Assembly: GCA_951406725.2 (NCBI GenBank)
Contig: OX597829.1
Coordinates: forward strand, 46,376,001-46,440,000
DNA from: Octopus vulgaris
Taxonomy: Eukaryota
Reading direction: 5' to 3'
DNA: 64,000 nucleotides
In this document: positions 1 through 64,000 of the stretch, one piece after another
How positions within the stretch are numbered: the first letter of the stretch is position 1
Layout: every line of letters starts with the position of its first letter
Program-made: the position numbers and the translations under genes
Notes under the pieces: generated by a model
Databases searched by the model: none
What the model was told of the DNA's origin: nothing
What the model saw: only the letters and a program-made list of their open reading frames with translations

Positions 1-159
1 AGTCCGCTATTGAGTATAATATACAGGGGATTTTAGGGAGCTGTACTTCTGAAAAACTTAAACCTTGTATATAATACGCACCCTTTCTCTAACTTGAGTC
101 GTACGTAATTGTAATAGGAAATTGTTTCCTCTCCTTGCGAGGAACACATTTATAGACAA

Positions 160-670
160 CTAGCAGTATCGCCCGGCGTTGCTCGGGTTTGTAAGGGAAA
201 TAACTATATAAGCATTTTTAGAGAGTTAATTCCCTTATAGATGCCAATTCGGGCTTTCTTAGCCATTTCTGTTTTGGTGTTTTCAAGCCATGAAGTCGTT
301 GTTCTAAAAGAACGCTGGTCTCCTTGGCAACGCTTTACGACGTTGATTTCCTTACACTCCCTTCCCCACAGCTTCACGAGGGAGGGAAGAAGGGGGAGAA
401 GCAAACAGGTGCAGGTGTGACCATGGACGCCAACTCCGCCGCCATCGACACACGAAAAATTATGCATTAAAATGGAATAAAAAATGATGTTAAATTATTT
501 TTAAAATCGTAGACTCATCGTAGACGCGCGCTAATAGCCAGACGGGCTCGATATTAATCACGACTATAAGATACCCGAATTTGGTTAAACTGCACCGCAA
601 AATGTGGGAGTAGTTAGGAATCTAAATCGAAGGGGACAGACACTCACACAACTACAGTTTTATATATATA
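160..670 (-). mobile_element. Non-autonomous Helitron, family 1, long form with GC-rich internal insert
   Basis: The minus strand ends CCCGAGCAACGCCGGGCGATACTGCTAG (3' hairpin plus CTAG). The 5' TATATATAAAA head is present. Near-identical to 16528-17058. Confidence 0.8.
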
Positions 671-1175
671 CTAGCAGTATCGCCCGGCGTTGCTCGGGTT
701 TGTAAGGGAAATAACTATATAAGCATTTTTAGAGAGTTACTTCCCTTATAAATTCGGGCTTTCTTAGCCATTTCTGTTTTGGTGTCTTCAAGCCATGAAG
801 TCGTTGTTCTAAAAGAACGCTGGTTTCCTTCACAACGCATTACGACGTTGATTTCTTTACACTCCCTTCCCCACAGCTTCACGAGGGAGGGAAGGGGGAG
901 AAGCAAACAGGTGCAGCTGTGAGCGTGGACGCCAACTCCGCCGCCATCGACATACGATGCATTTTATGCATTAAAATGGAATAAAAATGATGTTAAATTA
1001 TTTTTAAAATCGTAGACTCATCGTTGACGCGCGCTAATAGTCAGACGGGCTCGATATGAATCACGACTATAAGATACCCGAATTTGGTTAAACTGCATCG
1101 CAAAATGTGGGAGTAGTTAGGAATCTAAATCGAAGGGGACAGACACTCACACAACTAGAGTTTTATATATATAGA
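671..1175 (-). mobile_element. Non-autonomous Helitron, family 1, second copy nested in or adjacent to the first
   Basis: 5' TCTATATATATAAAA at 1175 and 3' hairpin plus CTAG at 671. A slightly diverged copy of 160-670. Confidence 0.8.
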
Positions 1176-1905
1176 TATAGATATTTTAGTTTCCCCCCTC
1201 ACTTAGGCGCATAATACCAGTTTTCAAAATGTCATTCTAATAATGGAGGGCTTTACATTTCAATACTGTTCACTGGCTTATTGCCCCCGAAAAAGATTCA
1301 GAGTTGTTCTGCTTCTTTATGTTATTGTTGCTGCTATGTGGTTGTTTTCCACACAGTTTTTGCTACAGTTATCATTCATAGACGGATTCTTTACGCTGTT
1401 GTTGTTGTTGTTGTTGTTTTCGATCTTGTTGTTCACGTTGTTGTTGTTGTTGTTGCTGGTGCTATTATTGTCGTAGCTGCTGCTGCTGCTATACAGACCG
1501 TCGTTACGGTTTTTGTTATTGTTGTTGTCGTTGTCGTTGCTGCTACTGGCATCTTTGCATTGTTTCTGTCGTCATAGCAACAATCGTAATTGTATTTCTT
1601 TGTATCGATAAATGAATTTTTAACTCCGAGCCGTCGCTACTTTCGGGAATAGAAACTGGGTCAACAGAACGCCGCTCGGACCACTTTGTTCCTCCGTCGA
1701 TCATTCTTCCATCGTGTTCCAAAAAGTGGATGCAATAAACTGCACAGAAATGTTACCACCATCGGGATAAAAAGACAATCTTAGCAAAATAAGGTTACGA
1801 TAGAAAATATATAATTAGACGGAATGAAGCATATTAAACTGCCGAAACGATTCGTGAAACACTTAAGGAACTCCAGCTAACTGTACATTTTCCCAGTATG
1901 GAAGC

Positions 1906-1969
<64 letters not shown>

Positions 1970-2020
1970 TCAACAACAACAACAATAATCATAATTATTA
2001 TTATTATTATTATTATTATT
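1906..2020. repeat. (AAT)n/(ATT)n microsatellite
   Basis: Directly visible. Confidence 0.95.
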
Positions 2021-2062
2021 GAGTGAGAGAGTGCATGCCATGATGACGATGATAGTAATAAT

Positions 2063-2146
<84 letters not shown>

Positions 2147-2148
<2 letters not shown>

Positions 2149-2327
2149 GGAGTAAACACATGAATGTGAAACAAGGTGGAAAAAAGAGTATTCAAATACC
2201 AGTGGTAGAGTAATATGCGTTATTTAAAGCAGCAGAAAATTCAACAAAACCTGTTACTCTGAGTTTACCGTTGCCGTTCATCGGATAGTTTTTGCAATGT
2301 TGAATTTTCTGCTGCTTTAAATAAAGT
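2147..2327 (-). mobile_element. Short Penelope/retrozyme-like element with a degenerate hammerhead and terminal fold-back
   Basis: Reverse complement of 10052-10202. 2299-2326 is an inverted copy of 2220-2246. Minus strand reads CCGATGA acggcaacgg TAAA ctcagag TA acag. Confidence 0.6.
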
Positions 2328-2357
2328 ATATATATATTTAAATTAAGTATATAAAGT

Positions 2358-2444
<87 letters not shown>

Positions 2445-2595
2445 CATGTATAAATGCATATATGTGTGTGTGTGCGTGCGTGTGTATGTATATATGCATA
2501 TATATGTATGTGTGTATATATGTATAAATATATATATATATATGTATGTGTGTATATATGTATAAATATATATATGTGTCTGTGTCTGCGAGTGT

Positions 2596-2983
2596 ATAAT
2601 TGAAAAATTAGGAGTCAACAAAAAGGAGTACGATTGGACAGTTATTTCCAATCACTACTATTGTTTCTACGCTAAGTAGAACTACGTGAAGTACGTTATG
2701 TAGAAACAGTTGTAGTGATTGCTTTTCTACTCCTGGGCACGAGGCCGAAATTTTATGGGAGGGGAGGGGGAAGACAGTCGATTAGATCAACTCCCAGTGC
2801 GAAACTGATACTTAATTTATCGACCCCGAAAGGATGAAAGACAAAGTCGAGCTCGGCGGGATTTGAAGTCAGAACGTAGCGGCAGACGAACTACTGCGAA
2901 GCATTTCGCTCGGTGTGCCAACGTTTCTGATTGAAAATAAATGTCCAACCGTATTCCTTGCTGATTCCAATTTTTTCAATTAT
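2596..2983. mobile_element. Fold-back (palindromic) element interrupted by a SINE
   Basis: Left arm 2596-2670 pairs with 2700-2721 plus 2929-2983. The SINE at 2722-2928 is flanked by TGATTG on both sides. Confidence 0.6.
2722..2928 (-). mobile_element. tRNA-derived SINE family B
   Basis: Core tcgaccccgaaaggatgaaag..aaagtcga shared with many copies in the window. Confidence 0.8.
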
Positions 2984-3103
2984 CTATTCACACACTACAG
3001 AAACCCAAACCCAAACGTATAATGCTACAAATGGATAACACGGGGTGAAATTTGAAAGTGGACGTGCTTTATATTGTATTCTAGTACATTCTAAGCAGAA
3101 TAT

Positions 3104-3322
3104 ACCTATTTCTTTACTACCTACAAGGGGACAAACAAGGACAGACACACGGATTAAGTGGATTATATCGACCCCAGTGCGTAACTGGTACTTATTTAAT
3201 CGACATCGAAAGGATGAAAGGCAAAGTCGACCTCGGCGGAATTTGAACTCAGAACGTAACGGCAGACGAAATACGGCTACGCATTTCGCCCGGCGTGTTC
3301 ACGATTCTGCTAGCTCGCCGCC
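3104..3322 (-). mobile_element. tRNA-derived SINE family B
   Basis: The minus strand starts GGCGGCGAGCTAGCAGAA and has a B-box-like GAGTTCAAATTCC. Same core as 28345-29085. Confidence 0.85.
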
Positions 3323-3759
3323 TCGATTCTAAGCAGAATATACCATAACTATACATACATGCGTATGTATGTATGTATATATGTATGTATGTATGTATAT
3401 ATGTATGTATGTATGTATGTATGTTTTCATTTTTGCAGGTGTATGTCTGTGCGCGCAAATGTGTGTGCACACAAATGACATTTCCTGCAAAAACTGTTTA
3501 TGAACACCTAACTAACTCATGACAAGTTTTGCTTCTTATGTTTCAAAAAATGATAATAGGATATGCAGGGTTTAGTGTGGGCAAATAAAAATAAATAGAG
3601 CGAGGGAAGGGTGGCAAGAAAAGTATCAATGATACTTCTGATCAATGTCAGAAGTGCTTGTCATATGACTGACGTTTAATGTGCAACAAGCAACTGGTAA
3701 AATGAATTAAACAGTTTTACCGTGAGAAAATGTCATTTGTATCACTTTTCCGTTTTATT

Positions 3760-4400
3760 TCGAGATACCTGGCCGACAGATAAAGTGCCGGTTTCTAATC
3801 TAGATCCGAGGTTTCTTCATTGGAATTTCAACACAAAGAACAAGGTACATGGGCAGTATATGGAGTCAGTGCATATGCAGATTAATATATTTTGTTTTAC
3901 GTTTATATTCCCATATTGGATCTGTAGTCTTCGAATCAACTCCCTACGTTTCTGGTTTTGAGAAGCCTAATTTCTCAAAATTGGTATTTTGAGAAGCGTA
4001 ATTTCTCAGGATTGGTATTTAGGCAGTGTGTCACATATCCCAGAGTCCTAATGATTACAAGTATAAACTTGAACTTGTAACAGATTTCTTAATTGTTCAA
4101 CGTAAGTATTTTATTCCTCACTTCAGCTTTATGTTAACATCTGCTGGGCAGCTAATTTCCCCAACTGTGCACTGTTTCTCTTTTCTATCCCAAACCATTA
4201 TATCAGATCTGTTATGTTTATATTTCATTGAGGTTTTCACTGCTACATTCCTCCAGAACTCCTTTTTATTATGAGTGGCTATCGTCTCTACCAAACTGTG
4301 GGTTTTATCATATCATTTCGTATTCTATTATTTTACCTCTTATGTTATTATGTTATCCTTCTAACATACCACATTATACAGTGTCCCGGCCAGATTATAT
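3760..4400 (-). pseudogene. 3' fragment of an R4/Dong-like (restriction-like endonuclease) non-LTR retrotransposon
   Basis: Minus-strand translation HNKKEFWRNVAVKTSMKYKHNRSDIMVWDRKEKQCTVGEISCPADVNI fits the RLE R(P/S)D..E motif. Same family as 31940-33420. Confidence 0.7.
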
Positions 4401-4602
4401 ATGTGTATATGTACGTACGTATTCATATATGTATGCGTTTATGTATGTATGTATATATGTATGTATGTATTATGTATGTGTACATATATATATAAACAAA
4501 AATATATGTATAGATAAGTTACACGGGCCTAAGCAGGCTAACACTGGTTGTCAAACGGTAGTGGAGGACTAACACAAAGACATACACACACACACACACA
4601 TA

Positions 4603-4783
<181 letters not shown>

Positions 4784-4863
4784 TAATCCAAACAAGAAAA
4801 CACAAAAAAACACAACAACGCGAGGACGTGGAACAAATATGGTATTATTGGACGCTCAGGAAA

Positions 4864-4924
<61 letters not shown>

Positions 4925-4926
<2 letters not shown>

Positions 4927-5258
4927 TAATATAGGATAAAATTTTTCGAAAAAAATTTTATCAATGTCCAGCATATTAAAAAATACCTTTAAAGGTTAAA
5001 TTTATAAACAACTTATAAACAAGGGCAAGAGAAAAATATGCCGAAAATAGACACATCGTCAATAACCATATAATTCATCATTATAAACACGCGTCCCGAA
5101 GAAAGCCGACAGATAATAAGGGAATTTTTTGTAATTTCTGTCGGCTTTCTTCGGGACACGTGTTTATAGTGATGAATTATATGGTTATTGACGATTTGTC
5201 TATTTTCGGCATATTTGGCATTAGAAATTTTTTTTCCTTTTGTCCTTGTTTATAAGTA
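4925..5258. mobile_element. Fold-back element in (TA)n, probably a Penelope-like terminal repeat
   Basis: 5014-5113 is an inverted repeat of 5137-5257. A single-orientation relative lies at 33478-33700. Confidence 0.6.
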
Positions 5259-5317
<59 letters not shown>

Positions 5318-5321
<4 letters not shown>

Positions 5322-5520
5322 ATCCAGACATGAAAGCACAAAAAACACAGCAACGCGAGGACGTGGAACAAATATAATATTATTGGACGCTCAGGAAAGA
5401 AGGAAAGACGGAGGGTTTAACGTTTCGAGCGGAGCTCTTCGTCGGAAACATAGGAGAAGGAAAGATCCAGAGAAGGGAAGACAGAGGAAAAAAATCGCCA
5501 ACGGTACACACGCGGTCATA
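5318..5520 (-). mobile_element. Short non-coding element with a minimal hammerhead motif
   Basis: Same family as 62415-62630 (+) and the partial copy at 4783-4866. Flanked by (TA)n and (CA)n. Confidence 0.65.
5415..5449 (-). ncRNA. Minimal type I hammerhead ribozyme-like motif (U4C variant)
   Basis: Minus strand: gttt CCGACGA a-gagc-tcc-gctc GAAA cg TT aaac. Stem I gttt/aaac, stem II gagc/gctc, palindromic AACGTT stem III. Confidence 0.55.
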
Positions 5521-5542
5521 CACACACACACACACACACACA

Positions 5543-5604
<62 letters not shown>

Positions 5605-6059
5605 AAATATATATATATATGCGCGTGTATGTATGTATGTTTATGTATATATGCTACTGGCTTCTTTCAGTTTCAGTCTAACAAATCCACTCACAAGGCT
5701 ATGGTCAGCCCAAGCCTATGTAGTTGTAGATGCCGGCAATGGAACTGAGCTAGAAACCACGTAGATGGAAGCAAGCTCCTTATCACACACTCCGACGCTT
5801 TTGCCTATATGCATATATTTATAAATGTATACGGATATCTATCTATCTATCCCCTAATCTAACCCATATATACACACACATACTCACGTAAATATCGAAC
5901 AATAGGAATGAATGCTCAACACTGAACTGGTAGATAAAATTTCTGTATTTGTATAATAAGTTTCAGGTTTCAGGTTAAGAAGAAATACCTTAATACATTA
6001 ACAATCTTTAAAGCCGACTACATTGGGAAACAAAGTCCGTCTACATTTTGGAGACATAT

Positions 6060-7279
6060 ATATCTTTTATCTTTAATTTGTTCCAGTCATTTGACTGCGA
6101 ACATGCTGGAGCACTGCCTTTAGTTGAGAAAATTGACCGCAGGACCTATTCTTTGTAAGCCTAGTACTTATTCTATCGGTCTCTTTTGCCAAACTGCTAA
6201 GTAATGGGGGCGTAAGCACATCAGCATCAGTTGTCAAGCGATTTTTGGGGATAAACACAGACACACATATACATACATATATATATATATACATATACAA
6301 ACATACACACCCCACACACACACTCACCCCCCCCACACACACACATATATATATATATAGTGTATGTACGCCGCCATATGTACATTAAAAATGGGACAAG
6401 AACACAAAACATCCACACAGATGATACAAAAGAGGGACAAGAAGAAACAACACGGACGGGCCATTTGAAGTTTTCTTTCCTCAGTCGAGTTCCAGATTAT
6501 CTTTGCAATTTCGGCTGGCTATACTCGAGATTGCTCCAAGGAAAAACTAAGCGAAGAGCATTAGATACCTTTGAAAAAAGCAGCAAATGTATATGAAAAC
6601 AAGGACGGAAAAAACAGGGAACTGGTACTCAAATACAAATAACAGGACATATCGACAGGTGTCGTTATGTCCTGTTTACTTGCATATGTATTTGTGTACC
6701 ATTTCCCTGTTTTCATATATATACGACGGGCTTCTTTCAGTTTCCCTCAACCAAATCCACTCACAAGGCTTTGGTCAACCCGAGGTTATAGTAGAAAACA
6801 CTTGACCAAGTTACCACGCATTGGGATTGAACCCGAAACCATATGGTCGGTGAGCAAGCTTCTTAACACACTGCCACTCCTGTGCCTAAACATATTCTTC
6901 TTTCTTTTATTTGTTTCAGTCGTTTGACTGTGGCCATGCTGGGGCATTGCCTTTTAGTCGAAGAAATCGACAGCAGGATTTAATATTTGTAAGCCTGGAA
7001 CTTATTCTATTTGTCTCTTTTGCCAAACCGCTGAGTTACGCGTGCGTAAACATACCAACATCGATTGTCAAGTGATGGTGGGGGAACAAACACAGGCACA
7101 AAGACACACACATAAATATATATATATACGACGGACTTCTCTCAGTTTCCGTCTACCAAATCCACTCACAAGGTTTTGGTCGCCCCTAGGCTATAGCAGA
7201 AGCCGCCACGCAGTGGGACTGAACCCAGAAGCATGTGGTTGGGAAGCAAGCTTCTTATTACCACACAGCCACGCCTGCG

Positions 7280-7282
<3 letters not shown>
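6060..7282 (-). mobile_element. Cluster of SINE family A pieces (6060-6270, 6723-6886, 6905-7282) around an unrelated element at 6380-6720
   Basis: Match to the reverse complement of 7946-8377. Confidence 0.75.
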
Positions 7283-7330
<48 letters not shown>

Positions 7331-7331
<1 letters not shown>

Positions 7332-7639
7332 TCACGTGATCACGTGACCGACCAGACCATCAAATGTTGTTACACATCGCTGGTCACAATGCGTTCGCAT
7401 TGTTTTAGCCTTCGAATGACGCCACCCCGCTGGCTAAGCGAGCAGGCCAACAGAAGAAAGAGTGAGAGAAAGTTGTGGTGAAAGAGTACACCAGGGATCA
7501 CCACCCCCTGCCGGAGCCTCGTGGAGCTTTTAGGTGTTTTCGCTCAATAAACACTCACAACACCCGGTCTGGGAATCGAAACCGCGATCCTGCGACCGCG
7601 AGTCCGCTGCCCTAACCATTAGGCCATTGCGCCTCCACC
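7331..7639 (-). mobile_element. tRNA-derived SINE family C
   Basis: Minus-strand head GGAGGCGCAATGGCCTAATGGTTAGGGCAGCGG..GGTTTCGATTCCC (A and B boxes). Homologous to 14802-15102. Confidence 0.85.
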
Positions 7640-7945
7640 ATACATATATATATATGTATATATATCCACGATATATGAAAATATTTGCTTTAAAGTTGAC
7701 CACAGGTCTGACAGCGTCGTCTAAACCGCCCCAGTTTACATTAATGGACATTCGAGATCAATCATACGTTCAGTTTACAACAATAAATATTAATTAATTA
7801 AAACAACATGCATCAAAGCATTATATGTGAACATCAAACAGGCTTATTTAATGAAGCAATTACTTTGTATGATGTCTATAAATACCAAATGCGCAAAATG
7901 CCATACATATTAAGATAAAGGGCAAATATATGACTTCTGAAATGA

Positions 7946-8117
7946 AGGCGCAGGAGTGGCTGTGTGGTAAGTAGCTTGCTAACCAACCACATGGTTCCGG
8001 GTTCAGTTCCACTGTGTGGCATCTTAGGCAAGTGTCTTCTGCTATAGCCCCGGGCCGACCAATGCCTTGTGAGTGGATTTGGTAGATGGAAACTGAAAGA
8101 AGCTTGTCGTATATATG

Positions 8118-8151
<34 letters not shown>

Positions 8152-8377
8152 ATTGTGTGCCTGTGTTTGTTCCCCTAGCATTGCTTGACAACCGATGCTG
8201 GTGTGTTTACGTCCCCGTCACTTAGCGGTTCGACAAAAGAGATTGATAGAATAAGTACTGGGCTTACAAAAAATAAGTCCCGGGGTCGGTTTCCTCGACT
8301 GAAAGGCGGTGCTCCAGCATGGCCGCAGTCAAATGACTGAAACAAGTAAAAGAGTAAAAGAGTAAAGAGAGTAAGAG
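7946..8377 (+). mobile_element. tRNA-derived SINE family A, full length
   Basis: A-box TGGCTGTGTGG, B-box GGTTCAGTTCC, internal (TA)n(TG)n and an (AGTAAAAG)n tail. More than 10 copies in the window. Confidence 0.9.
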
Positions 8378-9070
8378 ATGACGATTAAGATTCGATTGTT
8401 TAGAAACGTCCGATGTTCCACTGCGTTGGCCTAAATCATTGAGATTAATATGCATATACATTAAGCATGAATATACTCACATTTCCGCACTAACAAACCG
8501 TAAATTGAATAAGCAGTCAACGGAAAAAAAAATATTTATGCAAATCGGGCTAACCGGTTTGCTGAAGTCACTGTATCTCATGCTATAAATGTTCTCTAAA
8601 AACTAATCATCTACATAAAGCAGCTTTCGCATAAGATAAGTATTTTTGATTTCTGATGTCTTAGTTAGACACTTAGGTTTGAAACCAAGTAAAGTTAAAC
8701 TTTCTTTTTCTCTCCGTGAAGATACAGCGATAGGTATTTGTTTCTAAAACCTATTTAATATAACTCACACATAAAATAACTCACACAGGACTTTATAGTG
8801 CAAATTAGACTACTTGGTTGCCATCAAAAAGTAGCGTCCCTTAATTTATTGTTTTCTGCACGAGAATCTCGACGAAATCACAAAACTTAGTGATTTTATC
8901 CAAAATGAGGCGAACACCTTTCCTCCATGTTATCGTCTCGAAAAATTGTTATGATACTAAGATATCATTCCTTAACATGAAACCAATGGTTACTTAGTAC
9001 ACAGATAAAGAAATTCTATCCACCAATGCAGTGTTGAGCACTCATTCTCATCGTTCGACATTTACGTACG

Positions 9071-9101
<31 letters not shown>

Positions 9102-9106
9102 TAATG

Positions 9107-9140
<34 letters not shown>

Positions 9141-9218
9141 TGTATGTATGTATGTATGTATGTATGTGTGTATGTGTGTATGTATGTATGTATTTATGTA
9201 TGTATGTATATATGTATG

Positions 9219-9252
<34 letters not shown>

Positions 9253-10051
9253 TGTATGTATGTATGTATGTATATATATATTTAATATAAAGCAGTTTGC
9301 AATATTTTTTCAAAAAGGTGAATTATAATTGTCACTAAATGTTACTAGGGTGTTAGGAAACACCTACATTGCTAGAATTAAGAGCTAAAATGCTATAATG
9401 CTGTACAGCGAGCTGATGAGGCTGCAGAAACTGCTGAAACTGTCAGTATTAAGAATTCTCTTGTCCCCATATATGCCAATAATGCCGTTACACAGCTTGT
9501 ATACATAATTTTTTCTTATTTGGTTTTTTTCCCCACCCCTCCTTCGTTCCTTTTTCTCTCTCTTCCTTTCTTTCGTCCCCCCCCCCTTACTCAGTATATG
9601 AGAATCGCTACATAGATGATTTTTAACTTGCGTGCGAGATGGTTTGCGTGAATATATGTACACATGCATTTATGTGTATATTTAGATTTATATTCATACG
9701 TCTGTATATGTATGGCGTTTGCGCGCATCCTCTTGTGTATGTTGATATATATATGTACATCTTAATATAAATATGTATTGCAGTGTAATATTTATAACAG
9801 GTTTAATTGCATTAATTTATACTTTCTTCATTAACGTCAATATGTATTTTATCCAATGTACGGTTTTTTCCTCGGATTTTATATTTTTTATAAGTTTTTA
9901 TATATATATATACATATATTTTTGACCTTTTTGTTTATCGCTCGAAGATTGACCGTTTTTTTTTCTAAAGGGCCAATCAAACAATTCCATTTCTCTTTAA
10001 AGGTGTAGCGTTTGTAAGAGTCTAGATTGAATTGATATATCGGTTCCATTC

Positions 10052-10200
10052 TAGCAAAAACTGTCTGATGAACGGCAACGAGAAACTCAGAGTAACAGAT
10101 TTTGTTGAATTATCTGCTGCTTAAAATAAAGCATATTACTCTACCACTGGTATTTGAGTACTCTTTTTTCCACCTTGTTTCACATTTATGTGTTTACTCC

Positions 10201-10202
<2 letters not shown>
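10052..10202 (+). mobile_element. Short Penelope/retrozyme-like element ending at (TA)n
   Basis: Reverse complement of 2147-2296. Carries a hammerhead core. Confidence 0.65.
10061..10098 (+). ncRNA. Minimal type I hammerhead ribozyme
   Basis: ctgt CTGATGA a-cg-GCAA-cg-a GAAA ctcagag TA acag. Canonical CUGANGA and GAAA, stem I ctgt/acag, GUA cleavage triplet. Stem II is very short. Confidence 0.65.
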
Positions 10203-10258
<56 letters not shown>

Positions 10259-10901
10259 ATATATATACATATATCTATACGCATACTCATACTTGCATGT
10301 ATGTACACACTCATACACACGCATTATACTCACACAACACATACACACGTACGCTAAAATACACATACATCTACACATACGTACTAATCTACGTATTAAT
10401 CGATGTACACTGATACGATTGTATATAACTACATATATGTATTTCAGTCTCACGCATCATATGGATATCTACATTTAAATGAGAGAAAGGGGTGATTATA
10501 GATGGGTACTCCCGAGTGGAATCCGGGTGGTACGCCATTCGGATTTACGGTTGTGGTTGGGTTTGTATTCCTGTATACAGACAGCTTCAGTGACTTGTCT
10601 CCGCATTGCATCAGTGGGATGTGTGGATAACATATCTAACCTAAGTAGATATCTAACCTAAGTCTCAATAAGGAGCCATTGTGGCAGTCTACAGCATGCT
10701 AATAGGAGATGGAGTTGCCCAGGTGTTTTTTGAACTTATCATTGATGCTCCTAGAAGTCTCACCTATGTATGACTGAGATAATCACGCAAGCCCTTACTT
10801 GACATTTAATCTGGTATACAGTGTTTATCTTTTTGCAGTTCATATGTGGGTTTGTGGAACATACTGCACAATTATTCTGATACGTGATTCTATCAAATGG
10901 G

Positions 10902-10949
<48 letters not shown>

Positions 10950-10987
10950 CCCATTTATATATATATATATATGTATATATATATGTA

Positions 10988-11364
10988 TACTCTTTACTCT
11001 TTTACTCTTTTACTTGTTTCAATCATTTGACTGCGGCCATGCTGGAGCACCGCCTTTAGTCGAGCAAATCGACCCCGGGACTTATTCTTTGTAAGCCCAG
11101 TACTTATTCTATCGGTCTCTTTTGCCGAACCGCTAAGTGACGGGGACGTAAACACACCAGCATCAGTTGTCAAGCAATGCTAGGGGGACAAACACACACA
11201 TATACATATACATATATACGACAGGCTTCTTTCAGTTTCCGTCTACCAAATCCACTCACAAGGCATTGGTCGGCCCGAGGCTATAGCAGAAGACACTTGC
11301 CCAATGTGCCACACAGTGGGACTGAACCATGTGGTTGGTTAGCAAGCTACTTACCACACAGCCA

Positions 11365-11367
<3 letters not shown>
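10988..11367 (-). mobile_element. SINE family A
   Basis: Reverse complement of 7946-8377. Confidence 0.9.
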
Positions 11368-11449
<82 letters not shown>

Positions 11450-12230
11450 TATGTATGTATGTATGTATATACTGGAACGTTATTTTTCATTAGAAACCAC
11501 CGAGATATAACACGATTAGAGAATCAATTTTCTATATTCCTGTCTGGCAAAGAGAACAACAACGGAGATATGAACTAGTTCAAAATTTCAAAGTATCGTA
11601 TAAAGGAAAAACAACATTTCCCTTGACATATATTTAAAATTATCCATGTACGTTGTTTCGTATAGTAATTAATTTAACAGGCCACTGAAGATAATAATCG
11701 ATATACTGGAGTCAGATAATGTAGTGTTTATCAATATATTTGTAGCACAGTTTTTGTCAGTCAACAGGTCGTAGATTCGAGCGAAGTAAGTTTGACACCA
11801 TTATTGTTGATAAATGTTCACGTGACATTAACAGTCTTTGTGTGTTTATGAATGTCTAAACTATGTTTACCAGATTGCAATCGTTTTAGCTTCAGCAAAT
11901 GATTTAAAATCAAATGACTAGGTATTCAAGTGCATCTCAGCAATAGCTTTGTATATTTCTTCTTCAACAAAGGCTCATCTCAGAAGAGAGATACCCTTGT
12001 GTGTTTTTTTTTTCTTTATTAACTCCCATGGAATAGAAGGTAATTTGAGAAAGAATGAAGCGAAAAGAACACGTGACTGCCGAATATATTGCAAGGTTCA
12101 CAGACTACAGCTAGAAATCTGCAGTTGCTAAGTGATACCTAAAATATCGGAAAGGCCAATCGAAAGATTTTCATGAGAATGCGTAGGTGGTGTCGTTAAA
12201 AGATTTGGGCATATAAGTGATGTATATATA

Positions 12231-12619
12231 TCTTTATATATAAAAGTAAGGTTGTGTGTCTGTCTACTCCGATTTAGATTCCTAACTACTCCCACATTTT
12301 GCGGTGCAGTTTAACCAAAACCGGGTATCTTATAGTCGGGATTCATATCGAGCCCTTCTGGGTATTAGCGCGCGTCTACGATGAGTCTACGATTTAAAAA
12401 ATAATTTACCATAATTTTTTCCCATTTTAATGCATATTTTTTTAAAGGGAAGTAACTCTCTAAAAATGTCTACGATGATTCAACGATTTAAAAAAAATTT
12501 ACTATCATATTTTTTCCATTTTTAATGCATTTTTTTGCTAATTTTTGGCTATAACTCTCTAAAAATGCTGTATAGTTAATTCCCTTACAAACCCGAGCAA
12601 CGCCGGGCGATACTGCTAG
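12231..12619 (+). mobile_element. Non-autonomous Helitron, family 1, two internal repeat units
   Basis: A|TCTTTATATATAAAA ... CCCGAGCAACGCCGGG..CTAG|T. Confidence 0.85.
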
Positions 12620-12620
12620 T

Positions 12621-12868
12621 ATATTACAAATGGGAAAGGCCGGTTTATGGGATTACCTTAGGTTTCCCGTCCATAAAGGGTTTGGCTTTATGACGTATTG
12701 TTAGATCTCAAAACCTGTTTAAAATATGGAAGAGAAAATGCCTCACTACTCAAGAGCATTTCCCCCTCCATATTTTGATGGCACCAGACGATACGTCATA
12801 AAGCTAAACCGTTTATGGTAGGGAAACCTAAGGTGATCCCATAAACCGGTCTTGCACATCTTAAATAT
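12621..12868. mobile_element. Imperfect ~250-bp hairpin (MITE-like or fold-back)
   Basis: ccggtttatgggattaccttaggtttccc pairs with gggaaacctaaggtgatcccataaaccgg. Pairing continues imperfectly towards the centre. Confidence 0.7.
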
Positions 12869-13138
12869 ATACTGCTCTACATCTTAGAATGTGCTTCTGC
12901 TTTCGGATTTATGATTTTTACAAACAATATATATGAGTGTATGTGTGTGTGTGTGTGTGTGTATGCACCCGTATATAAGCATACACACACACACACATAC
13001 ACTCACATATGTATTTGTACTATAAGATAACAATTCAGAGAATTGAATGGCAATCGAAAAAGGCTCTTCTTACGGACTAATCTAAATGTTCACGTAATCT
13101 TCCAATCCAGAATGGTCGTTTTTTTGTAAATAATCTTC

Positions 13139-13218
<80 letters not shown>

Positions 13219-13503
13219 GAATAAGCATATAGATATGTGTATAAAGAGATAGATAGATAGATATGAATGTCTTCCTGGGGCTAAAAACAACAGTAACACC
13301 GTCTTCTATAGGACCGCCACATTTAGTTGACAAATATATTTTATGAATAAACGGACCGGGATAAATAGATAGACAAATAAATAAATGGATGAAAAAGCTC
13401 AAAATTTAAAATTGGGAGAGGGGGGTGAAATTTGGGAACGTTATTAAACTTTAAAATATTAATGTTTGTTTCTCATAAAATGGCGTATTTAATTTACATT
13501 AAA

Positions 13504-13877
13504 TGGATGGAAGCACTCAGTCGGTTACGACGACGAGGGTTCCGCTTGATCCGAATCAACGGAACAGCCTGCTCGTGAAATTAACGTGTAAGTGGCTGAG
13601 CACTCCACAGACACGTGTACCCTTAACGTAGTTCTCGGGGATATTCAGCGTGACACAGAGTGTGACAAGGCCGGCCCTTTGAAATACAGGTTCAACAGAA
13701 ACAGGAAGTAAGAGTGAGAGAAAGTTGTGGTGAAAGAGTACAGCAGGGATCACCAGGCCTCGCGGAGCTTTAGGTGTTTTCGCTCAATAAACAGTCACAA
13801 CGCCCGGTCTGGGAATCGAAACCGCGATCCTATGACCGCGAGTCCGCTGCCCTAACCACTGGGCCATTGCGCGTTCA
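13504..13877 (-). mobile_element. SINE family C with an alternative 3' tail
   Basis: Head and body match 14802-14980 but the tail differs. Confidence 0.8.
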
Positions 13878-14244
13878 CTTACATTAAATACTCATTTACA
13901 CAAAACGCAAATTCTCTTCACTTTAATGTTTTCGTCTGGATTCAATTTCGATTTGCATATATGTTCGTCAATTCGCTACGATCTCTTTCAAGTAAACAAA
14001 ATCAAAAATTTAAATTGGAGGAGGGGGAGGGGCGAAACTTTAAAAAATGTTTTTTTGCATATTTAAAATCTCCGACATCTAAAAACAGGAATCCGAAAAA
14101 TAAAATTTTCAAAACAGTGCATTTTTCAAGGAGAGGTGCGAAACTGCATTAGCTCCAACAAAAGCATTGAAGAAGTCCTTAGTTTAATGTTAGTTTCATG
14201 TTATTATAACATAAAAACATTAATTAATATAAATAAACGTTAAA

Positions 14245-14588
14245 GCGTTGATCTGGCTGAATCGTTAACACACCGTGCAAAATGTCTGACAATATGTGGT
14301 CCGTCTTTACGTTCTGAGTTCAAATTCCGCCAAGATTGACTTTGCTTTCCATCCTGTCGGGAGTCAATAAAATAAGTACCAGTTAAGCACTGAAAACGAG
14401 GGGAGAGGGGTCGATGTTGTCGACTTGTCCCCAAAATTGAAACGTATATATATATATGTTTCGCCGAGGTAGACTTTGCTTTTCATCTTTTCGGGGTCGA
14501 TGAATTAAGTACCAATTGTGTACTGGGGTCGTTCTAACCGACAGAACTTTCCCCCAAAGTTTCGGGCCTTCTGCCTAGAGTAGAAAAG
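14245..14588 (+). mobile_element. Two degenerate SINE family B copies
   Basis: Each has the gactttgctttccatcc..gggtcgataaaataagtacc core. Confidence 0.7.
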
Positions 14589-14632
14589 CATGTATATAAA
14601 TGTTCATATATGCTTATAGATATGTATGTAAG

Positions 14633-14681
<49 letters not shown>

Positions 14682-14686
14682 GTGTG

Positions 14687-15102
<416 letters not shown>

Positions 15103-15575
15103 ATATGTAAGTATATGTATATATATATATGTGTGTGTGTGTGTGTGAGAGTGTGTGTGTATACATTCATATATATCTATATTCGCAAATATATATATTT
15201 ATATACCTGTATGTGAGTGTGTGTGTGTATACATACATATAGATACAGGTGTATCTTCTAGAAAAGCTTTTGGGAAAACAATTGAATACCTCGAGGAGTT
15301 TGTTGTGCATCTGCTGAGAATGACAGAAATGCTCATATAGTTGACATTTAATGAAAACAAATAAATTTTATTTCAAGCATAAGATGTTTTACCATGCATA
15401 CAATTCAGTTTCGCACCTCTCTTTGAAAAATGCCCTGTTTTGAAAATTTCATGTTTCGGGTTACATTTAGATGTCGGAGATTTATTTTAAATATTGTTTA
15501 GTGAGTTTTCATGCATACAGGCACACACACAGACATACACACATAAACATATACCTGTGTGTGTGTGTGGCAGGG

Positions 15576-15645
<70 letters not shown>

Positions 15646-15885
15646 TCTAATTAATGAAACAAGTAGAATGTAGAAGTTCTTCATGCATACATACATAACA
15701 TACATACATAGTTACATACATATATTCTTACATGCATACATTTATACATACATAATACATACATATACGCATGCATGCATACATACACTATCACATACAT
15801 ACATGTATACATACATGCATTCGTACCAACATTCATACATACATATATGCATATATACATACATATATGCATTCATAATTAAATA

Positions 15886-16527
15886 TACAATACACATTGT
15901 GTACAGGACACCAATGAATGAAAATACGTAAACACACGAGAGAAAACTAAAAGACAAAATACTAAAAAGACGATATCTCCTCATCAATTGTCGACTGTTT
16001 ATTACTCCTATTTCGTGCTTTTAATGACAAAATAGGGCAACTTCATAAGACAGCAGCATCCAGAATTTTTTTAAATATAAAGTACATGGAGAGTTAGGGC
16101 TTCGAACGAACAAACAACGACAGAGTGGACGTACAGAGTAGACACAATCGACGAAGACGAACGTTAAGGGACGTTAAAGATAGAGGAATTGTAATGGGAG
16201 GAAATTTTCAATGAAATAGAATAATTAGAAGAGAAGAAAATAGTCGAGGAAAAATTTCGGAATCTGAGAGAAATGACGTCCAGCCTAATGGACGTCAAGT
16301 ACAGAAAAGACAGAGGCAAGAGAAATGGCCTGTAGTCACGTGTGAGTAACAGAGGCAAAGTGGAAGAGGGACAAGGGAGAGGATGAGGGAAAGATGACAA
16401 AAGGAGTGAGGAGAAGGGACTAGGAGTGACAGATAGTAGGAAGCGAAAGAAAGACAGATAGGGAATAGCAAAGCAGGTTATAGTGGGTTAGAGAGAAAAA
16501 GCACAAAAGAGCGTGCAGTCGCAGAAA
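15886..16527 (-). mobile_element. Penelope/retrozyme-like non-coding element with a degenerate hammerhead; its end resembles the satellite monomer
   Basis: Minus strand 15994-16054 reads gctgt CTTATGA agttgc..gcac GAAA taggag TA. 15890-15968 resembles the 85-bp satellite unit. Confidence 0.5.
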
Positions 16528-17058
16528 TCTCTATATATAAAACTGTAGTTGTGTGAGTGTCTGTCTCCTACGATTTAGATTCCTAACTACTCCCACATTT
16601 TGCGGTGCAGTTTAACCAACTTCGGGTATCTTATAGTCGTGATTCATATCGAGCCCGTCTGGCTATTAGCGCGCGTCTGGCTATTAGCGCGCGTCTACGA
16701 TGAGTCTACGATTTTAAAAATAATTTAACATCATTTTTTATTCCATTTTAATGCATAATTTTTCGTGTGTCGATGGCGGCGGAGTTGGCGTCCATGGTCA
16801 CACCTGCACCTGTTTGCTTCTCCCCCTTCTTCCCTCCCTCGTGAAGCTGTGGGGAAGGGAGTGTAAAGAAATAAACGTCGTAAAGCGTTGTCAAGGAGAC
16901 CAGCGTTCTTTTAGAACAACGACTTCATGGCTTGAAGACACCAAAACAGAAATGGCTAAGAAAGCCCGAATTGGCATCTATAAGGGAAGTAACTCTCTAA
17001 AAATGCTTATATAGTTATTTCCCTTACAAACCCGAGCAACGCCGGGCGATACTGCTAG
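16528..17058 (+). mobile_element. Non-autonomous Helitron, family 1, long form
   Basis: A|TCTCTATATATAAAA ... hairpin, CTAG|T. Confidence 0.85.
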
Positions 17059-17062
17059 TTAT

Positions 17063-17178
17063 ATGTAAATGTATTAACATACTGTTGTCAAGGCAGTGTG
17101 GCGTTCGATTATGAATAAATAAAAAAAATACACAGTAAGTACAGTACATCACCAACGAGTGAAAAATACGTAAACACC
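17063..17178 (+). repeat. Left inverted arm bounding the satellite
   Basis: Its reverse complement matches the last monomer plus unique flank (to 27440) and also the first monomer at 17181-17230. Confidence 0.8.
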
Positions 17179-17179
17179 C

Positions 17180-19039
17180 GTGTGTTTACGTATTTTTCTC
17201 ACGTTGGTGATGTCCTGTACTTATTCTGTATGTTTTTGGTATTTTGAGCTGTAATCATCTCTCGTGTGCTTACGTATTTTTCTCACGTTGGTGATGTCCT
17301 GTACTTATTCTGTATGTTTTTTGGTATTTTGAGCTGTACTCATCTCTCGTGTGCTTATGTATTTTTCACTCGCTGGTGATGTCCTGTATTCATTGTGTAT
17401 GTTTTTTGGTATTTTGAGCTGTACTCATCTCTCGTGTGCTTATGTATCTTTCTCACGTTGGTGATGTCCTGTATTCATTGTGTATGTTTTTTTGTATTTT
17501 GAGCTGTACTCATCTCTCGTGTGCTTATGTATTTTTCTCACGTTGGTGATGTCCTGTACTTATTCTGTATGTTTCTGGTATTTTGAGCTGTACTCATCTC
17601 TCGTGTGCTTATGTATTTTTCTCACGTTGGTGATGTCCTGTACTTATTCTGTATGTTTTTTGGTATTTTGAGCTGTACTCATCTCTCGTGTGCTTATGTA
17701 TTTTTCACTCGCTGGTGATGTCCTGTACTTATTCTGTATGTTTTTTGGTATTTTGAGCTGTACTCATCTCTCGTGTGCTTATGTATTTTTCACTCCCTGG
17801 TGATGTCCTGTATTCATTGTGTATGTTTTTTTGTATTTTGAGCTGTACTCATCTCTCGTGTGCTTATGTATTTTTCACTCGCTGGTGATGTCCTGTACTT
17901 ATTCTGTATGTTTTTTGGTATTTTCAGCTGTACTCATCTCTCGTGTGCTTGTGTCTCATTTTTCTCACGTTGGTGATGTCCTGTACTTATTCTGTATGTT
18001 TTTTGGTATTTTGAGCTGTACTCATCTCTCGTGTGCTTATGTATTTTTTCACGTTGGTGATGTCCTGTACTTATTCTGTATGTTTTTTGGTATTTTGAGC
18101 TGTACTCATCTCTCGTGTGCTTATGTATTTTTCACTCGCTGGTGATGTCCTGTATTCATTGTGTATGTTTTTTTGTATTTTGAGCTGTACTCATCTCTCG
18201 TGTGCTTATGTATTTTTCACTCGCTGGTGATCTCCTGTACTTATTCTGTATGTTTTTTGTATTTTGAGCTGTACTCATCTCTCGTTTGCTTATGTATTTT
18301 TCACTCGCTGGTGATGTCCTGTACTTATTCTGTATGTTTTTTGGTATTTTGAGCTGTACTCATCTCTCATGTGCTTATGTATTTTTCACTCGCTGGTGAT
18401 GTCCTGTATTCATTGTGTATGTTTTTTGGTATTTTGAGCTGTACTCATCTCTCGTGTGCTTATGTATTTTTCTCACGTTGGTGATGTCCTGTACTTATTC
18501 TGTATGTTTTTTTGTATTTTGAGCTGTACTCATCTCTCGTGTGCATATGTATTTTTCTCACGTTGGTGATGTCCTGTACTTATTCTGTATGTTTTTTTGT
18601 ATTTTGAGCTGTACTCATCTCTCGTGTGCTTATGTATTTTTCACTCGCTGGTGATGTCCTGTATTCATTGTGTATGTTTTTTGGTATTTTGAGCTGTACT
18701 CATCTCTCGTGTGCTTATGTATTTTTCTCACTGTTGGTGATGTCCTGTATTCATTGTGTATGTTTTTTTGTATTTTGAGCTGTACTCATCTCTCGTGTGC
18801 TTATGTATTTTTCTCACGTTGGTGATGTCCTGTACTTATTCTGTATGTTTTTTGGTATTTTGAGCTGTACTCATCTCTCGTGTGCTTATGTATTTTTCAC
18901 TCGCTGGTGATGTCCTGTATTCATTGTGTATGTTTTTTCATATTTTGAGCTGTACTCATCTCTCGTGTGCTTATGTATTTTTCTCACGTTGGTGATGTCC
19001 TGTACTTATTCTGTATGTTTTTTGGTATTTTGAGCTGTA
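17180..19039 (+). repeat. 85-bp tandem satellite, block 1 (~22 units)
   Basis: gtgatgtcct recurs at 17291, 17376 and 17461, a period of 85. Confidence 0.95.
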
Positions 19040-20470
19040 ATGCATGCATACATACACTATCACATACATACATGTATACATACATGCATTCGTACCAACA
19101 TTCATACATACATATATGCATATATACATACATATATGCATTCATAATTAAATATACAATACACATTGTGTACAGGACACCAATGAATGAAAATACGTAA
19201 ACACACGAGAGAAAACTAAAAGACAAAATACTAAAAAGACGATATCTCCTCATCAATTGTCGACTGTTTATTACTCCTATTTCGTGCTTTTAATGACAAA
19301 ATAGGGCAACTTCATAAGACAGCAGCATCCAGAATTTTTTTAAATATAAAGTACATGGAGAGTTAGGGCTTCGAACGAACAAACAACGACAGAGTGGACG
19401 TACAGAGTAGACACAATCGACGAAGACGAACGTTAAGGGACGTTAAAGATAGAGGAATTGTAATGGGAGGAAATTTTCAATGAAATAGAATAATTAGAAG
19501 AGAAGAAAATAGTCGAGGAAAAATTTCGGGATCTGAGAGAAATGACGTCCAGCCTAATGGACGTCAAGTACAGAAAAGACAGAGGCAAGAGAAATGGCCT
19601 GTAGTCACGTGTGAGTAACAGAGGCAAAGTGGAAGATGTCCTGTATTCATTGTGTATGTTTTTTTATATTTTGAGGGAAAGATGACAAAAGGAGTGAGGA
19701 GAAGGGACTAGGAGTGACAGATAGTAGGGAGCGAAAGAAAGACAGATAGGGAATAGCAAAGCAGGTTATAGTGGGTTAGAGAGAAAAAGCAGAAAACAGC
19801 GTGCAGTCGCAGAAATCTATATATATAAAACTGTAGTTGTGTGAGTGTCTGTCTCCTACGATTTAGATTCCTAACTACTCCCACATTTTGCGGTGCAGTT
19901 TAACCAACTTCGGGTATCTTATAGTCGTGATTCATATCGATCCCGTGTCTGGCTATTAGCGCGCGTCTGGCTATTAGCGCGCGTCTACGATGAGTCTGTA
20001 CGATTTTAAAAATAATTTAACATCATTTTTTATTCCATTTAATGCATAATTTTTCGTGTGTCGATGGCGGCGGAGTTGGCGTCCATGGTCACACCTGCAC
20101 CTGTTTGCTTCTCCCCTTCTTCCCTCCTCTCGTGAAGCTGTGGGGGAAGGGAGTGTAAAGAAATAAACGTCGTAAAGCATTGTCAAGGAGACCAGCGTTC
20201 TTTTAGAACAACGACTTCATGGCTTGAAGACACCAAAACAGAAATGGCTAAGAAAGCCTGAATTGAGCATCTATAAGGAAGTAACTCTCTAAAAATGCTT
20301 ATATAGTTATTTCCCTTACAAACCCGAGCAACGCCGGGCGATACTGCTAGTTATATGTAAATGTATTAACATACTGTTGTCAAGGCAGTGTGGCGTTCGA
20401 TTATGAATAAATAAAAAAAATACACAGTAAGTACAGTACATCACCAACGAGTGAAAAATACGTAAACACC
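19040..20470 (+). repeat. Near-identical tandem copy of 15772-17179, including the Helitron at 19816-20350 and a second left arm
   Basis: The sequence restarts at tgcatgcatacatacactatcac, an offset of about 3.27-3.29 kb. Confidence 0.9.
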
Positions 20471-23400
20471 CGTGTGTTTACGTATTTTTCTCACGTTGGT
20501 GATGTCCTGTACTTATTCTGTATGTTTTTGGTATTTTGAGCTGTAATCATCTCTTGTGTGCTTATGTATTTTTCTCACGTTGGTGATGTCCTGTACTTAT
20601 TCTGTATGTTTTTGGTATTTTGAGCTGTACTCATCTCTCGTGTGCTTACGTATTTTTCTCACGTTGGTGATGTCCTGTACTTATTCTGTAAATTTTTTTA
20701 TAGTATATTGAGCTGTACTCATCTCTCGTGTGCTTATGTATTTTTCACTCGCTGGTGATGTCCTGTATTCATTGTGTATGTTTTTTGGTATTTTGAGCTG
20801 TACTCATCTCTCGTGTGCTTATGTATCTTTCTCACGTTGGTGATGTCCTGTATTCATTGTGTATGTTTTTTTGTATTTTGAGCTGCACTCATCTCTCGTG
20901 TGCTTATGTATTTTTCTCACGTTGGTGATGTCCTGTACTTAATCTGTATGTTTCTGGTATTTTGAGCTGTACTCATCTCTCGTGTGCTTATGTATTTTTC
21001 TCACGTTGGTGATGTCCTGTACTTATTCTGTATGTTTTTTGGTATTTTGAGCTGTACTCATCTCTCGTGTGCTTATGTATTTTTCACTCGCTGGTGATGT
21101 CCTGTACTTATTCTGTATGTTTTTTGGTATTTTGAGCTGTACTCATCTCTCGTGTGCTTATGTATTTTTCACTCGCTGGTGATGTCCTGTATTCATTGTG
21201 TATGTTTTTTTGTATTTTGAGCTGTACTCATCTCTCGTGTGCTTATGTATTTTTCACTCGCTGGTGATGTCCTGTACTTATTCTGTATGTTTTTTGGTAT
21301 TTTGAGCTGTACTCATCTCTCGTGTGCTTATGTATTTTTCTCACGTTGGTGATGTCCTGTACTTATTCTGTATGTTTTTTGGTATTTTGAGCTGTACTCA
21401 TCTCTCGTGTGCTTATGTATTTTTCTCACGTTGGTGATGTCCTGTACTTATTCTGTATGTTTTTTTGTATTTTGAGCTGTACTCATCTCTCGTGTGCTTA
21501 TGTATTTTTCACACGCTGGTGATGTCCTGTATTCATTGTGTATGTTTTTTTGTATTTTGAGCTGTACTCATCTCTCGTGTGCTTATGTATTTTTCACTCG
21601 CTGGTGATCTCCTGTACTTATTCTGTATGTTTTTTTGTATTTTGAGCTGTACTCATCTCTCGTGTGCTTATGTATTTTTCACTCGCTGGTGATGTCCTGT
21701 ACTTATTCTGTATGTTTTTTGGTATTTTGAGCTGTACTCATCTCTCGTGTGCTTATGTATTTTTTCACTCGCTGGTGATGTCCTGTATTCATTGTGTATG
21801 TTTCTTTTGTATTTTGAGCTGTACTCATCTCTCGTGTGCTTATGTATTTTTCTCACGTTGGTGATGTCCTGTACTTATTCTGTATGTTTTTTTGTATTTT
21901 GAGCTGTACTCATCTCTCGTGTGCATATGTATTTTTCTCACGTTGGTGATGTCCTGTACTTATTCTGTATGTTTTTTTGTATTTTTGAGCTGTACTCATC
22001 TCTCGTGTGCTTATGTATTTTTCACTCGCTGGTGATGTCCTGTATTCATTGTGTATGTTTTTTGGTATTTTGAGCTGTACTCATCTCTCGTGTGCTTATG
22101 TATTTTTCTCACGTTGGTGATGTCCTGTATTCATTGTGTATGTTTTTTTGTATTTTGAGCTGTACTCATCTCTCGTGTGCTTATGTATTTTTCTCACGTT
22201 GGTGATGTCCTGTACTTATTCTGTATGTTTTTTGGTATTTTGAGCTGTACTCATCTCTCGTGTGCTTATGTATTTTTCACTCGCTGGTGATGTCCTGTAT
22301 TCATTGTGTATGTTTTTTTATATTTTGAGCTGTACTCATCTCTCGTGTGCTTATGTATTTTTCTCACGTTGGTGATGTCCTGTACTTATTCTGTATGTTT
22401 TTTGGTATTTTGAGCTGTACTCATCTCTCGTGTGCTTATGTATTTTTCTCACGTTGGTGATGTCCTGTACTTATTCTGTATGTTTTTTTGTATTTTGAGC
22501 TGTACTCATCTCTCGGGGTCTTATGTATTTTTCTCACGTTGGTGATGTCCTGTACTTATTCTGTATGTTTTTTGGTATTTTGATCTGTACTCATCTCTCG
22601 TGTGCTTATGTATTTTTCTCACGTTGGTGATGTCCTGTACTTATTCTGTATGTTTTTTGGTATTTTGAGCTGTACTCATCTCTCGTGTGCTTATGTATTT
22701 TTCACTCCCTGGTGATGTCCTGTATTCATTGTGTATGTTTTTTGTTATTTTGAGCTGTACTCATCTCTCGTGTGCTTATGTATTTTTCACTCGCTGGTGA
22801 TGTCCTGTACTTATTCTGTATGTTTTTTTGTATTTTGAGCTGTACTCATCTCTCGTGTGCTTATGTATTTTTCTCACGTTGGTGATGTCCTGTACTTATT
22901 CTGTATGTTTTTTGGTATTTTGAGCTGTACTCATCTCTCGTGTGCTTATGTATTTTTCACTCGCTGGTGATGTCCTGTATTCATTCTGTATGTTTTTTTG
23001 TATTTTGAGCTGTACTCATCTCTCGTGTGCTTATGTATTTTTCACTCGCTGGTGATGTCCTGTACTTATTCTGTATGTTTTTTTTGTATTTTGAGCTGTA
23101 CTCATCTCTCGTGTGCTTATGTATTTTTCACTCGCTGGTGATGTCCTGTACTTATTCTGTATGTTTTTTGTATTTTGAGCTGTACTCATCTCTCGTGTGC
23201 TTATGTATTTTTCACTCGCTGGTGATGTCCTGTACTTATTCTGTATGTTTTTTGGTATTTTGAGCTGTACTCATCTCTCGTGTGCTTATGTATTTTTCAC
23301 TCGCTGGTGATGTCCTGTATTCATTGTGTATGTTTCTTGGTATTTTGAGCTGTACTCATCTCTCGTGTGCTTATGTATCTTTCTCACGTTGGTGATGTCC

Positions 23401-26400
23401 TGTATTCATTGTGTATGTTTTTTTGTATTTTGAGCTGTACTCATCTCTCGTGTGCTTATGTATTTTTCTCACGTTGGTGATGTTCTGTACTTATTGTGTA
23501 TGTTTTTTTGTATTTTGAGCTGTACTCATCTCTCGTGTGCTTATCTATTTTTCACTCGCTGGTGATGTCCTGTATTCATTGTGTATGTTATTTTGTATTT
23601 TGAGCTGTACTCATCTCTCGTGTGCTTATGTATTTTTCTCACGTTGGTGATGTCCTGTACTTATTCTGTATGTTTTTTGGTATTTTGAGCTGTACTCATC
23701 TCTCGTGTGCTTATGTATTTTTCACTCGCTGGTGATGTCCTGTACTTATTCTGTATGTTTTTGGTATTTTGAGCTGTACTCATCTCTCGTGTGCTTATGT
23801 ATTTTTCTCACGCTGGTGATGTCCTGTACTTATTCTGTATGTTTTTTTGTATTTTGAGCTGTACTCATCTCTCGTGTGCTTATGTATTTTTCACTCGCTG
23901 GTGATGTCCTCTACTTATTCTGTATGTTTGTTTGTATTTTGAGCTGTACTAATCTCTCGTGTGCTTATGTATTTTTCACTCGCTGGTGATGTCCTGTATT
24001 CATTGTGTATGTTTTTTTGTATTTTGAGCTGTACTCATCTCTCGTGTGCTTATGTATTTTTCACTCGCTGGTGATGTCCTGTACTTATTCTGTATGTTTT
24101 TTTTGTATTTTGAACTGTACTCATCTCTCGTGTGCTTATGTATTTTTCACTCGCTGGTGATGTCCTGTACTTATTCTGTATGTTTTTTGGTATTTTGAGC
24201 TGTACTCATCTCTCGTGTGCTTATGTATTTTTCACTCGCTGGTGATGTCCTGTATTCATTGTGTATGTTTTTTGGTATTTTGAGCTGTATCTCTCGTGTG
24301 CTCTTTCTCACGTCTGTCCTGTATTCATTGTGTATGTTTTTTGTATTTTGGCTCGTGTGCTTATGTATCTTTCTCACGTTGGTGATGTCCTGTATTCATT
24401 GTGTATGTTTTTTTGTATTTTGAGCTGTACTCATCTCTCGTGTGCTTATGTATTTTTCTCACGTTGGTGATGTCCTGTACTTATTCTGTATGTTTTTTTG
24501 TATTTTGAGCTGTTCTCATCTCTCGTGTGCTTATGTATTTTTCACTCGCTGTTGATGTCCTGTATTCATTGTGTATGTTTTTTTATATTTTGAGCTGTAC
24601 TCATCTCTCGTGTGCTTATGTATTTTTCTCACGTTGGTGATGTCCTGTACTTATTCTGTATGTTTTATGGTATTTTGAGCTGTACTCATCTCTCGTGTGC
24701 TTATGTATTTTTCTCAAGTTGGTGATGTCCTGTACTTATTCTGTATGTTTTTTTGTATTTTGAGCTGTACTCATCTCTCGTGTGCTTATGTATTTTTCTC
24801 ACGTTGGTGATGTCCTGTACTTATTCTGTATGTTTTTTGGTATTTTGAGCTGTACTCATCTCTCGTGTGCTTATGTATTTTTCACTCGCTGGTGATGTCC
24901 TGTACTTATTCTGTATGTTTTTGGTATTTTGAGCTGTACTCATCTCTCGTGTGCTTATGTATTTTTCAATCGCTGGTGATGTCCTCTACTTATTCTGTAT
25001 GTTTTTTTGTATTTTGAGCTGTACTCATCTCTCGTGTGCTTATGTATTTTTCACTCGCTGGTGATGTCCTCTATTCATTCTGTATGTTTGTTTGTATTTT
25101 GAGCTGTACTCATCTCTCGTGTGCTTATGTATTTTTCACTCGCTGGTGATGTCCTGTATTCATTGTGTATGTTTTTTTGTATTTTGAGCTGTACTCATCT
25201 CTCGTGTGCTTATGTATTTTTCACTCGCTGGTGATGTCCTGTACTTCATTCTGTATGTTTTTTTGGTATTTTGAGCTGTACTCATCTCTCGTGTGCTTAT
25301 GTATTTTTCTCACGTTGGTGATGTCCTGTACTTATTCTGTATGTTTTTTGGTATTTTGAGCTGTACTCATCTCTCGTGTGCTTATGTATTTTTCACTCCC
25401 TGGTGATGTCCTGTATTCATTGTGTATGTTTTTTGTTATTTTGAGCTGTACTCATCTCTCGTGTGCTTATGTATTTTTCACTCGCTGGTGATGTCCTGTA
25501 TTCATTGTGTATGTTTTTTTGTATTTTGAGCTGAACTCATCTCTCGTGTGCTTATGTATTTTTCACTCCCTGGTGATGTCCTGTATTCATTGTGTATGTT
25601 TTTTGGTATTTTGAGCTGTACTCATCTCTCGTGTGCTTATGTATCTTTCTCACTCGCTGGTGATGTCCTGTATTCATTCTGTATGTTTTTTGGTATTTTG
25701 AGCTGTACTCATCTCTCGTGTGCTTATGTATTTTTCTCACGTTGGTGATGTCCTGTACTTATTCTGTATGTTTTTTTGTATTTTGAGCTGTACTCATCTC
25801 TCGTGTGCTTATGTATTTTTCACTCGCTGGTGATGTCCTGTATTCATTGTGTATGTTTTTTGGTATTTTGAGCTGTACTCATCTCTCGTGTGCTTATGTA
25901 TTTTTCTCACGTTGGTGATGTCCTGTACTTATTCTGTATGTTTTTTGTATTTTGAGCTGTACTCATCTCTCGTGTGCTTATGTATTTTTCACTCGCTGGT
26001 GATGTCCTGTATTCATTGTGTATGTTTTTTGTTATTTTGAGCTGTACTCATCTCTCGTGTGCTTATGTATCTTTCTCACTGTTGGTATGTCCTGTATTCA
26101 TTGTGTATGTTTTTTGTATTTTGAGCTGTACTCATCTCTCGTGTGCTTATGTATTTTTCTCACGTTGGTGATGTCCTGTACTTATTCTGTATGTTTTTTG
26201 GTATTTTGAGCTGTACTCATCTCTCGTGTGCTTATGTATTTTTCACTCGCTGGTGATGTCCTGTATTCATTGTGTATGTTTTTTGGTATTTTGAGCTGTA
26301 CTCATCTCTCGTGTGCTTATGTATTTTTCACACGTTGGTTGATGTCCTGTACTTATTCTGTATGTTTTTTGGTATTTTGAGCTGTACTCATCTCTCGTGT

Positions 26401-27380
26401 GCTTATGTATTTTTCACTCGCTGGTGATGTCCTCTACTTCATTCTGTATGTTTTTTTGGTATTTTGAGCTGTACTCATCTCTCGTGTGCTTATGTATTTT
26501 TCACTCGCTGGTGATGTCCTGTACTTATTCTGTATGTTTTTTGGTATTTTGAGCTGTACTCATCTCTCGTGTGCTTATGTATTTTTCACTCGCTGGTGAT
26601 GTCCTGTACTTATTATGTATGATTTTTGTATTTTGAGCTGTACTCATCTCTCGTGTGCTTATGTATTTTTCACTCGCTGGTAATGTCCTGTATTCATTGT
26701 GTATGTTTTTTTGTATTTTGAGCTGTACTCATCTCTCGTGTGCTTATGTATTTTTCACTCGCTGGTGATGTCCTGTACTTATTCTGTATGTTTTTTGTAT
26801 TTTGAGCTGTACTCATCTCTCGTGTGCTTATGTATTTTTCACTCGCTGTTGATGTCCTGTACTTATTCTGTATGTTTTTTTGTATTTTGAGCTGTACTCA
26901 TCTCTCGTGTGCTTATGTATTTTTCACTCGCTGGTGATGTCCTCTACTTATTCTGTATGTTTTTTGGTATTTTGAGCTGTACTCATCTCTCGTGTGCTTA
27001 TGTATTTTTCACTCGCTGGTGATGTCCTGTACTTATTATGCATGTTTTTTTGTATTTTGAGCTGTACTCATCTCTCGTGTGCTTATGTATTTTTCACTCG
27101 CTGGTAATGTCCTGTATTCATTGTGTATGTTTTTTGGTATTTTGAGCTGTACTCATCTCTCGTGTGCTTATGTATTTTTCTCACGTTGGTGATGTCCTGT
27201 ACTTATTCTGTATGTTTTTTGTATTTTGAGCTGTACTCATCTCTCGTGTGCTTATGTATTTTTCACTCGCTGGTGATGTTCTGTACTTATTCTGTATGTT
27301 TTTTGTATTTTGAGCTGTACTCATCTCTCGTGTGCTTATGTATTTTTCACTCCCTGGTAATGTCCTGTATTCATTGTGTA
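20471..27380 (+). repeat. 85-bp tandem satellite, block 2 (~81 units)
   Basis: Continuous monomers with two diagnostic variant sites. Confidence 0.95.
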
Positions 27381-27754
27381 TAGTTTATTCATTTATAATC
27401 GAACGCGACACAGCCTTGACCACAGTAAGTTCATACATTCATACATACATGCATACATGGAGCAAAGAGGGTGCGGTTACAAATTCCATCATAGAAGGTT
27501 GCAGGGAAAGCCACCACGTGGCTTTAGATAAAGAGGGGAGACCAGCGGTTTGCTTCAAGTGGCATGCGAGCAGGAAGATAATCAACCCCGGTTGGATCAA
27601 CTGAGGGAAGGGGTCTGATGGTGAAAGACCCAATATCCCCTGAGACCATGGAAACTTTTCATTGACGATGCATTCCAGAGTATCAGTGAAATGTATCTTA
27701 AAACATTTTGCTGTTTTTTTGGGGGGAGGTGGGGATTGTCATTAATATTAATTT

Positions 27755-28330
27755 CAAATTTTGTTACAAGGCCAGCAATTTTGGAGGATGGATTAAGTTG
27801 ATTACATCGACCCCAGTGTTCAACTGGTACTTATTTTATTGACACCGAAAGGATGAAAGGCAAGGTTGATCCCAGTGGCTTTTAAACTTTGAAATTTTGC
27901 CAAGAGGTCAGCAATTGTGGAAGAGGGTATAAGTCGATCACATAAACCCCAGTGCTCTACTGGTTCTTATTCTATCGACTCCGAAAAGCAAAGTCGTTCC
28001 CAGCAGCATTTGAACTAAGGACGTATAATCGGAAGAAATACTTCTAAGCAATTTTTTCGGCACGGTAACATTTCTGCTAGCTCACCACAGTTTTAATGTC
28101 ATTAATATTACAAAAGATGATAAGGCGGTGAGCTGGCAGAATTGTTAATGCACCTGACGAAATGCTTTGTGGTATTACGTCCGTCTACACGTTCTTCTTG
28201 CGTTCAAATTCCGTTGAGGTCGACTTTGCCTTTCACCTTTTTGGAGTCGATAAAATGAGTAGCAACTGAGGACTGGGGTCAATATAATCGACTATCCGCC
28301 TCCTCCAAACTTACTGGTTTTGCTCAAAAA
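27755..28330. mobile_element. Degenerate SINE family B copies in both orientations
   Basis: Family B core motifs. Confidence 0.7.
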
Positions 28331-28344
28331 TTTGAAGCCGATAT

Positions 28345-29085
28345 TTTTTCTACTCTAGGCACAAGGCCCGAAATCTTGGGGGAGGGGGCCAATAGATTAG
28401 ATCGACGCCAGTGCGTGGCTGGTACTTAATTTATCGACCCCGAAAGGATGAAAGGCAAAGTCAACCTCGGCAGAATTTGAACTCAGAACGTAGCGGCAGA
28501 CGAAATATCTATTTCTTTACTACCCACAAGGGGCTAAACACAGAGAGGACAAACAAGGACAGACACATTGATTAAGTCGATTATATCGACCCCAGTGCGT
28601 AACTGGTACTTAATTTATCGAGTCCGAAAGGATGAAAGGCAAAGTCGACCTCGGCGGAATTTGAACTCAGAACGTAACGATAGACGAAATATCTATTTCT
28701 TTACTACCCACAAGGGGCTAAACACAGAGAGGACAAACAAGGACAGACACATTGATTAAGTCGATTATATCGACCCCAGTGCGTAACTGGTACTTAATTT
28801 ATCGAGTCCGAAAGGATGAAAGGCAAAGTCGACCTCGGCGGAATTTGAACTCAGAACGTAACGATAGACGAAATACCTATTTCTTTACTACCCACAAGGG
28901 GCTAAACACAGAGAGGACAAACAAGGACAGACACACGCATTAAGTCGATTATCTCGACCCCACTGCGTAACTGGTACTTAATTTATCGACCCCGAAATGA
29001 TGAAAGGCAAAGTCGACCTCGGCGGAATTTGGACTCGGAACGTAACGGCAGACGAAATATCGCTAAGCATTTCGTCCGGCGTCTT
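28345..29085 (-). mobile_element. Tandem array of SINE family B (four cores, 184-bp period)
   Basis: Near-identical units start 184 bp apart (28568 and 28752). Confidence 0.85.
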
Positions 29086-29767
29086 TGAAACCAACATTGT
29101 AAAAGATAATCTAGATGTGTTACCTTTACGACGCTTTTACAATTCCCGGTTTTAGCCGTGTCTCTTTAGTCATGTATTTATGATTATTCTTCATCAATGT
29201 GTCCACACATGATTCGTCGTGGTAATGATTATTTTCCATCAATGTGTCTACTCATGAATCGTGAGGAAATCAATTTACGCGTATGTTCGCAACTTAGTCT
29301 CATGCATCAAAGTCATGTTCGATCGTAACTTTGAAATTCATTTTCTATTTATTTACATTCCTAAATTACTCGAGAAAATTATGTCTGCTCCCATCCCGTA
29401 GATATTTCTATCGATATATTTTCAACACTCGTATGCAACAGAAACCTCGTTATCAATAGGAGAAAAAAATGAAAGCAAAGGGGAAACAAACAAACGAAAA
29501 GCAACATGAATAGGGATAAAAATAAATGACTAGCTTAAAAGAGTAGGAACGAATATAAAGAGAGAGAGGTAGGGGAGAGGGGAGAGGGGGGAGAGAAGAG
29601 AGGGTATGAGAGAGAGAGAAGAATAAAAATAGAGTTTAATAGTAGATAGAATAAAAACAAGAAAACCGAAGGAAAAGACAAAAAAAGGAAATGAATGTAA
29701 GAAGAGAATGTAAATTGCTCAGAGGTATTATTATTGAAACACATCACGACTGGTTTTGGTTTCCAAG

Positions 29768-29846
29768 TCATATCTCAGAAACAGCTGTGCTTGTTTTGAA
29801 ATTCCATCCGGGGCGTATATTTGCTACAGCTTGGGCAACGGTAAAT
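29768..29846 (-). CDS. Candidate terminal coding exon, unidentified gene
   Basis: Strong acceptor T-tract..ggtattttag|ATTTACC in unique sequence. Open frames: FTVAQAVANIRPGWNFKTSTAVSEI* or IYRCPSCSKYTPRMEFQNKHSCF*. Confidence 0.35.
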
Positions 29847-30586
29847 CTAAAATACCAAAAAAAAAAAAAAAATAATGTGAATAAAGTGATAAGAGGAAAA
29901 ATGAAAAATAAAAAATGGACATTGATTAAGAAAAGGAGGTTGCGAAATAAATAGATGTTGAAAACAGTCAGAAGAGGAAAAAGACTTGACAGCAAGCAAA
30001 AAAAAAAAAAAAAAAAAAAAGTTCGATACCACCGACATGGTTGTATGATGGAGAGAAACAAACACGAAGAGAGGAACGGAAATATGGGACACAAAGAAGC
30101 GAAGAATAAATATATGAAAAGAAGAATAAAGGGCTGAAGAATGAGCTAAGAATAATTGAAGGCAAAGATAATGGCTGATGCATCAGAAAATAATTAGGCT
30201 GGTAGCCAAAAAAAAAAAAAAAAAGGAAAAAGAAGTAAAATGGAAAGAAAAGCAAGTAAAATAAGAAAAGATATGGCGATATATAGCCAAGATGTAGAGG
30301 AGGTAAATCACTGCATAGCTAGCAACCAAGTTACGTAGATAAATGGAAACATAGATGAATTAATTTCAGGCGAAATTAGTAGGGATTCAGCGACGAAGCC
30401 AAAGCGAGGCCAAGTAGAGAATTTGGGTGATGCAATAATCGTATACGTACATGAATACATACATACATACATACATACATACATACATACATACATACAT
30501 ACATACATACATACATACATACATACATACATAAATTCATACATACATACATGATGGCTGCCCCCTCGTTATCGAGTATGGCCATT

Positions 30587-30974
30587 GGACGTTATCAAAG
30601 AAGCTTGAGAGGCGGTTGGATGGTACCTACACTCGCCTCCTTATGAGAGCTCAAAATCTCTCGTGGAAGCGCCATCCAACCAAAATGCAAATATATGGGA
30701 AACTACCACCTGTGTCATCTCTTGTGAAAGGTAAGAGAGTCCAGTTTGCTGGACATTGTTGTAGAGCTGAAAAAGAAGTAATTTCTACTCTTCTCCTCTG
30801 GAAGCCATCTACTCGCAATACCAGAGGGCGCACACTCTCCTACCCTGATGTAATCTCCAGGGATACAGGCATCCAGCAACAGGACCTCCGTAATGCCATG
30901 ATGGACCATGAAGTCTGGCGTAGCATGGTAAATTCCATTGTCTCGACCACGGTCGAACAATGATGATGATGATG
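30587..30974 (+). mobile_element. 5'-truncated RTE-like LINE 3' end
   Basis: WTLSKKLERRLDGTYTRLLMRAQNLSW..FAGHC..; (TGA)n tail; target-site duplication ATGGCCATT at 30578-30586 and 30975-30983. Confidence 0.85.
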
Positions 30975-31409
30975 ATGGCCATTCGACGAAGCTTAACTGT
31001 CATTGGGGCTGTGATCGAATGTGACTTTTTAGCCCAGCTAAAGATCTACAATGTCTTGTACAGAATTGGCAGCTAATACATACACACATACATACATACA
31101 TGCATGCATGCATGCATGGATGTATGTATGACAGTTAAGCTTCGTTCAATGGCCATACACGATAACGAGGGGGCAGCCATCATGTATGTATGTATGTAAC
31201 CCTAAAGATCTACAATGTCTTGTACAAAATTGACAGCTAAAACATACATACATAGATGCATACATACATACATACATACATACATAAATGCATACATACA
31301 TACATACATGCATACATACATACATACATACATGCATACATACATACATATTATACATACATACATCCAATACATACATACATACATACATACATACATA
31401 CATACATAC

Positions 31410-31930
31410 ATGATGGCCATCCACTCGTGACCGTAGAAGACCATTGCTGACCTTCAGGAATGCTCTGTGCTCTAGGACTAACTTATATTTTGCACTTGCG
31501 GCTCCGTTGGTGGTTAATGAGCCCTGCTCTCGACAAGCATACACAACTGCAAACATTGCAAATCAAGCTTTCCCCATTCACCTCACCAGCAGTACGCTTC
31601 CGAGCAGCACGCTTAAATTCTTCATGCAGAATAGTGCTCTCTCAAAGGGGTCGACTCCCTACTTATCCTGCCCCCTCCATCTGTGGCGACGACAGACATT
31701 GCTATCCCAGTCAGTCACCTGTAAATTACAGGTCTTTAATGAGGACTTGACACGGTCCTTAAGTCACAGTCTTGGTTTCTTCCGGGGTTTCTTCCACTAA
31801 CAACTATCCCATATAATATCTGTTTAGGGATCCTGCTATCCTTCATTCGAATAAGGTGTCCAGTCCAACGTAACCGATGCTTGGGCACCATCGCCTCTAT
31901 ACTCAAGACATCAGCTTTCCTCAGGAGTTT
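31410..31930 (-). pseudogene. Degenerate RTE (BovB-like) LINE 3' fragment
   Basis: The minus strand gives remnants like RLRW.GHLIRMKDSRIPKQILYG. Confidence 0.65.
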
Positions 31931-31939
31931 TTAAGGTCC

Positions 31940-33420
31940 ATCTAACATTCAGAATGTGTCTCAGCCATCACTGATAAAAGCGTTCAAGGACCCTTACGTG
32001 ACGTTTTGTAAAGGGTCTCTGTCTCACATGAATAAAGGAACGGTGTCAGTACACATGCACCGTACACAGAAATTTTTGTTTGTCTTGCAATGCCATGCTG
32101 GGACCATGCATAAGTATGTTTCTTGCAGAACTGAAGAAGGTAGTAACATTGACTTAAAGCAAAGCCTGTCTGAGATTCGTGACTGCTTCATCACATCACA
32201 CTTTGAAGGCTATCAATTTGCAATCCATGAACAGGAGATTGCTACTAAATACCTAAAAATCAAAAGGGACAGCAAAGCCCTTGGAGTTCCATGATGCAAC
32301 AAAATGTAGATTATATCATACTAGCACTATGACCCGACAACGCGAGTACTGTCCAAATCTCCGACCAATCACATACAGCTAGCTGGGATTAAATTGGCGT
32401 ATCAAGTTTCGGGCATTTTGATTGGGTTTTGGATAGAAAATTCACACAAAAGTCACTTCTATTGATTTTTTAATGGCTTTGCGGAGTGACTGGGGAAATA
32501 TAAAGATCTGCACGACCACTCTTGCACGGTTTTGAATGACCATAGAAAGTGCGAGCCCTCTAACTAAAAAATTGTGGATTTGTATAAAGGATACACACAC
32601 AGACAGACATTTTGCCGTTTATATATATATATATAGATTTCTGTGAGACATCACACATGTGATTAGCAGCTGCCGAAAAATATCATTACGAAACTACCTC
32701 CCTAAGCGACATGACATTGTCGCTAAAACAATATACGAAGCCATTCGGTATGTATGTATGTATGTATGTATGTATGTATGTATGTATGTATGTATGTATG
32801 TATGTATGTATGTATGTATGTATGCATGTATGTATGCATGTATGTATGTATGTATGTATGTGTTTACGTATGTATGTATAATATGCATGTATGTTTTTAT
32901 GCGTGTACTCTATCCCTACAAACATCAACACAAGGGATACAGGTGGAATATTCCCCTCAAAACATCTGTCGAGTGTAAACATAAGAGGTCAGATACTGTT
33001 GTCTGGGACAACAAGAAAAAAGTATATAGCGTCACAGAGGTCAGCTGACCTGCTAATGTGAATATCTGTTTGAAAATGAAGGAGAAAAAAGACAACTATG
33101 GACACAAGAGATTCAAAACCTCCAGCTTCTAATATTCGGATTACAAATTTATATTTATAACAATAATAATTGGTGCGCTTGGTTTTGTAAGCAAATGCCT
33201 AACTGTCAGTCTGGATAAGCTTGGATTTTCAGTAAAAGAAATCAACCAACTGATTCGCACATAACAAATACAATCTGTAATCAGAACGGTGAAGCTATGC
33301 AAGAATTTTCTCAGGTTTCAAATGTGACATTGCTTTTGTTATGGACATTCCAATGATGTAGTTTGTATCTTTGTTAGAAACCAGCCCCGTCCTCAGAGGA
33401 AGAATTTAATGTTCGCCTCA
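31940..33420 (+). pseudogene. R4/Dong-like RLE non-LTR retrotransposon 3' part, interrupted by a Helitron and (TATG)n
   Basis: ITSHFEGYQFAIHEQEIATKYL; HVISSC..YLPKRHDIVAK (zinc-knuckle region); KHKRSDTVVWD..TEVS (RLE domain). Confidence 0.75.
32321..32637 (-). mobile_element. Non-autonomous Helitron, family 2
   Basis: The minus strand starts A|TCTATATATATATATAAACGG and ends cgcgttgtcgggtcatagtgCTAG|T. Confidence 0.7.
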
Positions 33421-33477
33421 GCGAGGAGAAAATTCTTATGAATTAACTCTGAAATTGGGGCCGATACGATAATAACG

Positions 33478-33842
<365 letters not shown>

Positions 33843-33944
33843 ATATATATGTGGAAAATAGAAATAAGCATTCTTGACTGCTATTTCTACTTTTTCGGTA
33901 TGCGGTCAAGCAACCTGTTGCCTGTCCCTTTTTTCTTATATACA

Positions 33945-33997
<53 letters not shown>

Positions 33998-34109
33998 CAT
34001 ATAGAGATAGATAGATAGATAAAACTTACTTGTAAACAGATGCGTTGCGTCCCATCATATAATGATATAAATAATATATATATATATGCATATATACACA
34101 CATACATGT

Positions 34110-34315
34110 ACAGCGAGATTGTGTCTTGTCCCTACATTTGAAACGCGGAGTAGATAAAACAGGGGACAACTGACGAAGGCGATGTTCTTTATGTTGCATG
34201 TATCGTTTTCCTATTTCTTTCTTTCGTTGTTCGAAAAAAAGTTCACTTTCCATGCTTTTGTTTTTTATGTTCTCCTTTCGCATTTTGTTCACGTTTCTTT
34301 GACGTCCTGTACATA
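34110..34315 (+). mobile_element. Relative of the 15886-16080 element
   Basis: GAAACGCGGAGTAGATAAAACAGGGGACAACTGACGAAGG parallels GAAATAGGAGTAATAAACAGTCGACAATTGATGAGG. Both end near GTCCTGTAC. Confidence 0.45.
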
Positions 34316-34699
34316 TATATGCATGTATATATATATATATATATATATACACATAAATGTAGGCATGTTAGATGTATGTGTGTATACATGCATATATGTG
34401 CATATTAATAATTGATGTATGCATTTAAGACAGCGTGCTGGCAGAATCGTTAGCACGCCGTATTCAAGTTCCGGGTTCAAATTCCATGGAGGTTCACCTA
34501 GCCCATCGTCCTTTCGATGTCGATAAAATATGTACCAGTTGCATACTGAGGTCGATGTAAACCTGCTGTCCTTGTGACAAATTTGAAATCAATGTTAAGG
34601 ACGGATGTGCAAATTAAAGTTTCCAATAACATCAGTTATGTGCGCGTGTGTTTGTGTGTATGTGTATGTGTGTATGTGTGTAGGTGCGGGCGTGCTATT

Positions 34700-34849
34700 T
34701 TTGCTTTCCAAACACATGACTCCGGGTTCAGTCCTACTCATAGCACCTTGGGAAGTGTCTTCTACTATAGCCTATAGCCTCGGGCCGACCAAAGCCTTGT
34801 CAATGGATTTGGTGGACGGAAGCTGAAAGAAGCTCGTCGATATATACAA

Positions 34850-34883
<34 letters not shown>

Positions 34884-35072
34884 CTGTATTTGTAGTCAAC
34901 TACCACTTGACAACCGGCGTTGGTGTGTTTAAGTCTCCGTAACGTAGCGGTTCGGCATAAGAACCGATAAAAAAGATATATAAATAAGTCATGGGGTTGA
35001 TTTGTTCGACTAAATACCGTTCAAGGCAGTGACCCAGTATGGCCGCAGTTAAATGACTGACACAAGTAAAAG
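34700..35072 (+). mobile_element. Degenerate SINE family A
   Basis: Homology to 7946-8377. Confidence 0.75.
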
Positions 35073-35098
35073 ATATATATATATGTATATATATATAT

Positions 35099-35141
<43 letters not shown>

Positions 35142-35304
35142 AGTGTGTGTGTCTGTGTCTGTGTGTATGTATATATATATATGTATATGTGTGTGTGTAT
35201 TTAAATACTCAAGCACATGTAAAGTATGTATCTGTCCTTGACATTAGGTTTATTAGCCTGCCTGTCAATCATTTTATTTGTATATTCATCAACTACCCTC
35301 TCAC

Positions 35305-35472
35305 TTCTTTATTGACGTTTGCGACATCAGATCGACCGCCGACCTCTGGTGTCTTCCTTGACAAGCTCTTCATGTTTTCACTATGTGTTGCCTGCTTTTG
35401 CGTCATCAGCCCTCTCTGCTCGTGCGATCTTCCTTGACGGGGCTTACCCGGATGACTGCTGAATTGCTGACT
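35305..35472 (-). CDS. Candidate internal coding exon (168 bp), unidentified gene
   Basis: GC-richer unique island. ctttag|AGTCAG..AAAGAA|gtgaga. Open frame SQQFSSHPGKPRQGRSHEQRGLMTQKQATHSENMKSLSRKTPEVGGRSDVANVNKE. Confidence 0.35.
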
Positions 35473-35907
35473 CTAAAGATGGCCATGTATGTTTAAGTTA
35501 TCGCTGATATAAAATATATAAAATATTACATTCATTGTCTCTATGTCTATTTATTTATCTCTCGCAGACTCACTACACACAAATACAATGTCTGCACATA
35601 CATGGGACACTGACGCACATACACATGCATACACACACATATACACACACAAATATCCATGAATTGACATTACAAGTAGAGTTGGTATAGAAACAAATTT
35701 AACGAATCATTAAAGATGTGTTAAAGAATTTTCTTTGCCTTCTTATCATTTGGATATTTACTCTTCGTCAAACTCACTTAACAGTATTATTGTTGGGAAG
35801 CACCTGAGGAATTCTGGCTTTGGCCTGGAATCCGACAGCATTGATAGCTCAGTATTCTGGTCGAGTGCTTCTCTAGAAATACTCTAACTTTACACCTTAC
35901 CATGAGC

Positions 35908-37200
<1,293 letters not shown>

Positions 37201-37244
37201 TCTCTCTCTCTCTTTCTGTCTATCTATCTATCTATCTATCTGTC

Positions 37245-37350
<106 letters not shown>

Positions 37351-38224
37351 CAGAAAGAAAGAGAGAGAGAGTGAGAGAGAGAGCGACAAAGAGAGGAAGG
37401 GAGAGAGAGACAGAGACAGACAGACAGACATACAGAGTATTAATTATCACACAACATAAATGACTGTTTTCTTAAAAATCATCTCCTCCTCTACAGGCTC
37501 ACTCATAATTACCAGTTGGCAATTAAGGCAGCTCGGTGAGAATTGAAAATAATCTCAATATTCAAGTATTCTCCAAAACTGACATGTCATTTAAGAAAGA
37601 TACAAACTTATCGTCTGGAAACATAAGGACAATAATGGACACGCGTTTTCTGGCTCCCAAACCGTCTTCAACACGACAATTTTCCGATCTTATCTCCAGT
37701 TGCTAAAGGACTTATAAAACAGAATAAAAAAAAACATTAATGGCTTAGGTAATTTATCTAACCCAAAAATCTTATGAAAACTGTATGGAAGTAGCTGAGA
37801 ATCTTTAACCTTGTCAATGTCTTCCTCTCCAGCCTTTCTCTCGTGAGTTACTTTTACTTTCGATACACTGAATGATTAAGACGGCTAATATATGTCCTTG
37901 AGAAAAAAGGGGGTTGAACAATCATTTTAAGAGCTACAAAGGTTAATGGGAAAAGATATCCATAGATCAGAGACGTAACCCGAATGTTTTGATATATCGG
38001 ACTCTTCAAAAGGTACAATGAGTCAGTTGGTACGGAAATTAAACTAAAGTTAAAAGAGGCTTAAGGTGGATTCGTCAGGCAGAAACGGGGAGCGACGTGG
38101 CTCTAAAGAATTCAAAAACCTTGTTTTCAGTTACAAACACACACACACCACACACACACACACACATACACACACACACACACATACACATACACACACA
38201 ATATGTTTGTGTGTATGTGTGTGT

Positions 38225-38520
38225 TTTATTTGTTTCAGTCATTTGACTGCGGCCATAAAGAACCGCTAAAAAAAGAACCGCTATAAAAGAAATCGAACTC
38301 AGAACTTATTCTTTGTAAGCCTAGTATTTCATTTGATCGGTTTTCTTTTAGCGAACCACTAAATTACGGTGACATAGAAATACTAGTATCGATTGTCAAG
38401 CGATGGCGAGAGAACAAACACAGACACACACAGGCACACACATACACACACACACACACATAGACATACAATGAGCTTATAGAAGACACTTTCCCAAGGT
38501 ATTACGCAGTGGGACTGAAC
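38225..38520 (-). mobile_element. Degenerate SINE family A
   Basis: ttgtttcagtcatttgactgcggcca .. gcagtgggactgaac. Confidence 0.7.
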
Positions 38521-39862
38521 AACACATATTTGTATGCATGTGTATATTATATATATATATATTGATTGGTAGTTTCATTACTGTTCTTCTATACCGTAAG
38601 AATCCTCAATAGAAATGTCGAACGATTCCATAAAAACAAACGTAGCTTGACATATGTACTCTTACGTGAAAGACTCATTGAATTTCATTTTTGTTTTATT
38701 CCCTATAAACTTTACAACATTATATCGTATCTGTCTCAGGAATACAGTCGTACATCTATCAACGTCTGGTGGATATTTGCTTATGCGTTTCCACGAGTAT
38801 TCTTTACAAATCTACATTTCTATGTCTATATACGTCAAGTGAGAATTGAGAAAAGAGTTCAGATTTATAGATTTGCACGTATTTCTATTATACTTACCTT
38901 ATTTATGTTTTCATTTATTTAATTCATTTATTTATTTTATTTATTTATTTATAGTTTGCTTCACTGTATCGAGAAACAGTTGCTATTTTCTCGCAAGCTG
39001 AAAATCATAGCAGCCATCTTGTTTTGAATTTATTATATTAACTGGGTACGGAGCATTTATGACATTTTGTTTTTAATTTTACATATTTGTAGGATTATAT
39101 TATAATACAGGGATTAGAAGAGATTAACTTTCAATACATTAAATCTCTTTCACTTCCTGCGATTATCATAGACCGTTTTCTTTAAGAAAATAAATTGTAA
39201 ATACTATTATTCGATTTGATTTTAAATTGTCTCCGTTTTCTTTCTTATTTTTATTTTTATTACATTTAATAATTTTATGTTTTCATTTCATTTTACTTTT
39301 CGTTATTGATTAAATTCGTATTATTGAAGATCAAAGTCGTGAAAAAGAGAAATTGTAAGATTTTTTTGCGATATGTTTTTTCTTTTTTTTTGCTATTCAT
39401 TTGATGAAACAAACGGAATGAAGGATTGCAGAGAGAATCCCGGATTTAACTCTTAATAACTACAAATAATTTCGTTTTACTTTGTTATGTTTTACTATAT
39501 CGAAAACAGAATCGTTAAATAACTTTTTGTAAAGCGTTACGATTAAATATAGAAATAAATAAATATGAAATTCATTAAAAAAAGAATGATATAACTATAT
39601 CTTCACTGATTTTTCCTTTCAATAAAAATTTCTCAAATATGACAAAGAAAATTTTCTTTTATCTTTCTGAGGCTGATATGACGAAACCTTACATTAAGGG
39701 AAAAGGGAAACTGTTATAACTCTCCAATAAACAACGTTGAAAAACTACAAAAAAAAAAAAAAGAAAAAATTAACAAAAGCAGAAAGGATAAAGAAAATCA
39801 ACATAAATCCAAATTGATAACAAGAAGTCAAAGTTACATACAGGGAGAAATATATATATATA

Positions 39863-40260
39863 TCTTTATATATAAAAGAGAAGTTGTGCGTCTGTCTCCT
39901 ACGATTTAGATTCCTAACTACTCCCACATTTTGCAGTGCAGTTTAACCAAAACCGGGTATCTTATAGCCGTGATTCATATCGAACCCTTCTGGGTATTAG
40001 CGCGCGTCTACGATAAGTGTACGATTTAAAAAAAAATTTACCATAATTTTTTTCCATTTTAATGCATTTTTTCTCTATTATATAAGGGAAGTAACTCTCT
40101 AAAAATGTCAACGATGAGTCAACGATTTAAAAAAAAAATTACCATCATTTGTTTTCCATTTTTAATGCATTTTTTGGCTATTTTTTGGCTATAACTCTCT
40201 AAAAATGCTTATATAGTTATTTCCCTTACAAACCCGAGCAACGCCGGGTGATACTGCTAG
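39863..40260 (+). mobile_element. Non-autonomous Helitron, family 1, two internal units
   Basis: TC..CTAG termini, 3' hairpin, A|T insertion site. Confidence 0.85.
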
Positions 40261-40543
40261 TATATATATATATATATATATATTTGTTTTAAGCTGATAA
40301 TAATAAGCCATAACTCTGTAATAAGAGTGAAATAACCAGGTATGCAAAGCTTACACGACGGGCTTCTTCCATTTTCCCTCTACCGAATCCACTCACAAAG
40401 CTTTGGTCGGCTCGAGGCCATAGAAGACACTTACCCAAGATTGTGAAGCAAGCTTCTTACCGCACAGTCAGGCCAGCGCCTATATGTGTATATACATGTC
40501 TATATAGTTATATTCACACACGCATATATATATACACACACAC

Positions 40544-40589
<46 letters not shown>

Positions 40590-40596
40590 TATATAT

Positions 40597-40760
40597 AGGC
40601 GCAGGAGTGGCTGTGTGGTAAGTAGCTTGTTTACCAACCACATGGTTCCGGGTTCAGTCCCACTGCGTGGCACCTTGGGCAAGTGTCTTCTACTATAGCC
40701 TCGGACCGACCAAAGCCTTGTGAGTGGATTTGGTAGACGGAAACTGAATGAAGCCCGTCG

Positions 40761-40822
<62 letters not shown>

Positions 40823-41046
40823 TGTGTGTGTTTGTGTATCTGTGTTTGTCCCCCTAGCATTGCTTGACAACCGATGCCGGTGTGTTTATGTCCCCGTCAC
40901 TTAGCGGTTCGGCAAAACAGACCGAGAGAATAAGTACTGGGCTTACAAAGAATAAGTCCCGGGGTCGAGTTGCTCGACTAAAGGCGGTGCTCCAGCATGG
41001 CCGCAGTCAAATGACTGAAACAAGTAAAAGAGTAAAAGAGTAAAGA

Positions 41047-41048
<2 letters not shown>
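40597..41048 (+). mobile_element. SINE family A, full length
   Basis: Homology to 7946-8377. Confidence 0.9.
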
Positions 41049-41097
<49 letters not shown>

Positions 41098-41163
41098 TAT
41101 TCACACACACATACATAAATATATATATATATATATAAGAGAGAGAGAGAGAGAGCTAAGATT

Positions 41164-41471
41164 AACGGGCTAAAACTATCTCTTATCATGCATTCAAGTA
41201 TCTGGACTCACGTTGACCGGTTTCTGGACTGGCATTATAGTCTCACCTTCCTCAGCACGCGTTACTATGATAGAAAGCCCCAACCTGTCACGTTGAAGTA
41301 TATGATTCGGCGTAAAACGAATCAGTTGCAGCGAAGACTTCAACGTAACTGGTTGGGTCTCTCCTCATAGTAACGTGTGCTGAGGAAGGTGAGGCTATCA
41401 TGCCAGTCCAGAAACCGGTCAACGTGAATCCAGATACTTGAATGTATGTTGAGAGATTGTCTTAGCCCGTT
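41164..41471. mobile_element. Fold-back Penelope-type terminal repeat with a hammerhead-like core in each arm
   Basis: Two ~135-bp inverted arms. On + at 41373-41425: acgtgtg CTGAGGA aggtgaggctatcatgccagtcca GAAA ccgg TC aacgt. Confidence 0.7.
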
Positions 41472-41569
41472 TGCCCGCAGACGGTTGATTTCTGTAGTTA
41501 TTATCTGTATATTTTGGCAATTTAAATAAGAGTTTTGACTGTTATTTCCAGCAGGTAGACATACTTACT

Positions 41570-41925
41570 ATGTCCTTTGATTAATTTTAATTCTTCAGCT
41601 ATTTAATACTCTTTAGGGCCTGCAATTGCCTATATCATTGACTCTGTTATTAACATTTTTAATTGTTACATTAGATAATAACAGCATCAATAATATCTTC
41701 GCAAATATTTTCTCCTGAATTATTTGCTCCGTACCTCACTCATAGATTACCCAAATTTCTTTCATTGGTCTCAACTGTGTCTGTTAAGCTTTTGTCGGAA
41801 GGAAGGGGCTCTCATGTTCAGATGTTCTTTAATGCGAATATGTAACGGGCTTCTTGTGCTACCCACATAGAACTTGTTGCATTTGTTACATTGTATTCTG
41901 TACACAAACATTTACTCGTTGGCAT
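41570..41925 (-). pseudogene. Penelope-like element GIY-YIG endonuclease fragment
   Basis: Minus strand 41905-41810 translates VYRIQCNKCNKFYVGSTRSPLHIRIKEHLNMR, matching the PLE VY.I.C..C...YVG.T.R.L..R..EH signature. Confidence 0.85.
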
Positions 41926-42091
41926 AAATCTGTATATATATATATATATATATATATTTTATTACAAATGCAAATCAACACTACGGAGGAATCGACGTAA
42001 CGTTAAATGATAAACCGTGATAGGTGAACCGCGTTATGGCGAGGGATTACTGTATTGGTCTTAAACATATACACAGAGACACAGACACATG

Positions 42092-42155
<64 letters not shown>

Positions 42156-42156
<1 letters not shown>

Positions 42157-42453
42157 CTTTATATATAAAAGTGAAGTTGTGTGTCTACCTCCTACGATTT
42201 AGATTCCTAACTACTCCCACATTTTGCGGTGCAGTTTAACTAAAACCGGGTATCTTATAGTCGTGATTCATATCGAGCTCTTCTGGGTATTAGCGTGCGT
42301 CTATGATGAATCTACGATTAAAAAAAAATTACCATAATTTTTTCCCATTTTTAATGCATTTTTTTTGCTATGATATAAGGGAAGTAACTCTCTAAAAATG
42401 CTTATATAGTTATTTCCCTTACAAACCCGATCAACGCCGTGCGATACTGCTAG
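42156..42453 (+). mobile_element. Non-autonomous Helitron, family 1, minimal form
   Basis: TC..CTAG termini and one internal unit. Confidence 0.85.
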
Positions 42454-42487
<34 letters not shown>

Positions 42488-42976
42488 CTTGAAACATAAT
42501 GATTTACATAATAACATTTCAATATCGTGTCGAAAACCCCTTTGGGATCGGAATAATCGACAGAGGCTCGTGGAACTCGAACTCAGGTCCACTGTAGATA
42601 TGAGAAACTTTATACGATTGTACAAATGTGGTCCTTTGTATTTCTCTATACCTTATTTGAATTATATTCTGAACAGCGAGAATTATATGTTGATGACGTC
42701 AACAGAATTTATAAACTTGAGAGAGAGAGATAGAGATAGATAGATAGAGAGAGAGAGGGGGGGGGAGCAAAATAATGTAATTTTGAACAGGATATCAAAG
42801 CATACTCACATAAAGCTATAAATAATAAGAGATTTTGAACTTCAAAATCATTTCGGATGAGAAAAATTCAAAGGCTGCCTGCGAGACATGAACTCACATT
42901 TCCTGTAGACATGATCAAAGCAGTCTTTCGAATTTTCTATACATTGTGCGCGCGCGTGTGTGTATGCGTGTGTATA

Positions 42977-43311
42977 AGGCCCATGATTCAGAGTCAGGTT
43001 CACAATCATGAGGTAGTGATTTCGAATCCCGGACCGGGCTGCGTGTTGTGTTCTTGAGCAAGACACTTAATTTCACATTGCTCCAGTTCACTCAGCTGTA
43101 GAAATGAGTTGCGACGTCACAGGTGCCAAGCTGTATCAGCCCCTTTTGCCTTTCTCTTGGATAACATCAGTGGCATGTGGAGAAGGGAGGCTGGTATGCA
43201 CGGGCGATTGCTGGTCTTCCATAAAACAACTTTGCCCGAATTTGTGCCTCGGAAAGAAACTTTCTAGCTGAAATTCCATGGTCATTCATGACCAAAGAGG
43301 CGGGGGGTCTT
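42977..43311 (+). mobile_element. tRNA-derived SINE family D
   Basis: Homologous to 60386-60721 and 62028-62363. Confidence 0.8.
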
Positions 43312-43566
43312 TACTATAACTTATACGCACACATACACAGACACACAAAGACACCCACACCCACACCCACACCCTCACATATATGTATATATGTATATAT
43401 ATATATATATATATAGGTCCCGGGTTGAGTCGGGGTTAACCACAGTAAATAAGGTACTCAATACATAGCAGAGTAAATAAATTTATTTTATAGAAGGAGC
43501 TTCTACAGGACTAGAACTGTTTCATTCAAATGAAATCATATATATATATACATTTGTATATATATT

Positions 43567-43625
<59 letters not shown>

Positions 43626-43938
43626 AGCTTATATTATATAAAAATATATTTTACTTTTGAACAAAAAAAAATTTTCACCAAATATGAAAAACTTGAAACA
43701 CATTTGGAATATATGCGTATAAGTGTGCTCGCGTATACGTCCATATATCTATATATGTCTGCCTGAGTTATTCTTTATGCTCCTTCTCTCCCCCCTCTCT
43801 CTCTCTCTCGAATCATCAAGCTTCACAAAGATTCACGTATTTGTCCTCTACATACACACACACTCACAGATACGTACACATAAGAACATAAGCATGCAGA
43901 AACGTTATAAAACCTCATGGAGATATTAAGCAATATAA

Positions 43939-44546
43939 TCTTTATATATAAAAGAGAGGTTGTGTGCTGTCTGTCTCCTACGATTTAGATTCCTAACTAC
44001 TCCCACATTTTGCGGTGCAGTTTAACCAAAACCGGGTATCTTATAGTCGTGATTCATATCGAGCCCTTCTGGGTATTAGCGCGCGTCTACAATGAGTCTA
44101 CGATTTAAAAAAATTTTACCATAATTTTTTTTCCATTTTAATGCATTTTTTCGCTATTATATAAGGGAAGTAACTCTCTAAAAATATCTACGATGAGTCA
44201 ACGATTTAAAAAAAAAATTACCATAATTTTGTTTCCATTTTGAATGCATTTTTTCGCTATTATATAAGGGAAGTAACTCTCTAAAAATGTGTACGATGAG
44301 TCAACGATTTAAAAAAAAATTTACCATAATTTTTTTTCTATTTTAATGCATTTTATTCGCTATTATATAAGGGAAGTAACTCTCTAAAAATGTCTACGAT
44401 GAGTCAACGATTTAAAAAAAAAAATTACCATAATTTTTTTTCCATTTTTAATGCATTTTTTTGCTATTTTTGGGCTATAACTCTCTAAAAATGCTTATAT
44501 AGTTATTTCCCTTACAAACCCGAGCAACGCCGGGCGATACTGCTAG
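43939..44546 (+). mobile_element. Non-autonomous Helitron, family 1, four ~100-bp internal units
   Basis: TC..CTAG termini; repeated ctacgatgagtcaacgattt..aagggaagtaactctctaaaaat. Confidence 0.85.
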
Positions 44547-45255
44547 TTAAGCAATATAACATCTATTAAAATTGCTTAGTCGTATTATGCTTTTCTTATT
44601 AGATTCGTCTACTGATGAAATTGCCGAAACTACAAACACCTCCGTGATCGTCAATGATAACTACTTTTCTTTTTTTTTTTTTTCTTTTTTTTTGTAATCT
44701 TCTTTTTCGTTTATCTTATAATTTGGATAGAAACGAAGAAAACTAAATATATTCAGTGTCATTTCTCCAATTGTTACTCTTAAAACCCTGACTTCTAAGA
44801 AAACTAATTTGTGCCTGCTAACTCCAACAACGTCTCAGGTACAATAACTACGAAACAATAACTACGCGCAAACCGTTCTTTCTATTTTCGGCTCGACTGA
44901 ACTCAATCCAAAGATCACTCATAAAATGAAGAATTTCTAATGTGAATTGCAACGATTCTATTGGATATCGGTATTCCTCATTTCTGAGTTCCACTAACCC
45001 CCAAAAGAATTTATTTCTCCGACGCTGCTTAACTTCCAACATTTGAGACACACAATCACATAACATTTCCAACCTGTAAATTGTTTCGTAAATTGAAACA
45101 AAATTACACACACGTGCTCGCGTTCACAAATACACTTGTGTGCATATATGTGTGTGTGTATATATGTGTATATATATATATACGTACGTACACGTATATA
45201 TACACATATATACACGTATGTACACATATATACACATATCATTATTAGTATTGTT

Positions 45256-45289
<34 letters not shown>

Positions 45290-45487
45290 CCATCATCAAC
45301 TTCATTGTTACCATTATTATGGCAGTGAACTGGCAGAACAGTTACCACGCATTTCGTCCGTCTTTACGTTCGGAGTTCAAATTCCGCCGAGTTCGGCTTT
45401 GCCTTTCATCTTTTCGGGTCGATAAACTAAGTACCAGTTACACAATGGAGTCGATGTAATTAACTATTCCCCTCCCCCAAATTTCAA

Positions 45488-45536
<49 letters not shown>

Positions 45537-45537
45537 C

Positions 45538-45931
45538 GTAGTTTTATTTTTATAGCGTGCTTTCACTTCCCCACCGAGCGCAGCTCTGTGTGCCTTGGGT
45601 ATGTGCTGTGATTTGTTGTGATGCTCTGATGGTTATTGTATGGAAAGTGTTCTGCGTAGGATGTGTGCAGTGCCTAGTAGTGAAATTTTCTGTATGTTAT
45701 ATGTGTTTGTGAGTCCTGGTGTTTTTGTTATGTATTTGTCTAAAACACCAGGATTTACAAACACACATAACATAGAGAAAATTTGCACTACTAGGCACTG
45801 CACACATCCTACGCAGAACACTTTCCATACAATAAACATCAGAGCATCACAACAAATCACAGCACATACCCAAGGCACACAGAGCTGCGCTCGGTAGTGA
45901 AGTGAAAGCACGCTATAAAAATAAAACTACT
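45538..45931. mobile_element. Head-to-head inverted pair of R4/Dong-like LINE 3' ends in (TAA)n
   Basis: Two ~190-bp arms. The left arm encodes KTPGLTNTYNIQKISLLGTAHILRRTLSIQ*. Each arm ends in an (AAT)n tract. Confidence 0.8.
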
Positions 45932-46343
<412 letters not shown>

Positions 46344-46559
46344 AAGTGGGCGAAGTAGCAGAGTTGTTACCGTGCCGAAGAAAATGTTTAACGGAATCTC
46401 TTCCGTCTTCACATTTTTAGTTCAAATTCCAATGAAGTCGATTTTCGGGGTCGATGAAATTAAGTACCAATCAAGCACTGAGGTCAATGTTATCTATATA
46501 GCTCCCTCCTCCAAAAATTTCATGCCTTGCTAGGAGTTGTGGTTCATTTTGCTGCTGCT

Positions 46560-46560
46560 T

Positions 46561-46593
<33 letters not shown>

Positions 46594-46785
46594 TTATCTT
46601 CTTCTTCTTCTTCTTCTTCTTCTTCTTCTTCTTCTTCTTCTTCTTCGTCTTCTTCTTCTTCTTCTTCTACTTCTTCTTTTTCTTCTACCTTCTTCTTCTT
46701 CTTCTCCTTCTTCTTCCAATTTCTTCTTCTTCTTCTTCTTCTTCTTCTTCTTCTTCTTCTTCTTCTTCTTCTTCTTCTTCTTCTT
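46560..46785. repeat. (GTT)n-(CTT)n microsatellite
   Basis: Directly visible. Confidence 0.95.
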
Positions 46786-46999
46786 GAGTGAGAGAGCAGT
46801 TCATGCCATCAAAGTGACACTGGGGTAAAATATACGAAGCCCAGCATACCCATCATGACTACCCGTCTGATAAGGGTACACTAGGCACATGCATCACAAC
46901 AACAGCACATGACCTTGCAGGTGGAGCCCAGTTAGAATATTTTCTTCTGGTCGATAACCCATCCCGCTCAAAAGGTCCCTGGATAAGGATTGATATAGA

Positions 47000-47781
47000 G
47001 AAGCATCTTCATCCGATGGGAAAAGCTCAGAAATATGGAGCATGGGTTCCCCATGCTTTAGGTGACAACAACAAAAATCAACGAGCCACAATCTCCGCTG
47101 GTTTGCTTGCCTGTCACCGCTCGACTCATGGACATTCTTTACCGAATCGTTACTGGTGACGAAAACTGGTGCTGCACATCAATATGAACCAGCGTAAGGA
47201 ATGGCTTAGCCCCGGTAAACAAGCGACACTGCGCGTGCAAAAGGATATTCACCCGCATAAAACGATGTTGTGCGTAAGGTGGGATTGGGAAGGGATTATC
47301 CATTACGAATTGCTTGTTAACGCGGAACAGATGGAACGTTCGACAGATGGAACGACTCAACACGGCTATTCAAGAGAAAAGAACTAATCGGCAGCAAGGA
47401 GTTCTTCTGCTGCACGGCAACGCTCGCCCTCAAATCGCCAATATGACCAAGGAAACCATTCAAACGCATGGGTGGGAAGTGCTTCCACACCCGCCGTACT
47501 CTCCTGATTTGGCACCAACGGATTTCCACCTCTTTCGATCTCTTTCAAATGCTATGTGCGGATTTCCGTTCAATACTGATGCAGATTTGAGAGCTTGGTT
47601 GGATCAATTTTTCGAGTCGAAATCGGGTGATTTCTAACAACGAGGTATTGAAAATCTTGTTGAACGTTGGGAAGAAGTTGTAAATAACAAGGCTGAATAC
47701 ATTATTGATTATTTGTTATTTTTTATTAAAACTTTTAAAAAAATTTAAATTTAGAAAAACGGCGGGAACTTAGTTGCTAAC

Positions 47782-47786
<5 letters not shown>
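47000..47786 (+). mobile_element. Degenerate mariner (DD34D-type) transposon, 3' part
   Basis: WVPH, RIVTGDENW, KTMLCVRWDWEGIIHYELL, LLHGNARP and HPPYSPDLAPTDFHLF motifs, with frameshifts. TIR-like end aacttagttgctaacccaaTA. Confidence 0.9.
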
Positions 47787-47850
<64 letters not shown>

Positions 47851-47860
<10 letters not shown>

Positions 47861-48252
47861 CTTTTGGGATTAATCGATATTCGGGTATTCTATTTCAGAT
47901 AATACAAAAATAACCTAATTAGTATATCTGACAGTAAACTCATGGTATCAGTTTGCACATCACGAAATAATTCTTGCTTAAGCTAGTATTATCTCGTGAT
48001 TTGCAAACTGATAGCATGAGCTTACTGTCAGATATACTAATTAGGTTATTTTTGTATTATCTGAAATAGAATACCCGCATATCAATTAATCCCAAAAGAA
48101 TTGAATATTGACTTTTATCAGATACTTTGTATATTTGTAGATAAATATATAAATATACGATAAATAAGACCCCCAAAGTACGATATGTAGATGCATATAA
48201 CGCTGAATGGTTGCAGCACCTGAGTGATTTGGAAATTTATTTTCCCAAATTA

Positions 48253-48260
<8 letters not shown>
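47851..48260. mobile_element. Fold-back element in (TA)n (arms 47851-47978 and 47992-48108) with a unique tail
   Basis: Near-perfect ~120-bp inverted arms. Confidence 0.7.
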
Positions 48261-48316
<56 letters not shown>

Positions 48317-48335
48317 TATATAAATAAGTATATAT

Positions 48336-48418
<83 letters not shown>

Positions 48419-48451
48419 TACATATCATATCCCACCATTTACTGACTTATA

Positions 48452-48502
<51 letters not shown>

Positions 48503-48505
<3 letters not shown>

Positions 48506-49500
48506 ATAGATGCCAACTTAAAGAATGCCACAGTGCTGAAATATGCAGATGACATCAAGCTGTACCTCGAAATAAAGATGTCAGATCCTGTACACTATAG
48601 ATCTCTATTGCAAGCAGACCTGGACACAATGCAGCAGTGGATCATGGACTGGCAACTCAAGCTGGCTGTGGACAAATGTACCACCATGCATTTTGTTAGG
48701 AGAAACCCAGCGTCCACCTACTCCCTCCACGACACTAATCTCAAAAGTCTGCGTGTGAACGTGACCTGGGTGTTATTGTCGACAGAGTTTTGCGTTGGAC
48801 AAAACACATCGCTAAAATTGCCAAGAAGGCTGAGAGTGTCTTGGCATCACTCACCAAGTCCTTTGTGCGCAGCTCTCCGGCTATCTACCTGCGGCTTTAT
48901 ATAGCTATGGTACGACTTCACCTGGAATTTGCATCACCGGTCTGGAACCCCTATCTTGCCCAGGATATTAATCATCTGGAAGCCGTACAGCGACGTGCAA
49001 CCAAGAGAATACCCTCCATCAGGCATTTGCCATATTCTGAACGCCTTACGTCCCTGGGCATGGATACATTGAAACTCCGACGTCTGGCAGCTGACTTGGC
49101 AGACACCCATAAAATTATTAACCATCTTAAAAACAATAACTCTGAGCACCTTTTCAAACTCCATAATGTCTAACACCCGTGGACATGTTTACAAATGCAA
49201 GAAAACAGCACAGCTCCCATGACTTTCGGAAACATTTTTTCACGTTAAGAGTTGCTGAAGCAAGGAACAAACTGCCGGCATCACTTGTTAGTTGTCGGAG
49301 CACTGCATCCTTCAAAACTTCCATGCTTCCTGAGATTCGCCAACACTACACCTGATTTTCTCCCCTCCATACACACGCAAGAATATATCTGACTCATACA
49401 CTGTTCGCTTTCCAGACGTTTGTACATTACTGCATATGCTTTATACACACTTTTGAGAAGTTGTGGTGCACCTGAGCACTGTATACAATAATTTCAGCAT
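48503..49500 (+). mobile_element. 5'-truncated CR1-like LINE (RT C-terminal half and 3' UTR)
   Basis: [53 protein letters not shown]; frameshifted. Confidence 0.9.
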
Positions 49501-49549
49501 TATATATACACAAATATATAAATATAATATATATATATATATATATATA

Positions 49550-50708
49550 CAAATTATTACATTATATAAAAGGGCTTAGTAAAATAAATTACTTTGCCGC
49601 ATACTGAACTCATTAGAAATAGCAGCTAAAAAACTTTTTTAAAGCTATTTCTAATACTTAAAGAAAATCTCTCTCATATAGTGTTTGCTTAACTCAACTC
49701 ACGAAAGTTTGGGGGTAAGGACATCAAAAAATCAAATGCAAAGGTTATTTGAGAACGTACGTTTCAAGATTAGTCAACACGACACTTCTATCATCAGCTC
49801 AGAAACTCCTTGGTTTGGATTTGAAAACACTGAAAGTAAGAGCATACCCTTTCGGCCTCTCATCGCTTTCGAAGATCTGCTCGTAACTAACAGTGCCAAC
49901 AAACTCAAATATGCAAGCGAATAATTTCTGTTCTCCCCTTTCCACCAGCGTGGGTTAAAATCAGCAAACACTATGCTTATTTCGGTAAAATCCGAAGCAT
50001 TAATTAGAGGCAAAGTAATTTATTTTACTAAGCCCTTTTATATAATGTAATAATTTGAATTCGCCTTAAATGGTCCCTTTGCATACTGAACACTTGGTGA
50101 AATTGATTAATAATTAATTAATTTTACCCTCAATTGTTGAAATTATAATTAATCTCCCTCTAATTAATGCTTCGGATTTTACCGAAATAAGCATAGTGTT
50201 TGCTGATTTTAACCTACGCTGGTGGAAAGGGGAGAACAGAAATTCTTCGCTTGCATATTTGAGTTTGTTGGCACTGTTAGTTACGAGCAGATCTTCGAAA
50301 GCGATGAGAGGCCGAAAGGGTATGCTCTTACTTTCAGTGTTTTCAAATCCAAAACCAAGGAGTTTCTGAGCTGATGATAGAAGTGTCGTGTTGACTAATC
50401 TTGAAACGTACGTTCTCAAATAACCTTTGCATTTGATTTTTTGATGTCCTTACCCCCAAACTTTCGTGAGTTGAGTTAAGCAAACACTATATGAGAGAGA
50501 TTTTCTTTAAGTATTAGAAATAGCTTTAAAAAAGTTTTTTAGCTGCTATTTCTAATGAGTTCAGTATGCGGCAAAGTAATTTATTTTACTAAGCCCTTTT
50601 ATATAATGTAATAATTTGAATTCGCCTTAAATGGTCCCTTTGCATACTGAACACTTGGTGAAATTGATTAATAATTAATTAATTTTACCCTCCATTGTTG
50701 AAATTATA
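49550..50708. mobile_element. Young Penelope-type inverted and direct terminal-repeat structure with hammerhead cores
   Basis: 49550-50010 is the inverse of 50157-50618. 50010-50147 is directly repeated at 50571-50708. Confidence 0.75.
50367..50418 (+). ncRNA. Hammerhead ribozyme-like motif (mirror copy at 49750-49801, minus strand)
   Basis: tgag CTGATGA tagaagtgtcgtgttgactaatctt GAAA cgtacg TT ctca. Stem I tgag/ctca; palindromic AACGTACGTT stem III. Confidence 0.6.
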
Positions 50709-50887
50709 TATATATATATATATTAATAGTTATTGCCATACTTATATGGCAGTCTTATAAATATAAGACTAAAGCTGATTAGCTCCAAGAGGCCACCGCC
50801 TCAAGCTAGCAATTTGACACACAACCTGCGTCCATTATAAACCTTCGAACAGGGGAGGTCAGCCGCTTCATCCTGCCAGTCAGACAG

Positions 50888-50928
50888 CTGCAGACATGTT
50901 TCAGGGTATTTGCCCTTTATCAATGCAG
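50888..50928 (-). ncRNA. Minimal hammerhead ribozyme, U3-A8 variant
   Basis: Minus strand: ctgca TTGATAA aggg-caaata-ccct GAAA catg TC tgcag. Perfect stems I and II, GUC triplet. Confidence 0.7.
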
Positions 50929-51334
50929 CGTAGTCAGACCCCACCAGGTGTCGCTACTGACTGTCCCTGTTCGAAGAATCTACTTACCTAGTTTCAGTGG
51001 AATACATCCACTTGTTTTCAATAAATATATATGATGACCACTAAGTGAACATCCACTACGCTTGTTGTAGACCCCATAGAGTCTGACCACTAAGAAAAGA
51101 TTGTTCTCAAAAAAAATTCAGCAAACGCCAGGACAAAAGATACAAAATATAATAGTCACATATCAGGTTTCATTGTTACCACTTACATATGTAAATGTAC
51201 ACTTAGTGGTCGCCCCGCCCCCGCATATGTATGTAATATGAAGTTTAGGAATCTTCAGATTTTTCAATATGCTAGGCCACTGGTTTAAATTGATATTAAT
51301 CAAATTAATATAAAACTTTTTTGACCTGATTATT

Positions 51335-51373
<39 letters not shown>

Positions 51374-51376
<3 letters not shown>

Positions 51377-51759
51377 CGCAGGAGTGGCTGTGTGGTAAGT
51401 AGCTTGCTTACCAACCACACGGCTCCGGGTTCAGTCCCAATGCGTGGCATCTTGGGCCGACCAATGCCTTGTGAGTGGATTTGGTAGACGGAAACTGAAA
51501 GAAGCCTATCGTATATATATGTATATATATATATATATGTATGTGTGTATATGTTTGTGTGTCTGTGTTTGTCCCCCCCAACCGATGCTGGTGTGTTTAC
51601 GTCCCCGTCACTTAGCGGTTCGGCAAAAAGAGACCGATAGAATAAGTACTGGGCTTACAAAAGAATAAATCCCAGGGTCGATATGCTCGACTAAAGGTGG
51701 TGCTCCAGCATGGCCGCAGTCAAATGACTGAAACAAGTAAAAGAGTAAAGAGTAAGAGT
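51374..51759 (+). mobile_element. SINE family A
   Basis: Homology to 7946-8377, with internal deletions. Confidence 0.9.
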
Positions 51760-51773
51760 ATATGTACATACAG

Positions 51774-51850
<77 letters not shown>

Positions 51851-52126
51851 TATATCAATATATATATAATAATAAAGTGTAAAATTAATTAAGTAATTAA
51901 TTACTCAATTAATCAATTAATTAATTGCTCTCTGGGAGAACTAGTTTTGGCTTTTATTTCTAAATATCGGTATGTGGTGAAGCAAATTTTTTTGCTGAAC
52001 CCTAATTATAATTATACTCTTAATTATAAGAATTTTTGTATAAATATATATATGTATAAATATATATATATATGCATATATATGCATATATATATATATA
52101 TATATATATATTTATTTATATACATA

Positions 52127-52183
<57 letters not shown>

Positions 52184-52326
52184 TTATATACATAAATATA
52201 TATATATACATAAATACATATGTATATATATACACACATACAAACACATATACACACACACATATATATATATATATAAATGTGTATGTGTGTATATATA
52301 TATATGTATATACAGACACACACAGG

Positions 52327-52387
<61 letters not shown>

Positions 52388-52684
52388 AAGAAAAAGAAAT
52401 ATCCCATAGGACAAGGAATCTGTCACCTTTAAAACTATTTAAGCCTGGTACTTATTCTCTCGGATTCCTATGCCTGTTAAGTTACGGCGAAGCAAACACA
52501 CCGGTTATCAAGCGGCTGGGGGCAGGGGACAAACACTGACACAAAGGCTCATATATATATACATATATGTACACACATATATAATGTAAAGATATTTGCC
52601 CAAGGTACCACGCAATGGGACTGAACCCTGTTGGTAAGCTTGTTCCTTTCCAAACAGCCACACCTCCACCATGCTAGATGAATG

Positions 52685-52742
52685 TATACATACACACGTA
52701 CATACACACGTACATACACACGTACATACATACATACATACA

Positions 52743-52776
<34 letters not shown>

Positions 52777-53051
52777 CATACATACATACGTACATACATA
52801 ATACATATATGCGTACATACATATATACATGCATGCATACATACATACAAACATACATACAAACATACAAACATACATACATGCATACTTACATACATAC
52901 ATACAAACATACATACATACATACATACATACATACATACATACATACATACATACATACATACATACATACATGCATGCATACGTACGTACATACATAC
53001 ATACATACATACATACATACATACATACATACATACATAAATACATACATA
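52685..53051. repeat. (TACA)n microsatellite
   Basis: Directly visible. Confidence 0.95.
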
Positions 53052-53356
53052 CTTCTACGCAAATCGATTTACACACACGAACATGGGTATGTAAATATAT
53101 TCATTTGCCTAGGCAAGTGTGCGTGTGAATATACAAGTGTACATTAATCAACGTTTACAAATTTACATATATACCTATACATACGCAGACCTCAATGATT
53201 TAATATACGACTGTCAAACGTATTTAATATTTTCTTTCTAGCTACCGATCTTGTGTGAGGGAAATGGAAGAGAAAGAAATGTCCGTAGGACAAAGAACGT
53301 GTCACTTTTAAAGCTATTTAAATTTATATCGATAAAAGTTGCCATATTTGTATGGA

Positions 53357-53931
53357 TCATCATCATCATTGTTCGACCGTGGTCGAGACAATGGAATTTA
53401 CCATGCTACGCCAGACTTCACGGTCCATCATAGCATTACGGAGGTCCTGTTGCTGGATGCCTGTATCCCTGGAGATTACATCAGGGTAGGAGAGTGTGCG
53501 TCCTCTGGTATTGCGAGTAGATGGCTTCCAGAGGAGAATGGTAAAAATTACTTCTTTTTCAGCTCTACAACAATGTCCAGCAAACTGGACTCTCCTACCT
53601 TTCACAAGAGATGACACAGGTGGTAGTTTCCCATATATTTGCATTTTGGTTGGATGACGCTTCCACGAGAGATTTTGAGCTCTCATAAGGAGGCGAGTGT
53701 AGGTTCCATCCAACCGCCTCTCAAGCTTCTTTGATAACGTTCAGGTTTCTGAGCCATATAGTAGAATTGGTTCGACTGTGGCTTTGAATATTTCAAGTTT
53801 GAAGTCTCTACTTAGATTTGATGACCAGATCTTATGCATGTCATTACAGGCTGACCAGGCCATACCCTTTCTAGTTAGAAAGTCTTTTCCAGATGATGAT
53901 ATGTATGACCCAAGATATTTATAATCAGAAA
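53357..53931 (-). mobile_element. 5'-truncated RTE-like LINE, same family as 30587-30974
   Basis: DYKYLGSYI..FKATVEPILLYGSET*TL..; (TGA)n tail; target-site duplication CCATATTTGT(A/G)TGGA at 53342-53356 and 53932-53946. Confidence 0.9.
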
Positions 53932-54082
53932 CCATATTTGTGTGGAAGAAAAATGTGCTTACTGCAGTTCTTATTTTATTCTACATGTAGGGAACATTTA
54001 TACGTTATGCTATTTCCCAATTGCGGTTAAAAAGTTTTCTTCCATTGCATATAAACGTGAACGGTAGTGCAGCAGTTTGGAC

Positions 54083-54133
<51 letters not shown>

Positions 54134-54154
54134 CGTTTATACTCAGTGTATGCA

Positions 54155-54500
54155 CATGGCCTAGTGGTTAAAGCAGCGGACTCACGGTCGAGGGATCGCG
54201 AGTTCGAATCTCAGACCGGGCGATGCGTGTTTTTATGAGCGAAACACCTAAGCTCCACGCGGCTCCGGCAGAAGGTAATGGCGAAACATCTACTGACTCT
54301 TTTGCCACAAGTTTCTCTCACTCTTTCCTCCTGCATTTTGCAGCTCAGCTCCAACGTCCAGGTGGGGAACCTATACACCAAGGAAACCGGGAAACCGGCC
54401 CTTATGAGCCAGGCGCGGCTCAAGAAGGAACAAACAATACTCAGATCAGTCCTGGTCGATCAGAATCATGATCGAAAAGCAGTCTGTTCATAAGGATAAT
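54155..54500 (+). mobile_element. SINE family C variant with a third tail type
   Basis: tRNA head TGGCCTAGTGGTTAAAGCAGCGG..GAGTTCGAATCTC. Confidence 0.75.
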
Positions 54501-54870
54501 GTCTTTATCTTTTTCTCTTTTACTTGTTTCAGTCATTAGACTGCAGCCATGCTGAGGCACCACGTTTAATTTTTAGTCGAATGGTATTCATTCTATCAAT
54601 CTTTTTGGCTGAACCGCCAGATAATGGAGACGCAAACACACCAACGAGGGTTGTCGAGCGATGGGGTGGGAGGAACAAACACAGGCACCAACACACACAC
54701 ATATACATAATAATAATAAATGTATATTTTTCTTTTTCTTGTTCCAGCTCAGAGCTGCGGCCATGCTGATGCACCGCCATATATAATAAATAAACGTCCA
54801 CGTGCCAAATTTACGTTAAATTAATTTATTTAATTTGAACGTTAAACTCGAAACTATTAAGCCACTGTAA

Positions 54871-55264
54871 TCTTTATATATAAAAGTGAAGTTGTGCGTC
54901 TGTCTCCTACGATTTAGATTCCTAAATACTCCCACATTTTGCGGTGCAGTTTAACCAAAACCGGGTATCTTATAGTCGTGATTCATATCGAGCCCTTCTG
55001 GGTATTAGCGCGCGTCTACGATGAGTCTACGATTTAAAAAAAAATTACCATCAAATTTTCCCATTTTTAATGCCTTTTTGGCATATATAAGGGGAGTAAC
55101 TCTCTAAAAATTTATTATTAAATCTCAGAACGTAAAAAGCTACAGTAACACCCCCCTCCTTTGTGGTTAGCCATATTGAGATGGCTATTATACTTTACAT
55201 CTCTAAAAATGCTTATATAGTTATTTCCCTTACAAACCCGAGCAAAGCCGGGGGATACTGCTAG
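54871..55264 (+). mobile_element. Non-autonomous Helitron, family 1, with a different internal insert
   Basis: TC..CTAG termini; insert at about 55112-55200. Confidence 0.85.
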
Positions 55265-55761
55265 TTTTGAAATAAACTTTTATTCATTCCGCCCGCTTTT
55301 TACAGCTATTTCGTATCAAAGCAGATCGTTGATGTTTATTTGAACATCTATTTTCAACTTGTAAGGAAGTAGCTTTTGCCGCCTCCATCTTTCTACCTCT
55401 GTCTATATACACATATTTGCCACGTCGGCAAGAAGCATGTTGAATTTTGAAGGAATGTTCTACTTTCTTACCCTCTAAATTTTTTTAAATATACATGTAT
55501 ACATACTTTGATACTTTGATAGGTTTCGGCCATTATTGGCCCAGGCCATGTCTAACTTAATAGCACCACCTGGTAAAATAGCACCAATATTGGCCTGCTC
55601 GCTTAGCCAGCGGGGTGACGTCATTTGAAGGCTAAAACAATGCGAACGCATTGTGACCAGCGATGTGTAACTACATCTGATGGACTGGTCGGTCACGTGA
55701 TCACGTGATATTTATATATATATATATATATATATATAGACAGACAGATAGATAGATAGAG

Positions 55762-55842
<81 letters not shown>

Positions 55843-55843
55843 T

Positions 55844-56492
55844 ACAGGTTGCGATGGGTAATTGCTGCCGTTTTATATCTTTAATTTCGCGCATGCGCAT
55901 TGCTTGTCTTTGATTTTGTCAACTACACAAAACTCACTCTGATCGTTCTGATAAGAAAAGAACTCCATTTATCTTACCACACGGCCACAGACCCAACTTC
56001 AAATGGTTGGAATAGGTACTGCTGCCCTGAGTCAAGAGGGTGTGTGTTGGAAGACCCTATGTCTGGAGACAGGACTCTGCACCATGACACATAAGTAGGA
56101 GAACTCAGTCAAGGCTGTCAGACAATATCTACGACCACATCACCCATAACATCTGGCCACCTAACTCCCCAGACTGCAACACCCTTGATTATTATAGGTG
56201 GGGGTGCAGCTGAGTAAGAGACCAACAAAACTCGTTGTAACACCAAAGATGAACTGAAGGCAAGGATTATAGCAGCATTTGCACACTTAAACAAGGAGAC
56301 CACACAGAGGAGTTACAGAAGATTTGGAAGTCATCTACAGGCCGTGGTTGAAGCCCAAACCATTTTAATGAATAAATTTACTCTTTCCTATTTCAAGATA
56401 TTTTCACGTAATTTTGGTATACACAGCTGTTAAAATGAGATGCCAGTGTTACTTTCACTTGATTTAGATGACAATTTATTCACGCCATCCTG
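55844..56492 (+). mobile_element. Degenerate Tc1/mariner (maT/DD37D-like) transposon
   Basis: TA|CAGGTTGCGATGGGTAAATTG..CAATTTATTCACGCCATCCTG|TA imperfect TIRs; IWPPNSPDCNTLDYY and NTKDELKARI remnants. Confidence 0.75.
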
Positions 56493-56867
56493 TACACACA
56501 CACACACACACACATATAGTTTATATAGAATAATTGTAGTTGTTAATTCTAGATAACTTCTGATCCATCAGATATATGATCATAGCGTATCAACTGTTAA
56601 CGTCCAGATTAATTTTGTTCATGAATTGAAAGCACTATCTTTAAATGCCGCCTTTTTAAAGATGTAAATTTTTGATATGAGGGACATTTTTCTCTCTATC
56701 TCTCCTAGGTCGAGCGACCACAAACGAGTCTCTGTGTTAGTTCGTGATACTCCATAATGTTATCATCATCATCAACGGCGCTAGATTGTCGACAAATAAT
56801 GGGTTCGAGTTCTGTCTAATGGTTTCCATTTTATTTATTTATTTATTTATTTATTTATGTAAATACG

Positions 56868-57096
56868 TATTTCTTTATTGCTCACAAGGGGCTAAACATA
56901 GAGGGGACAAACAAGGACAGACAAACGGATTAAGTCGATTACATCGACCTCAGTACATAACTGGTACTTATTTAATCGACCCCAAAAGGATGAAAGGCAA
57001 AGTCGACCTCGGCGGAATTTGAACTCAGAACGTAGCGGCAGACGAAATACCACAAAGCATTTCTCCCGGCGTGCTAACGTTTCTTCCAGCTCGCCG
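56868..57096 (-). mobile_element. SINE family B
   Basis: Family B core and tail. Confidence 0.85.
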
Positions 57097-58095
57097 ACGG
57101 TGGCTGTCAACTTGTGACTTGACCGAGGAAGATCATTGCTCATGCAAAATGCCAGCTTCACCCAGGCTTTTGACCTCGGCTTATATATGTGTGTGTGTGT
57201 GCGCGTGTGCGTGTGTGTGTGTGCATGTATGTGTGTGTGGGGGTGATGGCTGTCTACATGTTACCGAGGAAGACCATCACTGACCATTGCTCATGCTTCG
57301 GCAAAAGAAAGCACACTATATGTACGATATATAAAGTGAATAGTGGGATCAATTTTTTTTTCAACGTAACCCTAAGAGAGGGGTGCACCAGTCCGGCTGC
57401 AGTTCAATGATCGAAACAAGCAAGAAAATAAGTAAAAACGAACATTATCATTTCATTTCATTCATTTTACATTTTGAATATTTTTGTCATCTTTTCTTCT
57501 TTTTATTTTTTTTTCTGTGTAGTTTCTCACAACTTGAGAGAATATTTAACGCAATTTACGGTCAAGTGTGAAGCTTCTTACAGAAGTTTTCGCTTTAAAA
57601 CTGTATGAAGTGAACTGGATCTTTCGTTTTACGTCGTTCCCTGTTGCATACAAATATCCTATGCTCTCGTTTTTCACTATAAACTTATCTTGTGTTGCTG
57701 TTGCTTTTGTTCTTCTTATTGATGTTGTTCTTGTTAGTGATGTTGTGTAGTATTATTACTATTGCTCAATAATATTGCACTGTTTTTCCTAATACTATAT
57801 TCACAGGCATTTTCTTTTTTTTTTTTAAAGTTTCCAGCTATATCATCGCAGTAATTAAGCGGCACAATCGGTTTTTTCCCTTAAATCTTTATACTTCGTA
57901 CTTGTTAAGTAAATGCAAGATTCGGGCAATAAAATCACTATTTGCTTCTTAAAACTACTTCAAGGATGGAACGGTTCTAATTTGCAAACACTATTATTGA
58001 TGCTAAAGGATTTCTTCCCCGGTGCTTTTAACTTTTCATTATGCCATTGTTAATATTGTGGATGAGAAATCCCATATATAGATATATACATTCCC

Positions 58096-58166
<71 letters not shown>

Positions 58167-58224
58167 TATATATATATACATACATATACATATATATAAA
58201 CATATATATATACATATATATATG

Positions 58225-58271
<47 letters not shown>

Positions 58272-58315
58272 GTATATATATATACATACATATATATATA
58301 TGTATATATACTTAC

Positions 58316-58376
<61 letters not shown>

Positions 58377-59142
58377 CATATATATATATGTATATGTATA
58401 TGTATATGTATATATATATATATCTATATATAAGTATGGTTGTGCGTGTGTATGTATATGTAAGTATATATACATATATAATTATATAATGTGTGTGTGT
58501 GTGTGTTCCCAAGTAATGAACGAAATTTATAGCAACATCCGCATTTTGATTCCGCGCAATAATGCCCGAGATTGGACAACTACTGAGGATCAGGTTTTGA
58601 AAGAATATTAGAAAGTCATTGATCAGGAAGAAAAAATAAATAATACAATCATAAAATTGTTGGATGATGTATGAAAAGGAAATAGAAATCACCAGCTTTA
58701 CTAATGGATGAATATTTCCATTATAAGAACCGAATCACATCACGTCGGAAACAAATAGCAAATAGAACGATAACTGGCGCAGAAACGGCGGCAAAAACCT
58801 TATAGTCGTTTGCAAATGATGTTTTGGAAGAGTTGGCTTGTAGGTAAGAACATTGAAGCATTTCAGTAAATTCACTGTGCGTTTGCTCTAAAGTAATTGA
58901 GAATTAAGCATGTAAATGTATAGTGTTTTTGAAGGAAGAAATTAATAAAAGAAACATAAATACATTACAATATCCACTGGCAACACATTTCACTAATACA
59001 CAGACGTAATTATTCTTCAAATCCCCAAAGGGAAGCGCTTTACATTTCAGTAACTTTTGAACATTTACAATCAAGATAAGCGCAAAGAATTAAACTATGT
59101 CTTATAGTTGAAAGTCCGCTGTGTGTATGTATGTATGACTAC

Positions 59143-59216
<74 letters not shown>

Positions 59217-59222
<6 letters not shown>

Positions 59223-59590
59223 AAGTAAAATAATTTACTTTACCACACACCGTGCTTTTTAGAAATAGCAGCCAAAAATTTGGCTATTTCTTCAACTGCA
59301 CGAAAAAGTCTCCCAGACAATGCATACTCAGAAATAACTCACATAGGTATAAGGGAAAAACAACAAAAGATCACATCCATATGAGATACCCGAGGACAAG
59401 TCTGTTTCTGGATTAGTTGACTAAACGCCAACATTTCCTTCATCAGGTCAGTGATTTCTTCTGATTTAGATTTGAAATTACTAAAAATCAAACATACCCG
59501 TCCGATATATGTAACACCGGACAAACCATGCCAGACCACCAGTACTAGCGAATCCAAAAATACAAATGAGATCTAGTATTCTCCCTGTAT
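59217..59590 (-). mobile_element. Penelope-like terminal repeat related to 49550-50708, with a hammerhead-like core at 59392-59449
   Basis: Shares agtaaaataa..tacttt..ttagaaatagcagc with that element. Minus strand: gac CTGATGA agga..tcca GAAA cagacttg TC ctc. Confidence 0.55.
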
Positions 59591-59646
59591 ATACATATAC
59601 ATATATATGAAAGAAGGTTTGAAAATGCAATTTTAAAGATGTTTAT

Positions 59647-59690
59647 TCACTTGACCGGTTTCACTTTTTTAGAAAAAGATTGTCAAATGT
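59647..59690 (-). ncRNA. Minimal hammerhead-like motif, U3-A8 variant
   Basis: Minus strand: acat TTGACAA tctttttctaaaaaagt GAAA ccgg TC aagt. One mismatch in stem I. Confidence 0.5.
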
Positions 59691-59789
59691 AAAATGTAAA
59701 AGCTTTGCATAAGCTTTGTTGTGTTAAGTACTGGTTGTCACAAAATATTAAAATACATATATACATTATTTGATAATAATAAGAAAATG

Positions 59790-60319
59790 TTCACTTTGAA
59801 CGTCGGCATACACCCATTTTCAAATATCTCCTTAGACGCACCAAACGATACCATTTGAAATACAGAGTTTTATATTTTGGATGGAAGTGCCTTCCAGAAG
59901 ATCCAAAAGAGATTGAGGAGGATCTAGCTGGCAGTGTTGGTAACCTTACCATGACGCCTGAGCAGCACATGCCATTAGTTTCATTTGGAAATTTGAAAGC
60001 TTTGCAGAAATGACAATGTGAGTGTAGCACACAAATTTTGACAAAACTATCATTTTCATAAGAATGGGATGGATCATATCTGAAAGCAGCTCCAGGAGTT
60101 GTGAAGAACGAATTTGAACGTGTTCTGTTTCTGAGAGCTATTCTATTGTACCTCTACCTAATCATTAAAATGTTGCTTTTATGATTCAGGATTAAGTGCT
60201 GGAGCATGCGTTTGCTGATCTTGGGGAAGTCTCATCTCCTTTCTCTATTGAGAATCTCGCCTTCGGTTTTCTATAATCCTCCTTACTTTATGGAAAGATT
60301 ACGTGTTGTCTTTGGTAGG

Positions 60320-60373
<54 letters not shown>

Positions 60374-60994
60374 CTGTGTCTGTGTGAAGGCGCATGGCTC
60401 AGTGGTTAAAGTGTCGAGCTTACGATCGGGAGGTTTTGAGTTCGAATCGCGGACCGAGCTGCGTGTTGTATTCTTGAACAATATACTTTATTTCACGTTG
60501 CTCCAGTTCACTCAGCTGTGGATATGAGTTGCAACGTCACAGGTGCCAAGCTGTATCGGCCCCTTTGCCTTTCCCTTGGATAACACTGGTGGCGTGGAGA
60601 GGGGAGGCTGGTATTTATGGGCGACTGCTGGTCTTCCATAAACATCCTTGCCCAGACTTATGCCTGGAAGAGTAACTTTCTAGGTGAAATCCCATGGTCA
60701 GTCATGACCGAAGGGGGGTCTCAGCATATATATATATGTGTGTGTGTGTGGGTGTGTGTGTGTCTGTGTGTGTGTGTGTGTGTGCGTGCGTGCGTATGTG
60801 TGAAACAATATTATATCACATTACAACATAGATTTCACTTCTTTCACTTTTAACAGGGAATGCCGAACCAGTGCCAATGATATATTGTGTAAATGCAAAT
60901 GAAAAAAGATTACATGCTGACACTCACGGGGTCTGATACTGTTACCTTGTAAAATTTGATTTGATTTAGTCGAGCCGTTCGAGAATGCATAGAG

Positions 60995-61057
<63 letters not shown>

Positions 61058-61071
61058 TTTATATATAGAGA
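59790..61071 (-). pseudogene. Degraded 5' part of an autonomous Helitron (Rep/helicase N-terminus), interrupted by a SINE
   Basis: CHFCKAFKFPNETNGMCCSGVMVRLP, then after a frameshift NSVFQMVSFGASKEIFENGCMPTFKV; both resemble conserved Helitron motifs. 5' A|TCTCTATATATAAA at 61071. Confidence 0.75.
60386..60721 (+). mobile_element. SINE family D
   Basis: tRNA head GGCGCATGGCTCAGTGGTTAAAGTGTCG..GAGTTCGAATCGC. Confidence 0.85.
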
Positions 61072-61119
61072 TTTTAGATAAAAGTTTCTTTCTTTATTAT
61101 AGTACAGATATTTTTTTTT

Positions 61120-61512
61120 TTACTTGTTTCAGTCATTTGACTGCGGCCATGCTGGAGCACCGCCTTTAGTCGACCAAATCGACCCCGGGACTTATTCTTT
61201 GGAAGCCCAGTACTTATTCTATCGGTCTCTTTTGCCGAACCGCTAAGTAACGGGGACATAAACACACCAGCATCGGTTGTCAGGCAATGCTAGGGGCACA
61301 AACACAGACACACAAACACATACATATACATATATACATATATACGACATGCTTCTTTCAGTTTCCGTCAACCAAATCCACTCACACGGCATTGGTCGGC
61401 CCGGGGCTATAGCAGAAGACACTTTGCCCAAGATGCCACGCAGTGGGACTGAACCCGGAACCATGTGGTTGGTTGTTAGCAAGCTACTTACCACACAGCC
61501 ACTCCTGCGCCT
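61120..61512 (-). mobile_element. SINE family A, full length
   Basis: Reverse complement of 7946-8377. Confidence 0.9.
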
Positions 61513-62027
61513 GACTAATTCGAGAAACATTACTTTCATTATTCACACATCGTTACTCTCGTAATGCAGCATTTAAAAATTTCGGTTCAAATTGAAAGTG
61601 TGAAACTTTTTTTCCCCTTTCTAATGAAACCTGGTCGTTGTAGAGCAGTGTCCTTCAAATAACTATAGCTGGTTGTTGAGATAACGTAAAATATATCTAA
61701 ATGAAAACGCAGTTTAATTAGTGGCCGAAAGATTACTGAATATTTTGATACCCTATATGTCAAAATCGGCAACTCGGTTTTCGAATGCATAAGGAACATA
61801 CGCACGCGCACACGCAACACATAAACTCATTTATATGTACAGCTATATGCATGTATATATCTGTAGGTATGTATTTATATACACATATTTATACACAAAT
61901 ATGTTTACCACATACATACACACACACACACACACTCAAACATACACACATACACACACAACAACAATACACATACACTCAAACACGGATAAACACGCAT
62001 ATACATATGACTATATTTATATAGGGT

Positions 62028-62363
62028 AAAGACCCCCTTCGGTCATGAATGACCATGGGATTGCACCTAGAAAGTTATCCTCCTAGACACAAGTCCGGGC
62101 AAGGTTGTTTATGGAAGGCCAGCAGTCGCCCATGCATACCAGCCTCCCCTCTCCACGCCACCAGTGTTATCCAAGGGAAAGACAAAGGTCGATACAGCTT
62201 GGCACCAGTGACGTCGCAACTCATTTCTACAGTTGAGTGAACTGGAGCAACGTGAAATAAAGTGCCTTGCTCGAGAACACAACGCGCAGCCCGGTCCGGG
62301 ATTCGAGCTCACAACCTCACGATCGTAAGCTCGACGCTCTAACCACTGAGCCATGCGCCTTCA
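62028..62363 (-). mobile_element. SINE family D
   Basis: Reverse complement of 60386-60721. Confidence 0.85.
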
Positions 62364-62414
62364 CCTATATTTATATAATCTATCTATATATGTACGTATA
62401 TATATATATGGTCT

Positions 62415-62630
62415 TTTAGTATGTGACCTCGTCTGTATCACTAGCGATTTTTTTCCCCTGTCTTCCCTTCTCGGGATCTTTCCTTCTCCTATGTTTCCGA
62501 CGAAGAGCTCCGCTCGAAACGTCGACTCCTCCTTCTTCCCTTCTTTCCTGAGCGTCCAATAATACTTTATTTGTTCCATGTCCCCGCGTTGTTGTTTTTT
62601 TGTTTTTGTTTTCTTGTTTGGATTAACTTT
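62415..62630 (+). mobile_element. Short hammerhead-bearing element, family of 5318-5520
   Basis: 62493-62527 reads gttt CCGACGA agagctccgctc GAAA cg TC gac. Flanked by (TA)n. Confidence 0.65.
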
Positions 62631-62679
62631 ATATATATATATATGAATATATATATATATGTTCATATATGTATGTATG

Positions 62680-62713
<34 letters not shown>

Positions 62714-63190
62714 TGTATGTATGTATGTATGTATGTATGTATGTATGTATGTATGTATGTATGTATGTATGTATGTATGTATCTATGTATGTATGTATGT
62801 ATATAATAGACAACGGTATCGTATTGAAATTGTAAATCTGGTACGGTAACCAATTGAAATTTCGATTATTAGTAAAATTATTATTTTTTTTGCCCTTCAG
62901 CATTTTATTTAATTTAATTTGGTATTTAAAATTCAGCAAAATATAGAAATATATCATTTTATCATATATTTTTTTCTAAATAAATAAATTGATACATAAA
63001 ATAACCAAACATAAGACTCGGAAAAATTAATAAAATACTAAAAATAGAAAACTTTGATCAATACGAGTGTTTTGCTACTTCACTAATTCTAAATATATTT
63101 TGTTGAAGGATATTAAAATAATTATGCGTATGTTTATTTTTTATTGTTGTACGTATGAATAATGTATGCATGCAGGTATGAATCTATCTG

Positions 63191-63258
<68 letters not shown>

Positions 63259-63259
63259 C

Positions 63260-63355
<96 letters not shown>

Positions 63356-63715
63356 AAGAAATATAACATGTGACTTCATTGACCGAGGTTACCGTGGTCT
63401 TTTCCGTAGGCTTTTCTTTCCACGGGTAAACCTCACCTGTCCTCCCCTTTACACTTCATATTGACATTTCTGTGATAACGATCCCTATTGATCAATTTTT
63501 TTTCCTCTCCCCCTTTTTTTTTAACCCCCCCCTTTTTTTTAACCCCCCCCTTTTTTGTCCTCTTTCTCTCCTTTTACGATCCCTTTTGATCGACCCCCCC
63601 TTTTTTATTTTATTTTATTTATTTATTTTTTTTTTTTTTAAACCTTCAAAAGAAAAGCTCTACCTTGTAATTTGTTCTATCTGTGTGCAGCCCTGTGTGG
63701 CTAATAAAGAAACAT
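63356..63715 (+). mobile_element. 3' UTR of a Tx1/L1-like LINE between (TATC)n tracts
   Basis: Homologous to about 36935-37200 (ccgaggttaccgtggtctttt..aataaagaaaca). Confidence 0.8.
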
Positions 63716-63745
63716 ATCTATCTATCTATCTATCTATCTACCTAC

Positions 63746-63811
<66 letters not shown>

Positions 63812-63828
63812 GTCTGTCTGTCTGTCTG

Positions 63829-64000
63829 GGTAGAGATAGGAATAGACGGGGATGCAAATGCCTCAGAGACCTGCTCAGACGCTTTCAACTGTCTGACAGG
63901 TTCCGACTAGACCACCCGAATGCGCCAACGTGGACATGGAGCAACCGCATCGGGTCATCGAGATCGTATCTAGATAGGATACTGTGTAGGACAGTAGATA
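63829..64000 (+). mobile_element. Tx1/L1-like LINE apurinic endonuclease region, continuing beyond the window
   Basis: Open frame [53 protein letters not shown] matches the APE L.D.FR..HP..TW..S.LDR motif. Confidence 0.75.

Follow-up and report, generated by a model that had tools for sequence, protein, structure and literature searches.

Where Penelope-like elements (PLEs) have inserted, a 5'-truncated copy in inverted orientation is often present, along with a palindromic junction and a tail (PMC8557442; PMC3846280; identifiers here and below refer to the available part of each paper), and a PLE reverse transcriptase (RT) starts internally, ahead of the tail (PMC11167929). The type I minimal hammerheads of PLEs are covered in PMC4209133. 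Hammerheads that carry extra helices are on record (PMC13725137), and the junction form described below may have precedent; the available part of PMC10162972 holds nothing on extra-helix hammerheads. Non-circularly permuted hammerheads of types SGC and CSG were discovered in contigs of metatranscriptomes and metagenomes, with soil DNA as the source of type CSG (Eckert et al. 2023, PMC10085705). By title, the available literature on non-circular permutation contains nothing on retroelements.

EN+ PLEs encode a telomerase-like RT and a GIY-YIG endonuclease. Among the PLEs, Naiads are marked by an N-terminal GIY-YIG, a CxC motif and an RT with IFD, and they prefer (TA)n targets. They are reported to lack canonical hammerheads, while in some of them the second half of a core stands 35-50 nt off, to one side or the other (PMC8557442). 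In the available part of Craig et al. (2021, PMC8557442) they bear only the labels 'HHR_core' and 'HHR_half_core', and a permuted fold is not put forward. The available literature on Naiads with hammerheads or ribozymes, which included few subscription papers, likewise contains no report of permuted hammerheads in Naiads.

Satellites derived from PLEs are already known. PLE ends have been proposed to seed tandem repeats (10.64898/2026.07.22.740005), circular RNAs are transcribed from tandem retrozymes (PMC7229834), and in the available text on satellites derived from transposable elements (PMC12692304) Penelope elements are among the listed sources, with DNA transposons and Helitrons as common ones.

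We describe here a locus in a repeat-rich 64-kb window of Octopus vulgaris DNA, the window being the whole stretch that was analysed (64,000 nt of contig OX597829.1). Like the retrozymes and hammerhead satellites of newts, schistosomes and crickets (PMC7229834; 10.64898/2026.07.22.740005), it holds a tandem repeat that appears to derive from a PLE-type terminal segment. Unlike in those systems, where the unit is about 300 bp, the unit here has 85 bp, carries no ribozyme and corresponds to sequence downstream of a ribozyme-like motif, and the parent motif is not of type I. As in the satellites of PMC12692304, a part of an element has grown in tandem and the edge units are less homogenised; in contrast to those satellites, the seed, an inverted arm, a tail and a sister copy lie side by side, so that each border of the unit can be located in the parent sequence. 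Taken alone, the satellite is a neat and well-preserved example and not a new route. The new part is the predicted permuted ribozyme.

Results

Homology of the satellite monomer and the element end

The 85-bp monomer (17318-17400) aligns end to end with the reverse complement of 15890-15968, with 63 of 83 columns identical (75.9%; BLAST E 2e-9). The local score of the pair was 80, compared with 31.0 +/- 4.9 for 3000 dinucleotide shuffles (maximum 54, none reaching 80) and with a top score of 44 among 2322 90-mers that served as background control. The end-to-end alignment, which the first-pass annotation had claimed and had proposed to weigh against shuffled T-rich controls, therefore stands, and the likeness is homology, not T-richness. 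Two majority letters from other copies raise the identity to 65/83, and T-rich boxes at both unit ends are present in the parent element. Judged from the alignment, the monomer and the 3' end of a dispersed family that carries the ribozyme-like motif share descent. The 15890 copy is a sister subfamily of the array and not its direct parent.

The segment 15890-15968 is the A-type 3' end of a minus-strand element and is homologous to one entire monomer, as seen from the alignment (63/83) and from contig depth, with positions 15947/15952 covered by 41-47 contigs per run in sequencing runs X1 and X6. A weak, short remnant of the tail that follows the last unit of the array may be seen at 15870-15889 (minus strand), with a score of 27 over 25 columns against 27376-27460, a value obtained without shuffle control. 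Read from 16527 on the minus strand, the order is pyrimidine-rich body, structured motif, monomer-like end and, on the 3' side, a (CATA)n microsatellite (15682-15877; TRF). The body (16097-16527) belongs to the dispersed family, is multi-copy in runs X1, X6 and X14 and gave no protein match; it is likely the 3' UTR of a 5'-truncated copy.

Next to the body, at 16528-17058 (plus strand), lies a non-autonomous insertion that is unrelated to the element. Its ends, read from the sequence, are a TC start preceded by A, a terminal hairpin and a CTAG end followed by T; these are established Helitron end features, and the insert is classed as Helitron-like on their basis. There are seven more full or partial copies of it in the 64-kb window, the duplicate described below not being counted, and 344 contigs of run X6 have loose ends behind 17059. 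Deletion of 16528-17058 in silico brings tail and body end to end. The array as a central repeat of this Helitron was considered and rejected, since the insert stops at 17058 and the array begins at 17179.

A predicted permuted hammerhead-like motif

A permuted hammerhead-like RNA is predicted at 15974-16096 on the minus strand from a descriptor, from majority letters of the family and from a helix optimiser. The blocks are arranged in the order cleavage site, GAAA and CUGAnGA (16096-15974), that is, in a non-circular order of type SGC with extra helices. Helix Pc (16096-90 with 15980-74) encloses hairpin Pd (16088-61), helix Pa (16060-55 with 16019-15), helix Pb (16054-45 with 16002-15994), stem III (16038-32 with 16011-05) and stem I (16030-26 with 15992-88). 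The GAAA is located at 16014-11 and the core at 15987-81, where it reads UUGAUGA in this copy; the GAAA lies 27-30 nt ahead of the core here. The predicted cut falls after 16031.

The Pa strand precedes the GAAA and the Pc strand follows the core, and both pair upstream around hairpin Pd; a junction is thereby predicted to stand in place of stem II. The motif shares with type-SGC/CSG hammerheads (Eckert et al. 2023, PMC10085705) the S-G-C order, the GAAA, a CUGAnGA-type core and pseudoknotted stems I and III. It differs from type SGC in that stem II there uses the strand right after the core, whereas here two strands have separate upstream partners around the hairpin. A stem II formed from the strand directly after the core gives, by eye, 3/5 pairs (4/5 with the majority letter); the upstream partners give 5/5 pairs for Pa and 6-7/7 for Pc. 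Stem I has 5/5 pairs in the window copy and stem III 5/7, the latter rising to 7/7 with majority letters.

Seven majority letters are listed within 15974-16096, six of which restore a pair while one lies in a loop. Together they raise the paired count from 36 to 42 of 43, and random sets of seven changes gained at most 2 (3000 sets). Because the choice of register was biased by the letters being known, an unconstrained fold and an optimiser supplied with the helix order only were also used. With majority letters, the unconstrained fold contains Pc, Pd, Pb and III, and the ordered-helix optimiser returns the same helices with a score of 59 vs 38.7 +/- 4.8, reached by 1 of 7550 shuffles. Scored on the unaltered window sequence, the helix chain is marginal (245/7741), and the gain in folding energy from the majority letters was not significant in two comparisons (266/3000 and 333/2000) and marginal in another (49/2000). 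The 15987 copy is probably a dead ribozyme, since it has lost C3 and carries U at position 17, and intact family copies are predicted to cut after 16031. The differences listed for other copies, outside of which 78 further rows fall, do not include the C3 position.

When the S-G-C descriptor, whose thresholds like the helix registers were chosen after the motif and majority letters were known, was run over the 64 kb, it matched the 15987 copy, its duplicate and 34124-34170 and nothing else; 30 block shuffles of 53.8 kb gave no match. The plus-strand site 34124-34170 has the same block order, with U16.1 at 34124, GAAA at 34140, an intact CUGACGA at 34170 and a GUC site, and its stems I, II and III score 8, 4 and 6 pairs. 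By block order and stems it belongs to a second, distant copy of the family (34108-34315, plus strand), which is probably 5'-truncated and in which the upstream helices are absent. The region 34110-34315 had previously been listed as a copy of the family. This is borne out by the ribozyme part (score 37, maximum of 35 in 2000 shuffles) and weakly by the element end (score 46, 12/2000 shuffles), but not by the monomer, where the score of 33 was not significant (237/2000 shuffles).

Searches against Rfam gave no hammerhead at E up to 10 in 15890-16530 (two unrelated matches) and none in the 34110 copy; for the whole window, the 150 matches listed of 259 were all driven by microsatellites. The first-pass annotation had drawn a degenerate hammerhead at 15994-16054 and had placed the monomer-like segment just downstream of it. 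The drawing did not hold: its core reads CUUAUGA with G5 changed, it has no Rfam match, and its stem II falls from 4/4 to 3/4 pairs with majority letters. Moreover, 16054-15994 is not among the matches of a type I descriptor (CUGAnGA, stem II, GAAA, NUH), the GAAA of the drawn hammerhead belongs to the permuted motif at 16096-15974, and a type I fold was rejected, its 'stem I' being helix Pb. The placement was right in one respect, as the monomer unit begins 5 nt past helix Pc of a ribozyme-like motif, that motif being the permuted one at 16096-15974. Readings as type II or III were also rejected; by eye, the inner GUA is not followed by a stem I hairpin, nor the core by a GAAA.

Dispersed copies and a probable Naiad link

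Part of 15880-17400 was found in 20 sequencing runs from 10 studies and 4 organisms, much of which may be due to the Helitron-like insert. Sequences were compared for four of the 24 listed runs (X1, X6, X14 and X23). None of the listed runs is marked as RNA; X14 may be one. Contigs of X1, X6 and X14 gave depth in all 30 bins, and cover in X1 reached 95 contigs at 16066 and 102 at 17145 (counted to 128), sums that are not taken as copy number. Single contigs span the monomer-like end together with the ribozyme-like region (X6 records 17 and 18, X1 record 2). A joint of 17177 to 16007 is present in two contigs each of X1 and X6, which shows the satellite-type end connected with the motif region at other loci. 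Both the A-type end and the B-type end, the form found in the inverted arm described below, are dispersed and multi-copy, and other copies show both of them connected with the ribozyme-like region. Family copies abut CATA/TA-rich microsatellite, in a window that itself has 137 TRF rows. The nearest X1 contig differs in 13 of 257 letters, and the runs may stem from a related species. Raw reads of X23, which bears the same species label as X1, gave nine matching reads in 1934 million letters, every one of which fell on the Helitron-like insert; X23 is probably without this genome in bulk and was set aside.

The copy searched for RT and GIY-YIG domains is a 640-bp 3' fragment, and it matched neither. 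Protein searches with the minus-strand ORF 16167-16487 (against longer proteins) and with the plus frame (stops as X) gave no match. Among the 132 ORFs of the window compared with Pfam there was no RT and no GIY-YIG, the one match above the curated cut-off being a mariner transposase fragment. DNA pattern scans over viral, metagenome and genome contigs gave no match.

The last 420-490 nt of 23 of 54 Naiad consensi, named by file order, were read by eye, with pairings judged likewise and not computed; these were cephalopod or flagged families and a few neighbours rather than a random sample. Six of the 23 ends (Naiad_Obim, _Ovul, _Esco, -4_Dst, -2_Movir and -3_Chem) show, by eye, S-G-C order, an intact core and the same succession of Pc, Pd, Pa, Pb, III and I in different sequences, with 4-6 pairs in stem I and 5-10 in stem III. 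Naiad_Obim and _Ovul are near-identical and represent one lineage. The Lpol end also has S-G-C order by eye, with stem II downstream, which brings S-G-C to 7/23. C-S-G order was read in four ends (2_Nbra, 3_Nbra, Hpol and Smim), where all three stems have 4-9 pairs and the I and II sides are connected by a helix of 9-16 bp; the remaining 12 of the 23 gave no clear motif by eye. Six exact 12-14-mers of the element had no match in the Naiad, Chlamys or Hydra consensi, exact words being a weak test, and six shorter words gave one 11-mer in the Naiad_Esco motif and one 9-mer at four unrelated places.

The family resembles Naiads (PMC8557442, available part) in its 5'-truncated copies, inverted 5'-end copy, tail, microsatellite surroundings and lack of a canonical hammerhead. 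It is unlike the Naiad consensi in having no EN-RT ORF in the 3' fragment searched, no common exact 12-14-mer and a tail of ~60 bp. Based on the shared RNA fold and the insertion architecture, we regard the family as a likely Naiad-type PLE, or else as a non-autonomous derivative of such an element, but do not assign it to the clade as a member.

Architecture of the array

The satellite lies on the plus strand in two blocks, array 1 with 22 units of 85 bp (17179-19039) and array 2 with 82 anchors (20471-27386; TRF and unit analysis), and the last unit is followed by a unique tail (27387-27447). The 104 anchors correspond to ~100 copies with a mean unit identity of 93.9%; unit spacing is exactly 85 in 72 of 102 cases and within 84-88 in 100. 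Element-like letters are kept in the first unit of array 1 and are confined to the first unit of each array (2/99 scored units). All four gametes occur at 3/3 pairs among three dimorphic monomer sites. The ribozyme core YTGANGA is found 0 times in the two arrays, on either strand. All array findings are drawn from one array locus.

An inverted arm (17062-17180, minus strand) stands head-to-head with the array and consists of a 59-bp half monomer with a B-type end and a ~60-bp tail. The junction of arm and array at 17179/80 is a perfect hairpin with a 4-nt loop, and the fold of 17120-17240 has a z of -12.6 (0/200 shuffles). Set against the array, 17062-17180 thus represents an inverted 5'-truncated copy with a palindromic junction of the PLE kind. 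The left tail is 85% identical to 27387-27447, and the arms are only 85-86% identical. Whereas EN+ Penelope-like tails have 30-40 bp and often occur at one end, here a tail of ~60 bp is present at both ends with 85% identity. No target-site duplication was seen. The arm is nearer in sequence to the array than to the 15890 copy, and 17127-17180 forms a direct repeat with 15889-15938 (79.6%).

The segment 15771-19039 is followed by its own tandem duplicate (19040-22419, plus strand), which contains the microsatellite, element, Helitron-like insert, inverted arm and first 23 units, as well as a 41-bp monomer patch at 19635-19675. Flank identity is 96.9%, and 15878-16260 is identical in both copies. 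The unit order of the duplicate matches the original at offset 0-1 with a score of 1741 vs 1343-1672 at the other 58 offsets, and the duplicate differs by one extra unit, its own substitutions and small indels.

Discussion

The reading that we consider probable is that the monomer is homologous to the final 85 bases ahead of the tail in a likely Naiad-type family with a predicted permuted hammerhead, that the array was seeded by retrotransposition, and that it then grew at the DNA level. The RNA of intact copies would fold in the order cleavage site, GAAA and CUGAnGA and cut after 16031, and reverse transcription would deposit very short, 5'-truncated copies head-to-head. On one strand the product would carry a half monomer with tail, and on the other a partial tandem with tail; an internal RT start ahead of the tail would give such a partial tandem, with the tail on the last copy only. 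The 85-bp period would be set by this partial tandem or by the T-rich boxes at both unit ends, and the ~100 units would have been built and homogenised by unequal exchange and conversion together with a single duplication of 3.3 kb. Amplification at the DNA level is likely because the monomer is without a core, all four gametes are present and the 3.3-kb duplication includes non-satellite flank.

A wider proposal, to which we would give an even chance, is that Naiads carry active permuted hammerheads at their 3' ends, of type CSG in nematodes and spiders and of an undescribed SGC form with a junction for stem II in cnidarians, crustaceans and cephalopods. The present element would be one of these, and its satellite would be the stretch from ribozyme to tail, seeded by retrotransposition. 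If these modelled folds cleave, permuted hammerheads would be a regular part of a very abundant clade of animal retroelements, what Craig et al. noted as a 'half core' would have its explanation, and a hammerhead with a junction for stem II would become a testable object.

The first-pass annotation had suggested that the satellite came from a PLE or retrozyme terminal segment by RNA-templated copying. The first part is supported on the PLE side, by common descent with the end of a ribozyme-bearing family (63/83) and by the PLE-like architecture. The array is not a retrozyme in the sense of 10.64898/2026.07.22.740005 or PMC7229834, because the unit holds no core motif on either strand; with 0 YTGANGA in the arrays and a hammerhead needed per unit, that candidate was rejected. 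The RNA-templated route for growth of the satellite was not upheld, given the four gametes at 3/3 site pairs and the flank-including duplication.

An array made on RNA, in which RT made copy after copy of the terminal 85 nt, either jumping between templates or running round a small circular RNA, and inserted many units in one event, is improbable in our estimation, and among the alternatives it survives best. It agrees with the position of the array between PLE-like inverted ends, with a tail on the last unit only, with an RT start ahead of the tail (PMC11167929, available part) and with the transcription of tandem retrozymes as circles (PMC7229834, available part). However, a unit without a ribozyme core offers no route to an 85-nt circle, the fixed period (72/102 spacings of 85, 100/102 of 84-88) does not fit a variable 5' truncation, and recombined variant sites and the flank-including duplication show later work at the DNA level. 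This later work is compatible with an RNA-made start of several units.

Two further explanations are slightly less credible still and rank equally. According to one, a foldback or other DNA transposon contains the array as its inner repeat and took its inverted ends (17062-17180, and the last unit with 27387-27447) from the family, so that the array was seeded without retrotransposition. Inverted repeats do bound the array, and DNA transposons and Helitrons are common satellite sources (PMC12692304, available part), but the left arm meets the array via a 4-nt loop in a snap-back-like manner, other contigs show this end connected with the ribozyme-like region, the Helitron-like element stops at 17058 outside the array, and no target-site duplication was seen. 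According to the other, the minus-strand element has the inverted arm as its direct repeat on the 5' side, so that half end, tail, body, ribozyme and end make up a ~700 bp retrozyme-like non-autonomous PLE unit, the array having come from an inverted partner. The abutment of tail and body once 16528-17058 is removed, and the 79.6% direct repeat of 17127-17180 and 15889-15938, speak for such a unit; on the other hand, A-type and B-type ends are separate multi-copy forms with few majority changes, the arm is nearer to the array than to 15890, and no 16527-17059 joint is present among the 15 joints listed, a further 154 falling outside the listing.

Finally, it is very improbable that the 3.3-kb duplicate and 41-bp patch are an assembly artefact of two haplotypes or of mis-polishing, as small indels typical of noisy long reads and the identity over 15878-16260 might suggest, since the duplicate contains an additional unit and carries substitutions not shared with the original; even then homology and fold would stand and one argument for DNA growth would fall, the four-gamete result being independent of the duplicate.

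Predicted permuted hammerheads at Naiad ends

Chosen families of Naiad, a clade of Penelope-like elements (PLEs), were read by eye in the published consensus ends of PMC8557442 (File S5), and in that selection the 3' ends of Naiad-2_Nbra, Naiad-3_Nbra, Naiad_Hpol and Naiad_Smim carry complete predicted hammerheads of type CSG, a non-circularly permuted order of the CUGAnGA core (C), the cleavage site (S) and GAAA (G). As judged by eye, the cores of these motifs are intact and their stem sequences differ from one another. In the main text of PMC10085705, type CSG is based on two sequences that are similar to each other. The ends of Naiad_Bfor, Naiad-1_Dst and Naiad-2_Dst in the same selection from File S5 have an intact CUGAnGA and long helices with a clean fit to neither CSG nor the other permuted order, SGC, and are possibly additional hammerhead layouts.

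Hammerhead-like motifs and other repeats in the window

The inverted repeat at 49547-50621 (arms of about 470 bp, 98% complementary) contains two hammerhead-like motifs of type I, one at 50371 (+) and the other at 49797 (-), both of which point outward; the repeat looks like a PLE inserted head-to-head. Minimal motifs of the same type lie at 5445 (-) and 9413 (+), with the core changed in one of the two, and a further inverted repeat spans 45501-45967 (arms 189 bp, 96% complementary).

Within the duplicated element, the copy of 15771-19039 at 19040-22419, approximately 20 bp is replaced by a 41-bp piece of the 85-bp satellite monomer (19635-19675). Short matches occur at both joints, and the piece reflects either a template switch or a polishing artefact. 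Two shortened units, of 69 and 71 bp, are found at 24283-24354 inside the second satellite array (20471-27386, + strand).

A non-autonomous Helitron-like element is very abundant (16528-17058, 12230, 39862, 42155, 43937-44549, 54869 and 143-1176, the last being two elements in tandem), and one copy in the window has an internal 103-bp tandem. The segment at 14802-15100, flanked by microsatellites, is presumably a tRNA-derived SINE-like element. Also present are a tandem repeat at 28395-29061 (184-bp unit, 3.6 copies, 94% matches) and a Mariner-type transposase fragment at 47160-47384 (PF01359, E 9.6e-12).

Follow-up and report, generated by a model that had tools for sequence, protein, structure and literature searches.

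An 85-bp minisatellite lies within an inverted end-piece of a repeated element in the 64,000-nucleotide stretch of Octopus vulgaris DNA that we analysed (assembly GCA_951406725.2, contig OX597829.1; hereafter the window). We found that arm, flank and monomer all come from one dispersed repeat family: once a Helitron-type insertion is set aside, positions 15871-17179 make up a single copy of a dispersed, ~705-bp unit that has a direct terminal repeat. The array together with 27382-27447 is an inverted piece of the end of that same unit. In the reading that we prefer, to which we assign a probability of about 0.5 including all the steps proposed below, the minisatellite grew from an 85-bp end piece of this unit inside the inverted end-piece of an old, likely non-autonomous Penelope-type insertion. 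It is a transposon-derived tandem repeat of an ordinary kind, a real feature that is smaller than was originally claimed, and the array implies no function. The components of the locus are as follows.

15682-15870, plus strand: degenerate (CATA)n microsatellite that flanks the whole insertion on the left (Tandem Repeats Finder, 15682-15877, period 4)
15871-15968, minus strand: older terminal copy R3, a whole 85-bp monomer plus ~15 bp, inverted relative to the array and without the extension (72-76% to monomers)
15969-16527, minus strand (assumed): non-coding body of the dispersed ~705-bp repeat family (many 80-90% contigs in all four runs, aligned on the duplicate, 19176-19800)
16528-17058, plus strand: non-autonomous Helitron-type insertion splitting the element, A/TC...CTAG/T with a hairpin close to its 3' end (nine copies across the window)
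17059-17179, minus strand: left arm (R5), composed of 52 monomer bp, 15-20 bp reaching the unit end and 49 bp entering the body
17178-17181, no strand: head-to-head palindrome centre (sequence, fold)
17180-19039, plus strand: array block 1, 22 monomers, the last of 75 bp (a copy of the first 23 monomers of block 2)
19040-20471, no strand: second copy of 15771-17179 (identical in 1481 of 1526 columns), in which microsatellite, R3, flank, Helitron, left arm and hairpin all recur
20472-27381, plus strand: array block 2, made up of 81 full 85-bp monomers and a partial one of 52 bp (Tandem Repeats Finder, sequence)
27382-27447, plus strand: end of the inverted piece, comprising the unit end (to ~27399) and then a 32-47-bp extension without counterpart in R3
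27432-27458, plus strand: short (CATA)n, right flank, on the same strand as the left flank

The original prediction that 17063-17178 is the reverse complement of the last monomer plus its flank, up to 27440, was borne out: within the window 17062-17180 matches 27329-27447 in reverse complement at 81% over 121 columns (E 5e-23). The outer arm alone (17062-17123 versus 27384-27447) reaches 86% over 64 bp, with a score of 82 against the tail where the maximum in 2000 shuffles was 24. The array does begin at a hairpin centre, as was also proposed, with arms of 56 nt (17122-17177 and 17182-17237) that are 89% complementary, stand 4 nt apart and fold with a z of -9.9 (0 of 200 shuffles were as good). 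Across both blocks there are about 104 monomers of 85 bp (22, 81 and the 52-bp part). Block 2, the longest continuous block, holds 81.6 monomers in 6.9 kb with a mean pairwise identity of 94%, and a search for a higher-order repeat in the array found none, with no periodic peak at lags 1-30. The monomer itself has an internal 35/50-bp likeness, and nhmmer detected no further monomer or tail copies in the window beyond those listed. At 24215-24440, in block 2, a monomer carries a run of several short deletions, probably a read error.

Arm, flank and monomer belong to one dispersed family

To compare the locus with other members of the family, contigs of four public runs (X1-X4; three organism labels, four studies) were aligned to 18960-20560 at a likeness of 80%, with differences read from 40 of 290 rows. 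All four runs carry the family, with 71-87 contigs per run at 19307, 84-105 at 20437, 9-21 at 20371/20387 and 9-14 at 19732. The sequence beside the monomer, originally taken for unique flank, thus turns out to be repetitive, since the arms belong to a dispersed family. Joints that link the arm end to the body (20466-20469 to 19276) were found in all four runs, being 3 of the 15 joints listed out of 191, and indicate that elsewhere in the family the arm leads on into the body with no fold-back. None of those 15 listed joints changes strand, as a hairpin junction or head-to-head layout in another copy would. In one X1 contig the Helitron is missing, and 19815 is linked to 20368 through 17 different letters.

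The direct terminal repeat pairs R3 (15871-15938) with the arm (17108-17180), and it is R3 that holds the full monomer: 33 of the monomer's 85 bp are missing from the left arm and present in R3, so that the palindrome is not by itself a sufficient source for the monomer, which the original prediction had placed wholly within the arm. At four of four sites checked by eye (19187, 19216, 19221 and 20437) the monomer carries the family majority letter where the local copy differs, which points to descent from family-type sequence rather than from the arm as it stands. T-runs mark the unit boundaries, with the R3 match to the monomer starting at one and the arm carrying one at the other. We also considered the inner arm as a copy of monomer 1, to which it is indeed closer (7 differences versus 9-13), but rejected this since the shared letters occur in R3 as well and are therefore ancestral.

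These observations bear directly on the view that the locus is a fold-back or MITE-type DNA transposon like Tetris, in which the 116-bp inverted arms would be terminal repeats and internal repeats would have expanded. Inverted arms do enclose the array, which starts at their centre, and there is a precedent in Drosophila virilis (PMC4079207). Against this, in other family members the arm extends into the body at both ends and hence is no terminus, the left arm lacks 33 bp of the monomer and is free of tandem repeats, unlike Tetris arms, and no target duplication is seen outside the arms at this locus, all of which makes a fold-back transposon improbable. What holds of the small palindromic fold-back element first proposed is that the array sits inside an inverted-repeat arm and starts at its centre; the inverted repeat itself forms the end of a dispersed element of larger size (15871 to ~27440).

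The array is likelier a local minisatellite than a genome-wide satellite. Only 10 public runs contain the right-end stretch, with no RNA run listed as containing it, and the share of sequence words from 27246-27750 is 0.66 in X1, 0.54 in X2 and 0.28 in both X3 and X4 (X8-X10 had small word shares and were excluded). X3 and X4, which bear other organism labels, carry the family, and among their 16 listed records there is no near-identical piece of the array locus. Summed contig depth, which is not copy number, was 279-7451 in the first monomer bin versus over a million on the Helitron bins. Motif scans of metagenome contigs and viral contigs gave 0 matches.

The element is split by a Helitron-type insertion, which was inserted after the ~705-bp element was in place and lies outside the array. 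Helitrons are marked by a 5' TC, a 3' CTAG with a short hairpin, an A/T target and no target duplication, and 16528-17058 shows the hallmarks of a non-autonomous member. All nine copies in the window end in CTAG/T after a hairpin, and 8 of 9 start with A/TC (one is short by about 5 bp). They constitute a young non-autonomous family of 300-610 bp with 8 independent copies in 64 kb, and contigs also link the 3' end of the element to its own 5' end. The remaining copies are:

158-1176: Helitron-type, a head-to-tail pair
12230-12620: Helitron-type
39862-40261: Helitron-type
42155-42454: Helitron-type
43938-44547: Helitron-type, with an internal tandem of 103 bp x 4
54870-55265: Helitron-type

The window holds other repeats as well. 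Beyond the right flank, at 27750-29080, copies of a SINE-like repeat cluster in both orientations; two of them form an inverted pair (27909-28316, 68%). A further small array derived from a transposon lies in the same cluster at 28395-29061, a tandem of 184 bp x 3.6. Two near-identical open frames (30535-30963 and 53366-53740) presumably represent the C-terminal end of an RTE-type LINE protein. Further frames we take, on resemblance, to be pieces of a mariner transposase (47278-47637), a LINE reverse transcriptase (48446-49173), a restriction-like endonuclease (32647-33048) and an L1/Tx1 element (35848-36396), and the frame at 59791-60153 presumably carries a Helitron Rep N-terminal cysteine motif.

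A 3.3-kb duplicate that interrupts the array

The original prediction of a ~10-kb array of ~100 monomers was right in its count of 85-bp units but not in their continuity. Since 19040-20471 repeats 15771-17179, there are two left arms and the array is interrupted, and the repetition extends into the array itself: monomer i of block 1 matches monomer i+1 of block 2 with a summed edit distance of 26 over 20 monomers, where other offsets give 116 +/- 21. From this collinearity we conclude that 15771-19039 duplicates 19040-22419. In our judgement this 3.3-kb duplicate is probably a false duplication in the assembly, produced when two overlapping contig or read ends (15771-19039 and 19040-22419) would have been joined untrimmed, each worst at its own end.

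The differences between the copies are lopsided and rich in indels. Outside the insert described below, the flanks show 8 substitutions and as many small indels. Of the 12 differences in the Helitron part, 11 occur in copy 2 alone when the other copies in the window are compared (p 0.006). Private array changes in block 2 number 3 in the first 4 compared monomers and 4 later, and those in block 1 number 1 early and 11 later. In the shared part block 2 is one monomer longer than block 1, as expected of two alleles. Where copy 1 has 16 letters of flank, copy 2 alone carries a 41-bp piece that resembles the monomer (19635-19675; a 35-for-16 replacement at 19637-19671), which is either a polishing error or a templated repair insertion. 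Contigs from X1 (19597-19791) and X2 (19552-19838) read the copy-1 letters across this site and so are without the insert; X1 and X2 may come from other individuals, and X3 and X4 have no cover there.

A real tandem duplication, with the insertion templated during repair, would give two hairpins and about 104 monomers. The junction at 19039/19040 has neither gap nor N, the initial 490 bp are identical between the copies, and the insert shows short matches at both ends. We nevertheless regard a real duplication as somewhat unlikely, given the lopsided, indel-rich differences and the contigs without the insert. It would touch the assembly step alone and is compatible with the rest of our explanation. 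Should the duplicate be false, as we favour, the array comes to ~82 copies in 6.9 kb. The tandem itself is no artefact, as a head-to-tail monomer joint was found in run X2.

False duplications on a single scaffold are among the long-read assembly errors reported in the accessible text of PMC9516828. Our locus is like them in that two almost identical copies, differing as errors or alleles would, stand next to each other on the same scaffold, and unlike them in that the copies abut without a gap. The locus flags a probable 3.3-kb false duplication in the GCA_951406725.2 assembly.

Class of the element

The layout of the element suggests that it is probably a non-autonomous Penelope-type insertion. 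Read on the minus strand, the locus consists of an inverted terminal piece with its extension, the palindrome centre, a truncated direct terminal copy, the body and an extension-less terminal copy, with CATA runs of one strand on both sides. For Penelope and Poseidon, Arkhipova et al. (PMC3846280) describe, in the text available, two direct pseudo-LTRs (pLTRs), an adjacent inverted pLTR, head-to-head junction palindromes and a 31-bp tail on one end. The accessible portions of Craig et al. (PMC8557442) likewise describe partial tandems, an adjacent inverted 5'-truncated copy, a 30-40-bp tail at one end and microsatellite targets. With these Penelope/Poseidon, Naiad and Hydra insertions our locus shares the direct partial-tandem terminal repeat (15871-15938 at 17108-17180, with arm-to-body joints in 4 of 4 runs), and the inverted truncated copy with a palindrome at the junction (both seen at the array locus only); less certainly, it resembles them in the one-end extension and the microsatellite flanks. 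The extension at 27382-27447 measures 32 bp to the start of the CATA run or 47 bp to the end of the match and is absent from R3, a comparison from a single locus that decay of R3 could mimic. Penelope tails have been linked to internal priming in vitro (available text of PMC11167929), and Penelope-like elements are given as 6.83% of the O. vulgaris assembly in the accessible part of PMC13282606.

The locus differs from the published Penelope-like insertions, as far as their available descriptions go, in that it is ~705 bp only, lacks an ORF remnant, a canonical hammerhead and a cephalopod consensus match, and has an 85-bp piece amplified within the inverted copy. We found no reverse transcriptase or GIY-YIG remnant, with 0 significant Pfam matches in 6 open frames, and a search of 1.84 billion proteins returned one low-complexity match only; a separate search with the arm frame yielded no candidate. 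A missing ORF is what would be expected of a non-autonomous copy, yet membership in Penelope stays unproven. No Rfam hammerhead was present among 52 matches at E<=10, no hammerhead descriptor matched within the element, and on the microsatellite and palindrome Rfam gave only microRNA-hairpin and other sub-threshold matches. Hammerhead half-cores do occur in permuted order near 15981-16014 (minus strand), where the family majority letter at 19256 gives the first, CUGAUGA-like half-core with GAAA 23 nt upstream, without proper stems. The same order of GAAA and half-core appears in the printed 3' end of Naiad_Obim in PMC8557442, whose accessible text records half-cores for some Naiads, describes Naiads as lacking a canonical hammerhead and lists Octopus families. 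Exact 10-14-mers searched in the Naiad, Chlamys and Hydra consensus files (584-kb supplement) left 10 of 11 motifs without a match and gave 1 chance match, a search in which line breaks or divergence can hide matches. The preferred targets listed for cephalopod families in the available portion of PMC8557442 are (TA)n, where our locus is flanked by (CATA)n. No target-site duplication is readable at the locus; 15870-15877 and 27436-27443 share an 8-mer, which we disregarded because it overlaps sequence of the family.

The element could instead be LTR-like or TRIM-like, or an unclassified tandem-unit repeat, with the head-to-head junction a later local fold-back (by template switch, or by deletion between inverted copies) in which the array grew likewise. 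Direct terminal repeats and arm-to-body joints suit any element with terminal direct repeats, Penelope protein and ribozyme were not found, and by eye the plus strand shows CA/TGG at 16085-16089 and then a tRNA-like run (16085-16107). The complement of this run, we presume, resembles a tRNA T-loop and 3' end, as a primer site or by chance. Conversely, no polypurine tract stands directly before the arm, contigs cross 19355 (e.g. 19261-19413) with no cluster of loose ends there among the 24 rows listed, and separate accidents would be needed for the inversion, the one-sided extension and the same-strand CATA runs on both sides. We therefore hold an LTR-like or unclassified origin to be rather unlikely, and continue with the Penelope-type reading.

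Growth of the array and comparison with known systems

On the Penelope-type reading, the direct piece and the inverted, head-to-head piece would both stem from one target-primed insertion into a CATA microsatellite. The first dimer would best be explained by slippage from one T-run to another 85 bp away, either in the course of reverse transcription or at a later replication, in an arm that was longer at the time and subsequently lost its centre; the 33 bp that the left arm lacks would have entered the inverted piece by a postulated step. Unequal exchange and gene conversion would then have enlarged and mixed the array to about 82 copies. Three two-state sites show 7 of 8 possible combinations among 76 of 81 classified monomers, and these variant combinations, the 94% mean identity and the lack of a higher-order period support unequal exchange and conversion. 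Of the growth routes originally offered, unequal exchange thus agrees with the variant pattern and rolling-circle amplification fits poorly. Nor can we uphold the idea of a satellite caught being born: the arms are 14-19% apart while the monomers are 94% alike, which implies an old seed and later turnover.

The same variant pattern weighs against the adjacent Helitron having generated the array by rolling-circle read-through, because mosaic monomer variants suit recombination and not a single copying run. The Helitron-type 3' end does lie 3 bp from the arm, and Helitrons are known to yield tandem arrays (in the accessible text of the review PMC12628747). Yet the array is outside the Helitron and contains none of its sequence, and with 8 independent copies in 64 kb adjacency is cheap, so that a Helitron origin appears very improbable.

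A further possibility, quite unlikely on present evidence, is that head-to-head Penelope-type insertions seed minisatellites on insertion, the reverse transcriptase slipping between T-runs 85 bases apart so that the inverted end-piece is born as a dimer. If so, 85-bp dimers or arrays would be expected at the corresponding position in other copies of the family; from a single locus, the slip cannot be shown to date from the insertion. Such a route from retroelement end to satellite was not found described in the literature that we searched.

This single locus is of value because the presumed template, an unexpanded copy at a distance of 1.2 kb, can be read alongside the boundaries of the unit and the two array ends; it demonstrates no new mechanism or function. 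Satellites from transposon sub-segments are routine according to the accessible text of the review PMC12628747, and our array is like them in being a tandemized part of a transposon, as known for LTRs, UTRs and terminal repeats. That text does not mention Penelope, and a minisatellite from an inverted pLTR was found neither there nor in our literature search, which covered titles and the starts of abstracts and is thin evidence of absence. If our reading is correct, Penelope-type terminal repeats would join the transposon parts known to seed tandem arrays.

Two further systems are close in the portions of the literature available. Non-LTR retrozymes, which are non-autonomous Penelope derivatives occurring in tandem (bioRxiv 10.64898/2026.07.22.740005), are similar in being short, non-coding units related to pLTRs, but there the whole hammerhead-bearing unit is repeated, and here an 85-bp sub-piece without a hammerhead. 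Tetris / TIR-220 of D. virilis, as described in the accessible text of PMC4079207, carries in an inverted arm a satellite-like array of up to 66 copies, for which unequal crossing over has been invoked, and thus likewise shows an array grown within the inverted arm of a non-autonomous element. Tetris differs from our locus in being of the TIR fold-back type, flanked by target duplications of 8-10 bp and with tandem repeats as a regular part of its arms, whereas the arm in O. vulgaris is a repeat-free, internal piece of a direct-repeat unit.
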